Source: an uncultured Nitrososphaerota archaeon
GTDB lineage: Archaea > Thermoproteota > Nitrososphaeria > Conexivisphaerales > DTJL01
NCBI GenBank assembly: GCA_963842885.1
Contig: CAWJIE010000003.1
Span: 480,001-544,000 of the forward strand
Direction of reading: 5' to 3'
DNA length: 64,000 nt
Shown here: piece after piece, positions 1 through 64,000 of the stretch
How positions within the stretch are numbered: position 1 is the stretch's first letter
Layout of the letters: each line of letters starts with the position of its first letter
Notes under the pieces: generated by a model
What the model saw: the letters and a program-made list of their open reading frames with translations, nothing else
Told to the model about the DNA's origin: nothing
Database searches by the model: none
Translations under genes and position numbers: made by a program

Positions 1-33
1 CTAATAGACCCCCGGGTAGAAGGGAACATAGTT

Positions 34-1269
34 TCAAAGGCCCTTGACACTTTGATCGGCGGCGTACTTTATCTGCCGCTCAAGCATAGGCGGAAGGCCG
101 GGCACCTTGACTTCTAGGAAGCCCCTGACTAGCACTGACACAGCCTCGTCCCTCCTCAGGCCCTTTGACATCAGGTAGAAGATCTCTTCTTCGGCCAGCT
201 TCCCTACGGCTGCCTCATGCGTCAACTCTACGTCGCTTGCTGTGGAGTCGAGCTCCGGGACCGCCGTTATCCTAGAGGTGTCGCTCAGCATCAGCCCACG
301 GCATTCGATGTGGCCCTTGCTGCCGCTGGACCTGGCATGGATTCTGGCCCTCGCCACGATCCTGGAGTGGTCCTTCGAAATGCACTTCGAAATGATCTCG
401 GCCTTCGATTCCTTGCCCGTCATCAACACTGAAGAGCCCAAGTCTATGTCGGCGGAGGCCTTCCCCACGACGAGCGACGACAGAAAGGCCCTCGCTTTGT
501 CCCCTTTGAGATGCACCGAAGGGTACATCTGGATGCTGGCGAGACCTTTGGAGCTCAGATTGATGTAGCTGCTTATGAAGGCGCCCCCGTCTTCGACCAC
601 GGCGGCCGTCCTGGGACGGACGTTCGTCGTAGGGGCCCAGTCATGTATCATCGTGAAGGTGACCGTTGCCCCCTTCTTGACGTAGAATTCAGTTATCCCG
701 ACGTGTAGACCCACCGCTTCGGGCACTATCCCACAGCCGGTCACGACGTGAACGGTCGACCCCTCCTCCGCCACCACTACGTTGTGGGGGGCCTGGAAGG
801 AAATGGGGGACTTGATGAAGAGGCACGTCTGCACAGGGAGCTCCACCACCTGCCCCGGCTTCGTAAGTATGACGTAGCCCGCCTTGCCGAAGAGCTTAGC
901 TGACGCTGTGAACTTGTCCTGCCCCACATCGATCAGTTTCCAGTAGTAGTCCTGGACGAAGTGCTCGTCCTGCAGCGCCTCCTCCAAGGTGAGGAGTTCG
1001 AGATTCGGATACAGCTTCTTCCTGTAGATGACCGAATTATCAAACTGGACGTACGTCCCCGCCTTGGACTGCTCATTGGAGTCGATTCCGATGCCGTTCA
1101 ACTGTCTCAGTGTGCCATCGGGCAGGTCCTCCATCCTTTCGATCTTCTCGGAGGTCTCAGTCGGGCCCACGTATTTCCGTACGTCGACGTAAGAGCCGAA
1201 CGCGGGCTCTACAGCCAATGACCCCTTGGCTCGCGTATTCAGTTCGTCTGTCCGGCGAAGCTCGCTCAT
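34..1269 (-). CDS. sufB: Fe-S cluster assembly protein SufB/SufD family
   Basis: 411 aa with C-terminal GHIECRGLML and VPEL..ELTHEAAVGKLAEEEIFYLMSKG motifs; overlaps the sufC stop. Confidence 0.9.
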   Translation of the reverse strand: MSELRRTDELNTRAKGSLAVEPAFGSYVDVRKYVGPTETSEKIERMEDLPDGTLRQLNGIGIDSNEQSKAGTYVQFDNSVIYRKKLYPNLELLTLEEALQDEHFVQDYYWKLIDVGQDKFTASAKLFGKAGYVILTKPGQVVELPVQTCLFIKSPISFQAPHNVVVAEEGSTVHVVTGCGIVPEAVGLHVGITEFYVKKGATVTFTMIHDWAPTTNVRPRTAAVVEDGGAFISSYINLSSKGLASIQMYPSVHLKGDKARAFLSSLVVGKASADIDLGSSVLMTGKESKAEIISKCISKDHSRIVARARIHARSSGSKGHIECRGLMLSDTSRITAVPELDSTASDVELTHEAAVGKLAEEEIFYLMSKGLRRDEAVSVLVRGFLEVKVPGLPPMLERQIKYAADQSVKGL

Positions 1270-2063
1270 CCGAGGTCAGCTCCTCCTTCCTTGGCAGGCT
1301 CTCCGGCCGCCGGCTGCCGTCTTCCGTAGCACTGGACGCACCAGTCGAAGCCGTGCTTCATGACGTCGTTCACCAGGCCCTCCGTTTCTCCATAGCAGAT
1401 TATCTTTCCGCTTTGCATCAGGTAGGTCCTCTGGGCCAATACGTATCTTGATATGTGTCCCGTATGCGTCACTATCAGCGCCGAAGGTCTTTCGCCCGCG
1501 TTTCCAGGACCGGGGCCTATGAGTTCGTTGATGGCTCCGCCCACAGTGGCCATATTCTCCACATCCACGCCCGAATCTGGCTCATCTATCAACGAGAGAG
1601 TGGGCCTCTGGAGCAGGAGGAAGAAGAGCTCCGCCCGCTTTATCTCGCCACCACTGAAGCCGACGTGAATGTCCCTGTCGAGGAAGCCGCTGAGGCTCAG
1701 GAGAGAAGCTGCCTTCTCCACGTTTGCCTGGCCACCCTGGGTATGTTGGAGCCTATTGGCCAAGCTTCGTAACGTGACGCCTCTTATCCTGGGTGGGAAC
1801 TGGAAGGACACGCCCAGACCAAGCAACGCCCTTTCCTCGGTCGGCAACGATGTTACGTCTTTCCCATTGAAACGGATGGTCCCACTCTTTACCTTGTAGT
1901 TCGGATGTCCCAGTATAGAAAGGATCAGAGATGACTTCCCGGAGCCGTTGGGTCCCATCAGCAAGGCCGTCTCCCCGAAGCCTATCGACAGTGACAGGTC
2001 GTTGAGGACCCTCTTGCCCTCGACGTCTACTGTGAGGCCACTTACGTCTAGCAACATCGGCAT
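1266..2063 (-). CDS. sufC: Fe-S cluster assembly ABC ATPase SufC
   Basis: Walker A GPNGSGKS, GFSGGEIKR signature, DEPDSGVD; operon with sufB. Confidence 0.92.
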   Translation of the reverse strand: MPMLLDVSGLTVDVEGKRVLNDLSLSIGFGETALLMGPNGSGKSSLILSILGHPNYKVKSGTIRFNGKDVTSLPTEERALLGLGVSFQFPPRIRGVTLRSLANRLQHTQGGQANVEKAASLLSLSGFLDRDIHVGFSGGEIKRAELFFLLLQRPTLSLIDEPDSGVDVENMATVGGAINELIGPGPGNAGERPSALIVTHTGHISRYVLAQRTYLMQSGKIICYGETEGLVNDVMKHGFDWCVQCYGRRQPAAGEPAKEGGADLG

Positions 2064-2164
2064 GGTGATTGGATGCCCCGATAGTTAATCCTTCTGCGAA
2101 GCGAGGGCGGAGGTGAGTAGAGAGCTGGTCAGGTGGGAGCTGCGGAGCTTGGCTCCACTTTGAA

Positions 2165-2191
2165 AGGGACGCCATAAGGGCCTCGAAGGCC
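2165..2191 (+). repeat. Module gene B fragment (RDAIRASKA)
   Basis: agggacgccataagggcctcgaaggcc matches gene B agggactcgttcagggcctcgaaggcc and the 6237-6440 remnant. Confidence 0.6.
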
Positions 2192-2347
2192 ACGGTCTCC
2201 ATTTACGGCTGTGATACCGATGCGCTCTCGTCTATGTACGGGCTTCTGGTCAGGAATGGGACGAACGGGCATGAGGGATACGGCTTTACGAATACACGAG
2301 GCAACTATTATGGCAAGACCCAACTTAGCGGCCATCTTCGTACCTTC

Positions 2348-2396
2348 GGCGGCCTCGCCCCCTAGACTGCTTGTCGGCCTTCTTCTGCTCGACCTG
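2348..2396 (-). repeat. Module gene A fragment
   Basis: ggcggcctcgccccctagactgcttgtcggccttcttctgctc aligns with ggccgcctcgtccctggacagcttgtcggccctcttctgctc of the 52905 copy. Confidence 0.75.
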
Positions 2397-2435
2397 TGTG
2401 CCGTTAAATGTCGTGAGAAGCTCTTACTTTGGACC

Positions 2436-3389
2436 TTGAAGGAGGGGTTTCACTATGTTTACGAGCGCAACGGGAACGGCAGGGAGCGCTACGTCTATTA
2501 TTGTTCGGCCTGCTCGTGCGTCCTGGGCGTCAGGAAGGAGGTCCAGTCCGTCGGCGACCTGATGGACGGCCTCGAAGGGAAGTGCCCCGGATGCGGGAAC
2601 ACTTTGGAAGGGTCGATGGAATGCCGCTTCATCAAGGTGGCCGACGAATGGTCGGACATCGACCTGGCTCCACCTCGCAGGAGCAACGGGGAGCGCGTCG
2701 CCTTCCACCGGGCGTCCACGCTCATGCCCTTCTCGCTTGGCTTCCCAAAGCTCGACCTGCTGGTCCAGCCCTTGGGCCCCGGCAAGCTGCTGATGCTCAC
2801 AAGCGGCGGCGCGCCCGTCGCAGCGGAGCTGGCGACGCTCAGGGCCCAGCTATCATATGAGAGGGGAGGCCTCGATTCGACTTCGGTCTTCGTGGACGGG
2901 GGGAACTGCTCCCATCCGTACCTGTTCGCCTCCTTCGCCCGCCAGCATGGAATGGACCCGAAGAGGGCTCTGAGGAGGGTCGTGACGTGTAGGGCCTTCA
3001 CGATGTACCAGTTGGCTGACCTCGTTTCGAACCATTTGATTGATGCCGTAGACGAGAACGCGTCGAAGCTCGTAGTCATAGCCGACCTCCTTGGCACATT
3101 CAACGAGCCGGGGCTGGACTGGAGGGAGGCCGGACGGCTCCTGGACGCCGTGAAGGGCGGCCTAGACAGGCTGCTGGCCAGGGACGTACATGTCCTCTGC
3201 ACTCTCGCCTCTCCCAGTAGGCTAGACAATCTGGTCTTCCCCTGGGCGGACAAGCTTGTGGAGATGCCCGTCCTGAACGGAACGGTGCGCGCTAGGCTTG
3301 TCAGGGGGACCCCGAAGTTCAGGGCGACATGCGATTTCAAGATGGAAGACCTGCTCAGGTCTGCCTTGGTCAGGGCGGTGGCCCGCTGA
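2436..3389 (+). CDS. Zn-ribbon plus inactivated RadA/RecA-like ATPase of the PolB2 cassette
   Basis: CSAC/CPGC, then SLGFPKLDLL, VFVDGGN, RAFTMYQL; degenerate Walker A. TTG start at 2436 preferred (TTAAAT ~27 nt upstream; the longer ORF from 2211 runs through a repeat remnant). Confidence 0.75.
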   Translation: MKEGFHYVYERNGNGRERYVYYCSACSCVLGVRKEVQSVGDLMDGLEGKCPGCGNTLEGSMECRFIKVADEWSDIDLAPPRRSNGERVAFHRASTLMPFSLGFPKLDLLVQPLGPGKLLMLTSGGAPVAAELATLRAQLSYERGGLDSTSVFVDGGNCSHPYLFASFARQHGMDPKRALRRVVTCRAFTMYQLADLVSNHLIDAVDENASKLVVIADLLGTFNEPGLDWREAGRLLDAVKGGLDRLLARDVHVLCTLASPSRLDNLVFPWADKLVEMPVLNGTVRARLVRGTPKFRATCDFKMEDLLRSALVRAVAR

Positions 3390-3649
3390 TGGGGAGGACC
3401 GTTCCTTCTTTCAGGATCGCTGAGGCCCAAGAAGCCGAAGAGTGGAAGGCCTTCAGGAGGGCTCTCCCCAAGGGAGAGAGAAAGCTCTTCGACGAAATGC
3501 TGGACACCGCCCGGCTCTACATTTCAGCCTCTTCCTCCGCCGTGAGGACCTCTCGATTCGAAGGCGTGGCCATGGCCCTCCTCTTCCATCACTTCAGGGA
3601 ACTCAGGGAGATCATGGAGCTCACCGGAGAAGGGAGGGGCGCCGTGTGA
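3389..3649 (+). CDS. Small helical PolB2-associated protein (arCOG07300-like)
   Basis: MGRTVPSFR..EW..FRRAL...ERKLFDEM motif; ATG overlaps upstream TGA. Confidence 0.8.
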   Translation: MGRTVPSFRIAEAQEAEEWKAFRRALPKGERKLFDEMLDTARLYISASSSAVRTSRFEGVAMALLFHHFRELREIMELTGEGRGAV

Positions 3650-3897
3650 GCCTGGACGGAGGGGAGATGCTCAAGGAGATGGAGAGCTGGAGGGGCTTTG
3701 GGGACGCCCTTCGCGCGGAGGACAGGGAGCTCTTCAGAGAGATGATGAGGCAATGCCAGGAGCTCCTCCCCGCCATGGAGGCCAAGTCCTCCCCCTTCCC
3801 CAGCGAGGCGCTCTTCATGGGCCTCATCTTCCTCCAGCACAAGACCATCCTCTGGCTGCAGAAGGAAGTGGAAAGGCTCGGGCGCGAGCGGGGATGA
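3646..3897 (+). CDS. Second PolB2-associated small protein paralog
   Basis: ESWRGFGDALRAEDRELFREMM...PFPSEALFMGLIF; GTGA and ATGA overlaps on both sides. Confidence 0.75.
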   Translation: MSLDGGEMLKEMESWRGFGDALRAEDRELFREMMRQCQELLPAMEAKSSPFPSEALFMGLIFLQHKTILWLQKEVERLGRERG

Positions 3898-6143
3898 ATG
3901 GCTGGGTCCTTGACCTCTACCCGGGGGACCCCGGTGAGATGGTCGTCTGGCTGAAGGAGGGGGCTAACAGGGCGACCAGGCTCGTGGACCGATGGACTCC
4001 CCCGTTCTACGTGGCCTGCGACTCCAAGGACGATTTAAGGGCCCTGGCCGGAGAGGAATGGCTGGCTTCGGAGGCGGAACGGTTGGCCTTCGTCGCCAGA
4101 TATGCGAAGGTCACCGACAGGGAGAGGAGCGAAGTCCTCGAGATCAAGGTCAGGGACGCCAAGGCCATGCTGCGCCTCGCCGCCAAGGTGGAGGGCTCGA
4201 AGCCCTTCGGCTTCTACAGGATATACAATGCCGACGTGCCCCCCGCGCAGACCTACCTATACGAAAGGGACCTCTTCCCCCTGGCATACTGCAAGGTGAA
4301 CGAATCCGGGGGCGGGCTCGAATGGCAGCTCCAGGACGACGTCTGGTCCTGCGACTACCCTCCCCCTCCCCTCTCGACGGCCTTCCTGCGCGTCGAGATA
4401 GACAGGGAAGGCATCCTGCCGCGGAACAGCGACTCAATCAAGAGAATCAGTCTCAAGGCTAAAGGAAAGGAGAGGCTCATAGATTCCGGTCCCGAGGGCG
4501 AGAAGCTGAGGGCCTTGGTGGAAGCCCTGAAGGAGGTCGACCCCGACATCCTCTTCACCGATGGTGGGGACTCCTTCCTCTTCCCCTACCTTGCCGGCCG
4601 GGCCCGCGAACTTGGCGCCTATGATGAGCTGGTCTTGGGCAGAGACGGGGGGAAGCTGGAGCTTCCCTCCAGGGCTGGCACCTCCTTCTTCAGCTATGGC
4701 AGGATCCAGTACCGTTCCTCCACGGTCGGGCTCAGGGGAAGGATACACGTGGACGTCGCCAACTCCTTCGCCGTCTCCGAGGTGGGGTTGGACGGCCTCT
4801 ACGAGCTCTCTAGGACCTGCAGGATGCCCCTCCACACCTCCAGCAGGGCCAGCATCGGGAGGGCCCTTTCCTCCATCCAGTTCTACCATGCCTTCAGGCA
4901 GGGCCTCTTGGTGCCCTGGAAGCCCACCCTGGCGGAGCACTTCAAGAGCAGGCTGGAGCTGCTGGTGGCGGACAGGGGAGGCTTCATCTTCGAGCCCCGG
5001 CTGGGTCTCTATGAAGGAATCGCCGAATTTGACTTCTCCGCGCTCTACCCCAACATCATGCTGAAGAAGAACATCTCGGGGGAGACGGTGAAGTGCGACT
5101 GCTGCCCCGACTCGAAGAACAGGGTCCCTGAGCTGGGGTGGAACGTGTGCGAGAGGAGGGTGGGGATAGTCCCCCGGGCCATGGAGATCGTCGTCGGGAA
5201 GAGGCTGCGATACAAGAAGCTCAAGGCGGAGGCGAGGAGCGAAGAGGAGAGGGCGAAGTACGACGGCAGGCAGATGGCGCTGAAGTGGATTGGTGTCTGT
5301 TCATTCGGTTATCTCGGTTACAACAACGCCAAATTCGGGAGGATCGACGCCCACATCGCCGTCTGCGCCTGGGACAGGAAGATTCTCCTCGATTCGGCTA
5401 GGGTGGCCGAGGCGAAGGGCTTCAGGGTGATTCATGGCATCGTGGATTCCCTCTGGGTCAAGAAGGAGGGGGCGACCGAAGGAGACTGCCTGGAGCTCAA
5501 AGACGAGATAGAGAGGGCGACGGGCTTCGACCTCTCCTTCGAAGGTGTGTACAGGTGGATGGCCTTCCTCCCGTCGAAGGTCAACCCCTCCCTCCCGGTC
5601 TCGAACAGGTACTTCGGGGCGTACAGGAGCGGCGAGCTGAAGGTGAGGGGGATAGAGGCCAGGAGGCACGACACCCCTCTCCTCTTCACGAAGTGCCAGA
5701 TGGAAATGCTTTCCGTCCTAGCGAAGGCTTCGGGAGCCGAAGAGGCCAAGAGGATGGTCCCAGATTGCGTCTCCATCTTTGAAAGATATGCCCAGGCCAT
5801 CATTAGAGGCGAAGTGTCCGCGGAGGAGCTGGTCATCTCGAGGAGCCTGTCGAAGGTCCCATCGGAGTACCTCTCCGACACGCTAGAGGCGTCAGCGGCC
5901 TCGCGGTTGGAGGAAGCGGGGCTGGAGCTGCACCCCGGACAGAGCGTAGGGTACGTCATAGCGGACTACGAATCGAAGGGGAGAAGGTACAGGACCGTTC
6001 CGGCTGAGCTTCTCGACGCCCGAAGCCGATACGACCGCCGAAGGTACGTGGAGCTCCTTGCCGAAGCCTCCGCCACCGTCCTCGAACCCTTCGACTCGCC
6101 GTTAGCTTCGCGACTTCAAATGATGCGGGTGCCAGCTGACTAG
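3894..6143 (+). CDS. polB2: Family B DNA polymerase, PolB2 group
   Basis: DFSALYPNIM, KWIGVCSFGYLGY and HGIVDS in place of YGDTDS; degenerate exonuclease; ATG at 3894 overlaps previous stop. Confidence 0.9.
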   Translation: MNGWVLDLYPGDPGEMVVWLKEGANRATRLVDRWTPPFYVACDSKDDLRALAGEEWLASEAERLAFVARYAKVTDRERSEVLEIKVRDAKAMLRLAAKVEGSKPFGFYRIYNADVPPAQTYLYERDLFPLAYCKVNESGGGLEWQLQDDVWSCDYPPPPLSTAFLRVEIDREGILPRNSDSIKRISLKAKGKERLIDSGPEGEKLRALVEALKEVDPDILFTDGGDSFLFPYLAGRARELGAYDELVLGRDGGKLELPSRAGTSFFSYGRIQYRSSTVGLRGRIHVDVANSFAVSEVGLDGLYELSRTCRMPLHTSSRASIGRALSSIQFYHAFRQGLLVPWKPTLAEHFKSRLELLVADRGGFIFEPRLGLYEGIAEFDFSALYPNIMLKKNISGETVKCDCCPDSKNRVPELGWNVCERRVGIVPRAMEIVVGKRLRYKKLKAEARSEEERAKYDGRQMALKWIGVCSFGYLGYNNAKFGRIDAHIAVCAWDRKILLDSARVAEAKGFRVIHGIVDSLWVKKEGATEGDCLELKDEIERATGFDLSFEGVYRWMAFLPSKVNPSLPVSNRYFGAYRSGELKVRGIEARRHDTPLLFTKCQMEMLSVLAKASGAEEAKRMVPDCVSIFERYAQAIIRGEVSAEELVISRSLSKVPSEYLSDTLEASAASRLEEAGLELHPGQSVGYVIADYESKGRRYRTVPAELLDARSRYDRRRYVELLAEASATVLEPFDSPLASRLQMMRVPAD

Positions 6144-6236
6144 AGTCGACTGCGATGTTGATTCCCTCCGTTAAACCGAATGCGACCGGCTAGGCCTCGG
6201 GCTCAATCTGTTGAGGTAACACGAACCCTTCTCCGC

Positions 6237-6440
6237 TGCCAGCCCACAGTCATAGTGGTCATGGAGGAATACGACCGCCAAGAAGAGCCCATCCTCGACA
6301 CGTTGAGTACGTCCTCCACCGCCGCAGGGGGGTTGACCAGGTACGTCATCTTCTCCGCCGTTTCGCGGAACGGCATGGCCCGGGCTGACCTCAGGGACTC
6401 CATAAGGGCTTCGAAGTCGCTACTCCTCGTCCCGAAGCTC
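6237..6440 (+). pseudogene. Degraded fragment of module gene B
   Basis: CQPTVIVVMEEYD..TRYVIFSAVSRNGMARADLRDSIRASK aligns with gene B CQPLLIVVMGAYV..TKYVVFYAISWNGVAWAEHRDSFRASK. Confidence 0.85.
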
Positions 6441-6564
6441 ACGGTGCGAGCGTGCATGGTCGTTGGACAAGCCTATGGTCCTGATAGTGACTAGTGGTGG
6501 TATAGGGGCGGTGGGGCTTGCCGTCAGCCCCGCGTCCCATGCGAAGGAGGATTCGTAAACATGC

Positions 6565-7074
6565 TTACAGCAAGCCCAGCGTGAAGAGCTTCAGCCTGAG
6601 GATCAGGCCGAAGGTCAACGGGTTGGAGTGCCGCTCCCTTCCCCACGGGAATTCGTCGACGCAATCGGGATTCGAGCAGAGGAGCTGAACAGGGTGGCCA
6701 ATGAGGAGCTGCCTCACCTGCTCGTCGTCGAGGATCGCCGTCACATCGGTGCCACACCTGCCGCATTTCACCTTGTAACTTCCCTCTAGAAGCTCCACGA
6801 TACGCTCCGGCAGCTTGGAGATGGCTTCGCTCAAGGCCCGCTGCGTCTTCTCGTGCGACTCGGCTAGCTCGCCTTTCGACTCGGCGAGCTCCTCCCTCAT
6901 TCGCCCGAGTTCGAGGTCCCCCTCGCTGACCGCTTCCCTGAGCCGTGCGATCTCCCCGTCCTTGGCCTTCAATCTCTCCCTGTAGAGCCTATCCAGCTCC
7001 TTCAAACCGGCCAGAATGGCGTCGACGTCTCTGCGGTACGGCGGTTCCTCGGGTTTCTCCACGCCCTCCACCAT
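6565..7074 (-). CDS. Coiled-coil plus Zn-finger hypothetical protein
   Basis: Heptad-rich N-half, CGRC and CSNPDC motifs. Confidence 0.65.
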   Translation of the reverse strand: MVEGVEKPEEPPYRRDVDAILAGLKELDRLYRERLKAKDGEIARLREAVSEGDLELGRMREELAESKGELAESHEKTQRALSEAISKLPERIVELLEGSYKVKCGRCGTDVTAILDDEQVRQLLIGHPVQLLCSNPDCVDEFPWGRERHSNPLTFGLILRLKLFTLGLL

Positions 7075-7172
7075 GTCCGATATCTATTTAGTGAACGCCT
7101 CCTCTAAACGGTTTCTCTGTCGGACGGTGCTTAGCTTCAAGGAGGATACACGTATATCGTTCGGCAGGTAAG

Positions 7173-8126
7173 ATGAAACATAGCATGCTGACCATAGAGG
7201 GCCTTTCCAAGGAGTTCGGAGCGACGAAGAAGGTCCCCGCCCTGAAGTCGGTGAACCTCGAGGTCAACAAGGGAGAGATTGTCGGTTTCGTGGGGTTGAA
7301 CGGTGCAGGGAAGACCACCACCATAAGGATCGTGGCCGGAGTCATCCGGCCGACCTCCGGCTCCGTCCGCGTCGAAGGCCTGGACGCCTTCAACGACCAT
7401 GAGAAGGCCGCAGAGCTCTTCTCCTGGGTCCCCGAGAACCCCATCTTCGACCTCGGCTCGAACGCGCGGAACTGGCTCCTCTACATATCGAGGTTCGGGT
7501 CGAAGGAGGTATCCACTTCCCAGGTGGACGAGGCACTCGCCAAGGTGGGCCTTGGTGATAAGGGGCGCGTAAAGCTGAAGGCCTATTCCTTGGGGATGAA
7601 GAGGAGGCTGGCCCTCGCTCAGGCCTTCCTCGAGGAGCCTCAGCTCCTGCTCATGGACGAAGCCATGAACGGACTTGACCCTGAGGGGATGCACTTCTTC
7701 AGGGAGACAGTCAGGGACTTCAGGAACAAGGGAGGAGCCATCCTCCTTTCGTCCCATGTTCTAACGGAGATCTCGGGAGTCTCCGACAGGGTCTCCTTCC
7801 TACACAGGGGTACGACCTTCGACACGAAGACCCTCGACGAGCTGAAGCAGGAGTTCCAGGCCACTCACGGCGGCGCAGTGACCTTCGAAGTCCAGGGGCT
7901 CGCCGGCCCGGACCTCGACGAGATAGGGAGGCTCTCCGGCGGGAAGGCCTCCTACGACGGGAAGGCCCTGGAGCTGAAGACAGCCGACGAATCCGTGGTT
8001 TCGGCCGTCAACAGGTACCTCGTGAGCGCCGGCCGCACCGTCACTGGCATAAGGCGGGCGGACTTCAACCTGGAGCAGCTCTTCCTGGACAAGGTGCATG
8101 AAGCCGACGGGAGGCTGGGAGCATGA
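7173..8126 (+). CDS. ABC-2 type transporter ATP-binding protein
   Basis: GLNGAGKT, YSLGMKRR, LMDE, SSH motifs. Confidence 0.92.
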   Translation: MKHSMLTIEGLSKEFGATKKVPALKSVNLEVNKGEIVGFVGLNGAGKTTTIRIVAGVIRPTSGSVRVEGLDAFNDHEKAAELFSWVPENPIFDLGSNARNWLLYISRFGSKEVSTSQVDEALAKVGLGDKGRVKLKAYSLGMKRRLALAQAFLEEPQLLLMDEAMNGLDPEGMHFFRETVRDFRNKGGAILLSSHVLTEISGVSDRVSFLHRGTTFDTKTLDELKQEFQATHGGAVTFEVQGLAGPDLDEIGRLSGGKASYDGKALELKTADESVVSAVNRYLVSAGRTVTGIRRADFNLEQLFLDKVHEADGRLGA

Positions 8127-9535
8127 ACAAGGCCCTCCTCGTCTTCACCAGGGAGCTCGTGAGGCAGCTGAAGAACTGGAAGGTGATAGTCGTCGTCGCC
8201 CTCATGTTCGCCCTGCTCATCTCGATTACGGCCTCATACTCGGTCTCCGTCGGTCAGCCCTCATTCAGCCAGCTCACGACCATGGCCGTCCCCATCAACG
8301 ACACCGGCTTCCTCGGCGTCAAGGCGTACGTCGTCGACGGCGTGGGCAACCCTGTCTCGGTCCACCTCACCGTGGAGAACGACACGATCCCGCAGACGCC
8401 TCCCTACCAGCCGACCGCGATCGAGAGCTTCGACCTTTACACGGGCTCCGACGGCTTCGGATACGTCAAGACCAACATGAGCTACTCAGATTTCAACGCC
8501 CAGTTCAACGGCACCATGCCCTCCTACGAAATCATGCTGGTCATCAGGAGCGGCTCCAGCACCTCTTCGAGCTCGCTCGGCGGAGGCTTCTACGACCCCG
8601 GCAACGTGTCGGTGGAGAGCGCCTCCGTCGTCTCCCCCACCAACTCCTCGATCCCCGGCATCGTGCTGTGGGGGATGAACCAGGACGGCACCCCCCTAGA
8701 GGCCAAGGTCTACGTCGGAGGGGTCTATGAGGGCGACCTCTCCAACGGCACCTTCAAGGGCTTCTACGACGTCAACAACGCCCCGGTGACGGTTTCCTAT
8801 GGCTCCGAGGCCAATTTGACCGTCGGCACGATCTACAGCAGCTCGAACAACTACCAGGCTCCCACGGCCGACGTGCTCATGCTTTCGGTGAGCCAGAGCT
8901 TCCTTTCCTTCTTCGTGCCCATCGCGGCCATCATCGCCGGATACGACGCCCTCGCGAAGGAAAAGGTCAGCGGGGCCATCGAGCTGGTCATCTCCAGGCC
9001 CGTGTCCAAGAGCAAGGTGTACTGGGGAAAGACGGGAGGGGCCCTCGCGGCCATGGCGGCCTACTTCCTCATGGCCTCGGCCATCTTCTACCTGTTCGCC
9101 CTCCATGTCGGCATCTCCCTCACCCTGGGCGAGCTCGCCTTCATGTTCGCGGGGACGCTCTTCCTGCTCTTCGTCTTCATCTTACTCGAGTCCATCACTG
9201 GGTTCTTCGGCAGGAGCGCATCAGGCCCCATAGTCTGGGGGATCCTGTTCTGGGTGATCTTCAACGTCGTCTTCAGCATGATCTCGGTCATCCCCGTCCT
9301 GCTCACCGGGGGCTCCACCAGCTCGGCCTACGCCGTGGCCTTCGAGAACCTCCTGAGCCTCTGCAACCCCATCAGGGTGGCCACGCTGATAATGGGCCTC
9401 CCCTTCTTCGGCGGCTCCAGCTCCTTCATGTTCAACTCGTATGGCCTCTCTCAAGCCGAGGTCGTAGTCAGCGCCTTCATCTGGGTGGTCGTCATCGCTG
9501 CCCTCTTCGTCCTGGTGATAAGGAAGAAGGAGTAA
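8123..9535 (+). CDS. ABC-2 type permease with large extracellular domain
   Basis: N-terminal TM, S/T/N-rich loop, EKVSGAIELVISRPVSK, further TMs; ATGA overlap. Confidence 0.88.
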   Translation: MNKALLVFTRELVRQLKNWKVIVVVALMFALLISITASYSVSVGQPSFSQLTTMAVPINDTGFLGVKAYVVDGVGNPVSVHLTVENDTIPQTPPYQPTAIESFDLYTGSDGFGYVKTNMSYSDFNAQFNGTMPSYEIMLVIRSGSSTSSSSLGGGFYDPGNVSVESASVVSPTNSSIPGIVLWGMNQDGTPLEAKVYVGGVYEGDLSNGTFKGFYDVNNAPVTVSYGSEANLTVGTIYSSSNNYQAPTADVLMLSVSQSFLSFFVPIAAIIAGYDALAKEKVSGAIELVISRPVSKSKVYWGKTGGALAAMAAYFLMASAIFYLFALHVGISLTLGELAFMFAGTLFLLFVFILLESITGFFGRSASGPIVWGILFWVIFNVVFSMISVIPVLLTGGSTSSAYAVAFENLLSLCNPIRVATLIMGLPFFGGSSSFMFNSYGLSQAEVVVSAFIWVVVIAALFVLVIRKKE

Positions 9536-9639
9536 CGCTCCGCCGACGATGCCGTCCTCCCTTGAGCTTGTTCCGCGCTGGCCGGCTTCTTGATAGCCTT
9601 GCGCTGCTCGAAGGCTACGCCTTTCGTAGGCTTCCTCTC

Positions 9640-10740
9640 TCAAATCACGCTGCGATATCTGATATTCAGGGCGTCGGCATATGCTAGAGCCTCCTCGAAT
9701 TCGGCGGCAGAAAGTCGCCTGCGCAGCCCGCTCAAGCGATCCTTCACCGGAACTAGGTAGTCAGGATGATACTGGTTCATTATGTTCACGAGCGCTCGGG
9801 GAAGGTTCTTTCCGAGCCACTCTAGGACGGGCTGGCCGCAGCAATCCCAGTGCCCCGGGAGAAGGAGCACCCGGACTACCATGTCACCGAACTGGTAGGC
9901 CTCAAGGTGATTTCGTGAGACGACTTCGAAGTATCCCTTCACGCAGGAGAGCTCCGAGGCGCAGCCGTCGTTGCCGTACTTGAAATCGGGGAGCCAGATG
10001 TCGACGATGTCCTTGATTATGTCCATCGACTCCTCCGAGAGATACATGTTGGAGTTCCAGAGCACGGGCACGTCCTGCTCCAGCTCCGATAGCGCGGAGA
10101 GGATGACTGGTATGTCGGGAGTGGGCTCCCCTCCCACCAAGTTGAAGTTCAGGCACCTTTCGGCGGAAAGCGCTTTCATCATGAGCGCAAGGCGCCCTCC
10201 ATCCACGGGGATGCCGTTGGACGCGTCCTGGGATATGTCGTGGTTCTGGCAGAAGACGCAACGAAAGTTGCAACCGGTGAAGAAGATGGTCCCCGAGCCG
10301 GTGCGGCCGGAGAGGGGCCGCTCCTCGCCGTGATGGAGGAAGAAGTTGGAGACCCTGGACTGGCTGGACAGGCAGCAGAAGCCCGTCTTCCTGTGGCGGT
10401 CCACCCCACACTTCCACTCGCACAGCGAGCAGCTCTCCAGAATCCTTTGAGCCAAGGCCACCTTCAAGTCCAGGTAGCTCCTCCCCCTCGTCGCTCGCTT
10501 CAGCCCACCGGGGAAACCTGCCTCCTGCTCCCGCAGCAAGCCCCGGAAGCAGGCTGCCGCCACCCTGTGAGAGTCGAGGAGAGACGGCAGGCCGTCCTCG
10601 GGCGAGAAGTCCACTTCGAGCCGCTTAGCCAGACGGTACCTTGGACGGTGGCGCCCCGACAGCACGGAGTAGTAATGAGGTAGGGCCTCCTGGGCCTCTC
10701 GATCTGTGCAGCTCGGGCCGAGCTCCTCCGGACGGCGCAA
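9640..10740 (-). CDS. Radical SAM protein, PflX family
   Basis: SGTIFFTGCNFRCVFCQNHDISQ, GGEPTP, WNSNMY, PDFKYGN. Confidence 0.88.
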   Translation of the reverse strand: MRRPEELGPSCTDREAQEALPHYYSVLSGRHRPRYRLAKRLEVDFSPEDGLPSLLDSHRVAAACFRGLLREQEAGFPGGLKRATRGRSYLDLKVALAQRILESCSLCEWKCGVDRHRKTGFCCLSSQSRVSNFFLHHGEERPLSGRTGSGTIFFTGCNFRCVFCQNHDISQDASNGIPVDGGRLALMMKALSAERCLNFNLVGGEPTPDIPVILSALSELEQDVPVLWNSNMYLSEESMDIIKDIVDIWLPDFKYGNDGCASELSCVKGYFEVVSRNHLEAYQFGDMVVRVLLLPGHWDCCGQPVLEWLGKNLPRALVNIMNQYHPDYLVPVKDRLSGLRRRLSAAEFEEALAYADALNIRYRSVI

Positions 10741-10840
10741 GTCAGTGTTCTAGTTCTCCCTCCTTGGTGATATGTGTTGCCGGACCGCACGCCGGGAAAG
10801 CTTATCTTGCCTTGGCTACTCCTACAGCCTGAGTGAGACG

Positions 10841-11356
10841 TTGGAGTTCTTCGACCTCATCCAGAAGAGGCACTCCATCCGCGCGTACAGCTCTAGGCAC
10901 ATAGAGGAAGAGAAGCTGAACCGGATAATGGATGCCATCAGCTCTGCACCGTCAGCGGGAAACCTCCAGGCCTATGAAGTGTTCGTCGTGAAGAGCGAAG
11001 CCAAGAAGAGGGCGCTGGCGCGGGCAGCGTTCGATCAGGACTTCATAATCCAGGCGCCCGTCTGCTTGGTGTTCTTCGCCAACCCTCGACGGTCATCGGT
11101 CAGGTATGGCTCAAGAGGGGAGACGCTTTACTCCGTGCAGGACGCCACGATAGCCGCCACGTTCGCCATGCTGGCCGCCGTGGACCTCGGCCTGTCGACG
11201 GTGTGGCTGGGGGCATTCGATGATGATGAAGTCGCGGAGATCTTCGCCGCGGAGACGCTGCACCCCGTGGCCATACTTCCCATAGCCTACCCTGCAGAAG
11301 AGCCCATGGTGACCTCCAGGCGCCCCCCTGAAGACGTCTTCCATCCCGTAGGGTGA
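10841..11356 (+). CDS. Nitroreductase family protein
   Basis: RHSIRAY, APSAGNLQ, GLSTVWLGAF; start uncertain (ORF open from 10772). Confidence 0.88.
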   Translation: MEFFDLIQKRHSIRAYSSRHIEEEKLNRIMDAISSAPSAGNLQAYEVFVVKSEAKKRALARAAFDQDFIIQAPVCLVFFANPRRSSVRYGSRGETLYSVQDATIAATFAMLAAVDLGLSTVWLGAFDDDEVAEIFAAETLHPVAILPIAYPAEEPMVTSRRPPEDVFHPVG

Positions 11357-11526
11357 TCCGCCGCGAGCCGCAAGCGGCATATGTCGTAGCCCTAAGTCTT
11401 CTTTGACAGGAGCTCCTTTATCTCCTTGAGCTCGGAGAGCATCTACTGGCCGACGTCGTCAGCGGCGGGCTTCGGCGCTGAAAAGAGCGGCCTCCCACCA
11501 AAACAGCCGGTCGGCCATCCGGCGAA

Positions 11527-13044
11527 TCAGAAGTCGGGGACCTCCTTCAGGAGCATCCCCTCCACTAGGACGGGGGTTCTCCCTTCGGCGATGGACACGG
11601 CCTGGGAGAGCTTCGAGGTACGCTCCGCGTATATCTCCAGGAGCAGGTCGCCTCTTGCGACCCTGTACCCCTGCTTGGCATGGAGGAGCACCCCTGCCCC
11701 CTGCTCTTGGGGGGCCCCAGCCGCCCTCGCGACGTCCGCTATCCCTTGGTTGTCAACGAGTGTAATGTAACCGTCGCTGGGCGATAGCATCCGGTACACC
11801 TCTCCTCCCACCCCTATGTCGTCGGGCTTCACGTCTCTCTTCCCTCCCTGTGTCTCGACGATTGAAAGGAACCTTTCGAGGGCCGTCCTCTTATGGAGCA
11901 GCTCCAGCGCCGCCGCCGTGCCGCTTCCCCTTGGGGCCTTGCCCGTCGATTCCAAGAGGAGGCCTGCGATGGAGGCAGACTTCAGGACCAAGCTCTTGGA
12001 GTTGTCGTCTGGGGACATGAGGGCGGAGAGCGCCTCCCTGGCCTCCAAGGCTGGTCCGATGGCCCTCCCCACCGGTTGCCCGCCGTAGGTGATGCCGCAC
12101 TTGACTTGTATCCCAAGGCGCTGGCCCAGCTCGATGAAGCTCGACGCCAGCCTCTCCGCTTCTGGCACGTCGGCCACCTTGGCGCCCCTGCCAGCGGGGA
12201 CGTCCAGCACCATGTGCTTCGCGCCCACAGCGCACTTCTTCGCCATGATGCTGGCCAGCATCTGGCTCTTCGGGTCGATCCGCAGTGGGTACTCGATCCT
12301 GATGAAGATATCGTCGGCCGGGGCTATGTTGAGCGAGCCTCCCCACACGATGCAGCCGTTGACCTTCGTGACCATCTCCTCCACCTCTTTGAGAGAGAAC
12401 TTCACGTTCGCCAGGACGCTCATGGTGTCAGCCGTCCCCGAGGGGCTAGTGATGGCCCTGCTACTCGTCTTGGGGATGTAGAGGCCCGACGCCGCGACTA
12501 TGGGCACCACCAGCAGCGAAATCTTGTTGCCCGGAACGCCCCCAATGCTGTGCTTGTCGACCACCGTCCCCGGGAGGCTGAGCGTCTCCCCCGTCGCCAC
12601 CATGGCGCGCGTAAGGGCCTCCGTCTCGTCCATGGTTAGGCCCTTGAAATGGGACGCGAACAGGAATGAGGCCACCTCGAGATCGCTGAGGTTGTAAGCG
12701 ACGACGTCCTGCACGATGGAGGATATCTCCTCGGCTGACAACGCCCCTCCCGAGATCTTCTTCTTGATGAACTGGATGCTCATGGGCATCGCCGCCAGCT
12801 CTATCTCCACCAACTCGCCGTTGGACACGCCCAGTGCCTTGGCCGAGTCCCTGTAGAGGCCGATGCTCCCCTGGGGGACGAGCGAACGGGAGGTTTCTAC
12901 GATGACGTTCAGGGTGGAGGCGCCCCGGCGGAGCGTGACCCTGTCGGAGAGCAGGATGCTCAGGCTGCGGGCGTCCGTGTCGTTGAGCACGACGGAGCTC
13001 CTCCCAGAGGTCAGGTCCATCACCAGGGCCTTGAGAGCGTTCAC
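11527..13044 (-). CDS. AMP phosphorylase (archaeal thymidine phosphorylase family)
   Basis: DKHSIGGVPGNK, PKTSSRAITSPSGTADTM; N-terminal extension typical of AMPpase. Confidence 0.92.
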   Translation of the reverse strand: MNALKALVMDLTSGRSSVVLNDTDARSLSILLSDRVTLRRGASTLNVIVETSRSLVPQGSIGLYRDSAKALGVSNGELVEIELAAMPMSIQFIKKKISGGALSAEEISSIVQDVVAYNLSDLEVASFLFASHFKGLTMDETEALTRAMVATGETLSLPGTVVDKHSIGGVPGNKISLLVVPIVAASGLYIPKTSSRAITSPSGTADTMSVLANVKFSLKEVEEMVTKVNGCIVWGGSLNIAPADDIFIRIEYPLRIDPKSQMLASIMAKKCAVGAKHMVLDVPAGRGAKVADVPEAERLASSFIELGQRLGIQVKCGITYGGQPVGRAIGPALEAREALSALMSPDDNSKSLVLKSASIAGLLLESTGKAPRGSGTAAALELLHKRTALERFLSIVETQGGKRDVKPDDIGVGGEVYRMLSPSDGYITLVDNQGIADVARAAGAPQEQGAGVLLHAKQGYRVARGDLLLEIYAERTSKLSQAVSIAEGRTPVLVEGMLLKEVPDF

Positions 13045-13279
13045 GGCGACGATTCCCTGTCCGCCTTGTTTAAGCGTTGCTGAGGCCGAGAGGGGCCGAT
13101 GTTTGGAGGTATCCTCAGGCGCGCCACCGGTCGAACGAAAGGAAGGAGACCCTCCCTCCCTTCACCCTCGCGATAGGGAACCGTTTGCGGACGGCGGTGG
13201 CCAGCCTCCCCGAAAGCATGGAAGTCGCGGTGAGTGCGCGAATGGGAGTCTCTCCGCCGTCCGGTCTGCGAGACACGCG

Positions 13280-14023
13280 TCACGCGGAGAGTCGGAAGTT
13301 CACCTGGTTGCGCAAATCGTCCTTGGCTGCCTTGGAGAGGCTCAATCCTTTGCCCGTCAGGTACGAGTCCAGGCTCGCCTGCGTAACCCTGCGAAGCTGA
13401 TTCAGCCTGCACCAATCGATAACGTCGTCGACCAGTTTCGGCACGAGCTCCTCGTCCTTTCGCAGCATGCTCTCCTCCACTATCTTGTTAATCCTAATCA
13501 TACGCATCTTCAGCTCCGGGTTCTCCGAAAAGGTGCCGGCGACGCCCAGCGACTTCCAGAACTCATACGCCACCTCGTCCAAGGGGGGCGTCTTGTCGCG
13601 GCCGTAGGTGTTAGCCGCGAACTTGAGGATATCCTTGGCTACCTCTTCGTCGGTCTTGGTTATCCATGCGCCCTTCGATTCCTTCCTGCTCCACCAGTCG
13701 GCGGTCTTCACGTAGGAATACACCGCTCCGTCCTTGGCCCAGGAAAGCTCGATGAACCCAAGCTCCTGTGAGTGAGAGCCGCTCCCCCATGCGGTGCTGA
13801 TGACTAGGCAAGGGGCCCCGGCCTCCCTTGCGACGTCTATGAACGCCTTCCAGTCATCGTTACTCTCGTCCCAGCGAAACAGGATTGCCGATCCTTCAGA
13901 AGCACGCGCCCCGACGAAAGTCTTGAGGTCCAAGGTCACCGCGTAAGTGGAGATCTCTTCATAGATGTCGTTGATGTCCATCTTCGGAATCGTCAAGTGT
14001 ACCGGCTCAACCTCGGTCGTCAA
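13280..14023 (-). CDS. Hypothetical protein
   Basis: 247-aa ORF with coding-like composition and TATA-like cttata upstream. Confidence 0.7.
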   Translation of the reverse strand: MTTEVEPVHLTIPKMDINDIYEEISTYAVTLDLKTFVGARASEGSAILFRWDESNDDWKAFIDVAREAGAPCLVISTAWGSGSHSQELGFIELSWAKDGAVYSYVKTADWWSRKESKGAWITKTDEEVAKDILKFAANTYGRDKTPPLDEVAYEFWKSLGVAGTFSENPELKMRMIRINKIVEESMLRKDEELVPKLVDDVIDWCRLNQLRRVTQASLDSYLTGKGLSLSKAAKDDLRNQVNFRLSA

Positions 14024-14171
14024 CTAGCGAAACGACGATATAAGCTATGATGCTCACGACTCTGCGACGCCGGGGTTCCGCTCGTCAGACATAGTAGAGC
14101 AAACAGGCTTTGCTAGGTGGTTGGATGAGAGCCAGCACGAACCCCGATCGACCCCAGGCTTCAGTCCTGAA

Positions 14172-14209
14172 GATATCGCAATTTCGTCCAGCAGCAACAG
14201 ATATCCAAA
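14172..14209 (+). repeat. Repeat family D copy 1
   Basis: gatatcgcaatttcgtccagcagcaacagatatccaaa; similar copies at 29667 and 30399. Confidence 0.75.
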
Positions 14210-14367
14210 GGTACCATTCTATCCCCATTTGTAGAACATCTCCGATCCGCTATCATTGATTCGTCGATGACGACGCCCGTCGAAGCCGCAACGAGCAAAG
14301 CACAATCTCACGAAAGTTGTCTCGGGGATTCAATATCCTCTGCTTCGCCTTTGGACTGATTCGCGGG

Positions 14368-14886
14368 TCATTTCGTCCCCTCGAGCACCTTGGCAAGGCG
14401 CGTCTTGGCGGTGCGGTTAGTCAGCGGGCCGCTGGCGAGCGAAGTGTTGCTGATTACGACTATGGCGCCATCCGCAGCCTGGACCCACGTGCTCCTGAAA
14501 CCCATCTTGACAACCTTGCCCTTGATTCCGCTGTACTCTATTTCGTCTCCCAAGCGAAGTACGTTGTCGTGAAACATTAGGAGGCCTGAGATGATGTTCG
14601 AGAGTGTGGTCTGGAGCGCCAACGACATCGCCAAACCTGCCACCCCCGAAATCGTGAGCGTGGTGAATTCGGAGGTCAGTCCGGTGAACCTTGCGATGCC
14701 CGTTATGGCGGCAGCGACCATCAAGACGCTCAACCCCTCTCTTATGTCCCGGACTATCGCTGGAGCCACGCCGGCCTTACTCGCCAATCTAGTGATGATC
14801 CTGATGGCGACCTCTCCAACAGCAAAGGTCGCGGCAGCGATGAATATGATGCCTGCTGCCGTCAGGACAAGTGTGTCAACCATCAT
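14368..14886 (-). CDS. Small-conductance mechanosensitive channel (short MscS)
   Basis: 3 TMs, LALQTTLSNIISG, LGDEIE, GKV..MGFRST. Confidence 0.85.
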   Translation of the reverse strand: MMVDTLVLTAAGIIFIAAATFAVGEVAIRIITRLASKAGVAPAIVRDIREGLSVLMVAAAITGIARFTGLTSEFTTLTISGVAGLAMSLALQTTLSNIISGLLMFHDNVLRLGDEIEYSGIKGKVVKMGFRSTWVQAADGAIVVISNTSLASGPLTNRTAKTRLAKVLEGTK

Positions 14887-15274
14887 TCATTTCGACGTGA
14901 CGACGGTATGTTAAACCTTTGGCAATTCCGCTTGGTAAGTCACTGTGCATGATTACCTATGGCGAGTCGGCTATACCTGCTGTCGAGTCGATGACTGAAT
15001 AGGAGGGCCCGGGCCAACTAGTATGCAATCAATGTATTGAATGAATGCATGGTGACGGGTCGTAGGATGGTGCCTCGGAGCGAGTATTCTCCGTCTCGGC
15101 CTCGTCGGCTTGGAGCTTCGCCATTTCTTCCGTATTCATTGGGGACCGCGTGAATCCTCTGGCCGAGTGAAGCTGGCGCGGGTATCGCAAGCCCATGAGA
15201 CACCTGAGGGGAGGCTCTCTCACTGAAAACCCTTAAGAAGACTGCAGGTGGAACCCAGAAATCTGTAGCTCGGC

Positions 15275-16684
15275 TTGCAGTACAAGTACACAGTCCTGAC
15301 GAACACCACTATAGGCGCCTTCATGGCGCAGCTCGACGGCAACATAGTGCTGATATCGCTGCCCTCCATCATACGAGACCTGCCGAACACCTCCACCATC
15401 GACGGCATCTGGATCATAATGGGCTACGTCCTAGTGTCCGCTACGCTGCTGCTCACCATCGGCCGCCTAGGCGACGTATTCGGGCGCGTGAGGCTCTACA
15501 ACGCCGGCTTCGCCGTGTTCACCATCGGCTCAGGCCTCTGCAGCCTCGCGCCCAACGGTCTCGACCTCGTCCTCTTCCGCCTTGTGCAAGGGGTGGGAGG
15601 GGCCCTGATATTCGCCAACAACGCCGCCCTGCTGACCGACGCCTTCGAGGTGACCGAGAGGGGCAGGGCCATCGGCATCAACCAGGTCGCCGGCGTCTCC
15701 GGCTCGGTGATAGGCCTCGTGGCGGGCGGGGCGCTGACGGAGGCCTTGGGTTGGAGGTCCATCTTCTGGATCAACCTCCCTGTGGGCGCCTTCGCCACAG
15801 TCTGGGCCTACGCAAGGCTAAAGGAGAAGGGCACGCTCTCCAAGAACAGGAGGCTCGACCCGCTGGGCAACCTCCTCTTCGCCTTCGGCCTCTCTTTGTT
15901 CCTCCTGGGCATGAGCCTAGGGGCACTAACTGGCTGGAGCCTGACGGACGTGTACGTGATGGTAGCCGGGCTCGTCATGCTATTCGCCTTCGTGGTGGTC
16001 GAAAGGAGAGCCTCCAGCCCCATGATGGACCTTTCCCTGTTCAAGAATCGGGCCTTCTCCGCCGGAATCTTCAGCAACCTCCTCGCCTCTGTGGCCAGGG
16101 GCGGCGTCAGCCTCGTGCTGGTCTTCTACTTCCAGGGCGCCCTTCTCATGGACGCCCTCACGGCAGGCGTATTGCTCATCCCCTTCTCTCTGGCCTTCGT
16201 GGGGGCGGGGCCACTTAGCGGCTACCTCTCCGACCGCTACGGGGCCCGTGGCTTCAGCACGGCGGGCCTCCTCACTTCGGCCGCCGCCATGTTCCTGTTC
16301 TCCACCCTCCCAGGCAACGTCCCCTACTCGGTCCTCGTAATCCCGATGATATTGGCTGGCGTGGGAGGTGGCATGTTCGTCGCCCCCAACATCGCTTCTA
16401 TAATGAACGCCGTGCCGGTGGCACGCCGGGGCGTGGCTTCGGGGATGTCTTCGACGCTAGTCAACACCGGCTTCCTCCTCAGCCTGGGGATGTGCTTCGC
16501 CGTCATGGCCGCAACCATGCCGCTGGGCGTGCTCCAGGCCATCTTCGCGGGGCTCCCCGTCGCGTCGGGGGCCGTAGACCTAGGCCTGTTCGTGAGCTCC
16601 ATGCATGAGATCTTTGTCGTGATGGCCGCCCTCAGCCTCGTCGCGGCCTTCGCGTCGTCCCTGAGGGGACCCAAACCCAGCTGA
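15275..16684 (+). CDS. MFS drug:H+ antiporter (DHA2-type)
   Basis: GRLGDVFGR motif A, many TMs, WRSIFWINLP. Confidence 0.92.
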   Translation: MQYKYTVLTNTTIGAFMAQLDGNIVLISLPSIIRDLPNTSTIDGIWIIMGYVLVSATLLLTIGRLGDVFGRVRLYNAGFAVFTIGSGLCSLAPNGLDLVLFRLVQGVGGALIFANNAALLTDAFEVTERGRAIGINQVAGVSGSVIGLVAGGALTEALGWRSIFWINLPVGAFATVWAYARLKEKGTLSKNRRLDPLGNLLFAFGLSLFLLGMSLGALTGWSLTDVYVMVAGLVMLFAFVVVERRASSPMMDLSLFKNRAFSAGIFSNLLASVARGGVSLVLVFYFQGALLMDALTAGVLLIPFSLAFVGAGPLSGYLSDRYGARGFSTAGLLTSAAAMFLFSTLPGNVPYSVLVIPMILAGVGGGMFVAPNIASIMNAVPVARRGVASGMSSTLVNTGFLLSLGMCFAVMAATMPLGVLQAIFAGLPVASGAVDLGLFVSSMHEIFVVMAALSLVAAFASSLRGPKPS

Positions 16685-16738
16685 CGGCAATTCCTTCTAG
16701 AAATAGGATTAAGAGGCAGTGCTTCACAATACAAGTCG

Positions 16739-17170
16739 ATGAGCTTCAGCGCCAAGGACCTGGCCGAGAGAGATTTCGTCAGCCTGACTAGGGAGGCGAG
16801 CGTCCTCGAAGCAGCCCGTGCCATGAGGGCTAGGAAGCACGGTTACGTAGTCATTCTGTCCCAGGACGGCACCCCGGAGGGCATCGCGACTGAATGGGAT
16901 TTCCTAGCCAAGGTTGTCGCAGAAGGGCGTGACCCTTCCACGACGAGGCTGGGGGAAATCATGAGCACCGCCCTTGTGACCGTCAAAGCGAAGGACACCT
17001 TCCAAGAGGTCGCGCAGCTCATGGTCCAGAAGGGGATCAGGCGGGTCCTCGTGCTCGACGACGGGAAGGTGTTGGGAATCATAACTGCCAAGATAGTGCT
17101 CTCGAGGCTGAAAGATTACGTCGATAGGGTTTCCTCCCAGATCGCTAGGATGCAGTCGCCTCCTCTGTGA
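16739..17170 (+). CDS. CBS domain pair protein
   Basis: Two CBS repeats (GIATEWD, IMS, GIRRVLV, GIIT). Confidence 0.9.
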   Translation: MSFSAKDLAERDFVSLTREASVLEAARAMRARKHGYVVILSQDGTPEGIATEWDFLAKVVAEGRDPSTTRLGEIMSTALVTVKAKDTFQEVAQLMVQKGIRRVLVLDDGKVLGIITAKIVLSRLKDYVDRVSSQIARMQSPPL

Positions 17171-17576
17171 CATCTGGTTTGTCTTCTCCCGGAGCAACGG
17201 AAGATCCGGCCCGCCACGGTATAGAGGATTGCCCTAGCCCCGGCCTTGGCGCCCCCTTGAGCAAGCCGTGTATCTGATGGAGATTCGTGTTGCGATGTGA
17301 TGACGGGTATCGTGCCGGGGCTGGTCAACCTCAGGATACTCGGGACGTAGGGGGAGAGAGATACTGTGGAATCAGAGATGAACAGGCGTCTACCGATGAT
17401 GACTATACGCAAGGTCCAGTAAGCGATTCTTGGGTCTAAAGTCACCGCCCAATCGTGCATCAGTTCGCGCGTGCTGGGTCAGCGCCGAGGGGTGCCCCGA
17501 CTTCAGCTGCGGGAATGGATGGGAGAAGCACAGGAGAGACTGGAGGCCGGTTCCCTGCTTCATCCCGGATGTCCCG

Positions 17577-18450
17577 TTATGGTGCCTTGCGCTGCGTTCC
17601 AGGAATGTGGATATAGAACCGCTCTGCTATCAAACATGGGACGAGCGCGTAGATAGATCCGCCTATCAGGTCAATGAGGTAGTGCTGGCCCAGGTACAGC
17701 GTGGAGAACAGGATTCCCACTGTAATCGGAATGGCAAACAGCGCCAACCTTCTGTCCAGCTTGATCATGAAATATGAGAAGATGATCGCGTACGCTGCGT
17801 GCAGGCTTGGGAAGGCCGCGAACTTGTCGGCCTCGACGAGCGATTGGATCGATATGACTCCCCGCGGGAGCACAGATACGTATGCGCTCTGGTACAGGTT
17901 GGCCGCCACCCCTTGATACCACGGGGGCGCTGTCGCCACTAGGCATGAACGTGACGAGCGCAGCGTATGAAGTCAGCACCATAGCCGTCATGTATTTACC
18001 GAAGAGCGGCCTCTTCGCGTACCAGATTATGAGTGAGGTCGCGATGATGAGAGGAAAGTGCAGTGTGTAGAAGAACGCCGTAACCGCGGTCATGGCAGGA
18101 GACTTGAATGCTGTTTGTATCCATCCCGTCACGTCGAACCCCCAAATCATCTTGTCAACGTTGTAAATCGCGAAGATGCCTTTGGACGCCGCCAGGGAGC
18201 CTACAATCCCTTGGAGCGCTTCATATGAGAGGAGAATCGAGATGAAAGGAACCCAGTACTTCGCCATTCCTCTTGAAGAGCCAAGGAGGGCGATGATGGG
18301 CACCGCGGCCAGGAAGAAAAGCGTCGGGACTAGTCCTAGCAGCTCCCCGTATACCAGATAATAGGACAGGACGCCTACCGAGTACGCTAGCGGGAACAGA
18401 ATGTAGAGATTGCTACGCAGGTGGACGCGTCCAAGCGTGCGAACAAACAA
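17577..18450 (-). pseudogene. PAP2/Aur1-like membrane phosphoesterase, frameshifted near 17940
   Basis: N-half (FYTLHF) in one frame; TAPPW, AAFPSLHAA and YLGQHYLIDL in another. Confidence 0.8.
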
Positions 18451-18597
18451 CCGTTTAGGAGGTTCTTGAATCTCCTTCTCTCCGACCTTCGTCTGTACCA
18501 GCTCCGTGCCTCTTGTTCAAAAGCCTCCTCCAACGCCACATATAAATTCATGCACCTGTCCCATGCCCGCTGCGTTCGTCAATGGGCAATGAGGCCT

Positions 18598-19920
18598 TCA
18601 TCCAACCGATTTCCTCTCTCGATGAGCCCTGACGAACTCCTCCGTGAGGGCCACGAACTTATCGACGTCCTCCCTGCTGTGGGCGAAAGAGATGGCCATG
18701 TGGGGGCTCTGCGGCGTCATGTAGGCCACGCCGTTCCTCACCATATGGTCAAAGAGACCCCTATGCAGAATCCCATCCTTCGTCCTGGAGGCCGATTCGC
18801 CATCCACCGGCATCTCCTTCGTGACATGGAGGCCGAACATCGAGCCCAAGCCGGTGACGTAGGCTTCGAAATGGTTCTCGCTGAAGACCTCGGCGATACC
18901 CTTCCTGGCCCGTTCGCCTAGGGAATCGATGAAGGGATATACCTCCTCCCTCCTCCTCTGGAGCTCGCTTATCACTGTGTGCCCAGCCCTCATGGTGAGC
19001 GCGTTGCCCGTGTAGGTCCCCCCGAGGAACGATCGCTCCCAGAACTTCGTCCTCTTCGTCTGGTCCAGCAGGTCCATGATTTCGGAGCTGCCGCAGAAAC
19101 CTCCAGCGCCGCCGAAGTACTGGCCTCCAACGGCCTTCCCCAAGGTCGTCAGGTCGGGCCTGACCCCGAAGTATCTCTGCAGGCCGCCCGGATGCCGGAA
19201 TCCCGTCACGACCTCGTCAAAGACCAGAAGGGAAGCCGTCCTGTCGCAGGTCTCCCTCAGGCCCTTTAGGAAGTCCGCCTGCGCAGGGATGGCCCCAGCC
19301 GACCCCAGCATCGGTTCCACGATGATGCAGGCCAGCTCCTTCCCCCTGACCGCCTTCGCGGCCCCTTCGAGGTCGTTGAAGGGAAGCAAGACTGTGTCTC
19401 CCATGCTTGGCAACCCGAGGGAGGCGGGCTTGTCGTATGGGTAGCTGACGGCCTTGTGCAGCTCGTCGGAGCCGCCGTGCCAGCCTCCGAATACCTTGCC
19501 CACCTTCCTCCTTTTCGTGTACGCCCTCGCCAGCCTCACGGCGTACATGTTGGCCTCGGTTCCGCTGTTGGCTGGCTTCACCTTCTCCGCGCCGAACCAC
19601 TTGCAGACCGACTCGGACCACTCCACCTCCCATTCGTTGCAGAAACCCATGTGAGCTCCATATTGCAGCTGATCTCGGACGGCCTCGACTACGGGCTCGT
19701 AGCCGTGGCCCAGTATGGCGGCGAAATGAGCCATCCAGAAGTCGATGTATTCGTTCCCGTCGACGTCCCAGACCCTGCTCCCTCTAGCCCGACGAATGTA
19801 GAACGGATAGGGTTCGAAGTACCGTATGGAGTACGTCGCTCCCCCGGGTATGTACCTGCGGGCCTTCTCGAACAGCGCCTTGGAGCCCGGCGTCCTCTCC
19901 TCGTAGCTCAAAGCCTTCAC
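18598..19920 (-). CDS. Class III aminotransferase (glutamate-1-semialdehyde aminomutase-like)
   Basis: WDVDGNEYID, NSGTEA, FDEVVTGFR, TLGK; start placed at GTG 19920. Confidence 0.88.
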   Translation of the reverse strand: MKALSYEERTPGSKALFEKARRYIPGGATYSIRYFEPYPFYIRRARGSRVWDVDGNEYIDFWMAHFAAILGHGYEPVVEAVRDQLQYGAHMGFCNEWEVEWSESVCKWFGAEKVKPANSGTEANMYAVRLARAYTKRRKVGKVFGGWHGGSDELHKAVSYPYDKPASLGLPSMGDTVLLPFNDLEGAAKAVRGKELACIIVEPMLGSAGAIPAQADFLKGLRETCDRTASLLVFDEVVTGFRHPGGLQRYFGVRPDLTTLGKAVGGQYFGGAGGFCGSSEIMDLLDQTKRTKFWERSFLGGTYTGNALTMRAGHTVISELQRRREEVYPFIDSLGERARKGIAEVFSENHFEAYVTGLGSMFGLHVTKEMPVDGESASRTKDGILHRGLFDHMVRNGVAYMTPQSPHMAISFAHSREDVDKFVALTEEFVRAHRERKSVG

Positions 19921-20055
19921 CTTAGGGGAGCTGGGAAGGCGTGAAGAGTTAAACTTTGCAAGAGAACGAACGGGCCGGAGGACTCCGTCGTCGACGAGGG
20001 AGGACGCCATTCTTGGTGCAACGTTTTTCCGTCACCTTCTCCCTCCGAAGAGTTC

Positions 20056-21066
20056 GTGAGATCCCAGGTCAACGCCATTTCCTTCGGGGTAGGGGCCATA
20101 GGCTCGATGGTGGCCAAGGCCATCTTGGAGAGGAAGGATTGGATTCGCATTGTAGGCGCCGTCGACGTAGACCCGAGGAAGGTCGGCAGGGACCTGGGGG
20201 AGACCGTGGGCCTGGGTAGGCCGGTGGGGGTGAGGATTTCAGGGGAGCTGGACGGAGCCCTGGAGGGCAGGAAGGCCGACATAGCCATCCACACCACCTC
20301 CAGCAGCTTAGGCAAGGTCTACCCGGAGATCGAGCAGCTTGTAAGAAGGGGGCTGGACGTGGTGTCCTCCTGCGAGGAGCTCTCCTTCCCCTACCTGTTG
20401 AACGAAGGGCTGGCAAAGAAGCTGGACGCTGTTGCGAAGGAGCACGGCGCCACGGTCCTGGGCACAGGCATCAACCCCGGCTTCCTCATGGACGCCCTGC
20501 CCTTGGTCCTGACCGCTCCCTGCGTCGAGGTCAGGCGCGTGAAGGTCGTCAGGAAGCTTGACGCGGGCTTGAGGAGGGTCCCCTTCCAGAAGAAGGTGGG
20601 AGCGGGCATGGCTCTGGAGGAGTTCAAAGAGGCGCTTCGAACTGGAAGGATCTCCGGCCATGTCGGGCTTGGGGAGTCCATCTCGATGATAGCCGCGGGC
20701 TTGGGGTGGAGGCTGGACGAGCTGCGGCTGGGCGATGTAGAGCCGGTATTGCTGGAGAGGGCCGTCAGGAGCGACGAAGTGGAGGTGCCCCTAGGCAAGG
20801 TGGCAGGGCTCAGGCAGGCGGCCCAGGGGATGATGGAAGGGGAGGCCGTGATCGAGCACGAATTCGTGGCTTATGTCGGAGCAGAGGAGGAGTTCGACCT
20901 CGTGGAGGTGGACGGGTTGCCTAGCGTCCGTTCGAAGATAACCCCCTGCGTGCACGGCGATTATGGGACGGTCGCGATGCTCATCAACATGATACCGAGG
21001 GTTCTGGAGGCGAAACCTGGGCTGTGCACGATGAAGGACCTGCCCCTCCCTTCAGCTGCGCTCTGA
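20056..21066 (+). CDS. DapB-like / 2,4-diaminopentanoate dehydrogenase-like NAD(P)H oxidoreductase
   Basis: GVGAIG Rossmann motif, SSCEEL, GTGINPGFLMD, GD..T. Confidence 0.85.
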   Translation: MRSQVNAISFGVGAIGSMVAKAILERKDWIRIVGAVDVDPRKVGRDLGETVGLGRPVGVRISGELDGALEGRKADIAIHTTSSSLGKVYPEIEQLVRRGLDVVSSCEELSFPYLLNEGLAKKLDAVAKEHGATVLGTGINPGFLMDALPLVLTAPCVEVRRVKVVRKLDAGLRRVPFQKKVGAGMALEEFKEALRTGRISGHVGLGESISMIAAGLGWRLDELRLGDVEPVLLERAVRSDEVEVPLGKVAGLRQAAQGMMEGEAVIEHEFVAYVGAEEEFDLVEVDGLPSVRSKITPCVHGDYGTVAMLINMIPRVLEAKPGLCTMKDLPLPSAAL

Positions 21067-21103
21067 TTGAAGACCGTCACCGGGAGGCTCAGGGAGGAAG
21101 GCG

Positions 21104-21283
21104 GGTGAATACGACGACCAGGAGAAGGTCATCCTGGAGACGACCGAGTATGTCTCCGCCCGCTGCCGGGGGGTGACAAAGTACGTCATCTTCTTCAGTT
21201 GCCTCGTGACCCGGTCGGAGTTCCCTCCGTTCCCCAGTTCCTTGGAGGCCTCGCTCTTGGACAGCCGGTCGGCCCTCTCCTCT
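21104..21283. repeat. Fused gene B fragment (+, 21104-21196) and gene A fragment (-, 21190-21283)
   Basis: GEYDDQEKVILETTEYVSARCRGVTKYVIF runs via cttct into cttcttcagttgcctcgtgacccggtcggagttc. Confidence 0.88.
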
Positions 21284-21403
21284 CTTACCTTCCGAAAGAA
21301 TCCATCTGACTAACCGGGGCTCAACCCTCTAGCCTTCGCTCTCAGGATACTCGAATCCTTCATGGCTGAGGAACATGAAGTTGCGGTAGACCTGGTAGTT
21401 CTT

Positions 21404-21964
21404 TCAGAGATTGGCTGGATGCAAACGCTTGTTGCCGTATTGTTCGTAGTGTGTCATATCTCTAAGCCACTTCCGCTTGCCTTCAACGCTGTATGCCGGG
21501 ACGCCGATAGGTAGGAATGCGACTACCCGGGTCCCCGACGGGATCTGCAGGACGTCCCTCACCCTTTCCTCCACAGACCCTTTTGTGTTACGCAAGTCAA
21601 ATATCCCCAGCCAGTAAGAGGCCAGGCCTAAACTGTGCGCCGCCAGGGCCATGTTCTGCGTCGCCACGGCACCGTCCTCGATGAAATGGAGGGGGTCTCT
21701 AGTCGGGTTGACGCAGGTGACGATGATCACCGAGGCTCCTTCAACGCCGCTGTTCCCCCATATGTCCTTCGTGATGTCGCAAATGCCTTGCTTTGCGGGG
21801 TCGTCCTTCACCACGACGAACTCCCAAGGCTGGGTATTCGTCCATGACGGAGCCCAGCGACCGGCCTCCAAGATGGCCCGAATCTTTTCGTCTTCCACCG
21901 GTCCAGGCTTGAACCTGTAGACGCTTCTCCTCTCCCTTATCGCCTTCAGTACTTCGTTGTCCAC
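21404..21964 (-). CDS. Nitroreductase family protein
   Basis: RRSVYRF, WAPSWTNTQPW, LAAHSLGLASYW. Confidence 0.9.
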   Translation of the reverse strand: MDNEVLKAIRERRSVYRFKPGPVEDEKIRAILEAGRWAPSWTNTQPWEFVVVKDDPAKQGICDITKDIWGNSGVEGASVIIVTCVNPTRDPLHFIEDGAVATQNMALAAHSLGLASYWLGIFDLRNTKGSVEERVRDVLQIPSGTRVVAFLPIGVPAYSVEGKRKWLRDMTHYEQYGNKRLHPANL

Positions 21965-21981
21965 TCTCTCCCGCTTCCTTC

Positions 21982-22122
21982 CTAACAGATGCGATTCTGC
22001 TCTGTGTCCGAGGGGCTGGCTATCAGGGAGCCACCCACCCTGACCAACTCTAGATTACCCTTTGCGAACTTCCTTGTTTCGTCGGCCTTGTTCAGGTTCT
22101 TGACTTCCATCTTCGTTTTCAT
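21982..22122 (-). pseudogene. Probable truncated cupin gene (N-terminus only)
   Basis: MKTKMEVKNLNKADETRKFAKGNLELVRVGG resembles cupin N-termini, then unrelated sequence and a stop at 46 aa. Confidence 0.5.
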
Positions 22123-22339
22123 GCTCTTCGCTTCATCTTTGAGCAGAGGATAAAAGACTTCTGGAGATTACTAGCCCTCGTCTAGGAATCTGAGGGAGGC
22201 TCCTTCACCAAAGATCCCCGCTCCGATTTCATCAGGGATCATCCTCTTTCTCTTGAGCCTGTCACAGAGGACGTCGGGACAAGGATGGGAGGAAAAGCTT
22301 TTACGTTCGTCCGATGATTGACTTCATCGAGCGGGCGCA

Positions 22340-22600
22340 GTGGAGATGGCGTTTACTAACGTTATAGTCGATTCGAGTATTCTTGCGTCGGGGGGCGAGC
22401 CTAGGCAGGCCAACATCAGCGATGATCAGTGGCAAGCCTTGAAAGGCACGGCGAGTTCGGGAGGCTGGGTGTGGTCCTACCAGAGCAAGAGAGTTGATGA
22501 CATCAGTGTGAGGGATATATTGGGGGCGACGACCCTTCTTGCCATCGACATCGCATTAGCCGCAGTGGCCACCATCCTAGTTTTCTATATACCAGGCTAG
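22340..22600 (+). CDS. Small membrane protein or remnant
   Basis: 86 aa with C-terminal TM helix. Confidence 0.4.
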   Translation: MEMAFTNVIVDSSILASGGEPRQANISDDQWQALKGTASSGGWVWSYQSKRVDDISVRDILGATTLLAIDIALAAVATILVFYIPG

Positions 22601-23023
22601 GGCTTGTCAGCCCTCCTCCGCCTTTTCCTATTTCCCCTATTCACTGATTGGTGATGAAACGCTTACCATCCTACTTCGCTAGCAAATGCCTAGTTTCGGC
22701 TGACCAGTATTACGAAGCACTCACCGAGATTTCTCGACAACCGCTAAATATCCGGGCACGCTCTGAAGCTCCGTTATGTGCTGCGGCAACAGCCGAGAGA
22801 TGTATGAAGACATGCGCAAATGGCAACTTGAACAGGAAAGGTTAGCAAAGCTCGCTAGGCAAAAGAGGATAGTGGAGGCACCCGCCATGACCGTACGAAC
22901 CTCGGTGCCCAAGAACCAGGGCAGCTGCCGCACCCGTCAGTCTAAGGAATCTTCAATCCTCTTCGCTCACGGAACCTCCTGATTTGACCGAAATGCGGCT
23001 ATCACCTTCGCATCGTTCGTAAA

Positions 23024-23077
23024 GGGTAAACACTATAGCTTAACAAAGTTTATAAGGGGTAAACACTATAGCTTAAC
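23024..23077 (+). repeat. Perfect 21-bp direct repeat gggtaaacactatagcttaac x2
   Basis: 23024-23044 and 23057-23077, 33-bp period. Confidence 0.9.
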
Positions 23078-23118
23078 CAAGGCCTGATGCGGGCGACGCG
23101 AGCTACAATCGCCCTTCA

Positions 23119-23197
23119 GGGTCGTCTTCTTCGCCAAGGGGAGGAGGCGCACTCTCCTTCTCCCCAACATTCAATGCCATCGTCAAGGCTCAGGAGG
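23119..23197 (+). repeat. Repeat family C copy 1 (gene remnant)
   Basis: ggggaggaggcgcactctcc..ccccaaca.tcaatgcca also at 50938-51021. Confidence 0.85.
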
Positions 23198-23809
23198 ATG
23201 GGGCCTAAACGGAGCAAGCTTGATGAGGGGCCCTGGATAGAGGTCGCAGCTGGCCTGCTCCCCCGCATTCCATGCGTCCACCATTGCGCCCGTCACAAGC
23301 AGAAGATGGTGAGTAATATGAATCCAGAGCTGAAGAAAGAGACTTCTGGGTGGACCTCATGGTTGATGACGACTAAAGAAATTGGGACAAATAGTCTAGC
23401 GCCGCTTTGGCGCCGGAGATTTGAACCCTTTGAGTCCAATAGACCAATGTTTTGCTCTCTTGCTGCGTCGCTACTATCGCTTGATCGACAATGTTTATGT
23501 CTTCTAAAATCAGCTTGGCAAACTCTCTCGGTGTGGACGAAATTCCGTGCTTGCGGAGCGTTGCTTCTAACGCTTGGATTAACATTGGGTCTGGTGTGAC
23601 AGCGCTCAAACCTATTCTCTACAGCAGTCTAATAGGGGAGGTGATATATGGCTTGCCATCTCATGGTTCTTCTGTTCTTGGGTATTCGGACATCCAATTG
23701 AGTGTTGGTAACCCTCTCGGCACCTTTCTCTTTCCTCTGGCGCGGGCACTCCTCCGGATTCTAGGAGTTCAATTGGTAGCCCGGGAAGGTATCGAACTCT
23801 CGTCCAGCG

Positions 23810-24592
23810 TTGAATGCACATCGGCCTGAAATAACTCCCCCGGATGCAGACGGCCCATCACTAAAACATATTAGCCCACTCAAGCCCCCTTCTATGGAGA
23901 CGATAGCCATGGCACAGGAGACTGATAGAGGGGAACAAGTTAGGTCGGCGCTCAAGGCATCGTTGTGGGTGACAGCCTACAACAATTACATCTTGTCAAT
24001 GAACGATTCGGTTCCCCTCCTTGAGATGTGTGTCAAATCAGTGAACAAATTTGCCGCCGCGTTCGACCCTCTCCTTCAAACTTTGAGCAATCTTCCCCCA
24101 GAAGGAAGGAAGGCAACATTGGATAGCCTCAAAGGCGTTATCAGGACCATCCTGTTAATCTCCTTGGATGGTTACACTCACATGCTTGGAAGATTGATGG
24201 GCTTCCTAATAGAGAGCCTGTCGGAAGAGGTGAAGGCTCTCAACGCCCTTGGCGTCCCGACACCCGACGAAGTGAAGACCCTTGCCAACATGAAGATAGA
24301 GGTGGCTTCGCTCATGTCCAAGGCCAGTGAGCTGAGCGCCCGTGTAATCACTTCCACCGATTTGACACACGAGATCAAAGACGTCACAGGTTTCAGCATA
24401 AGAATGGGCGTGTTGCTGAATGGAGAAAGCGCCCTAAGGGGGAGGCTCAAGGCAAAGGCATACCAAGTCAAAGAGATTGTTCCCGCCATGCTCCAGGGAA
24501 TGAGCGCGGACGAGCTGTCCAGACTGACCTTCGGAATCCTTCTTCCGCAGCCTGAGAGCCGGTCAAGCCCAGCCAATCAGGGGACAGTTTGA
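23810..24592 (+). CDS. Hypothetical helical protein, lower GC
   Basis: 260-aa ORF; start uncertain; no family recognised. Confidence 0.6.
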   Translation: MNAHRPEITPPDADGPSLKHISPLKPPSMETIAMAQETDRGEQVRSALKASLWVTAYNNYILSMNDSVPLLEMCVKSVNKFAAAFDPLLQTLSNLPPEGRKATLDSLKGVIRTILLISLDGYTHMLGRLMGFLIESLSEEVKALNALGVPTPDEVKTLANMKIEVASLMSKASELSARVITSTDLTHEIKDVTGFSIRMGVLLNGESALRGRLKAKAYQVKEIVPAMLQGMSADELSRLTFGILLPQPESRSSPANQGTV

Positions 24593-24773
24593 ATACTGAC
24601 TAGGCGGAGAGGACGCTGTTTGGGCGCTGGCCTTGAGAGAGCAGGTCGTTAGAGAGGTTCCTCTTAACAAGGAGCTCACCAGGAAGGAGGTAGGTCTCGT
24701 GAACCCGAGTCTGACGGCGTCTCCTGGAGAATAGGCAGCAAAGCAAAAATCCACCCAGCCGAATCATCGGGCC

Positions 24774-25172
24774 GTGTTATCCGGAGAAGAGGTCGCATAT
24801 CTGAAGACCCAACGCCTTGCGAGGATTGCCACCGTATCGCCGAAGGGCCAGCCTGAAGTTTCACCCGTGGCCTTTGAGTTTGACGGCACGTATTTCTGGA
24901 TTGGGAGCCACGACCAGTCCTTCTTCTTCAAGAATCAGCGATACAGGAACATCACTAGAGGGAACGCTAAGGTCGCGCTTGTAGTAGACGACCTGGAGTC
25001 GATAGACCCTTGGAGGCCGCGAGGAATCAAAGTTCTGGGAACGGCGGAGAAGCAGGAGCATGATGGCATCTTCGGAAAGGGAAGCTACTTCCGTATCTCC
25101 CCGAGGATCTCCGTCAGCTGGGGAATAGAGAAATCCAAGGATGGACCGCGGCGTTCACGGAAGGTCCACTGA
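24774..25172 (+). CDS. PPOX-class (putative F420-dependent) oxidoreductase
   Basis: LARIATVSPKGQP, KVALVVDDL, PWRPRGI. Confidence 0.85.
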   Translation: MLSGEEVAYLKTQRLARIATVSPKGQPEVSPVAFEFDGTYFWIGSHDQSFFFKNQRYRNITRGNAKVALVVDDLESIDPWRPRGIKVLGTAEKQEHDGIFGKGSYFRISPRISVSWGIEKSKDGPRRSRKVH

Positions 25173-25256
25173 AGTGTTGATGCCTGATTCGCAGTTGCCG
25201 CCGTTACATCTTGCGGTAGACCCCTGGTGGCATCGTAGACACTTGTAACGCGGTCA

Positions 25257-25346
25257 GGTGCCCCTGTCCTTGGGGTCCAAGGCCTTCCTGAGCTGTCTTC
25301 GTATCCGGTCGGAGTTCCCTCCGTTCCCCAGCCCCTGGCGGCCTCA
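25257..25346 (-). repeat. Module gene A fragment abutting the herA stop
   Basis: cctgtccttggggtccaaggccttcctgagctg...ggcggcctca; final tca is the herA stop. Confidence 0.88.
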
Positions 25347-27146
25347 CCCCAAGTATCGTTCGAGAACCTCTTCGTTGTTCTCTGCATGGAAGAAGACGGG
25401 TATGTTCTGAGTGGCCGTCGCCTTGAAGCTGGTGAGCAGCCAGTCCCCGTTCTGAAAGGCTAGCGTCCTCTCCATGAATGCGTCGTCTATCGCAAAGGTG
25501 TCCGAGATGAGCTGCCTGTCGTAGGGCCTGGGCATGGTCGACACGAAGTAGCTGTGCAGCTGCTGGAGGGCGTTCGTGTTGAGGTTCGCCACCCTCTGAG
25601 TGCTAATCCAGCCGTGGAGGTGGTACTTCCTCCCGTGCCTGAGCAGCCTCTCGACGGCCCTGCTGGCCTGCTCGGTGCCGTCCTCCTTCCTGGTCTCCCT
25701 GGGCATGAACTCCTGGGCCTCGTCCATCACGAAGAGCACGCGAGGCGTTAGCGTGAAGCTCCTCTTCCTCTTCCTGAACACCTTCCCTATGACGGCGGCA
25801 GTCTGTAGCCTGGCGTCTTCAGCTTCGGGCAGGTTCACGACGAAGATCTTGGGGGAGTCCTTGTCCGTTGAGAGTATCTCCTCCACCACGTTGTCCCAGG
25901 TGTATGCCTCTCCCTCCTCCTTCTTCGTCTCGGCCAGCATGCCGACGACCGTCGTGAGCGCGTCGAAGACCTTCTTCAGCGTGGCGCGGTCCTCGAGCTT
26001 GTCGGTGATATCCTTCAGGCCGTCCAGGAGCTCCTTCGTCTTCACGTCGAAGGTCGAATCCGTCGTAAGGCCGTTGTCCTTGACGAAGCGGTCTATCCTG
26101 TCTATGATCACGGGGACGTAGAGCTTGGTGTTGACGGCCCCGTACTTGTCGTTCAGAGTGTTCGACAGGACCTCCACCAGGCCGCCGTATGTGCTGAACC
26201 TGAGGATCCCTTCCTCCCCCACGATAGGGAGCTCGACCGTCTTAACCTTCCCCTCCTTGAAGAGCCTCTCGACCTTCTCCTCGAGCTTCTTCGTCTTCTC
26301 CGTCAGCGACTCGGGGAGGGCATGATGCTTGACGTAGTCCTCCGCCTCCTTCCCCGTCTCGAAAGGCTCTGTGAATATGACCCTGCTGGGGTTTCCGTCC
26401 AAAACGTCGAGGAGGTGCACGCCGTACTCCGACGAAACGTCAAAGATGACGACCTTCAGGTCTGGGACGACCTTGAGCGCCTTACGCACAATCATGGCGG
26501 TCATGTTGGACTTGCCCGAGCCGGTGAAGGCGAAGACGCCCACGTGGTAGTGTAACAGCTTTTCGACGTCGACCGTCAAGGCCAGCTCCTGGTCGGTGAC
26601 TCCGAGGAGGTTCCCGAAGGTGTGGTCTTCGATGCCGGCCTTCGGCGAGTAGCACAGCAGCTTCTGTATGGCGTCCTTGCTCAGGAGACGCACGGCGCTG
26701 CCGGTGAGTGGAGCCGACTGCCTCTTCTCGAAGGAAGGGCCGTCCGTCCCCACCTTCATGGTGTAGTTGGTGGGGGCGCCGACTACCTCGATCCAAGTGC
26801 TCTTGGAGCCCTTCTCCCACTCCTTCTGAATCATCTCCATGAACTCCTTCCTTATGGCCGCCGGCTGGGACGTGTCCAGGGTCAGCATTGAGTAGTGCAT
26901 CGGGTAGACGTCGGCGATTTCGTAGATAGAGAAGGCGTCGTTCACCCCGATGGCCTGGACGTTGGGGATGGCCAGCAGCTGCCCCGCCGCCAACCTCTTG
27001 ATGACCCCGGGTGTGTAGGCGCACTCAATCCTGGCCGTCCTGAAGGTGATGGAGCTCCCGTCCACCGTGGTCCTAGTGTTGGACTTGATCTCTCTCAGCT
27101 GGGCCTTGAACTCGCCGCCCAAATCGTCAAAGACCTGTAGGCTCAT
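25344..27146 (-). CDS. herA: HerA-like helicase/ATPase
   Basis: HAS-like N-term, FTGSGKS, MDEAQEF, HGRKY, STQR. Confidence 0.85.
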   Translation of the reverse strand: MSLQVFDDLGGEFKAQLREIKSNTRTTVDGSSITFRTARIECAYTPGVIKRLAAGQLLAIPNVQAIGVNDAFSIYEIADVYPMHYSMLTLDTSQPAAIRKEFMEMIQKEWEKGSKSTWIEVVGAPTNYTMKVGTDGPSFEKRQSAPLTGSAVRLLSKDAIQKLLCYSPKAGIEDHTFGNLLGVTDQELALTVDVEKLLHYHVGVFAFTGSGKSNMTAMIVRKALKVVPDLKVVIFDVSSEYGVHLLDVLDGNPSRVIFTEPFETGKEAEDYVKHHALPESLTEKTKKLEEKVERLFKEGKVKTVELPIVGEEGILRFSTYGGLVEVLSNTLNDKYGAVNTKLYVPVIIDRIDRFVKDNGLTTDSTFDVKTKELLDGLKDITDKLEDRATLKKVFDALTTVVGMLAETKKEEGEAYTWDNVVEEILSTDKDSPKIFVVNLPEAEDARLQTAAVIGKVFRKRKRSFTLTPRVLFVMDEAQEFMPRETRKEDGTEQASRAVERLLRHGRKYHLHGWISTQRVANLNTNALQQLHSYFVSTMPRPYDRQLISDTFAIDDAFMERTLAFQNGDWLLTSFKATATQNIPVFFHAENNEEVLERYLG

Positions 27147-28945
27147 CTCTTCCTCTTCGCCTCCACCTGACTCCTGTAGTCCCTAAACCGGCTGGAGAAA
27201 AGAACTTGTTGGTCCAGGTCCGATTTGCTCATCTCCAGCGCCACAGCCCCGAGGTAGGCCTCCCGGTTCTCCTTCAGGATGGCCTTGGCCTTCTTGTCGG
27301 CCAAGAAGAGCGGGTAGTTGTGGCCAATGGCCTCGGGGACCACCTCCTTGCCCATATGGACCAGAATCGCCATCGCCAAGTTGGTCAAATCTGACCCACT
27401 GTCGAAGTGGAGGATGGGTGCTATCTTCTCGTCCACCTTGTCGTCCTGGTGGTGGATGAGCACCTCGTCCCAGTGGTCGTACCCGGCGAAGGCCGGCCTG
27501 TCGAAGCTGAAGACGTGGCTCCGGACGGCGGGGTTGGCCTGACTGCTCCAGAGCTGGATGTAGGTCTTGACGTAGGCCCTTTCGGCGTTGACCACGTTCT
27601 TGAAGGCGCCCCTGACCAGGGCCTCTCCCTTCTTGAGCCTGGGGTCCTGCTCCGGCGCCATGGTCCTGAAGGCCGCGTCCATGTCAATCGTATGCCATGG
27701 CGTGGGGACGTCGGCTGCGTTGATGACGCTGTTCGTCTGCAGGAGCATCTTGTCGCTGTTGAAGCTGGGGAGCCCCTGGCCCGGCTTGAGCTTGCCGGCG
27801 TTCTCGAGGATGGGCACCACGGAGTTGACAAGCTCGGAGGCCGAGGTGTCCTTTATCATGCCGATGAGGAGGAGGTTGTCGGCCCAGGCCTTCCTCGTGA
27901 GGGCGTGGATGAAGACCAGCGTCATGAAGTCCAGGTCGTCGGCCGTGATCCAGTGCTCCCTGGCGCCCCTCCTGAAACGCAATGGGTGCCCGCCCTTCGG
28001 GTCGAAGATGTGTTCCGCCACCATGCCCGCCGCCGCGAGCACCCTCTCCCAGTACGACTTCACGTCGGGCCTGAGCTTATAGTTGAAGACCTTCTCGAAG
28101 AGGTGGAACTCGCTCTCGAGCTCCCCGAATTCGTTCCTCAGCTTCTCCTCCCTCACCGGCTGGGCCCCCAGCCTGCCGATGATCTGCTGCGAACTCAGCT
28201 GGTCGCCCTGAAACAGGAGCTCCAGGGCGGCGTACTTCAGGAGTTGGCTCCGCGGGGCGGGGGTCTTAAGCTGAGAGTTGGGCAGAAGCATCCTTGCGAG
28301 CTGGAGGTCGAGGCTGGTCACCCTGCCGTAAGGGGTGTCAATGCCTTCAAGTATGCAGGCATGGTCCTCGATGAGCTCCTTCGTGCTCCAGTTGAGGTGG
28401 CCCACGTCGCCCGCCAGTGTCCTGTCCATTAGGATGACCTTGAGGCTGCCGTCGGCCGCCGCAGCCTTGTAGGCCAGATAGTACTCGGAGAGGTGCATGA
28501 TGGACCCAGGCAGCCTTTCTGGGTCCACTTCTACGCCCGACTGCGTCTTCTGGCCGAAGACAAGCGCGGCGTCCTCCTCTGAAAGGGGGATGGCTGCCGA
28601 GACAGATAGGTCGGAGCCACCGGGCGCCGCATCTCCGATATCGACGCCCGCGGAAGAGAGCTTGACCGAGCCGACGTATGCGAAGGCCCCCACGTAGAAT
28701 ACAAGCAGGTCCAGTTGCTCATCCAGGGCGTCCGTGCCGTCGATGGCGATGTACTTCACATCCTCTTTCCCGAAGAATCGGACCGCGGTGCGGAAGGCCG
28801 CGTCGTAATCGACGCCGAAGCGCAGGAGCCGCTTGAGATCGGGACCTGCCTTCTTGAGGACGTCGATCTTGCCCTTGAAGGAGCTCAGGAGATAGCGAGT
28901 GGAGCTCTGGACTTCCTCTATGGTTCGCGTTTCGTAATCGGCCAC
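27143..28945 (-). CDS. NurA-domain nuclease (large)
   Basis: IAIDGT, ILMDRT, GMIKDT, GHNYPLFLADKKAK; overlaps herA start. Confidence 0.75.
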   Translation of the reverse strand: MADYETRTIEEVQSSTRYLLSSFKGKIDVLKKAGPDLKRLLRFGVDYDAAFRTAVRFFGKEDVKYIAIDGTDALDEQLDLLVFYVGAFAYVGSVKLSSAGVDIGDAAPGGSDLSVSAAIPLSEEDAALVFGQKTQSGVEVDPERLPGSIMHLSEYYLAYKAAAADGSLKVILMDRTLAGDVGHLNWSTKELIEDHACILEGIDTPYGRVTSLDLQLARMLLPNSQLKTPAPRSQLLKYAALELLFQGDQLSSQQIIGRLGAQPVREEKLRNEFGELESEFHLFEKVFNYKLRPDVKSYWERVLAAAGMVAEHIFDPKGGHPLRFRRGAREHWITADDLDFMTLVFIHALTRKAWADNLLLIGMIKDTSASELVNSVVPILENAGKLKPGQGLPSFNSDKMLLQTNSVINAADVPTPWHTIDMDAAFRTMAPEQDPRLKKGEALVRGAFKNVVNAERAYVKTYIQLWSSQANPAVRSHVFSFDRPAFAGYDHWDEVLIHHQDDKVDEKIAPILHFDSGSDLTNLAMAILVHMGKEVVPEAIGHNYPLFLADKKAKAILKENREAYLGAVALEMSKSDLDQQVLFSSRFRDYRSQVEAKRKR

Positions 28946-29161
28946 ACCCTATGCCTCCGACTTCAGGGCCGCTTGACTGATGAGGTAAGTTGACATGAAC
29001 AGCACGGCAATGGCGAGCGGGAGCCTTTAAGCGTTCATCTTTCCAGATGGGCGAAGAAGCCGGACCATCACTGAATCACAAGGCGCTCGCCTATGCGTAA
29101 CACCTTCTCCTATACAATCAAAAGAAAGAAATGGCGTACCCTGATGGCTTGCAGCGTCCGC

Positions 29162-29323
29162 CTACTTCTTCTTAATCTTCGCCTCGAGGGCCTTTAGCTT
29201 CGCGTCGAGCTCCTTCACTTTTGCTTCAAGCTCGTCGACTCTCTTCTTCTCTCCGCCCTTGACCTTCTGTTCTAACGCTTCAAGCCTGATCCGAAGCTTC
29301 TCGAATTCTGCTGACATTTCCAT
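29162..29323 (-). CDS. 53-aa coiled-coil protein
   Basis: MEMSAEFEKLRIRLEALEQKVKGGEKKRVDELEAKVKELDAKLKALEAKIKKK; below the ORF-track cutoff; ttatac TATA-like upstream. Confidence 0.65.
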   Translation of the reverse strand: MEMSAEFEKLRIRLEALEQKVKGGEKKRVDELEAKVKELDAKLKALEAKIKKK

Positions 29324-29666
29324 TTGCCTCATCTAGTAATGTTACCTAGCGAAGTGTATAATGAGGACGTATTCTCGGTAACCAAACGCACTGACCATGC
29401 CTAGATGGAGTCCTTTCTTCTTTGTCCCAGATTCGAACGCCGTCGCCGTCAGAGCTCTACGGTCACGGAGTGCTCCTCCGGGCTGAGACTTGCCGGATTT
29501 CTAGAACCGCCTTCTCTGAAGGTTGTTCATCAAGCAGCTGAACAGTTCAGGCATTCGCGTCGTGCTTGCTGAAAGTAGGACTACTAGGTATACTTCGATG
29601 CCTGACCGCACATCGCTAGATTAATGGAACTCGCTCTTCTTTCAATCAACATCAAGAGGAAATCAG

Positions 29667-29703
29667 GGTATCGCAATTCTTTCCAGCGGCAACAGATATC
29701 CAA
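29667..29703 (+). repeat. Repeat family D copy 2
   Basis: ggtatcgcaattctttccagcggcaacagatatccaa. Confidence 0.75.
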
Positions 29704-29771
29704 GAATGGAAACAGGCGATCAATTCGAACTACACGTTCAGGGAAGACTAATAAGATGAAGGCGGGTAAGT

Positions 29772-30182
29772 ATGTCGAGGATATGTTCTTTGCCGACAGA
29801 TGCTGAAATGCTGGAAGAACTGAAGAAGATCACTGCCCTGCTCACGCCCAAGCCAGCTCCGCCGGCGCCTCCACAGAAGACTGGTCTCTGGAATGACTTC
29901 ATGACCTTCATCAAGCATGGGAACCTGCTGGTCGTGGCGATAGCCTTCGTGATGGGCGGGCTGATATCCGGTCTAGTGAGCTCCATCGTGAGCGACCTGA
30001 TCATGCCATTAGCGGGGGCGTTCCTGCCGAAGGGGAACTGGCAGACCACGGCGTTCTTCGTGAACATCGGGAACGGGATGAACTTCACCCTTGGGCACTT
30101 CCTTGGCACCGTCATCAACTTCATCATAGTGGCCTTCGTGATCTTCCTCATAGCGCGTGCGGCGGTCAAAGCAGGACTCTAG
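29772..30182 (+). CDS. mscL: Large-conductance mechanosensitive channel
   Basis: F..FI..GNL...AIAFVMG, SIVSDLIMP, GHFLGTVINFIIVAFVIF. Confidence 0.88.
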   Translation: MSRICSLPTDAEMLEELKKITALLTPKPAPPAPPQKTGLWNDFMTFIKHGNLLVVAIAFVMGGLISGLVSSIVSDLIMPLAGAFLPKGNWQTTAFFVNIGNGMNFTLGHFLGTVINFIIVAFVIFLIARAAVKAGL

Positions 30183-30398
30183 TAATCCCCACTCTGAGCT
30201 TTTTCTCATACCACGGCCTACCGTGGGTCCGGACCAGGTCGGACCTTACGCTGAGCAAGTGAGCCATGAATCCCCCAGCCATGCTTTTTTGGCATTTCGC
30301 TTTCTCCGACCGTTAACACTGGCTGCCGTGGGGCAGATGGACGTTGACTAATACATTATAGATGGTCCTGAAGAACTTGGCATTCGACTTTCAAGACT

Positions 30399-30438
30399 GA
30401 TATCACTTCTCCTTTCCAGCAGCAACAGGTATCCAAAA
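30399..30438 (+). repeat. Repeat family D copy 3
   Basis: gatatcacttctcctttccagcagcaacaggtatccaaaa. Confidence 0.7.
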
Positions 30439-30552
30439 ACATCACGAATCTACGACCACCCCATCATCCCGTTCCAACCTTGATATGTCTGAACGATCCT
30501 GTGACTCGTATCAGAAAGACATAACTATTGCGCTGCGAATTCATTACCGAAG

Positions 30553-30714
30553 TTGACCGATTACGCGCTGGAAGAGGAGAAACTGAAGAAGCTCTACGAC
30601 CAAGCGCGCACACAGGGAAACAAGAAGAAGAAGAAGGAATACAAGGAGAAGATAGCCGAACTGAACCGACTCCGCAAGTCCGAGAAGCGAGAAAGCGTCA
30701 GATCGAAGAGCTAG
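30553..30714 (+). CDS. 53-aa basic helical protein
   Basis: TTG start; TDYALEEEKLKKLYDQARTQGNKKKKKEYKEKIAELNRLRKSEKRESVRSKS. Confidence 0.5.
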   Translation: MTDYALEEEKLKKLYDQARTQGNKKKKKEYKEKIAELNRLRKSEKRESVRSKS

Positions 30715-30951
30715 GGTTTCCTAGTGCCTTTCTCCCTTGAGAAACAAGGTGCCGCCAAGTATGCGGCTGATGGCTTAACCCTTCACGTCGAAAGTAGTCG
30801 GGGAGCCATACTTCTTCTCAACCCAGTGCGCAACCGAATCCGCTGAATCGGCATTGACGCCATCAGGATTCTGAAGGCCTAAGGCAGGTCCTGAAACATG
30901 ACCTTGAACCCTTCCACCACCAAGAAGTCGAATCCGAGCAGAACCCCGGCG

Positions 30952-31224
30952 TCAGGGCCGTGAAACGACGCCGTTCGAGCGATTTGATCGTTTCTCTTTG
31001 TGCGTCTTCGCTTCATCCTGTTCGGTTTCTCTGTCCTCTATCTCCTCCGACTCGTGCTCCTCCGATTCCTCTTCGGTCTCCTGCTCCTGCCCTTCGGACT
31101 CCGATTCCTCCACTGGCTTGACATCCTCAGCGGCGTCCACCTGATGCTCCTGCTCTATCGCCTCGGATTCCCCTTCAGCTTCCTTCTTTTCGTCCGAATC
31201 GTCATTCGTCGAGTTCATCGTCAC
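30952..31224 (-). CDS. Highly acidic low-complexity protein
   Basis: Glu-rich 90-aa ORF with cttaag upstream. Confidence 0.5.
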   Translation of the reverse strand: MTMNSTNDDSDEKKEAEGESEAIEQEHQVDAAEDVKPVEESESEGQEQETEEESEEHESEEIEDRETEQDEAKTHKEKRSNRSNGVVSRP

Positions 31225-31254
31225 CTTCTAACACGCCTCCCCTGCTTAAGTACC

Positions 31255-31377
31255 CTATGCACTACACCTATGAGAAGTGCCGTCAGGGTTCTTCACATCC
31301 GTCCCTCCCGTTTCGGGGTTCCTCTCAAAGTAAATCCAGGCCCCGCAGAACCTGCACTGAACCAAACTCCTGCTCAT
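31255..31377 (-). CDS. 40-aa Zn-ribbon protein
   Basis: MSRSLVQCRFCGAWIYFERNPETGGTDVKNPDGTSHRCSA: CxxC...HxC. Confidence 0.6.
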   Translation of the reverse strand: MSRSLVQCRFCGAWIYFERNPETGGTDVKNPDGTSHRCSA

Positions 31378-31513
31378 GATGGCCTTAGGCCTCCTTGGCC
31401 GCCTCCGATCCTTGGGCCCGAGAGCAAGAGGAAATGACCTGCGCTGGAGCAGCTTCCGTCATGTCTGGGATGGACCTCAAGCATGGAATCAAACCTGCAG
31501 AGTCTAATAAGGA

Positions 31514-31577
31514 GGCCTTCTTCAGCGGCTTCCTGACCCGGTCGGAGTTCTCTCCGTTCCCCAGCTCCCTGGCAGCC
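31514..31577 (-). repeat. Module gene A fragment
   Basis: ggccttcttcagcggcttcctgacccggtcggagttctctccgttccccagctccctggcagcc (AARELGNGENSDRVRKPLKKA). Confidence 0.88.
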
Positions 31578-32237
31578 CGACGAGCCATGAGCACAAAGCC
31601 GCGGTGGACAACAGAAGCGCCCAGCTCAATCCGACGAGTCCTGAACATGGAGGACCCAATAGACAATCAAATGGATCTCCGTCCCATTGGAAATGAGCTT
31701 CTGACATGAGTGCGTATAGGTCCGGGTGTATTTCGCTTGTGAGTCCACATTGAGGGACCTATATCCGTTCTCCAAGCCCAGGAGGAGAAAGGCAAAGCTG
31801 ATTAGCACTGAAGCCTTTCTAGGGGGATATGGGGAGATCTCCTGGACCAAAGGAAGCCCATCTTACATCGAAGGATTACCTTGAGTTTCTTGACGGAAAG
31901 CTGGGCTTTCCACGGGGGACTCTCTTCAAGCTGTGTGCCGAGGCTGTAGAGTCGAAAGTTGAGGCTCGGGAGGGGACTACGGTGACATATCGGGGGGTGT
32001 CTGTGAGACAGAAACGCGTAGCCGCCCATAGGTTCGTTCAGGTGCGCAAGGCAGTATTTCTGATTGAATTTAGGATGACCGAGGCAGGAAGACAGTACGA
32101 CCGGGCGGTTCAAGTTCACTTGGAGCTGTAAAGGGTCCTGAGGCACGGATTCTTTTAGATGCTGCATTCATCTAACAAGTTGCTAGACAGTTCGATAGGC
32201 GATGTGAAGAAGCTGCGTCAACTGACTGGGGTCCGAG

Positions 32238-33166
32238 TTATGACGCCGGCTCTTGGATCTTCAGCGTCGTCTTCAGCCCCTTGTATCTGTTCCTGATGGT
32301 GACTTCCGTGACAGCGGCAGCCTCGGCGATGTCCTTCTGTGTCTTGTCCTCACCTTCGATCACGCAAGCCACGTAGAGCGCCGCTGCGGCTAGGCCCATG
32401 GGGTCCTTCCCGGCGCTCGTCCTGGATTCGATGGCCCTCTTCAATATGCCCACGGCACGCCTCTGCGTCCTCTCAGTCAGGCCCGCCTTGCTGGCGATCC
32501 TGGAGACACACTTAACAGGGTCCGTCACGGGCATCCTCAGCTCAAGCTCACGATGGAGGAGCCGATAGCATCTGGCCACGTCCTTCCTCTTCACGCCGCT
32601 GGCAGCCGCCACGTCCTTCAAGGTCCTCGGGGTCTCCGTCGCCCTGCAGGCGGCGTAGACGGATGCTGCGATAAGTGCGCTGATGCTCCTTCCCCTCACG
32701 AGGCCCTTCTCCATAGCCTTCCTGTAGATGTAGGCAGACCTTTCGACGACGACGTCGGAGATGCTCAGCTTGTCGGCCAACCTGTCCAGTTCGCTGAAGG
32801 CCTGGCGCAGGTTCCTGTCCACAGGTTCGTGGACCTGGCTCCTCCCGTCCCAGGTCCTGAGCCTCTCCATGGCCGACCTGACGCTGCCAGCCAGGTTCTT
32901 ACCGGAGGCATCCCTGTTCTCCGAGCCGATGACCGTGGCCAGGCCCATGTCGTGCATGGCAAGCGAAGCGGGGATCCCCACCCTGCTCCTGCTTTCCTTC
33001 TCTTCGGCGGTGAAGGATCGCCACTCCGGACCCGTCTCCTCGATCCGCTCCTTGGTTACGAACCCGCACGAATTGCAGACCATTTCACCCTTAGCGGAGT
33101 CGACGACCATGGCACGCCTCCCGCACCTAGGACAGCGTTCTGCCTGGGGATTGGGGTCGCCTCCAT
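32238..33166 (-). CDS. tfb: Transcription initiation factor IIB with apparent 5' frameshift
   Basis: GPEWRSF, GRSI..IAASVYAACR, GKDPMGLAAAALY, TEVTIRNRYK; CPRC lies upstream of the in-frame ATG 33110, and the SD-preceded ATG 33166 is out of frame. Confidence 0.9.
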
Positions 33167-33393
33167 AAGCCTCCCTCTTAGAAGACGTATCGTAACACCA
33201 AGAAACAAACAGCGTCCTATGACTTTCAATGGGTTATATTTAAACAACTGACGCCGGAGGGAGCCCTCTTGATGGCGCTCCTGACTCCGTTGATTGCCCT
33301 CACGAAGGCCGTAGGAAGGCGGGACGCAGCGATTCTCGACACCTACTTCAGGAGCGTCGGAATCGACCTTGATCGACGCCTACGGCTGATCTC

Positions 33394-33951
33394 CTAGTAC
33401 ACCATCAGCCCTTCGTTTTCAAGAAGCGTATGGAGCTTGCTGACGGCTTCGTAGACCTCCTCCTCCTTCTTGGCGCCCGTACACACCAACTTCCCGCTGG
33501 CGAAGACCAGGATGACCGTCTTCGGCTCGAGCATCCTGTGTATCAGGCCGGGGAACTGCTCGGGCTCGTACAAGCTCCGAGTCAGCTTCAGGGCGGCCTC
33601 CTCCAGCTTGACCCTCCCTCCTAGGCTGACCGACGCGACTATGTTCTGAATCTCCATCTCCGGCTCGTTCTGTATCTTGATTCCCGACTTCCTCAGGTTC
33701 TGCACCACCGTCTGGACCGCCTTGAAAGCCTGTTCTTCGCTCTTCGCACCGGTGCACACCATCTTCCCGGTCCTGAAGATCAGCGTGCAGGTCTTGGGCG
33801 CCTTCAGGCGGAAGGCCAACCCTGGGAACACCTGCGGGTTGTACTCCACGTCGGGAAAGAGCCTAGTAATCTCGCTCAGGTCTATGGGTTGGTTGACCCC
33901 ACCCGAGGCTACCACGTTCTCGATAGAAATGAGCGGGGTGGTCTTCGGCAT
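33394..33951 (-). CDS. tbp: TATA-box binding protein
   Basis: Two repeats NVVAS..FPGL..LIF.TGKMVCTGAK and NIVAS..YEPEQFPGL. Confidence 0.95.
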   Translation of the reverse strand: MPKTTPLISIENVVASGGVNQPIDLSEITRLFPDVEYNPQVFPGLAFRLKAPKTCTLIFRTGKMVCTGAKSEEQAFKAVQTVVQNLRKSGIKIQNEPEMEIQNIVASVSLGGRVKLEEAALKLTRSLYEPEQFPGLIHRMLEPKTVILVFASGKLVCTGAKKEEEVYEAVSKLHTLLENEGLMVY

Positions 33952-34147
33952 GCAAATCGGCAGTTCGTTCGTAGACCCTACATATAAGGACGAGCGTCGA
34001 GGGATTCTGTTGACCGATCTGTCTGCCGAAGCGCTTTTAACCTCGGCGTTGGAGACCGCCATCGACAGGCCTCATCGGGGGGTTTGCCGCGCTTCTGCCT
34101 TGGGGTGCGGAAGTGAAGAGCCCGCCCCAAAGCAGCGACGCCGCCTT

Positions 34148-34197
34148 CATCCATGCTTCTCCATCCATGCTTCTCCATCCATGCTTCTCCATCCATG
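34148..34197 (+). repeat. 14-bp tandem repeat catccatgcttctc x3.5
   Basis: Read directly from sequence. Confidence 0.9.
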
Positions 34198-34427
34198 ATG
34201 TCGATAAAGAATGGAAGCGGGTCGGATCGACCCGCCCAACCTTCACTGTCTTGGCACGAGTTCGTTGATGAAGGGTCCGGAATGTATCCACAGCTAGGGG
34301 ATGTGCCATCTTTTCCTCGGCAGCGTCACCTCCACCGTCCTGGTGACCATCGTGGTGGCGACGTTCCCGCTGCCGGTTCTCTGAGGCCCGGCCTCCCTGA
34401 TGCCGTCGGCTAGCTGGGAACGTATTA

Positions 34428-34465
34428 TGAAGAAAAAAGGTACTGGGGGCGGCGAGGCCGCCTCC
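34428..34465 (-). terminator. Putative terminator after the ESCRT-III gene
   Basis: Minus strand ggaggcggcctcgccgccccc hairpin followed by ccttttttcttc. Confidence 0.55.
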
Positions 34466-34470
34466 ATTAC

Positions 34471-35112
34471 TTACTGTGAACCGCTCTGGCCGGCTTCGCC
34501 GCCCATGCTTGGCAGGTCGGGGAACTTGTCCTTCATGTTCTGCTCGGCGACGGCCGAGGCTTCAGCCAGGATGTGCTCCGCGTCCTCGTTCGCGGCCTCG
34601 AAGTTGAGTGTCAGGCCGCCAAGCTGTCCGGCGTCGACCAGGATGCTGCTGAGCACGTTGTTGATATCGCCTATCTCCTGCTCCGCCTCCGGCATCACGC
34701 CCGTCAGGCCTGACTTCACGCTCTTTATCACGGCCATGGCGGGAGCGAGGGTGACCACTATGTCGCCCAGCTCCGCAGCGGTGCTGAGCCTGAGGATGAT
34801 CTGTTCCAGCGCGATCCTCGCCGACGTGACCAGCTTCGACATCTTCCTGATCTCGGCGAGCTCGTTGGAGTAGATCGAAGCATGCTGCATGTCGTGCTTC
34901 TGGAGGGAGGAGACGACCTTGTTGAAGAGCGCTCCGTCCCTCTCCTTCAGCTTGTTGGTCGTGTTCTCGAGCTTCGATACTTGGACCTGAATGTTGCGGA
35001 CCGCGGCGTCGATGCGCGGCTTCAGGGGCCCCGCAGGGCTAAGCGATCCCCTGACCTTCTCCCCAAGCCCTGGGGTGTTGGAGGGGACCCATTTCTTACT
35101 AAATTCCGACAT
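34471..35112 (-). CDS. ESCRT-III / CdvB-like (Snf7) protein
   Basis: PLKPRI..A...IQ.Q..KL, ASIYSNELAEIRK, LEQI.LRL.T..ELGD, ILAEASAVAE..FPDLP. Confidence 0.88.
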   Translation of the reverse strand: MSEFSKKWVPSNTPGLGEKVRGSLSPAGPLKPRIDAAVRNIQVQVSKLENTTNKLKERDGALFNKVVSSLQKHDMQHASIYSNELAEIRKMSKLVTSARIALEQIILRLSTAAELGDIVVTLAPAMAVIKSVKSGLTGVMPEAEQEIGDINNVLSSILVDAGQLGGLTLNFEAANEDAEHILAEASAVAEQNMKDKFPDLPSMGGEAGQSGSQ

Positions 35113-35420
35113 AATCACTGCGCCTAGATGTTCGTATACCAACTGGCGGCTTATCTTTGGTTGTCACCAGTCGAGCCCTATACCCGGGTGACACCATCGC
35201 TGGTGGCGCATCATTTGGACGACGACGTCTTAGTAGACCACTCAGACGCATGACCGTCGCTGGAGGCTTCTCGATGACAACAATGTCAAGGCGAAGACCA
35301 GGCAGAAACCCCATGAATACGATTCTGAATGAATCGCCGCCTTGCGCATCGTCATGTGGGAAGGTGATGGCTCGCGCTGCTGCGGCCGCGCAACAAAAAC
35401 ACAGCTGTTGAAAGGGAGGG

Positions 35421-35720
35421 TTACTTCTGACGACTGAGCTTCCGGGACACTTCGGCCGACTTGTTCCATTTCATTACTGGGGCCACGTGCGTCCTTCCCA
35501 CAGACATCAGAGGAATCGCGAAGGAGAAGATTTGGGCGGGGTCCTTGGCTTCAACCACGAAGTAGATGTGATGGCCGGGGCCGTCCACGTAGCCCTCGAC
35601 TATCTTGACGTCGTTGGCGGTGGCCGCCTCGTTCAGGTCGTTGGTGAACTCTTTGTAGGGGCGGATCGTTCCGCTTGGACAGTGCTCTGCAGCGTGCGTA
35701 TGGTCGACTATGAATAGCAT
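35421..35720 (-). CDS. Hypothetical protein (DUF3303-like ferredoxin fold)
   Basis: MLFIVDHTH..EHCP...H.IYFVVEA. Confidence 0.6.
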   Translation of the reverse strand: MLFIVDHTHAAEHCPSGTIRPYKEFTNDLNEAATANDVKIVEGYVDGPGHHIYFVVEAKDPAQIFSFAIPLMSVGRTHVAPVMKWNKSAEVSRKLSRQK

Positions 35721-35807
35721 CGCCAGAAGAGGCCTTTCACGGGTCTTATTATCGCTTCGCAACATTCTGGTGGTTTCATGCGTCAATCAAACGCATGCGG
35801 AATGTAC

Positions 35808-35862
35808 AGCCTCGTCCCTGGACAGCTTGTCCGCCCTCTTCTGCTCCGCCTCGTAGAGCGTG
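35808..35862 (-). repeat. Module gene A fragment
   Basis: gcctcgtccctggacagcttgtccgccctcttctgctccgcctcgtagagcgtg, nearly identical to the 52905 copy. Confidence 0.92.
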
Positions 35863-35950
35863 TCGAGGAGTCTCAAGGCGCTAGAAGCCCACAGGGGGGG
35901 GCAGGTGGAACAATGTATTTTACGAAGCGCACAATGAGATAGGATCGAGG

Positions 35951-36166
35951 GTGACTCAAGTGGGCGTAGTCGGCGGACCCAAGGACCTCGCCAGGGGGAG
36001 GACGAAGTTCATCGAAGAGGCGCTAAAGGACCTGAGCCCAGGCTTGAAGGACGACGTGATGCAGGTCTTGAATGCCTGGGAGGGGGACCCATCGGAGGCG
36101 AAGCTCGCGAACCTCGTGGGGAGGGAGAAGGCCAGGCGTCTCGTCCAGTCATTTGGAGTGAAATAG
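35951..36166 (+). CDS. Hypothetical protein
   Basis: 71-aa ORF with AT-rich upstream box. Confidence 0.55.
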   Translation: MTQVGVVGGPKDLARGRTKFIEEALKDLSPGLKDDVMQVLNAWEGDPSEAKLANLVGREKARRLVQSFGVK

Positions 36167-36263
36167 GACGTCATTTCGCTTGCGGCTCGTCATCAGCTTC
36201 TGCCGGATGTGAGGCGAGGGTTGGGACATTGCAAGGGCTGGCCCTGAGCGCGACGCTGGCGCG

Positions 36264-36929
36264 TTGACGCGGTGGCAGGACTTGGAGCTAGAGGATTTCG
36301 TGGGGAAGTACGGGGAGCCCTTTTCGAAGTTGTTGGGCATCGACCTCCAGTCTAGGAAGAAGGAGGAGATGGTCAAATGGTTCCTCGCCTCCATCCTTTA
36401 CAGCAAGCCCATACGCGAAAGCGCAGCCACTCTGACATACAAGACTTTCGAGAGACATGGAGTTGCAGACGTCGAAGGGATCCTGTCTACGGGCTGGGGC
36501 GGTCTGGTGCGAATCCTGGACGAAGGAGGCTACACCAGATATGACTTCAGCACGGCCACCAGGCTGCTCGAAGTGTTCGGCCATCTGAAGAGTGAATACG
36601 CCTCGGACCTCTGGAACTTGTACGACCGCTCCTCCGATGGATCTGAACTTGAGAAGAGGCTGAAAGGACTCGGCAAGGGCATCGGCGATACCACGGTGTC
36701 GATCTTCCTGAGGGACATGAGACACATCTGGCCGAAGGCGTGCCCCAACCCGTCTCCGCTGGTGAGACTGGCGATGGCAGAGCTGGGCATCGATGACCTG
36801 GCAGAGATGGCAGAGCGAAGGGGCATGGACGCCGTGATGTTAGAGACCGCCCTGCTCAGGCTTGGCAAGGATTTCCTCAGAAAGGGTAGGAAGGTCGACG
36901 TGAAAGTGGTCAAGGCACTAAGGGTCTGA
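36264..36929 (+). CDS. HhH-GPD superfamily-like DNA-binding/repair protein
   Basis: KWFLASIL..KPI, LDEGGYTRYD, GKGIGDTTVSIFLRD. Confidence 0.7.
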   Translation: MTRWQDLELEDFVGKYGEPFSKLLGIDLQSRKKEEMVKWFLASILYSKPIRESAATLTYKTFERHGVADVEGILSTGWGGLVRILDEGGYTRYDFSTATRLLEVFGHLKSEYASDLWNLYDRSSDGSELEKRLKGLGKGIGDTTVSIFLRDMRHIWPKACPNPSPLVRLAMAELGIDDLAEMAERRGMDAVMLETALLRLGKDFLRKGRKVDVKVVKALRV

Positions 36930-36985
36930 TATGATTCGAGGCCGTGCGTTATCACCGGACGCCCAGGTTGGTCGCGCACGAGCGA

Positions 36986-37057
36986 CGAGCCTCGAAGGCG
37001 GTTTCCATCCTGAAGCTGCCGGGGAGCGAGCCGGTGATGCCGAATCCTACGTATTGA
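36986..37057 (+). repeat. Module gene B 3'-end fragment
   Basis: RASKAVSILKLPGSEPVMPNPTY* versus RASKAVPILKLLGSEPIVLNPMY*. Confidence 0.9.
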
Positions 37058-37111
37058 CTCCATATCCCGTAGGTTTAACTAAGGCTGTCGGCGTGATGAT
37101 CCTAGGTCAGG

Positions 37112-37696
37112 ATGTCTCGAACGCTCCTCATCGTGCCCAGGATTTATGCGAAGAGCGAATTCAGGGAGGCCGTATCATACGTTCCTGACGATTACGACGC
37201 CCAATCAGAAGAGTTCTGGACCTATGTGGCCGACAAGTTAAGGGCCTTCAGGGGCCGCATCAGATGGGTCTTCCGGGAGTCCCTGTCAGGAGATACCGAG
37301 GAGGCCTTGAAGGAGGCGAGCGGAGATGAGGGGCGGGGCCTCTCTCTCATAACAGGGCTCATCGAAGAGGGGGCGAAGCTGAAGCCGACCGAAGATCGCA
37401 TCCTCGTGGCTGAAACCGAGTCCTGGCTGAAGATGATTAGAGGTTCGTCGAATGATGCGCTGGTGGGGCTCTACGAGCAGAGCCTTGCGGAACGCAACCA
37501 CCACATCTCAGACCTCATAGACCAGTCCCTGGGCGAGGGTGAAGTCGGCCTGCTGCTCATCGACTCAAGGCGCAAGCTGGAACTCCCGAAGGATATCCGC
37601 ATCGTCAGGGTCCTCCCCTTTGATCCGGCGGACTACCTGAACGCGGAGATCGTCAAGGCCAGGCTGAGGTTGGGGAAGACCCAGGGCGGTGGCTGA
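37112..37696 (+). CDS. Hypothetical protein
   Basis: 194 aa, overlaps the next gene. Confidence 0.7.
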   Translation: MSRTLLIVPRIYAKSEFREAVSYVPDDYDAQSEEFWTYVADKLRAFRGRIRWVFRESLSGDTEEALKEASGDEGRGLSLITGLIEEGAKLKPTEDRILVAETESWLKMIRGSSNDALVGLYEQSLAERNHHISDLIDQSLGEGEVGLLLIDSRRKLELPKDIRIVRVLPFDPADYLNAEIVKARLRLGKTQGGG

Positions 37697-38831
37697 TGCA
37701 GTCATGTCTGAAGTCCCAGATTACTCTGCGCTCGTCAGGGAGGTGTTCGATACTTGCCTAGGCGTGAAGCCGAATGACAGAGTCTGGATAGATGGCTGGG
37801 ACCACACCCTCGACCTGGCGAGGGCCTTCGAATCTGAATGTGTGCGGAGAGGATGTCCCCGGCTGGTGACGGTGAGACACGAGGACACTTGGCTAAGGTC
37901 AATACTCGAAGGTCCGACGGAGCGTCTCAAGGCCGTCCCTCCGAAGGTGAAGGCGGCACTGGCGAAGGTCGATTTCTATATCTTCACCATGGGACCCAAG
38001 AAGCCGGTGCCGTGGGACTCGATCCCTAGGAAGAAGAGGGAAGCGGTCTCGGTCTGGCTGGACACGCGCTACGACAAGACATCGTACGCAAGGAATTGGG
38101 CGAAGATAGCCAAGGCTCACCGAGTCAAGATGCTCGCGGTGGAGGCGACGTTGGCGACGCCAGAGAGGGCGAAGAGCCAAGGGTTGAACTACGAAGAATG
38201 GCGTGATGTAATGCTACGGGCATGCATGGTGGACCACAAGGAGCTTGCTAGAAGGGGCAAGGCGCTGGCCAAGGTCCTGTCGGGGAAGGGAAAAGTCCGC
38301 CTAGTGACGCCTTCAGGCACACACCTGAGTTTGGCTCTCGACCGTAGGCCGGTCGAGATATCAGACGGTATCGCCACGGAGGAGATGGCCGAGGAGGGAA
38401 GGGTCACGTTTCTTCCCGCAGGGGCGATAGAGGTCTCGGTGGACGAAGGAAGCGCTCATGGCAGGATAGTCTACGATGCGCCCGTCCGTCTGGGTGATGA
38501 GATGATCGAGAACCTTGTTGTCGATCTGAAGGATGGGCGGATCTGCGAGTTCGAAGCAACTCGAGGGGCCAAGGCATTCGAAGAATACGTGGAGAAAGGG
38601 GGAAGGGACGCCGGGCGCTTCGCCTTCTTTGGATTCGGGCTGAACCCGAGCCTCCGGCATGGCTTCACACAAGATGACAAGGTCCTGGGCGGAGTGACGC
38701 TTGGCTTCGGCAGCAACGAATCGATGGGTGGGAAGAACGTCGCAGTCGACCAATGGTGGGCGTCCATCGCCAACGCGACTGTCAGGGTAGATGACACGAT
38801 GATAATGGACAGAGGAAAGCTGCTAGTCTGA
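37689..38831 (+). CDS. Aminopeptidase (M29-like), possibly inactive
   Basis: GT.L, FLPAGAI, FGFGLNP, DDKVLG; usual metal ligands appear substituted. Confidence 0.75.
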   Translation: MADAVMSEVPDYSALVREVFDTCLGVKPNDRVWIDGWDHTLDLARAFESECVRRGCPRLVTVRHEDTWLRSILEGPTERLKAVPPKVKAALAKVDFYIFTMGPKKPVPWDSIPRKKREAVSVWLDTRYDKTSYARNWAKIAKAHRVKMLAVEATLATPERAKSQGLNYEEWRDVMLRACMVDHKELARRGKALAKVLSGKGKVRLVTPSGTHLSLALDRRPVEISDGIATEEMAEEGRVTFLPAGAIEVSVDEGSAHGRIVYDAPVRLGDEMIENLVVDLKDGRICEFEATRGAKAFEEYVEKGGRDAGRFAFFGFGLNPSLRHGFTQDDKVLGGVTLGFGSNESMGGKNVAVDQWWASIANATVRVDDTMIMDRGKLLV

Positions 38832-39032
38832 GGGAACGAAAGCGGTGCTCTACCTTTGATTGCTGGCATACGGGCCTGCCTTCTTGTGAAGGCGTAGAAG
38901 GCAGAAGGTTGTGGCCCATTTTAAAGGCAGAACGGTGTCGGTGAAGACAGAGAAGGTATCTGCTCCTTTGAATGATGATTCGCTCGAAAGCTCAGACATA
39001 AATATCATTCTACAGTAGGCGCAAGTGCGTCC

Positions 39033-39548
39033 ATGGGCAGTCAGTCCAGCATCGAAATCAGGCAGGCGTCATTGAAGGACCTTCGACCCATCATGCGTCT
39101 TGCGAACAGATGCATCCTAGACCTGGCTGGAACCAAGCGTAGGAGGATCTTCCAGGTGATTTCGGACAGGATCAAACTTGACCTTACACTGTATCCCAGA
39201 ACTTGCCTGGTCGCCTCTAACGGCAGGGGGTTGGTGGGTTTCTCGCTGACAGAGGCCACTGGCTCATACGCTTCCATATTCCTGCTCGCCGTCAACCCAC
39301 AGTACAGAAGGAGAGGTGTGGGGTCGGCGCTGGTCTCTGACACGCTCAATCGACTAGCGGATGAGGGAGTCGAGTACGTCGAACTCATGACCTCCCTGGA
39401 GAACGAATCCGCTCAATCCTTCTGGATGAGGCAGGGCTTCACAGACGCTAAGATGAAGGTCTTCTCAAGGGTCTCAAGGCGACGCAATGCTCGGCGGCAG
39501 ACTCAAGCCTTCAAGCTAGAGGAAGACGCAAGAGCCAAGGGAAGATAA
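39033..39548 (+). CDS. GNAT N-acetyltransferase
   Basis: AVNPQYRRRGVGSAL, N..A..FW...GF. Confidence 0.88.
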   Translation: MGSQSSIEIRQASLKDLRPIMRLANRCILDLAGTKRRRIFQVISDRIKLDLTLYPRTCLVASNGRGLVGFSLTEATGSYASIFLLAVNPQYRRRGVGSALVSDTLNRLADEGVEYVELMTSLENESAQSFWMRQGFTDAKMKVFSRVSRRRNARRQTQAFKLEEDARAKGR

Positions 39549-39716
39549 CGTAACTCTGGGTGCTAGCTGCTGGGCCTCTGTCCTAGAGGTCGAAAACCAT
39601 TCAGCCCTCGGTCTTGCGTGCGCTCATCCGGAAGAGGATTCCATCTAGAACTGCTAGACTCCGTTTCATTGATGCTTGAGCGTGGTCTTTTCCGTAGGGC
39701 GCATGTCGACGTTAGG

Positions 39717-39752
39717 GCATTTGGCTGCCAGACTTCGCCGGTGTCCCTGTCC
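39717..39752 (-). repeat. Module gene A 3'-end fragment
   Basis: gcatttggctgccagacttcgccggtgtccctgtcc versus gcacttggctgctagacttcgaccgtgtccctatcc at 42492. Confidence 0.8.
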
Positions 39753-39758
39753 CCGCCG

Positions 39759-40364
39759 TCAGCTGGGCTTCGCCTTCCTCCATGCCATCCCCTTGCCTAG
39801 CGGGATGGTTCCTGGGCCAATGACGGAGTTGGTCACTATCGCGAAGCTGGTGTACGCCGCCAAGGAGGCGGTGATGATGCCGAGGTACCCCCCTATGGTC
39901 GTCAGGGAGGGGATGCCGTAGAGGTCGCCCGCCCCGAGGACGAAGAAGGTAATCCAGAGGAAGAGGAAGACGAGGCTCAGGGCGCGGTTTATAGTCGTGG
40001 ACGGTATCCACATATAGAGTGTGAATATCCCCCAGAGGATGAGGGTTGCACCCACTGCGCTTGAGATGGGCGTTATCACCTTCATGCTGGCGAGGAGCAC
40101 CAACAGCGCGTAGAAGAGCCAGAAGGCGCCATAGCTGCAGAAGGCCGTGAACCCGAAAGTGTTTCCCTTCCTCATTTCGAATACCCCAGTCAGCAGCTGG
40201 CATAGCCCTCCGTAGGCCAGCGCCAGCGGCAGCAAGACGTCCACCGTCGCGGCTGGAAGGAGCCCGGCGTTGGCGAAGCTGAGCAGGAAGGTGGTGAAAG
40301 CGAAGGCGGCTAACCCCAGAGAGGCGGGGTCGGCCGCGAGGGCCTTATCGGTGGCGACGCTCAT
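39759..40364 (-). CDS. satP: Acetate uptake transporter (GPR1/FUN34/YaaH)
   Basis: [34 protein letters not shown]. Confidence 0.92.
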
Positions 40365-42328
40365 GATGTTGCAACTCCGGCAAGCGCAGCCGCCAATTCT
40401 GCCTTCAACTCCTCGTAGCTCTGCTTTGCCTCCTCTATGCTCGTTCCGTCCTCCAAAGTCGTGATGTCTCCCAGCGCCCTCTCTTCGACGATGGCTCCCA
40501 GCAGGCGTCTCATGATCTTCCCGCTCCTGGTCTTGGGTAGCTTGCTGACGAAGTAGATATTCTCTGGTGCGGCTATGGACCCAAGGTTGTGTCGCACATG
40601 GTTTATCAGCTCCACTCTCAGTTGTGGCGACGCCTTGCTATCTGGCCTGAGGGTGACGAACGCCACGGGTACCTGCATCTTTATCGGGTCTGCCTTCCCT
40701 ATCACCGCCGACTCGGCCACGGCTGGATGAGAGATCAACACGTCCTCTAGCTCGGTTGTGCTGATCCTGTGGCCAGCGACCTTGAGCACCTCGTCGGCCC
40801 TCCCGAGGAACCAAAAGTAGCCATCTTCGTCTTTCATGGCATAGTCCGATGCCAGGTACATTCCAGGGATCTTCTTGAAGTATGCCTCCCTGAATCTCTT
40901 CGGGTTCTCCCAGATGGTCATGAGCTCTCCCGGCCATGGCCTCTTTATGACCATGAGGCCCTTCTCATTGGGACGAGCCGACCTACCATCTTCTGTGATG
41001 ACGTCGGCATCAACACCCGGCAGGGGGAGCGTGGCAGAGCCTGCTTTCAGTGGGATATGGGCGATCCCTGGCTGAGGGGAGACCATTATGCCTCCCGTTT
41101 CAGTCTGCCACCATGTGTCAACGATTGAACATCGGTGGTTCCCCACGTTCTTGTAATACCACTGCCAGGCCTCGGGATTGATGGGCTCGCCCACCGAACC
41201 GAGCAGACGAAGAGAGGACAGGTCGTGCTTCTTCACCCAGTCTTCCCCATACTTCATATGCATCCTGATGGAGGTCGGAGTCGTATACAGTATGGTGACG
41301 CCGTACCTTTCGATCATCTCCCACCATCTGTCAGGGGTAGGGTGATCGGGCGCGCCCTCGTACATGAACGAAGTGACACCTCTCAGAAGCGGGCCATAGA
41401 CCACGTAGGAATGGCCCGTAACCCAACCGATGTCCGCCGTGCACCAGAAGATGTCCTCGTCTTGTGCATCGAAGACCACCTTCTGTGTATAGTAGGACCA
41501 GAGCATGTAACCAGCCGTGCTGTGCACCACACCCTTGGGTGTGCCCGTCGTGCCAGACGTGTAGAGGATGTAACTGGGGTGGGTCCCCTCCAACCTTTCC
41601 GGCTCTACGGTGACTCCCGCGGGCTTCGTCAGCTCGTCATACCAGATGTCTCTGTCTTCGACCATGTTCGCTTCCCTGTTGGCCCTCCTGATGACGATTA
41701 CCTTTTCGATGGTGGAGGTTTCCTTCAGGGCCTCGTCGACCACCGACTTGAGTTCGACCAATTTCCCCCTCCTGTAGAAGCCGTCGGCCGTGATGACCGC
41801 CTTGCTCCCAGAGTCGTTGATGCGCTCGGCGACGGAATGGGCGCTGAAACCTGAGAAGATCACGGAGTGGATGGCTCCTATCCTGAGGCAGGCCAGCATG
41901 CTGATGGGGAGCTCGGGTATCATCGGCAGGTAGATGGTCACTCTGTCCTTCTTCCGGACGCCCAGCTGTTTGAGGACCCAGGCGAACCTGTTGACCTCCT
42001 TGTAGAGGTCGTAGTAGGTGAGGATGCGGCGGTCCCCGTTCTCCCCCTCCCAGTAGAAAGCGACCTTGTTCTTCCTCCAGCTCTTGACATGTCTGTCGAG
42101 GCAGTTGTACGATAGATTTGTCTCCCATTTGGGGAACCACCTTCCGTACGGGGGTTCGTCCATGCTTTCGAACACCGGCCCAGACTTCTGATACCAGAAG
42201 AGCTCGTCTGCTATATTGCGCCAAAAATTATCAGAATTCTCGAAGCTTTTGGAGTGAATCTCTCTTAGAATCTGGATGCTGGGGTGAAACCTTTCATCTG
42301 TTGGCAGCACATCCTTAACTTCTGCCAT
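40361..42328 (-). CDS. acs: Acetyl-CoA synthetase (AMP-forming)
   Basis: [33 protein letters not shown]. Confidence 0.95.
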
Positions 42329-42502
42329 TGTGGTTCACGGTCTAAACACAGTCAATTTAAACCTTCGCAATTATGGCCCCCTGCGCCGACATGGTCGTAT
42401 GGTTGCTAGTCTTCAAAGAAATGGCTTGATTGCTCCCCTCTGATGCTCTAATATTACGTATGAGGCATCAAGTCGTTTGCGGAACACTGGAGCACTTGGC
42501 TG

Positions 42503-42712
42503 CTAGACTTCGACCGTGTCCCTATCCTTGGGGTCCAGGGCCTTCTTGAGTTGCTTCGTGACCCAGTCGGAGTTCTCTTCGTTCTTCAGCTCCCTGGCTG
42601 CCTCGTCCCTGGACAGCTTGTCGGCTCTCCTCTGCTCGGCCGTGTAGAGCGTGTGCATGTCCTTGTAGGCCACCCTCTTCCCCTTCGTGTCCTCCTCGAC
42701 TACGGACGACAT
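42503..42712 (-). CDS. Module gene A, intact 69-aa protein of unknown function
   Basis: MSSVVEEDTKGKRVAYKDMHTLYTAEQRRADKLSRDEAARELKNEENSDWVTKQLKKALDPKDRDTVEV; copies differ largely at third codon positions. Confidence 0.75.
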   Translation of the reverse strand: MSSVVEEDTKGKRVAYKDMHTLYTAEQRRADKLSRDEAARELKNEENSDWVTKQLKKALDPKDRDTVEV

Positions 42713-42965
42713 ACCAGCAATCATGTGGGGTGCCTCCCTTAAAGGTGCACCTATCTTCTTTCTTGACAATTGGTCATCTAACATGTCCGACGTCTCAACA
42801 TGGAGGATTCCGATCTCTCTTTCATTGATAAGCCCAGCCTCGCTTGGGCGACCCCTGGTGACCCCCGGTCGTTTCATGCTCTGTCGTCGCTAATGCACCA
42901 TAGGTCAACTCCCCGCCAACGCCGGCAGTTATTAGAGAAGTGAGGCTCAGGGTTTGCGCCCAACG

Positions 42966-43490
42966 GTGATTAGCCTCGACCCTGCCTCCCCGGTGATAAG
43001 GAAGCTCCCGCTCGAAGTGCAGTCCGTGCTGGCGAAGCTGACCAGCATCGAGAGGGAGCTCGTCGAGGAGAGCAGGGAGCACAGCTGGGTGTGGATTGGG
43101 GACACAATTGTGGGGCGACTGGTGGGGAGGGACGTCTACACCATGGATTCCTTCGAGCGCGACTTCCTTCCCTCGGACCCGCCCGCCACGAAGGAGCCCC
43201 CTCTCAGGCCGGAGGGGGTGGCGGTGATACCGGGGTTCACCTCCGGGCCATGCCAGCCCCTCCTGATAGTGGTCATGGGGGCCTACGTCGACCACGAGAA
43301 GCTCATACTGCAGACGATCGAATACGTCTCCACCCGCTGCCGGGGGGCGACGAAGTACGTCGTCTTCTACGCCATCTCTTGGAACGGCGTGGCCTGGGCC
43401 GAGCACAGGGACTCGTTCAGGGCCTCGAAGGCCGTCCCCATCCTGAAGCTGCTGGGGAGCGAACCCATCGTCCTTAATCCGATGTATTAG
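42966..43490 (+). CDS. Module gene B, ~174-aa protein of unknown function
   Basis: Intact ORF divergent from gene A; five decayed fragments elsewhere in the window. Confidence 0.8.
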   Translation: MISLDPASPVIRKLPLEVQSVLAKLTSIERELVEESREHSWVWIGDTIVGRLVGRDVYTMDSFERDFLPSDPPATKEPPLRPEGVAVIPGFTSGPCQPLLIVVMGAYVDHEKLILQTIEYVSTRCRGATKYVVFYAISWNGVAWAEHRDSFRASKAVPILKLLGSEPIVLNPMY

Positions 43491-43491
43491 T

Positions 43492-43590
43492 GATCTGAAG
43501 CTAGGCGGTATGCATACCTATTACGGGTTCAAGTCTGAATGAGGGCGATACAAGGTATTCATAATGTGAACTTGTGACATCAAAGACATC
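43492..43590 (+). repeat. Motif E downstream of gene B
   Basis: ggcggtatgcatacctattacgggttcaagtc; copies at 62722 and 59203. Confidence 0.75.
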
Positions 43591-43697
43591 GAGGAATGTT
43601 GTCGAGGATTTCGATCATACGCATGCCTGTCTCACTCCCTGCCGCAACTCGCCCGGCCTTCCTAAGCCTGCCCGGAGGAAGGAAGAGATCTGACCGA

Positions 43698-44366
43698 TTA
43701 GCTGTATCCCTTCGAAACCAATACGTAGAGGACGTCCGACGCGTCCTCGGCATTGTCTGACACGTTGTCGACCATGTCGATGAAATCCCTGAGCTGCAGC
43801 ACGGAGAGGACCGAGACCTTCAGGGTGAATACCAGCTCGATGAGTGTGTCCTTGATGGAGTCCGCAGCCTCCTCATACTCTTCGACCTCCCGGGCGTACC
43901 GCAGGAGCTCCCCGTTCCTCTTGCCAAGGGTCTCGATGGCTTCGCGCAAGGAGGATACCGCCTTCACGGTCACGGCCAGGTGTTCCTTGACCTTGTCTCC
44001 TATGGGCGCCAGCTCGGAGGCTTCGAGGCGCCTCTGAGTGATTATCTTCCCCGCGGTCTTGGCGCTGTCGGCCACTCCGTCGACCTTCTCTGCCAGGTTC
44101 ATGAAGTCCGTGCCAAGGTTGGAGAAGAAGACGCCGTTGGAGAGCATCTCGACCAGGCGCCGATGGACGTGGTCGGCCTCCGTCTCGGCCTTGTCTATGT
44201 CCAGATAAGTGAAGTACGCGGTCTTGGGGTCGCCGGCCATGAGCTCGTCGACGACTCTTTCCAGAAGGCGCGTCGCCGACAGACTGAGCTCGACGTGGAC
44301 CATGAGCAGCTCGAGGATCTCCTTCTCTCCCGCGCTGAAAGGATGCAGCCACTTTAGGGGGTTCAC
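43698..44366 (-). CDS. DUF47/PhoU-like phosphate transport regulator
   Basis: E.EAD repeats, D.V.D.AEDA.D. Confidence 0.85.
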   Translation of the reverse strand: MNPLKWLHPFSAGEKEILELLMVHVELSLSATRLLERVVDELMAGDPKTAYFTYLDIDKAETEADHVHRRLVEMLSNGVFFSNLGTDFMNLAEKVDGVADSAKTAGKIITQRRLEASELAPIGDKVKEHLAVTVKAVSSLREAIETLGKRNGELLRYAREVEEYEEAADSIKDTLIELVFTLKVSVLSVLQLRDFIDMVDNVSDNAEDASDVLYVLVSKGYS

Positions 44367-44549
44367 GGCCGGGATCCTTTGGATTTGTGGTCGGAGACGG
44401 CCTATAAATGCCTAGGCCGGGGCACTACTACGGCGCCAGGCCGAAGGTCTCCCTGTCTCCTCAGACGCCGGCTCGACTGACAGGCTCTCGGAACATTTAA
44501 TTATCGACCGTCAGCCGAGTTTCTACACTAGGACCGAGATGCTAGTGCT

Positions 44550-46010
44550 TTGGCGTTCGGAAGGAAGAAGAAGGCGCGAGATTCAGAGGGAGGCCTCGGG
44601 GAGGACGCCTATGGTCTCAAGAGGGAGATCGGGGTCTGGGGCTCCTTCAGCATGGGCTACGCGGACGTCGGCGCTGACGTCTATGTGGCCCTGGGCATCC
44701 TCGCACTCTACGCCCACGCCTACGCGCCAATCGCCCTCCTGATCGCTTCAATCACCTACGTCACGACCGGCCTCACCTACGCCGAGCTGGCCACTCGCTA
44801 CCCGGTGGCGGGCGGGGGTCACTTCTACGCCTTGAAGGCCTTCGGTCCCCTGCACGGCTTCCTGGCCGGATGGGGCCTGATGCTCGACTACACCATAGAC
44901 ATAGCCCTCTTCGCCCTGGCGTCCTCGGGCTACCTCGGTGCCATAGTGCAGGTAGTCGCCCACACGGACATCCTCCTGCGGCCTCCCTGGTACAGCATCA
45001 TGGCGGTGGTGGTCATCGTGGCCCTCCTCCTGTTGAACATCGTCGGCATACGCTACTCGTCGAGGTTCAACGAATTGGTGGTGGCGCTCAACATCGTCAC
45101 CTTCCTGGTGATAATCCTGATCGGCTTCTACGTCGCGTATCTCGCCGGGGGCATCTCCTCCTGGACCTCCCAGTTGGAGCCGGGCTACATGGGGACGTCC
45201 AGCTTCGCCTATTCGCTCACCCTGGCCATGGCGTCCTTCATCGGCATCGAGTCCATCTCGCAGGCCGCCGAAGAGACGAAGACGCCGAACAAGGTGATCC
45301 CGAAGTCCACGAAGCTGTCGATAGTGGCGGTGCTCACCATAGCCCTGGCCCTCAGCTTCCTGTCCGTGAGCCTGCTGCCGTGGCAGACGACGGCCAACTC
45401 CTCCCAGAACCCGCTCTTCGTCATAACCGCCGCGTTCCCGCTGATAGGAGGAGGGCTGGCCGCCTGGGTCGCGATCAACGGGTTCTTGATGTGTGCGGTG
45501 TCCACCAACACTGGCGTCATAGGCGTGTCGCGCGTCACCTTCTCGATGGGCCGGCTGAACCTCACCCCGCGGGTATTCAGCAAGATACACAGGCGCTTCA
45601 GGACACCCTACGTCACCATAATACTGTTCTCGGGCGTCGCCGCCTCGATCCTGCTCTTCAACATATTCCTGCCTGGCGACGAGCTCCTCGACCTGGTGGC
45701 CTCCCTTTACAATTTCGGGGCCCTCATAGCCTACCTCTACGTGAACCTCTCGGCCGTCGCGCTGAGGTTCAAGGAGACGGAGAAGGCCGATTCATACAAG
45801 ACGCCCCTCAACTTCGGGGTGAACTACCATGGAAGGACGGTCAGGGTTTCGCTCGTCTCGATCATCGGCGTAGTCTCCTGCGCGGCCATGTGGGTCATCC
45901 TGGTCTGGACCCATCCGCTGGGGAGGATCGTCGGCTTCGCGTGGTTCGCGGTGGGCATCGTGATGTACTTCCTGTACAGGAGGGCCAGGGGCCTCCAGGT
46001 CCTGAGGTGA
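44550..46010 (+). CDS. APC family amino acid permease
   Basis: YAEL...PVAGG, GIESISQAAEE, HRRFRTPY, ~12 TMs. Confidence 0.9.
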   Translation: MAFGRKKKARDSEGGLGEDAYGLKREIGVWGSFSMGYADVGADVYVALGILALYAHAYAPIALLIASITYVTTGLTYAELATRYPVAGGGHFYALKAFGPLHGFLAGWGLMLDYTIDIALFALASSGYLGAIVQVVAHTDILLRPPWYSIMAVVVIVALLLLNIVGIRYSSRFNELVVALNIVTFLVIILIGFYVAYLAGGISSWTSQLEPGYMGTSSFAYSLTLAMASFIGIESISQAAEETKTPNKVIPKSTKLSIVAVLTIALALSFLSVSLLPWQTTANSSQNPLFVITAAFPLIGGGLAAWVAINGFLMCAVSTNTGVIGVSRVTFSMGRLNLTPRVFSKIHRRFRTPYVTIILFSGVAASILLFNIFLPGDELLDLVASLYNFGALIAYLYVNLSAVALRFKETEKADSYKTPLNFGVNYHGRTVRVSLVSIIGVVSCAAMWVILVWTHPLGRIVGFAWFAVGIVMYFLYRRARGLQVLR

Positions 46011-46120
46011 TGGAGATGGAGGCCACGGGATCGTTGAGCCACTCCTCCGCACTCGGCCCATCGACGGCACGAGACAAAAACATAAGAGCCTCTCCTTCGC
46101 ATTCACTAGACAGAGAGACC

Positions 46121-46993
46121 GTGGGGGAGAAGGCGATCGAGTGGGGTTGGAGCGACAGCCCCATCATATTGCCCCTGGCCTTCGACAGCAGAGAATGGAA
46201 CGCCGCCTACATCGCGGCCCACGTCGCCGAGTGTTGCGGTGCGACCCTGGTCGTCTTCCATGTGAGACCGAAGGGAGAGCGAATCGACACTGGCTTCAAG
46301 GCGGAATTCGATGATCTAATTTCGACCCTGAAGATAAAGCACGAATACGAGGAGAAGGAGGTCAAAGGCGAACCCCCATTCCAGACCATCGCCGAGCTCA
46401 TAGTCCGCGAAGTGGAGACTCGGTCGGCGCAGGCCGTCATAATGGCCGCCCACAAGGAGGGTTTCCTAGTGGGGAGGGTCTCGGACAGGGTGGCTCGTAT
46501 GAACAGGGCGAGGACGGTCCTCGTGGAGACCCCGCGACGGGAGACCAGGATGGCCGAGCACCCGAAGAAGGTCCTCGTCCTCGTCAAGGAGAAGACCAAG
46601 CCCAGCGACGCGTTCATCCTAGCGGCGGCGCTGACCTCCCTCGCGACGACGAGGGACGCGGAGCTCGTGGCGGCACAGGCCATCATCCTCCCTCCCACCG
46701 TGCCCCTCGAAGCGATCGAGTTCTCCGACACCTTGAAGGAAGCGGAGAGGGAGTTCGCCTTCGTGGTGGGCGACAGCATTCGCTCGCTGGGGAGGATCTT
46801 CACCCCGCGAGTCCTTGTGTCTCGTGAACTGGGGAGGGACGTAGGAGAATTCGCCGTATCGGAGAGGATAGACCTGATGATCCTCACCGGAAGGGGAGCG
46901 CGTGACTTCACAAGCCTATTCGGCAGAGACACCACCGACATCGTAAAGAACTCGCCCTGCGTCGTGCTCGTGGTCTTCCCGCAACGCGCCTAG
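46121..46993 (+). CDS. Tandem universal stress protein domains
   Basis: G.VSDRVAR and IVKNSPCVVLVV; start 46121 or 46010. Confidence 0.8.
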   Translation: MGEKAIEWGWSDSPIILPLAFDSREWNAAYIAAHVAECCGATLVVFHVRPKGERIDTGFKAEFDDLISTLKIKHEYEEKEVKGEPPFQTIAELIVREVETRSAQAVIMAAHKEGFLVGRVSDRVARMNRARTVLVETPRRETRMAEHPKKVLVLVKEKTKPSDAFILAAALTSLATTRDAELVAAQAIILPPTVPLEAIEFSDTLKEAEREFAFVVGDSIRSLGRIFTPRVLVSRELGRDVGEFAVSERIDLMILTGRGARDFTSLFGRDTTDIVKNSPCVVLVVFPQRA

Positions 46994-47113
46994 GCTTCGA
47001 GGATGTTCGGGTCCTTCGGGTCCAGGACCTTCTTGAGCTGCTTCGTGACCCAGGCGGAGTTCTCTTGGTTCCTCAGCTCCTTGGCGGCCTCATCCCTAGA
47101 AAGCCAGTCGGCC
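46990..47113 (-). repeat. Module gene A 3' fragment sharing CTAG with the USP stop
   Basis: DWLSRDEAAKELRNQENSAWVTKQLKKVLDPKDPNILEA*. Confidence 0.92.
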
Positions 47114-47169
47114 GCGGGTCCCCTCCACAAAGTTAAGATAGGAATCCGAAACCATCTTTCTCTGACGGC

Positions 47170-48795
47170 TTGCCCGAGATAGAGGTAAAGGGACTCTCTT
47201 TCACGTATGAGAACCGTTCGGAGCCAGCCTTGGCCGACGTCAACCTGAGCATCGGTAGTGAGGAGTTCGTCCTCGTCGCCGGTGCTAGCGGGTCGGGAAA
47301 GTCCACCTTGATAAAATGCATCAACGGTCTCATACCGCACCGGTACGTCGGCAGCTACTCCGGAGAGGTGGCGATCAGGGGAAAGCCTGTGGCCTCTTCG
47401 CTGTTCCTAGAGCTTTCGCTTACCGTAGGGACCGTGTTGCAGGAGACAGACAAACAGCTAGTGGGCTCAAAGGTGGAGGATGACATAGCCTTCGGCCCCT
47501 GCAACCTCGCCCTCACCATTCCGGAGGTCGAGGAGCGGGTCACAGCTAGCGTGCAGTCCACGGGGATGGAAGGCCTCCGGGGGCGCTCCATCTTCGCCCT
47601 TTCGGGAGGGCAGAAACAGAGGCTGGCCATAGCCGACACTTTGGCCATGCGGCCCGACATCATTCTCTTCGACGAGCCCCTCGCCAATTTGGACTCCAAC
47701 GGCGTCAGGCTGATGCAGGAGGTCTTCAGGGAGTTCCACCGGCAGCACAAGACAATCATCGTCTCCGAGCACAGGACGGAGGAGGTCCTTCGCGCTGGGC
47801 CCACCAGGGTCGTCGTAATAGACAGGGGTCACATAATGGCCGACAGCAGAGACCCGGCCGTCCTCATTCAGTTCGCCGACGTGCTGAAGGTCCCCGCAAG
47901 CTACGCCCTCAAGAACGAAGAGGTGAGGGAGAACCTTCTGCGTGCGACCAGTGCGCCCGCCATCGCGGCGCCCCAGGCCTCCCAGGAGCTCATCAGGGTC
48001 GAAGACCTGAGCTACGAATACCGAGGAGGGGTTAGGGCCCTCGACCACGTCAGCTTCTCCATCCGTGACGGAGAAAGGCTGGCCATCCTTGGAAACAACG
48101 GAGCGGGCAAGTCCACCCTTTCGCTCAACATGGTCGGGATACTCAAGCCCACCTCCGGCAGGGTTCTGATTAACGGCAAGGACACTCGTCAGATGGAGGT
48201 TTCTGAGATCGCAAAGTGGATGGGCCTCGTCTTCCAGGATCCCTTCTCCATGCTGTTCGCCAAGACGGTCTATGACGAGCTCGCCTTCGGGCCTAAGAAC
48301 ATCGGCGCGAAAGAAGAGGAGATCAGGAGCGTCGTCCCCGAGGTGGCGAAGCAGTGCCTGATAGACCACCTCCTGGACAGGTCACCCTTCGCCTCCAGCT
48401 ATGGCGAAAAGAGGAGGATAGGGGTGGGCTCCATCCTTACCATGAAGCCTCGTTGCGTCATCCTGGATGAGCCGACGGCGGGTCAGGACTACCGGAGCTA
48501 TTCGCATTTCATGGATTTCATAGGCTCGCTGAAGGGGAGGGTGAGCGCTTCTGTGGTCATCACTCACGACCCCGACCTGGCGATAGAATACACAGACAGG
48601 GCCATCGTCCTGGGGGACGGGCGCGTGGTGGCCGATGGTCCCACACGGGAGGTGTTGGCAGACCCCTCCATCCTGTCGACCTGCGCCATCCGGGAGACCT
48701 CGCTCATCGAGCTCTCCAGGGAGGTCACCGGGGGGAGGAGCGTGCTTGGGCTCCGACAGCTGGCGGAGGCCCTGGCGAGGCGGGGAGAGGGTTAA
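47170..48795 (+). CDS. ECF transporter fused double ATPase
   Basis: Two ABC domains, GASGSGKS and GNNGAGKS, DEPTAGQD. Confidence 0.92.
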   Translation: MPEIEVKGLSFTYENRSEPALADVNLSIGSEEFVLVAGASGSGKSTLIKCINGLIPHRYVGSYSGEVAIRGKPVASSLFLELSLTVGTVLQETDKQLVGSKVEDDIAFGPCNLALTIPEVEERVTASVQSTGMEGLRGRSIFALSGGQKQRLAIADTLAMRPDIILFDEPLANLDSNGVRLMQEVFREFHRQHKTIIVSEHRTEEVLRAGPTRVVVIDRGHIMADSRDPAVLIQFADVLKVPASYALKNEEVRENLLRATSAPAIAAPQASQELIRVEDLSYEYRGGVRALDHVSFSIRDGERLAILGNNGAGKSTLSLNMVGILKPTSGRVLINGKDTRQMEVSEIAKWMGLVFQDPFSMLFAKTVYDELAFGPKNIGAKEEEIRSVVPEVAKQCLIDHLLDRSPFASSYGEKRRIGVGSILTMKPRCVILDEPTAGQDYRSYSHFMDFIGSLKGRVSASVVITHDPDLAIEYTDRAIVLGDGRVVADGPTREVLADPSILSTCAIRETSLIELSREVTGGRSVLGLRQLAEALARRGEG

Positions 48796-48831
48796 TTAAC
48801 GCAAAGCGCCCATGCATAACAGGGGACTGTT

Positions 48832-49422
48832 TTGGGAGCACCGACGACGGGAACTGCTACACCTCAGCCTAGGGAGTCGCTCTTTTCGGCCAAGCAGATC
48901 GTAGCCATGGCACTGGGCACCGCACTTTACGCTGGCCTTACGATACCCTTCAACGTCCTTCAGATACCGGGCGTGGGCTTGATAGCTATCAGGCCCACCA
49001 TCGCCATCCCCATCATCTTCGGAATCGTCTTCGGCCCCGTCACTGGCTTCGTGGTAGGCTTGCTCGGGAACTCGATCGCGGACGTACTCTCCTTTGGTGG
49101 CTTCTTCTGGAACTGGGACCTCGGGAACGGGATAATCGGGCTCGTCGCAGGCGTCGGCTTCTACATCATCGCCCGCCGACAGTGGGCGAAGGGCAGGGGC
49201 CTCACCATGGCACTCGTGCTGTCCGTAGTCGCTTCGCTGGTGGGCATAGGGTTCGCCGCGGTTACGGACTACATATTCTCGATCGGCCTCAATACGTGGG
49301 GGGCGGCGCTGTCTGAGTTCTACACAGCCGGTGGAACGGACGCGGTGAACGGCGCCATCCTGGTTCCGATACTCCTCTACGCGTACGCCACGGCCACAGC
49401 CGGAAGGGCGAGAAGAGTGTAA
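48832..49422 (+). CDS. ECF transporter S component
   Basis: IVA.ALGTALYA, FGP..GF.VG..GN, WNWD.GNG. Confidence 0.85.
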   Translation: MGAPTTGTATPQPRESLFSAKQIVAMALGTALYAGLTIPFNVLQIPGVGLIAIRPTIAIPIIFGIVFGPVTGFVVGLLGNSIADVLSFGGFFWNWDLGNGIIGLVAGVGFYIIARRQWAKGRGLTMALVLSVVASLVGIGFAAVTDYIFSIGLNTWGAALSEFYTAGGTDAVNGAILVPILLYAYATATAGRARRV

Positions 49423-49443
49423 TGGCGCATCATCTGATGCACA

Positions 49444-50252
49444 ATGACAACGATCAGGAACTTCCCAGGCAACACGTTCCTACATAGGCTGGACCCACGA
49501 AACAAGTTTTTTCTGATCCTCCTCTACATATTCATAGAGGTGACCTTCACCGACATCAGGGTCCTGGTCCTCCCCTTCGTGGCCTCCATCATCCTCTACC
49601 TGTCGGCCAAGATACCTTTCAAGGAGGTCAAGTCCTCCTGGAAGTTCCTGCTCACGATCATCGTAGTCATATCGACGGTGAACGCGCTATTCACCCTCCT
49701 CGGCGCCAGCGTCGCGCACCCCCATGTCATCGCCAGGTTCTGGGTCCTCACGCTCACGGAGGAAGGGGCCTTCTTCGCCCTGGCGGCCCTGATGAGGTTC
49801 ATGTCCGTGGCCATCATAGCTATGACGGTCATCTTCACCACCGAGCCGACGCTCTACGCCCCAGCCCTTGCCAAGCTGGGAGTCCCCTACAAGGGAGCCT
49901 TCGTGGTGGACCTGGCGCTCCGCTACCTCCCCACCTACGCGAATGAGCTCGATACGACCCTCAACGCCCAGATGGCCAGGGGCTACAAAGCCAGGGCCAA
50001 GGGGGGTTTGAGGGCGCGCATCATCAACACCATTCCGCTGCTGGTCCCCGTCGCCGTAGGCGCCATGCTCTCCATCTACGACGTGGCCGACGCCATGGAG
50101 CTTCGGTCGTTCGGGGCCATGAAGCACAGGACATGGTACAGGGAGGTCAAGGCTAAGGGATCGATTACGCCGCCTTCGCGGTGATCGCGATACTTCTGGT
50201 GGTGGCGATCTACCTCCGCACCCGGATCACTACCTATTGGATACCCAGCTAG
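49444..50252 (+). CDS. ECF transporter T component, frameshift near 50155
   Basis: LHRLDPR, AQMARG, AMELRSF; final TM (DYAAFAVIAILLVVAIYLR) lies in a shifted frame ending 50252. Confidence 0.85.
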
Positions 50253-50272
50253 GTCGTACCTTCGTCCGGCTG

Positions 50273-50323
50273 GCGTCCCCGTCCTTGGGGTCCGAGCCGG
50301 TGATACTGAACCCTATGTACTGA
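50273..50323. repeat. Collapsed module scar: gene A 3' end joined to gene B 3' end
   Basis: gtccccgtccttggggtcc (A) continues as LGSEPVILNPMY* (B). Confidence 0.85.
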
Positions 50324-50330
50324 TGGCCTG

Positions 50331-50690
50331 TCAGCCGTACATGTCTTTCTGCTTGATGTCCTCTCTCATCTTCGTGACCGTTTCCTGAGCGGCCTCCTCC
50401 TTCATGCTCTCGACTATGAAGTTGGCAACCTCATCGGGGTACCTGTAGAAGAGCTTCTCCACGCCCGACCATAGGACGCCCGAAGATTCCGAGTCGACCC
50501 CTCTGCCGCCGGTGACCAGCGTCCTGAGCATGTCGCTCATCCCCTGGGCGATGATGAGGCCGAAGTACCCGTCGTCGTCCAGCTCCTCGCCCATGAGCTG
50601 GTCCGCGATGGCCCTGAACGCCTTCACGAGTTTTGCGTCCCTCTCCGGGAGCTTGAATTCGAACCGCGTTCCTTCTGATTCCTGGCCCAT
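50331..50690 (-). CDS. Hypothetical protein
   Basis: 119 aa from ATG 50690; coding-like composition. Confidence 0.65.
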   Translation of the reverse strand: MGQESEGTRFEFKLPERDAKLVKAFRAIADQLMGEELDDDGYFGLIIAQGMSDMLRTLVTGGRGVDSESSGVLWSGVEKLFYRYPDEVANFIVESMKEEAAQETVTKMREDIKQKDMYG

Positions 50691-50812
50691 ATCACACTCA
50701 TAATCTAAGTGACCCTCCGTTCCATTTCTATGTTTCGGGAGTACCCCATGTTCCAAGAGCACGGTCTTAATCAATGCCGCTCGTCATGGACCGTTCGGGG
50801 CCTGCCTGCAAG

Positions 50813-51021
50813 CTACACTTCGACGGTGTCCCTGTCCTTGGGGTCCAGGGCCCTCTTCTAATCGGCTTGGTAGACTGTGTGCATGTCCTTGTAGGCCACC
50901 CTCTTCCCCTTGGTGTCCTCCACCAACGTCGCTCGGAGGGTCGTCTTCGGTCATTGCCACCCGGGGAGGAGGCGCACTCTCCTCCTCCCCAACACTCAAT
51001 GCCACCGTTAAGGCCCAGGAT
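50813..51021. repeat. Internally deleted gene A copy (50813-50925) followed by family C copy 2 (50938-51021)
   Basis: A 3' end joins at ggccctcttc directly to the KRVAYKDMHT region. Confidence 0.88.
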
Positions 51022-51066
51022 ACCCTGCACTCGTCCTTCAAGTCCCCCCGGGAAAAGTGGGGGAAA

Positions 51067-51765
51067 TCATGACTGCCGCGGCGGATGAGGCCTTCTGAGG
51101 ATCTCCAGTACCTCTTCGTCCGTCAGGTCATACCAGTTCCTGTAGGCATCGGCGACCGCGAAGGACGGCCCGCTCCTTGTGTTCAAGCACACTATCTCGT
51201 CCACCTCAGACGCAAGCAACTCAATGGCGGCCGAGGAGCCAGTCGGCGCAGCGATCACCAGCCGTTTGGGCATTTCCTTCCTCACGGACCTCGCCGCCGC
51301 CAGCATCGTGTAGCCCGAGGCCAGACCATCGTCGACTATGATGACCACCTTGCCTTTGAGTCGGGGGAGGGGTCGACCTCCCCTGAACTTTCTGAGCCTT
51401 TCTTGGATTGTATCCCTCGTCTTTGAAATGCATTCCTTCATCGTCCTCTCCGAAAGCCCCAGGCGTTCGACCAGAGGTAGGTTGAGGATGATGTCGCCGT
51501 CGAACGACATGGCGCCGAACCCCGATTCGGTAGTCCACGGCAACTGAATCTTCCTGACCACGATCACCTCCATCGGGATGTCGAGCTCCGTCGCCACGAC
51601 ATCTCCCACGGGAGCACCTCCAGCCGCGGCGGCCAGGACCAGAGCGTCGCCGCGCGCCGCGTATTGCCGCAGTTTCTTCGACAGAAGCACGCCGCCGTCC
51701 GTCCTGTCTTCGAACACGAACGTCCGTTCCCTGAGAGATATCTCTTCAGTTACCTTGGCGGTCAA
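51067..51765 (-). CDS. Phosphoribosyltransferase family protein
   Basis: FEDR.DGG, VIIVDDGLASGYTM. Confidence 0.9.
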   Translation of the reverse strand: MTAKVTEEISLRERTFVFEDRTDGGVLLSKKLRQYAARGDALVLAAAAGGAPVGDVVATELDIPMEVIVVRKIQLPWTTESGFGAMSFDGDIILNLPLVERLGLSERTMKECISKTRDTIQERLRKFRGGRPLPRLKGKVVIIVDDGLASGYTMLAAARSVRKEMPKRLVIAAPTGSSAAIELLASEVDEIVCLNTRSGPSFAVADAYRNWYDLTDEEVLEILRRPHPPRQS

Positions 51766-52020
51766 GGGCGGGCATGGCGATGATGGACGACGCCGGATAT
51801 ATCAGCAATTCCTCGTCCCAGGGAGGCGAGTCTCCAAGTTGGACTCGCAGAAGAAGAGATTCCGGTGAGGCTGAATCCTGAGACCGGCATGCGCCTGAGC
51901 GGCGCACCACTCCAATCACCGCATTGACGAAGGCATACACCTGTCATCCAGCAGACCCGTCTGTGCTACGATGAGCGACAGAACAGAAGGGATGCTCAGA
52001 GGTAACACGCTCCCTTTCCG

Positions 52021-52809
52021 TCAGTCATGTCGGAGAGCGAGTTGAACCCTCATCCTGAGGCCGTTCATCACCTCGTCGTTGTTCCTTAGGAGAAACAGGT
52101 CGGCCTCCAACGATGCGGCTTCGCGGTCTTCTGTCACTTCTAGAACTGTCTCGCCAAGCGATTCGAGAGCCGACTCTTTCCCGACCGGCATATCGCTTGA
52201 CAAGACGTTGGCAGGCAAGAGGATCTCTCCTGAGAGCAGGGCTCTCCTGACAATCTCAACTTGGTCGTGCGTCGTAATCCACGATTTCGACACTTCGCGG
52301 AAGAGCTCCTCCAGGAAGTCAAGGAACTCTCGTTCGACGACGAGGGTGAGCAACTCGTTGGGCTCTACGGCTCTCAGTAGCTGATAGTCGAGGCCATAGC
52401 GCATGAGATCATTGCGAATGCCGGTGAAGGCCGCGCTCAGTTTGGCGTCAGATGCCTCCTTGTACGTCGGGGCGGCCCCCTGGTCCTCCTTGATCCGCTC
52501 GCGATACTCGGTGAGGTCGCGTCGCCAGCTCTCAAGTTCGCGAACGTGGAGGATCAGTTCAGTGAGTATCCCTCTCCTGAAGGCCTGATACTCGTTCGAC
52601 TGCTTCGTCATCCAATAACGAGATCGCTTGCCCGGCTTGCCGCCGCCCTCCTTTCTCACTTGGCTCTGCCTTACGAGTGCCTGGAGGTGCTTGTTCACAT
52701 GCACAAACGTAACCTTCGACTTGAGTGCCCTGCTCAGTTGACCGAATGACTCCCCTTCAGGGTGCTTGGTGAGCTCCTCTAGGATCAGGCTGTCCACGTT
52801 CTTGCCCAA
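52021..52809 (-). CDS. Winged-helix domain protein
   Basis: N-terminal SFGQLSRAL..VNKHLQALV..Y pattern. Confidence 0.6.
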   Translation of the reverse strand: MGKNVDSLILEELTKHPEGESFGQLSRALKSKVTFVHVNKHLQALVRQSQVRKEGGGKPGKRSRYWMTKQSNEYQAFRRGILTELILHVRELESWRRDLTEYRERIKEDQGAAPTYKEASDAKLSAAFTGIRNDLMRYGLDYQLLRAVEPNELLTLVVEREFLDFLEELFREVSKSWITTHDQVEIVRRALLSGEILLPANVLSSDMPVGKESALESLGETVLEVTEDREAASLEADLFLLRNNDEVMNGLRMRVQLALRHD

Positions 52810-52895
52810 TACTAACTCGCGATACTAACCCAGATTGCTGTATTAATAGGCGTCTAGGCGACTTATTGGCATTTGCAACAAAGGCATCAGAGAAA

Positions 52896-53087
52896 TCATG
52901 GTCGGGGGTCCAGGGCCTTCCTCAGCTGCTTCGTGACCCAGTCGGAGTTCTCTCCGTTCTTCAACTCCCTGGCCGCCTCGTCCCTGGACAGCTTGTCGGC
53001 CCTCTTCTGCTCCGCCTCGTAGAGGGTGTGCATGTCCTTGTAGGCCACCCTCCTCCCCTTCGTGTCCTCCTCGACGACGGACGACAT
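52896..53087 (-). pseudogene. Near full-length gene A copy lacking the last residues
   Basis: MSSVVEEDTKGRRVAYKDMHTLYEAEQKRADKLSRDEAARELKNGENSDWVTKQLRKALDPRP*; homology with 42713-42810 extends ~100 bp upstream. Confidence 0.9.
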
Positions 53088-53497
53088 ACCAATTATGATG
53101 TTGCGAGCCTCCCTTGATGGCGCACCTTCCTTATTACTTGACAATCGGTCACCTAACGTATACAACGTCCCAACGCAGAAGACTTCAGACTTATATATTC
53201 AGGTCGCACACCATTTTGATGAAGGAAAAGTGCCGGCAAAAAAGAAAGCCGCCAAGAAGACCAAGAAGAAGTAAGTGGTTTCTGATCTGGTGCATGGCCA
53301 TTCCGGAAGGCTCGAGCTACGATGCTGAACTGAAGAGGATGTGCGTGGAGCCTACGTCAAAGGCGTACTCTACCTTCTTTCCTGACGATTGGTCAGCTGA
53401 CATAGCTGACGTCCCAGCATAGACGGTTCCGATTCCGCCCTTCATTGATGAGCCCAGCTTCGTAGCACATGCTTTTCAGTGAGCTCGTGCATATCCA

Positions 53498-54040
53498 GTG
53501 ATGATGACGAAACGATCCATCCTGGTACTCGACTGCACGCTGAAGGGTGAACCGAGCGAGGGGAAGCTGCTCAAGCAGTTCTTCTCCATCTGCCGCCTCT
53601 TCAAACCGGCCAAGGCGAAGGCCGTGTGCTATTCCGTGAGAAGCAAGTCGGAGCTCCTCAGCAAGCTCGATACCGGCAAGAGGTACGACATCATCCACAT
53701 TTCGGCCCATGGATTGAAGGAGGGGCCGCGCGATGCGACCATAGGCAACGGCAGCACCTGGGAGGTATCGGCGGAGGAGATAGATGGGCTGGACCACACG
53801 GCGAAGCTGGTGTTCCTCAACGCCTGCGTGAGCGACACCAAGAAGATGGCCGAAGCGTTCAACTCGGACTACTTCATCGCGCCCTCGACAGAAGTCAGAT
53901 GGGATGACGCCGCCATGTTCTCGCTCATGTTCTACAAGAGGTATGTCGTGGACGGCGTGAGCATGAAGAACGCGTTCCAGTTCGCGAGGTCCCATACGAA
54001 GACCGGCAAGGACTACAAGAGCTATTGGTACACGAAGTGA
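53498..54040 (+). CDS. Stand-alone CHAT (caspase-like) domain protein
   Basis: IIHISAHG and LVFLNAC His-Cys dyad motifs. Confidence 0.7.
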   Translation: MMMTKRSILVLDCTLKGEPSEGKLLKQFFSICRLFKPAKAKAVCYSVRSKSELLSKLDTGKRYDIIHISAHGLKEGPRDATIGNGSTWEVSAEEIDGLDHTAKLVFLNACVSDTKKMAEAFNSDYFIAPSTEVRWDDAAMFSLMFYKRYVVDGVSMKNAFQFARSHTKTGKDYKSYWYTK

Positions 54041-54239
54041 CTCCGAATCAGGCTTCGCGTTCATCTTGGTGGGTTTCGTGCGTCTAGTCCTGATGATGGC
54101 GTTGATCGGCTTCCTGCTCTGCCCGCCGTTCTGGCTCTACGGCATCTACGACATATATGCGTCCGCGAAAAGAATCAACGCCAGCACACTAAGACCTGAC
54201 TGACCATAACTCTAGGGAAGCAAGCTGGCGTCTCACCAT

Positions 54240-55832
54240 TCAAGCGGTGTCCGTCGGAGGATTTGGCTCGACCTTCTTCCTTATCTTGACCTTATCCATC
54301 TCCATCCCCTCCCAGACCGAGGTGTATCCCAAGGCGTCGAGTACTTCGTGCCCATCCTTCACTCCAGATGCCTCGATCATCTTCAGGGCATCGGTGAGCC
54401 TTTCGATCCCCTCCAGCTTCCAATCTATCTCGCCGAGCTTCGCTTTCGAGATGAAGCACTCGCCAACCCTCACGTATCCTTCGGGTTTGAAGCCCTGCAC
54501 GGCCATCCTTACGGACTCTACCGCAACGCCCCTCTCCCTTGCGATCTCGTCGAGGCTGATGACGTCTCCCTTCAGGGCGACGGCTTCTCCCTTCAGCCTC
54601 TCCGCCTGCTCCCCGACGATGGAGGCTTCCACCTCCTTCAGGTGCTCGATAATGGGCTTCAGAGGGACCTCCTTCTTGTAGTATATCACCAGCGCCTTGC
54701 CCTTCAGCCTCTCGAGCTTCGAGCAGGCCAGGCTTTCATCCGCTGCGATGATCATGTCTATCCCTGAAATCGAGTTGAGCTTGCTTATCTTCCTCTCCAG
54801 ATAGTCGGAGGTCCAGAAGCCAACCACCTCGAGGTACACCTTGGCACCATCCTTCTCGAAGCTGAAGTCTGGTATGAGCACGTGAGTGCCCGCTATCAGA
54901 GGCTCTGGCTCCCTTCTCAAGGCCCATCCAGAACCGTACGAGAGGAACGACTTGGCAAACCTCGCCTCAACGGTGCTGTCATAGAGGTTGGTCGGAGGTC
55001 CTTCGCCAAACGTTTCCCGTGAAGCATCGACGATCCCCTTCAGTTCATCGGCATCGGCCTCGAACGCGTATACCCTTCCTCCTCTGCTCCTCGTAAGGAT
55101 TTCAGCTTTGATGCGCCACGACTCCGACGCCACTATCTGAGGAAGGAGCTTCGCGATCGACGTGCCATAGCGCTCCGTCATCTTGAAGAGCGAAAGAGGA
55201 CCATCGAGAGAGACCCTGTAGCCTCCGTGGTCGCCATCTTCCCTCTCCACCGAGTATATCAAGCCCAGCCTCTTCACATCCCTGAAGATGTTCTTCCAAT
55301 TCCCAGAGGCGGAGAACTCCAACCTGAGCGACTTGAAGAGGAGCGTCTGCGTCAAGGAGAAGTTGTAACGCCTGAGAAGCACATCGGAGTCGAGAGGTTC
55401 GAAGGCCTTGAGCATCAGCTCCTCCTCTATGTCGCTGAAGAGGGTCCTCTCCAGATCCTGTTGAGGAACGCCCAACCTCCTTGAGGCCCTTTGGATTACA
55501 TCTTCCCTCTGTTCGGGGCTGGTCGCCCTCGCCTTGCTCGCCTCCTCGAAGACGGCCATCCTCGCCTCTCTCGGATTCAGCGCGCTTTGAGCCTCGAAGG
55601 TGCACCTCCTTTCAAGGAGGGCAGACAATCCTCTGACCAACTTGAAGTCGTGGCCCTCATCCTCCACCGCTCTCAACCTTTCGAGGAGCTCTCCCTTCCT
55701 CCTTCCCATCCCATCTCTGAATATGCCCGTGATCCTTTCAGCCAGCGCCAGGGTATCGACATCCAGGCTCACGTAGATGGGTCGTATCTTTCCCCTTGAG
55801 ACCTTCGCCCTCAACAGGTTCGACGGAAGCAT
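54240..55832 (-). CDS. bax1: Bax1 / DUF790 endonuclease
   Basis: MLPSNLL, DGP.SLF..TERYG, DS.VE..F, IPDF, EVVGFWT..YL..K. Confidence 0.9.
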   Translation of the reverse strand: MLPSNLLRAKVSRGKIRPIYVSLDVDTLALAERITGIFRDGMGRRKGELLERLRAVEDEGHDFKLVRGLSALLERRCTFEAQSALNPREARMAVFEEASKARATSPEQREDVIQRASRRLGVPQQDLERTLFSDIEEELMLKAFEPLDSDVLLRRYNFSLTQTLLFKSLRLEFSASGNWKNIFRDVKRLGLIYSVEREDGDHGGYRVSLDGPLSLFKMTERYGTSIAKLLPQIVASESWRIKAEILTRSRGGRVYAFEADADELKGIVDASRETFGEGPPTNLYDSTVEARFAKSFLSYGSGWALRREPEPLIAGTHVLIPDFSFEKDGAKVYLEVVGFWTSDYLERKISKLNSISGIDMIIAADESLACSKLERLKGKALVIYYKKEVPLKPIIEHLKEVEASIVGEQAERLKGEAVALKGDVISLDEIARERGVAVESVRMAVQGFKPEGYVRVGECFISKAKLGEIDWKLEGIERLTDALKMIEASGVKDGHEVLDALGYTSVWEGMEMDKVKIRKKVEPNPPTDTA

Positions 55833-55838
55833 CGCCAG

Positions 55839-57296
55839 CTACCTCCCTGCCGTCTTCCCGACCGCCCGATCCCCTTCTCCGTCATCATCGCCGTAGCCAC
55901 TCCCTCCCTGGGATCCGTCCCCAGCTCCTTCTGTGCCAGCTATCTCCCTCCCTCTCCTCCTCCTGCTGCTGGTCCCCGTCTCCGATGTCTCCCTCGATAC
56001 GAGCTCTATCAGCCTCGCCTGCCCCTTCCCCTCGCTCTTCCTCAACAGCCTCCCCAGGCGCTGGATGAACTCCGTCGAGCTCCCTGTCCCGCTCATTATT
56101 ACGCCAACCGAGGCCTCCGGCACGTCAATTCCTTCATCAAGCACCTTGGACGTGACGATCGCCCTGAACCTCCCCTCCCTGAAACCTTTCAATACCTCAT
56201 ACCTCTCCTCCTTGTCCGTCGTGTGAGTTATGAATGGCAGCAGGAACCTCCTCGATATCCTGTACACGAGCTCGTTGTGCTGGGTGAAGATCAGTATCCT
56301 TTCGTCCGGGTTTTCGCGCAGCACCTCCTCGAGCCTCTCCATCTTCGCCTGGGAGTTGAATGCGATGCTCACAGCCCTGTTCCTGGCGAGCAAAGCCCGC
56401 CTCGCCTGAGGGTCCCTCCCCGTCCTCATTATGAACCTCTGAAAGTCCAGTGGCGACCTGAGCCATATCCTGTTGCCCTCCAGGTAGTCGGCGAAGACCC
56501 TGTAGTTCCTTTCATATTCCTCCTTCTCCCCCTCCGTCAGTTCGACGTTCACCCTCTCGATGGCGTAATCGGAGAGGTACCTTCCCGCGAGGTCCTCCGG
56601 CTTGAGCCTGTACACGACGCCCCCGATCAGCCTTGGCAGTTCGAGGTGGAGGAGGTCCTCCCTCTCGTAGGTGGCCGTGAGGCCCATCCTGTACGGAGCC
56701 GTGAACATCTCTGCGATCTGCCTGAAGCTTTCGGCGGGCAAGTGATGCACCTCGTCGAAGATCAGGAGGCTGAACCTGTTGCCCAGCTCTCCGGCCCTGA
56801 TGTAGGCCGAGTCGTACGTGCATATCGTCACCGCCTTGACCGTGCTCTCGCCTCCTCCGTACGCTCCGACCTCGATGCCAAGTTGCCCCTCGACCCTTCC
56901 TCTCCACTGGCCGAGCAGGTCCAGGGTGGGGACGATCACGATTGCAGGCTTGTTAACGAGCTCCATGGCCTTCATCGCAATCACGGTCTTCCCGGCGCCC
57001 GTCGGCAGCACTATGGCCCCCCGCCTCCCCGCCTTGTCCCAGGAGTCGAGCGCCCTCTTCTGGTACCCCCTCAGGGTTACGCCTTTGCACCTGAGGTCGG
57101 GGCACGGAGGGAGGTCCTCGACGTCGTCCTCGATCGCTGACAGGTCGCTCTCCTTCAGGAACTCGACTATCTCCCTGTAGTACAGGGCCTGGGCCCTGAA
57201 CGCCCTGACCCTGTCGTCCCAGGTCGAGTGGGGGACCTTCGCCTCTCCCCTTATCAGGATGGTTCCCCTGTCGTAGGATAGATGGGTGGGCTGCAC
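55839..57296 (-). CDS. xpb: XPB (Rad25) DNA helicase
   Basis: LPTGAGKT, DEVHH, LTATYERED (RED motif), QRLGRLLR; start at GTG 57296. Confidence 0.92.
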   Translation of the reverse strand: MQPTHLSYDRGTILIRGEAKVPHSTWDDRVRAFRAQALYYREIVEFLKESDLSAIEDDVEDLPPCPDLRCKGVTLRGYQKRALDSWDKAGRRGAIVLPTGAGKTVIAMKAMELVNKPAIVIVPTLDLLGQWRGRVEGQLGIEVGAYGGGESTVKAVTICTYDSAYIRAGELGNRFSLLIFDEVHHLPAESFRQIAEMFTAPYRMGLTATYEREDLLHLELPRLIGGVVYRLKPEDLAGRYLSDYAIERVNVELTEGEKEEYERNYRVFADYLEGNRIWLRSPLDFQRFIMRTGRDPQARRALLARNRAVSIAFNSQAKMERLEEVLRENPDERILIFTQHNELVYRISRRFLLPFITHTTDKEERYEVLKGFREGRFRAIVTSKVLDEGIDVPEASVGVIMSGTGSSTEFIQRLGRLLRKSEGKGQARLIELVSRETSETGTSSRRRRGREIAGTEGAGDGSQGGSGYGDDDGEGDRAVGKTAGR

Positions 57297-57414
57297 TGCG
57301 CCCGATGTCGTCGGCTCAGGATTTAATTTTATCCGTAACACAGGAGCTTCAGGGAAACGCCGGCGGTGCGCCCCTTCGGCGGCTGATGTGCCCTCCCGCA
57401 CAAGGATGCTTCAA

Positions 57415-59079
57415 TCACGACATGTAGTCCAGCAGCGTGTGCTCCTTCCCCTTATCCACCGTTTCCTGGCTTCGAGGCCTTCCTTCGGCGCCCTTCATGT
57501 CCCTGATTATCTCTCCCATCCTCTTCTCCTTTCTGACGGTGCTGTAGAGGTAGGATTCGTCCACGGTGCCCTCCGCTACGAGTATCACCACCCTCCCCGG
57601 CATGGTCCTCCCCGTCCTCCCCTTCCTCTGAATGGACCTGACCTCCGAAGGGACCGGCTCGTAGAATACGACGAGGTCCACGTCCGGTATGTGAAGGCCC
57701 TCTTCGCCTATGCTGCTGCTGACGAGCACGTTGAACTCCCTTCCCTCCCTGAACTTCTCCAGCATTTCTGTCTGCAGCTTCTGGCTCATCCCCCTGTCCC
57801 TCTCGCTCTTCGTAGTCTGCCCGACGAACCTCAGCGCCTTGGCCTCCTTCAAAGGGGAAAGGACGGAGAGGATGGACTCTATCGTATCCCTGTACTGGGT
57901 GAAGACCATGATTTTGGAGCTCTCCTTCCTCTCCAGCTGCTCTCCGACTATCGACTTCACCTTCTCCAGCTTCGGGTGCTCGACCCTGAGCTTCTCGGCC
58001 TGCCCCTGCGCCCTCTGCCACCTCTCGTCGCGCAGCAGCGCCCTCGAAGATTTGTTCCTCCCCTCTCCCAGGCTTGAGAGGTAGCTCTTCAGGGTGCTCG
58101 CTCCCTGCGTCTCCATCAGCTCTATGGCATGGAGTATCATCACCGCCTGGGCCTGCGCCAGGAGAGCCCCGAAGAGCATCCCCGCGTAGTTGCTGTTCCT
58201 TTCCGCGCCCTTCAGCCTGGAGAGTATATCCGCCCTCGACTGCAGTAGCGCCTTCTTGGAGGGCTCCTGGCCGCGCTTCAGCTGGAGGAGGAACCCCATC
58301 CTCTTCAGCTTCGATACCTTTTCCGAGTAGATGTCCTTCAGCTGGGCGATGATGACCTTGAACTCTTCGGGGAGCCTCACCCTCACCCACTGCACCTTTG
58401 TCTCCTCCACGTACTCCCTCACGTCGCCGTCCTCCTCGGTCCTCGCCTCCACGTTTTCTATGTGCAGGTTCTGCACTATCTCCGAAATCCTCTCCTCCGA
58501 CCCGCCGGGGGAGGCGGTGAGGCCGAGGATCAGCGGATGGAGGGCCTCCTCCGTGTAGCGCCTCGCGAGCTCGGTGTACGAATAGTCCCTGACGCACCTG
58601 TGGGCCTCATCGAATATCACGAGGACAAAGTCTTTCATGCTGGCTCTGCCTCCCCTGACGTCGTTCAACATGGTTTCAGGGGTGGCGAAGGCAAACGTTA
58701 CGGTGGGATCGGACCAGACCTTCCGTCTTTCATCCGCATCGGTCTCTCCTGTGAGGAGGGAGAAACGCTCGGCAGGGAGGGAGGCGAAGAGCTTCCTGAA
58801 GGTATCGCGGTGCTGGACCGCCAGGGGCTTCGTCGGAGCGAGGAAGACTATCCTCCCGGTGGACGGCCCCGCGCTGACGGCGTGGGCATCGACGAACTCC
58901 CGCAGCCTCGAATCGCATACGAGGGCTGCAACCATGGTCTTCCCCAAGCCCGTCGGCAACACGACCAGCGTGTTGGACCTTGAAGCGGATGCGGCGATGT
59001 TGACTTGGTAATCCCTGGGCTCCATGGGGCCCGTCAGAAAGGAAGGGGCGGCAGCGCTCAACTCGCTCGACGCTTGCAA
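57415..59079 (-). CDS. hef: Hef/FANCM-like helicase without ERCC4 nuclease domain
   Basis: RDYQ, LPTGLGKT, DEAHR, TASPG, QRKGRTGR; C-terminal PIP-like EHTLLDYM. Confidence 0.88.
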   Translation of the reverse strand: MQASSELSAAAPSFLTGPMEPRDYQVNIAASASRSNTLVVLPTGLGKTMVAALVCDSRLREFVDAHAVSAGPSTGRIVFLAPTKPLAVQHRDTFRKLFASLPAERFSLLTGETDADERRKVWSDPTVTFAFATPETMLNDVRGGRASMKDFVLVIFDEAHRCVRDYSYTELARRYTEEALHPLILGLTASPGGSEERISEIVQNLHIENVEARTEEDGDVREYVEETKVQWVRVRLPEEFKVIIAQLKDIYSEKVSKLKRMGFLLQLKRGQEPSKKALLQSRADILSRLKGAERNSNYAGMLFGALLAQAQAVMILHAIELMETQGASTLKSYLSSLGEGRNKSSRALLRDERWQRAQGQAEKLRVEHPKLEKVKSIVGEQLERKESSKIMVFTQYRDTIESILSVLSPLKEAKALRFVGQTTKSERDRGMSQKLQTEMLEKFREGREFNVLVSSSIGEEGLHIPDVDLVVFYEPVPSEVRSIQRKGRTGRTMPGRVVILVAEGTVDESYLYSTVRKEKRMGEIIRDMKGAEGRPRSQETVDKGKEHTLLDYMS

Positions 59080-59447
59080 TACGTAGAGAAGCCCCTATTT
59101 TATCTTGGTGTGTGACTGGTCGTCCGGTTCGCGGCTAGACTTCGGCTTCGAGTTGAAAGACGTCCAGCATTCTCCGACTCGGCCGGGCCGGAAGGGGTCC
59201 AGACCTATTATGGGTTCGAATACGCTTACTTCCTCTGCTTTGTAACCTAACCCTGCGCGGTCGGCGGGACTAACACCTGCGGGTCAAATCCCCGTATGGC
59301 TGGAGACGATTATTGCAGGTGAGTTGGGTAGGTGCCGCGTGTCTGTATTAAGGACCACGGAGTCGGTTCCTACCAATCCCCCACATCATAATTAGGCCGG
59401 CGGAGGTCTCCGGCAGGCTTAACTATACAATCCGGGATAACCAATTC

Positions 59448-59627
59448 ATGGTAAGGGTGGAGGTCTACGAGGGTCCGAAGAAGATCAGTGAGATCGGCCT
59501 ACCTGAGAAGAAGTTCGCGACCGGCTCGATTGGTTACTGGGCGAGCGAAAAGCTGGAGATGAATGGTAAACGATACCAGTGCCAATTCCAAATGGTCGAA
59601 ATTGGTAGCAAGCAGAAAAAGGAATAG
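59448..59627 (+). CDS. 59-aa small beta-rich protein
   Basis: MVRVEVYEGPKKISEIGLPEKKFATGSIGYWASEKLEMNGKRYQCQFQMVEIGSKQKKE; cttaacta TATA-like ~25 nt upstream. Confidence 0.7.
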   Translation: MVRVEVYEGPKKISEIGLPEKKFATGSIGYWASEKLEMNGKRYQCQFQMVEIGSKQKKE

Positions 59628-59862
59628 ATCAGACCCTAACGCAAGCAGATAGAGCCAAGGTCAGCAGAGCCGAAGTGATAGCGGTTTGCTAACTGGATCG
59701 TTCTCTCAGGCCGGGATAGGGACACAGGATGATATGTTCAAACAGGACTCCGATGACGCTGAAGTCTGTCGCGAAGTCTTATGACTCGCTTTCGTGTCCA
59801 CCCTGCAGATGCAGATTTCGACATAGTCTTGGACGAAGCTTGTCGGCGCCTTGATTATTGTC

Positions 59863-59950
59863 CTAGACTTCGATGGTGTCCTTGTCCTTGGGGTCCAGGG
59901 CCTTCTTCAGCTGCTTCGTGACCCAGTCGGAGTTCTCTCCGTTCTTCAGC
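59863..59950 (-). repeat. Module gene A 3' fragment
   Basis: LKNGENSDWVTKQLKKALDPKDKDTIEV*. Confidence 0.93.
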
Positions 59951-60249
59951 ATCACCCCGGCGGCTTGTAGCCGCCTTCGGTCGTGTTATGGTCGGTCGCA
60001 GCCCTCCTGAAAGAGCTCGAAGGCCTCACCGTTCAGATAGAGATAATGCCTAATCCCAAGCGGGCCATCTGGATTGAAACCACAAGATCTATCGTCGACC
60101 GGCGATCTTGGCAGCTTCCGTCATGCACAGAGTGTACTCCTTTCTCGCTCCCGCTTTGAAGAAGACGGTGTCCAACGTGGCTTCTCCTTCCTTCGGGAGA
60201 GAAGCTTTGAGATTCTTCAGAAGCGGACGGCTACGGTTAATAGGTTGGA

Positions 60250-60660
60250 ATGACGAACCTTCATTGGTTCGGAATGACCGCATACGCTTACGTTTTCGGA
60301 CACGACGAAAAAGGAGTGGAGGGAGACCCGGAAGCGTCTCTCATCGGTCTAGCAGACGAAGCGAGAGGGGGAATGGGGGTTTGGAGACATACCCAGAGAG
60401 CGGGTGACCCTGACGGAGGTTTCAAGTTCATTGTCGCCTACAACAAGGAGCTGCGGGGCGAGTTCCAAGTTGTGAAGAAGACTGGACCACACGACGATAC
60501 GTACCCATGGCACTACCATGTCCGTCCTGGAAGCGTCTGTCTTTACGGACTTAGGCGACCATATACCGACCTGGTGAACCAGTTGCACTTCGCTCAAGGC
60601 GTCGAAAAGGAAGCGTATGACAACTTCATAAGAAGAGTGAACAAGGAGCCGCTGTATTAG
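60250..60660 (+). CDS. Hypothetical protein, lower GC
   Basis: 136-aa ORF between two gene A fragments. Confidence 0.55.
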   Translation: MTNLHWFGMTAYAYVFGHDEKGVEGDPEASLIGLADEARGGMGVWRHTQRAGDPDGGFKFIVAYNKELRGEFQVVKKTGPHDDTYPWHYHVRPGSVCLYGLRRPYTDLVNQLHFAQGVEKEAYDNFIRRVNKEPLY

Positions 60661-60723
60661 TCATTTAAGTGGGAAGCATAGTGAAGTAGCTACCAAACAG
60701 TCCCTAGGGCCACGTTGGCCGTC

Positions 60724-60774
60724 CTAGACTTCGACTGTGTCCCTGTCCTTGGGGTCTGGGGCCTTCTTCGGCTG
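60724..60774 (-). repeat. Module gene A 3' fragment
   Basis: ctagacttcgactgtgtccctgtccttggggtctggggccttcttcggctg. Confidence 0.9.
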
Positions 60775-61157
60775 GCCCCAAATCGGGAGATGGGGGGTTT
60801 CAGTGCCTAGCCTGGAGGATGCGCCGGCGCCTGCCAGGTCTGGTATGCGAGCCTCGGCGTCCCATCGGCCCTTATGAGGCCGACCTGATCGGTGTCTGAA
60901 AGGTCATGAAGCCACGCCCAACACAGCAGGCGCAGGTTCACCCCCTGTCCCGTGGTCAGACGCCCTGCGACCTAGGTCAGGAACTGCGCCTGACCCTCCT
61001 CGCCGCCGAAGTAGTCGCTCGCCGGCCAGCCCAGCTCGCTAACCCCTCGCTGCCGCTACTTTGGTTGAGTAGTACTGTGCATCTGTCCAGCGGTCAACCA
61101 AGGCTTAATGACTCAGTCTCCTCTCAGACCTTTCAGGACGAAAAAAAACAGGTCCCA

Positions 61158-61790
61158 CTATACTCTTGCCGCGATTTCGTCAACTTTCGATGGTGTCAAG
61201 CCCACGGTCCTGTACGCATCGGAGAGGGCCTTTTTGTTAAACAGCAGATTTGGCACTACCTTCGGCTTCAACGCAGGAGCAGGCTTCTTCCTCAGGGAGC
61301 TACCACGCATTACACTGGCCGTAAGTGAGGGCAATGCCACCGAGGGCGCCGTTGTGCTTCCAGCGGCTGGCCCGAGGACCTTGGCGATAGCTCTGACGAA
61401 GTCTCGCATGTCTTGGATTTCTGATTCGAGTTCCTTCTTGAGTTCTTCGGACGAATCTTTTTCAAGTGCGGCCATTGTAACCCTGAGTTCCTCGATGTAG
61501 CCAATCACTAACACACGCCATCGATTGAGTAGTTTGCGTTCGGGATCATTCTTGTCGTATTCATGGATAATCTCGCACATGTTGTACTGCCAGTCGTCCA
61601 ACGCGGCAGCTTGCTCCGAAGCATCCTGTAACTTGTCGAGGCTTGTCTTTACGTTTCCTAACGAAAACTTTGCGCCAGCGTAGTCCGCGCTCAGGGAATC
61701 AATTTCTAGTGTTCTCTTATCGTATTTTATCAATTTCTTGCAACTAGACTTACCAAGAAACGACGCGATTGCGCTTGAAAGTTCACCCAT
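61158..61790 (-). CDS. Hypothetical protein, low GC
   Basis: 210-aa ORF, AT-rich codons, cttaatag box upstream. Confidence 0.65.
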   Translation of the reverse strand: MGELSSAIASFLGKSSCKKLIKYDKRTLEIDSLSADYAGAKFSLGNVKTSLDKLQDASEQAAALDDWQYNMCEIIHEYDKNDPERKLLNRWRVLVIGYIEELRVTMAALEKDSSEELKKELESEIQDMRDFVRAIAKVLGPAAGSTTAPSVALPSLTASVMRGSSLRKKPAPALKPKVVPNLLFNKKALSDAYRTVGLTPSKVDEIAARV

Positions 61791-62003
61791 CTTGTAGATT
61801 AAAAGAGTTCTCTTCTATTAAGTCTGTCGACTTTCATCTGGCCGCTTAGGCTCCTGACGGCCTCCCCTCCTCTGGTCTGACCGGGGGGTCTTGTCAGAGA
61901 CCCTTCTTTCGTGAGCAGAAGAACAGGAAGTTCAGTTGGGAAGGTTACCTAGTGATCCATCAAGAGTTGTATGTAGTTATATCTGCTGACCTTCTAGACC
62001 ATC

Positions 62004-62624
62004 ATGGAAGAGGTCGCAATCAGCCGAAAGCCTGCGGGTGTGGGGGATGCAGCTGCGAGCTACAACGCCATCAAGGAATTCGAAGGCAGGAAGTACACTG
62101 GAATGAGGGTTGGCGGTAGCCATAGCTGGTACTATCGGCAGGGGGAATGGAAGGAGACGAAGGTCGCTCCTGACAGATGGCAATTTACCTACGCTGTGAA
62201 GAAACTGAGGAAATGGAACGCGCCCGAAGGATCAGGGGCTCCTGTGGGCACCGAATACCACTGGTACATACTTGCCCGCCAGGATGTGCGGAAGCTCAAT
62301 GCCAATGAATACACCACTTCCATGACGGGGGTGAAATACAAACTAGCTCATCGGCGAGCGGATAGTGAAGAATGGAGCGCGAGCGAGCGGGCCCAGCTCA
62401 GACGATTGATCAAGATATTCGAAGAGAATATCATCCAGCTGCGGCACGAGCTGGGGGAAGCGGAGAAGGAGCTGGGGGCGGTGCCTCGGGAAGCGGAACC
62501 CTTCGTCATGACGACAGATAAGCGACGGGAAGCGATGACCGGCGGCCGGAGGATCCCGCCGAGGGATTCGCCCCCTAGCGCCATGACAGCACAGCCGCCG
62601 CTTGAGATGTACATGGTGCCCTGA
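62004..62624 (+). CDS. Hypothetical Trp/Tyr-rich protein
   Basis: YTGMRVGGSHSWYY..GEWKETK, APEGSG.PVGTEYHWYI; ttatat box upstream. Confidence 0.75.
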   Translation: MEEVAISRKPAGVGDAAASYNAIKEFEGRKYTGMRVGGSHSWYYRQGEWKETKVAPDRWQFTYAVKKLRKWNAPEGSGAPVGTEYHWYILARQDVRKLNANEYTTSMTGVKYKLAHRRADSEEWSASERAQLRRLIKIFEENIIQLRHELGEAEKELGAVPREAEPFVMTTDKRREAMTGGRRIPPRDSPPSAMTAQPPLEMYMVP

Positions 62625-62709
62625 GCAAGGGTTTGCTGCCTGAATCGCTCCTTCATACCAGGATAGGGGCATAGGATGCTGTGTTCTCTCGTATTATCAA
62701 GAGAGCGGC

Positions 62710-62790
62710 GACCTGGGGTCGGGCGGTACTAGTACCTATCACGGGTTCAAGTCCTAAGAACTTGGTATGGGACTTGGGATGTCAGCGCAT
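62710..62790 (+). repeat. Motif E copy
   Basis: gacctggggtcgggcggtactagtacctatcacgggttcaagtc aligns with the copy at ~43492-43535. Confidence 0.75.
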
Positions 62791-62859
62791 CTTTGCCAGT
62801 GAACCGTTGGACCTGCCAACAAAACCTGTAATACCGATATGCCCGTTTCATTCGACAGC

Positions 62860-63609
62860 CTAGGGGGACCACGGCTTCGCCCTCTCCCACTGATCGCGGA
62901 AGAGGTCGCCCGCCCAGCCGAGAAATATTGGGTCCCTACCATAGAAGCCAGCATAGTCTACCCCCCCTCCAATCAGACGAAGGCACACGACGGCCTCCTT
63001 GTCCGTGATGGCCATGATCGCTGGGATGTCGGAGAGGCTCCTCACTTCGACGTTTTGTGCGGTTGCAGGCGGGCTCACGTTAGCAAGAAGGAGACGCTCT
63101 GGAGTGAGGAACCTGAACTTCACTCCCTTGCTGGTCTTTTCGTTCACCGTTCTCCCTGCAGATTCGAGGGCCTGTTCTCCAATGGCCCACACGAACTCCT
63201 CGGCCTCGCTGAACATCTTTCCAACCCTGTTGAAGTTCTCTATCGTGTCCGTCGTCAGTTCCGTCTGTGAGAGCTCCCCTATCCTGTTCACGAACTGATG
63301 GGGGAGGCAGGAGACGTCATGATTCAGGAAGTACTCCCTGTGCTTGAATATGAACTCCGAAGAGGCGGAGAGGTGGAGCTCGAGTCTGCCATATTCCGTG
63401 ATGGTGTAGGAACCATCGGGCTTCCTTCGGATGAGGGAGGCCTCGCTCAAGCGTTGCAGCTGCCTGACAGCTTCTGTCGCAGTCATGTCGAGTCGGCGAG
63501 CAACCTCCTGAGTCTTGAGATCTTTCTTCTGTAGCTCACGCAGAATGCCGAGCCTGCTTTCACTGGCAAGTTCGAGGAACAGCCTTTCGACTCCTTCTCG
63601 GTCTTCCAA
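62860..63609 (-). CDS. ArsR-like HTH transcriptional regulator with C-terminal archaeal domain
   Basis: LASESRLGIL, EA.RQLQRL, Y.IT.YG, F..WA.DLF...W; start uncertain. Confidence 0.8.
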   Translation of the reverse strand: MEDREGVERLFLELASESRLGILRELQKKDLKTQEVARRLDMTATEAVRQLQRLSEASLIRRKPDGSYTITEYGRLELHLSASSEFIFKHREYFLNHDVSCLPHQFVNRIGELSQTELTTDTIENFNRVGKMFSEAEEFVWAIGEQALESAGRTVNEKTSKGVKFRFLTPERLLLANVSPPATAQNVEVRSLSDIPAIMAITDKEAVVCLRLIGGGVDYAGFYGRDPIFLGWAGDLFRDQWERAKPWSP

Positions 63610-64000
63610 GCTCCTTCGCCGATGTTCAAGCGTTTGCGTCTCCACATTATTATCCGTTGCACACCCCATCGAACAGAGAGAGTCACCACCGCCCTTCGGA
63701 CCAATGTAAGATTGTACACAGCTTTGCTTACCGGTGAACATCTGAATCAACCAAGGATTATCGGCACCGCTATCGGCACCACTGACTCAGGCAAGTGAAA
63801 TTCGGCAATGTCTGAAAGCAAGATGTTTGAGAAGGAAGAGCTTCTTGCGGACCCCCGGAGGGCGCAAGGCAACGACGGAGATGAAGGGGAATGACGATTC
63901 CAGCCTCGAATGCCGAGACTGCGGACGCTCCATGGAAGAGCCTTTACCGAATTGGTGGGGTGGGGGGCCTAGTTGCAGGGACACTCATCGTAATTGACCT

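What the first reader, a model, noticed from the sequence alone, without database searches (positions are those of the whole stretch)
42496..43590. Intact module: divergent unknown genes A (69 aa) and B (~174 aa)
This is the only complete copy in the window. Differences among A copies are largely synonymous or conservative (KDRDTVEV, KDKDTIEV, KDPNILEA), and B remnants keep the protein pattern, so the donors were functional, diverged alleles and not one recent duplication. I do not recognise either family. The alternating beta/alpha C-half of B could be a nuclease-like fold and A a small partner or DNA-binding protein, but this is speculation.
Basis: partly seen in the sequence, partly recalled or inferred. 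Interest (0 to 1): 0.8.

Follow-up and report, generated by a model that had tools for sequence, protein, structure and literature searches.

The report
Orphan gene pair seeding a cassette island
Two small genes of unknown family, found only in one genus of peat archaea, are the single intact copy of a one-kilobase unit whose same-facing stubs lie scattered through a roughly 90-kilobase stretch where gene blocks are reshuffled between close relatives.

Summary
A (42506-42712, minus strand, 69 aa) and B (42966-43490, plus strand, 174 aa) are intact, head-to-head and under purifying selection: dN/dS is 0.03-0.45 for A and 0.23-0.51 for B. Neither matches Pfam, NCBIfam, PHROGs, PADLOC or PDB sequences. 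B occurs in only one genus of Conexivisphaerales.

The pairing is not obligate. Intact A lacks B in three sister genomes, and an intact B lacks A on one G002 contig.

The context is the main result. At least 17 further remnants of the unit lie in C3:482-568 kb, all in the same orientation. Homology stops at the two stop codons. The outer 3' ends survive and the centre is lost.

This stretch is a hypervariable island. Its gene blocks are permuted, mostly without inversion, between G000 and G002 and between peat-metagenome strains. Four control regions are collinear. I found no tRNA gene and no tyrosine recombinase hit in the island.

Best reading (about 0.45): the unit's ends act as the recurrent recombination sequences of an accretion island. 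Whether B drives this is unknown, because the folds were uninformative.

The parts
42503..42712 (-). Gene A, 69 aa plus stop (an alternative ATG at 42724 gives 73 aa). It is charged and predicted as one long helix.
   Evidence: ORF. dN/dS is 0.03-0.45 over 28 pairs. Intact in all 5 genomes of the genus. No family match. AF2 gives helix 4-59 at pLDDT 67.
42713..42965 (.). Divergent control region. It holds the palindrome TGACCAATTGTCAA at 42763-42776, a TATA-like TTTAA about 27-31 nt upstream of the A start, and TTATTAG about 30 nt upstream of the B start. This suggests two leaderless transcripts.
   Evidence: Alignment of 12 copies. The palindrome has 2 matches in the window, both in copies of the unit, against 0.03 expected. 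The promoter reading is my inference from the sequence.
42966..43490 (+). Gene B, 174 aa plus stop. The N-terminal third is helical and variable. The C-terminal half is an alternating strand/helix region carrying the invariant residues, including HRD and the terminal LNPxY.
   Evidence: ORF. Alignment of 8 sequences. dN/dS is 0.23-0.51. Only 14 relatives turn up in 5.8 billion clusters, and no longer forms. Found in 4 of 61 related genomes, all in one genus.
42518..42536 (+). Core motif GTCCCTATCCTTGGGGTCC inside the 3' end of A. It recurs in direct orientation in the 3' end of B.
   Evidence: The pattern has 7 hits in the 2.03-Mb genome, all on the plus strand and all within A-end or B-end copies.
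43434..43460 (+). The same core motif in the 3' end of B, with an 8-nt spacer: GTCCCCATCCTGAAGCTGCTGGGGAGC.
   Evidence: The copy at 50275-50293 has the spacer-less, A-type form followed by the B end.
43504..43552 (+). A conserved element of about 45 nt just past the B stop (core TACCTATTACGGGTTCAAGTC). It also occurs alone elsewhere in the island.
   Evidence: 4 copies in G000, all on the plus strand of C3. 5 copies in the fetched loci (4 in G002, 1 in G003); the four in G002 face the same way as the A/B remnants there. No supported RNA fold. Strain-level break at 43504.
2348..2399 (+). A remnant
6165..6465 (+). B remnant (residues about 76-161)
21104..21283 (+). An internal piece of B joined directly to a piece of the A 3' part: a deletion across a B-to-A junction.
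25257..25417 (+). A 3' remnant abutting the stop of the HerA-like gene
31513..31577 (+). A remnant
35742..35879 (+). A remnant
36986..37057 (+). B 3' end remnant, ending at a stop codon
46987..47113 (+). A 3' end remnant, beginning at the stop codon
50275..50328 (+). B 3' end remnant, preceded by the A-type core motif
50807..50938 (+). A remnant with an internal deletion
52896..53463 (+). A copy lacking its last codons, plus part of the control region including the palindrome
59861..60029 (+). A 3' end remnant
60722..60864 (+). A 3' end remnant

Best explanation
A and B are two real protein genes restricted to one genus. They sit head-to-head around a control region of about 250 bp.

They are the one intact copy of a unit of about 1 kb, running from stop codon to stop codon. 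Decayed copies of this unit, all facing the same way, punctuate a hypervariable island of roughly 90-100 kb (about C3:476-576 kb).

Most likely mechanism:
- The unit, and above all the 3' ends of A and B, serves as the recurrent recombination or attachment sequence of the island.
- DNA segments enter, leave and re-enter as circles by Campbell-type recombination at these sequences.
- Such recombination keeps orientation and duplicates part of the unit at each event.
- Surplus copies then lose their promoter-bearing centre first, so silent 3' stubs remain.

Shown: the genes, the selection on them, the co-orientation, the end-biased decay, the permuted island and the strain-level alternative junctions.

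Inferred: that recombination at these sequences causes the permutation.

Not shown: whether B, alone or with A, is the enzyme, or whether general homologous recombination does the work.
For: 1. Co-orientation. All 17 other loci in C3:482-568 kb face the same way as the intact unit; by chance this is 0.5^17. In G002, every contig with two or more loci is uniform: C77 has 4 of 4 hits, C65 4 of 4, C24 3 of 3, C70 3 of 3 and C1 2 of 2.

2. Clustering. 19 of the 22 nhmmer hits in the 2.03-Mb genome lie in one stretch of about 82 kb (C3:486-568 kb).

3. Sharp edges. Homology ends at the stop codons of A and B, with no shared flank. 11 of 22 A-end copies start at the stop, within 1 nt.

4. End-biased decay. 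Cover of the unit by remnants in G000 is about 9 at the A 3' end, about 1 in the centre and about 4 at the B 3' end.

5. Shared core. A direct motif, GTCCCYRTCCT(N0/8)TGGGG, lies in both ends. Its 7 genome hits are all in A or B ends.

6. Permutation.
- Window blocks of 0.2-3.7 kb at mostly 83-95% identity are scattered over at least 20 G002 contigs and reordered within contigs.
- 23 of 27 blocks keep their orientation relative to the remnants.
- Three 20-kb controls and C3:460-475.5 kb are collinear with G002.

7. Break points. 14 of 45 homology break points inside G002 contigs lie within 100 bp of a remnant in G000, and 18 of 45 in either genome. For random positions the figure is 8%.

8. 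Strain-level junctions. Peat and freshwater metagenome contigs show alternative joins at unit edges: loose ends at 43504, and joints 50253->50813, 42683->47116 and 44379->39758.

9. Precedent. In Thaumarchaeota, 14 of 68 integrated elements use the 3'-distal part of a protein gene, and tandem arrays occur (PMC6563490, passages read). Prochlorococcus islands hold partial target copies and fragmented integrases from successive integrations (10.1101/2020.12.28.424599, passages read).
Against: - 27 of 45 break points have no A/B remnant within 100 bp in either genome.
- By my rough count from the ORF map and the remnant list, about 13 of some 65 intergenic gaps in the window hold a remnant. Given that break points fall in gaps, the enrichment is therefore modest.
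- The inner borders of the A remnants are spread from unit position 42547 to 42799, with only a loose cluster of 7 of 22 at 42596-42609. This fits deletion or homologous recombination better than one fixed crossover.
- Another gene also leaves a 3' stub at a junction: the aldo-keto reductase end at 61860-61925.
- No recombinase is identified. A and B match no family, and the 4 PF00589 hits lie on C5, C3:399 kb and C4.
- Island blocks are not clearly more similar between species than all core DNA. Three controls gave mostly 71-86% with a few blocks at 89-93%, but the flank C3:460-475.5 kb gave 89-90%.
- G002 is in 140 contigs, so a block on another contig is not by itself a rearrangement.
Confidence: 0.45

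Rival explanations
1. Passenger cassette. A-B is a selfish or accessory cassette, for example an addiction-like or defence-like pair, that is acquired again and again in an island whose plasticity has another cause. The remnants are decayed passengers. They face one way only because every cassette there is inserted in a fixed direction.
For: - Most break points lack a remnant (27 of 45).
- Other repeats and gene stubs also sit at junctions.
- The island carries defence-like and accessory genes that G002 lacks: a STAND NTPase, an SNF2 helicase with NOV_C, HNH and HerA-like genes.
Against: - No other repeat family comes near the number of A/B remnants.
- Neither protein matches any PADLOC model or toxin/antitoxin family.
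- The genes are divergent, not an operon, and each occurs without the other.
- This reading does not explain why the two outer ends share a core motif.
Confidence: 0.25
2. Ordinary host paralogues. A and B are host genes that were copied locally. The copies decay, and as dispersed direct repeats they passively promote homologous recombination. There is no dedicated mobility.
For: - A is intact in all five genomes of the genus and strongly constrained.
- The remnants' borders are spread out.
- No mobility gene was found.
Against: - Copies within one genome differ by dS 0.11-0.24 and are flanked by unrelated DNA right up to the stop codons. This points to separate arrivals, not local copying with flanks.
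- The strict co-orientation of 17 loci is not expected from duplication plus drift.
- Remnants are many only in G000 and G002, the two genomes with an intact B, and few in G003 and G004. That is five related genomes, so the signal is weak.
Confidence: 0.15
3. Oriented transposon. The unit is a small transposon that moves through single-stranded DNA, like IS200/IS605, and so inserts in one orientation relative to replication. The stubs are dead copies.
For: - Uniform orientation along about 85 kb.
- The cumulative GC skew shows no reversal of sign within the window.
- The ends are retained and the centre is lost, as in non-autonomous derivatives.
Against: - No HUH/Y1, TnpB or any other transposase signature appears in A or B.
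- No terminal hairpins or inverted repeats, no target duplication and no common target sequence are seen at the ends.
- Nearly all copies lie in one region of the genome.
Confidence: 0.07

Closest known systems
Tandem arrays of integrated elements at the 3'-distal end of a protein-coding gene in Thaumarchaeota (Krupovic et al. 2019, PMC6563490; passages read)
   Same: Same class of archaea. Partial, same-facing copies of a gene's 3' end begin at its stop codon. Accretion occurs at one place, and the cargo is accessory genes.
   Different: Those elements carry a recognisable integrase or casposase and have defined att sites or target duplications. Here no such gene lies in the island. The repeated piece varies in length. 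Two neighbouring genes, not one, supply the repeats.
Tycheposon-built genomic islands of Prochlorococcus (Hackl et al., bioRxiv 10.1101/2020.12.28.424599; passages read)
   Same: Islands grow by successive integrations at one site. They hold scattered partial target copies and fragmented mobility genes. Rearrangements are confined to the island.
   Different: The target there is a tRNA or tmRNA gene and the enzyme is a tyrosine recombinase. Here there is no tRNA gene in 116 kb and no recombinase hit in the island.
Chromosomal integrons, including the archaeal ones (Ghaly et al., bioRxiv 10.1101/2022.02.06.479319; passages read)
   Same: A long array of exchangeable gene cassettes whose order changes while their direction is kept. 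A repeated sequence lies between cassettes.
   Different: Integrons are defined by IntI plus folded attC sites, with cassette genes in one direction. Here the island holds no PF00589 hit, and the only frequent repeat is a remnant of two protein genes. The cargo genes lie on both strands, and blocks reach 3.7 kb with several genes.
Type II toxin-antitoxin pairs that stabilise cassette arrays (recalled from general knowledge, no call)
   Same: Two small genes next to each other with a palindromic operator, many decayed copies, and a setting in a variable island.
   Different: The genes are divergent, not co-transcribed. Each occurs without the other. Neither matches a toxin or antitoxin family.

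Membership tests
Integron | Integron integrase (a tyrosine recombinase with the IntI-specific domain) next to the array | tested here: not met
   PF00589 has 4 hits in the genome: C5:9966-11788 (two), C3:398951-399493 and C4:323742. None lies in C3:476-576 kb. The IntI-specific domain was not tested.
Integron | attC sites (imperfect palindromes) between cassettes | tested here: inconclusive
   An all-against-all search of 65 intergenic gaps of the island found only three other small repeat groups besides A/B. No attC covariance model or IntegronFinder was available.
Integron | Cassette genes mostly in one direction | tested here: not met
   Cargo genes lie on both strands. Only the A/B remnants and the 45-nt element are co-oriented.
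Integrated-element array at a gene's 3' end (thaumarchaeal iMGE, tycheposon-like) | Direct partial copies of the target gene's 3' end flanking the inserted DNA | tested here: met
   A 3' stubs are co-oriented, and 11 of 22 start at the stop codon within 1 nt. B 3' stubs end at the stop.
Integrated-element array at a gene's 3' end (thaumarchaeal iMGE, tycheposon-like) | Element-borne integrase (tyrosine or serine recombinase, or casposase) | tested here: not met
   Pfam scans of 65, 52 and 2 ORFs of C3:480-576 kb showed no recombinase, transposase or Cas1. No PF00589 hit lies in the island.
Integrated-element array at a gene's 3' end (thaumarchaeal iMGE, tycheposon-like) | att repeats of fixed length for one element type | tested here: inconclusive
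   Inner borders are spread over unit positions 42547-42799, with a loose cluster of 7 of 22 at 42596-42609.
Type II toxin-antitoxin pair | Two genes co-transcribed and always found together | tested here: not met
   The genes are divergent. A occurs without B in G001, G003, G004 and at C3:567456. B occurs without A on G002:C42.
Type II toxin-antitoxin pair | Membership of known toxin and antitoxin families | tested here: not met
   No hit in Pfam, NCBIfam, PHROGs or PADLOC below E = 0.06.
IS200/IS605-like or other insertion sequence | Transposase family, terminal hairpins or inverted repeats, target duplication or target motif | tested here: not met
   No transposase domain in A or B. No shared flank, duplication or inverted termini at 7 left and 5 right ends.
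PD-(D/E)XK nuclease (for B) | Conserved D ... (D/E)xK catalytic motif on an alpha-beta-beta-beta-alpha-beta core | tested here: inconclusive
   The nearest named Atlas clusters are PD-(D/E)XK at 0.80-0.82, a lead only. In the 8-sequence alignment E111 is invariant, but the neighbouring K is not kept. The model is too poor to judge the fold, at pLDDT 44.7.

The most novel reading that the evidence does not exclude
B, perhaps guided or regulated by A, founds a new family of small DNA recombinases or nucleases. It acts on the 19-27-nt core shared by the 3' ends of A and B. Together these form an archaeal cassette-capture platform that works like an integron but uses protein-coding gene ends in place of attC and has no tyrosine recombinase.
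Probability: 0.15. Interest if true: 0.9.

Novelty: new variant of a known kind. Interest (0 to 1): 0.68.

Why it matters
Non-ammonia-oxidising relatives of the Thaumarchaeota from peat are known almost only from metagenomes, and how they exchange genes is unknown.

Here a large island is visibly reshuffled between species and between co-occurring strains. It carries metabolic, transport, DNA-repair and defence-like genes. It contains no recognised mobility gene. The one recurrent feature is the remnant of an orphan gene pair.

If the pair or its ends drive the exchange, this is a new gene-capture system and B is a new enzyme family. If they are only passive homology, the locus is still a clear natural case of conserved small genes acting as portable anchors for cassette exchange.

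Either way, the locus gives defined sequences to test: the core motif, the 45-nt element, and B with or without A.

Tried and rejected
- **Folds.** AlphaFold2 of B from 8 sequences gave pLDDT 44.7, so I did no fold search. A from 12 sequences gave one long helix at pLDDT 67. That gives no support to my earlier guess of a ribbon-helix-helix fold.
- **A+B complex.** The prediction returned no answer, score 0.00.
- **PDB sequence searches.** The A profile gave one chance-level hit at E = 1.9, and the B profile gave none.
- **ESM Atlas.** B had only unnamed clusters at 0.86 or below. A had unnamed small proteins at 0.95-0.96.
- **Wider searches for B.**
  - The genome collection gave one locus, a Conexivisphaerales MAG.
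  - The metagenome collection gave four loci. One is 99.98% identical to the G002 contig already held, and two others give the same nhmmer result as a G002 contig or resemble one. No new context was gained.
  - No longer or fused forms were found, which the tool calls weak evidence.
- **The 124-aa frame of A.** Rejected as the gene.
- **Circular small contigs.** None of the 6 G002 contigs tested has terminal overlaps.
- **RNA structure of the 45-nt element.** -3.2 kcal/mol with no compensatory pair.
- **Rfam on the window.** Nothing found.
- **Expression.** No RNA holder was listed among the sequencing runs.
- **Island blocks more similar between species than the core.** Dropped as a claim after the flank C3:460-475.5 kb gave 89-90%.
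- **Literature.** Searching Conexivisphaerales with 'mobile genetic elements' gave 2 papers, neither about this feature by title and abstract. I ran no other search for the two proteins in print. Supplementary tables of the papers cited were not seen.

Full report
**What is at the coordinates**

The window is G000:C3:480001-544000, from a 2.03-Mb genome in 11 contigs. The organism is an archaeon: the window encodes TBP, TFB, family-B DNA polymerase and XPB with its DUF790 partner. The only hit for B in the genome collection is a Conexivisphaerales MAG.

Two intact reading frames lie head-to-head at 42503-43490.
- A runs on the minus strand, 69 aa from MSSVV at 42712. An alternative ATG at 42724 would give 73 aa.
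- B runs on the plus strand, 174 aa from the GTG at 42966. This matches where homologues start.

The 124-aa frame that extends A upstream is not the gene. In copies from the three more distant species, only two upstream features are conserved: a palindrome (TGACC-N-ATTGTCAA) and a TATA-like CCTTTAAGG box about 30 nt before the start. The palindrome occurs twice in the window, both times in copies of the unit, against 0.03 expected. A similar TTATTAG lies about 30 nt before the B start. I read this as two divergent, probably leaderless promoters with an operator beside the A promoter. That reading is inference.

**Are they genes, and of what family**

All 28 pairs among 8 A copies give dN/dS of 0.03-0.45, with dS up to 2.8. 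All 6 pairs among 4 B copies give 0.23-0.51. So both are selected proteins.

Neither matches any library:
- No Pfam, PHROGs, PADLOC or NCBIfam hit below E = 0.06.
- PDB sequence searches gave one chance-level hit for the A profile at E = 1.9 and none for the B profile.

Both families are tiny:
- A full HMMER pass of A over 1.84 billion representatives gave 27 hits. Most are short and highly similar; two long proteins at 27-28% identity look like chance.
- B has 8 relatives by single sequence and 14 by profile among 5.8 billion clusters, none longer.
- In 61 related genomes, B is found in 4, all in one genus.

Structure prediction did not help. B scored pLDDT 44.7. A came out as a single long helix at pLDDT 67. 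The nearest named Atlas clusters for B are PD-(D/E)XK nucleases at 0.80-0.82, which the tool rates as a lead only.

**The pairing is not obligate**

Intact A occurs in all five genomes of the genus, but its neighbours differ:
- an Hsp20-like gene in G003;
- a hydrolase and a ParB-like gene in G004;
- an HNH gene in G001;
- a 379-aa ORF at C3:567863.

G004 shows no B, and G003 shows only a 32-residue trace. An intact B of 170 aa, 49% identical, sits on G002:C42 without A.

The A-B arrangement itself recurs in the G000/G002 pair:
- the intact unit;
- G002:C77, with A truncated and B intact;
- G002:C65, with A plus the control region and the first codons of B;
- window 52896-53463.

**The remnants**

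nhmmer with the unit finds 22 hits in the genome, and 19 of them lie in C3:486-568 kb. With one more from blastn, they form 17 loci besides the intact unit, 13 of them in the window. All face the same way. G002 contigs with two or more hits are likewise uniform.

Homology stops at the stop codon of A on the left and of B on the right. There is no shared flank, target duplication or inverted terminus.

Cover of the unit by remnants is U-shaped in G000: about 9 at the A 3' end, about 1 across the B-side control region and the B 5' half, and about 4 at the B 3' end. A simple reading is that copies keeping a promoter and a truncated gene are selected against, while silent 3' stubs persist. An alternative is that the ends themselves are what matters.

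The two ends share a direct motif, GTCCCYRTCCT, then 0 or 8 nt, then TGGGG. Its 7 genome hits all lie in A or B ends. At 50275-50328, the spacer-less A-type form is followed directly by the B end.

**The island**

Window DNA matches G002 in blocks of 0.2-3.7 kb, mostly 83-95% identical. These blocks are scattered over at least 20 contigs and reordered within contigs. For example, G002:C70 carries, in this order, the blocks of window 32.2-33.0, 18.6-21.1, 35.4-35.8, 54.1-57.4, C3:555.5-556.1, 25.3-29.0 and 53.3-54.1 kb, all in one orientation.

Of 27 blocks on five G002 loci, 23 keep their orientation relative to the remnants.

Some content is absent from G002:
- the ECF transporter operon at 47170-50184, which has only tiny matches;
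- most of C3:560-576 kb, which holds defence-like genes.

By contrast, three 20-kb control regions elsewhere and the flank C3:460-475.5 kb are collinear with G002.

The island has no tRNA gene in 116 kb, no Rfam family in the window, and no recombinase or transposase domain in 119 ORFs scanned. The four PF00589 hits in the genome lie elsewhere.

**How far the remnants mark the breaks**

I examined 45 homology break points that lie inside G002 contigs. 14 are within 100 bp of a remnant in G000, and 18 are near a remnant in either genome. The figure for random positions is 8%.

But by my rough count from the ORF map, about 13 of some 65 intergenic gaps in the window hold a remnant, and break points fall in gaps. 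Conditional on that, the excess is modest. 27 of the 45 break points show no remnant at all.

Another gene also leaves a stub. The last 66 nt of the aldo-keto reductase block recur at 61860-61925, and the two neighbouring blocks are circularly permuted between G000 and G002.

**Strains**

Contigs of four public peat and freshwater metagenome runs were laid on 35001-55000. They confirm several G000 junctions. They also show alternatives:
- contigs that match from 43504 onward, 14 nt past the B stop, but differ to the left, in 3 runs;
- a join 50253->50813 that lacks the B stub and the 147-aa ORF and lands on the A stop;
- 42683->47116, a longer A remnant before the ECF operon;
- 44379->39758, a permuted or circular order of a 4.6-kb segment that contains the unit.

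These are assembled contigs, not reads. Joints among A copies are ambiguous, so I count only those with unique sequence on at least one side.

**Reading**

The pattern most resembles arrays formed by successive integration at one gene end. Co-oriented partial copies of two gene ends, confined to one region, separate blocks that are exchanged and permuted without inversion.

Such arrays are known. In Thaumarchaeota, 14 of 68 integrated elements use the 3'-distal part of a protein gene, and tandem integrations occur (PMC6563490, passages). Prochlorococcus islands hold partial target copies and fragmented integrases (10.1101/2020.12.28.424599, passages).

This locus differs in four ways:
- it lacks any known recombinase;
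- the stubs vary in length;
- two adjacent orphan genes supply the repeats;
- much of the shuffling has no visible stub.

I therefore put the recombination-sequence reading at about 0.45. I put a passenger cassette in an island shaped by something else at 0.25, passive paralogues at 0.15 and an oriented transposon at 0.07. Whether B is an enzyme acting on DNA is open.

**Verdict**

The finding is best filed as a new variant of a known kind, an accretion island with gene-end repeats, built on two proteins of no known family.

Noticed in passing
window 43504-43552; 62715-62753; C3:545119-545157; C3:459507-459527: A conserved element of about 45 nt (core TACCTATTACGGGTTCAAGTC, with a T-loop-like GGGTTCAAGTC). 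It has 4 copies in the genome, all on the plus strand of C3. The four copies in G002 loci face the same way as the A/B remnants there. No RNA fold is supported.
   Followed up: partly
window 32244-34021: A TFB-TBP gene pair that is 92% (TFB) and 99% (TBP) identical to a second pair at C3:164206-165819. Further TFB and TBP paralogues lie on C3, C5 and C8.
   Followed up: no
window 30454-30772: A 319-nt stretch 99.4% identical to C3:8227-8545, including a 70-aa ORF. Related short repeats lie at 14174-14209, 29669-29703 and 30412-30437.
   Followed up: no
window 61860-61925 and C3:562778-562843: The last 66 nt of the aldo-keto reductase block are repeated in front of the 206-aa ORF block. The two blocks are adjacent, in the opposite order, in G002:C77. 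This looks like a circular permutation.
   Followed up: partly
window 47170-50184: An ECF-type transporter operon (ATPase, S component, CbiQ-like T component) lies between an A stub and a B stub. It has no counterpart in G002, only matches under 100 nt.
   Followed up: partly
window 42817, 42950, 42989: In the contigs of runs X1 and X2, which cover the unit at the same depth as its surroundings, there are single-base indels. The one at 42989 falls inside B and would shift its frame in that strain.
   Followed up: no
window 25344-28945 and 54240-57401: A HerA-like ATPase with a 600-aa partner of no family, and XPB with its DUF790 partner, each move as one block between G000 and G002:C70 at 92-93% identity.
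   Followed up: no
C3:564500-576458 (L035): A group of defence-like genes (STAND-type NTPase, QueC-like protein, 1118-aa SNF2 helicase with a NOV_C domain) lies to the right of the second intact A. All are absent from G002.
   Followed up: no
protein P0024: A 106-aa metagenome ORF joins an unrelated N-terminal part in frame to the last 38 residues of A. So A stubs can be read as the tail of a neighbouring gene.
   Followed up: no
window 3753-6143: The family-B DNA polymerase gene lies between an A stub (2348-2399) and a B stub (6165-6465). It has no paralogue in this 87%-complete genome at E < 1e-10.
   Followed up: partly
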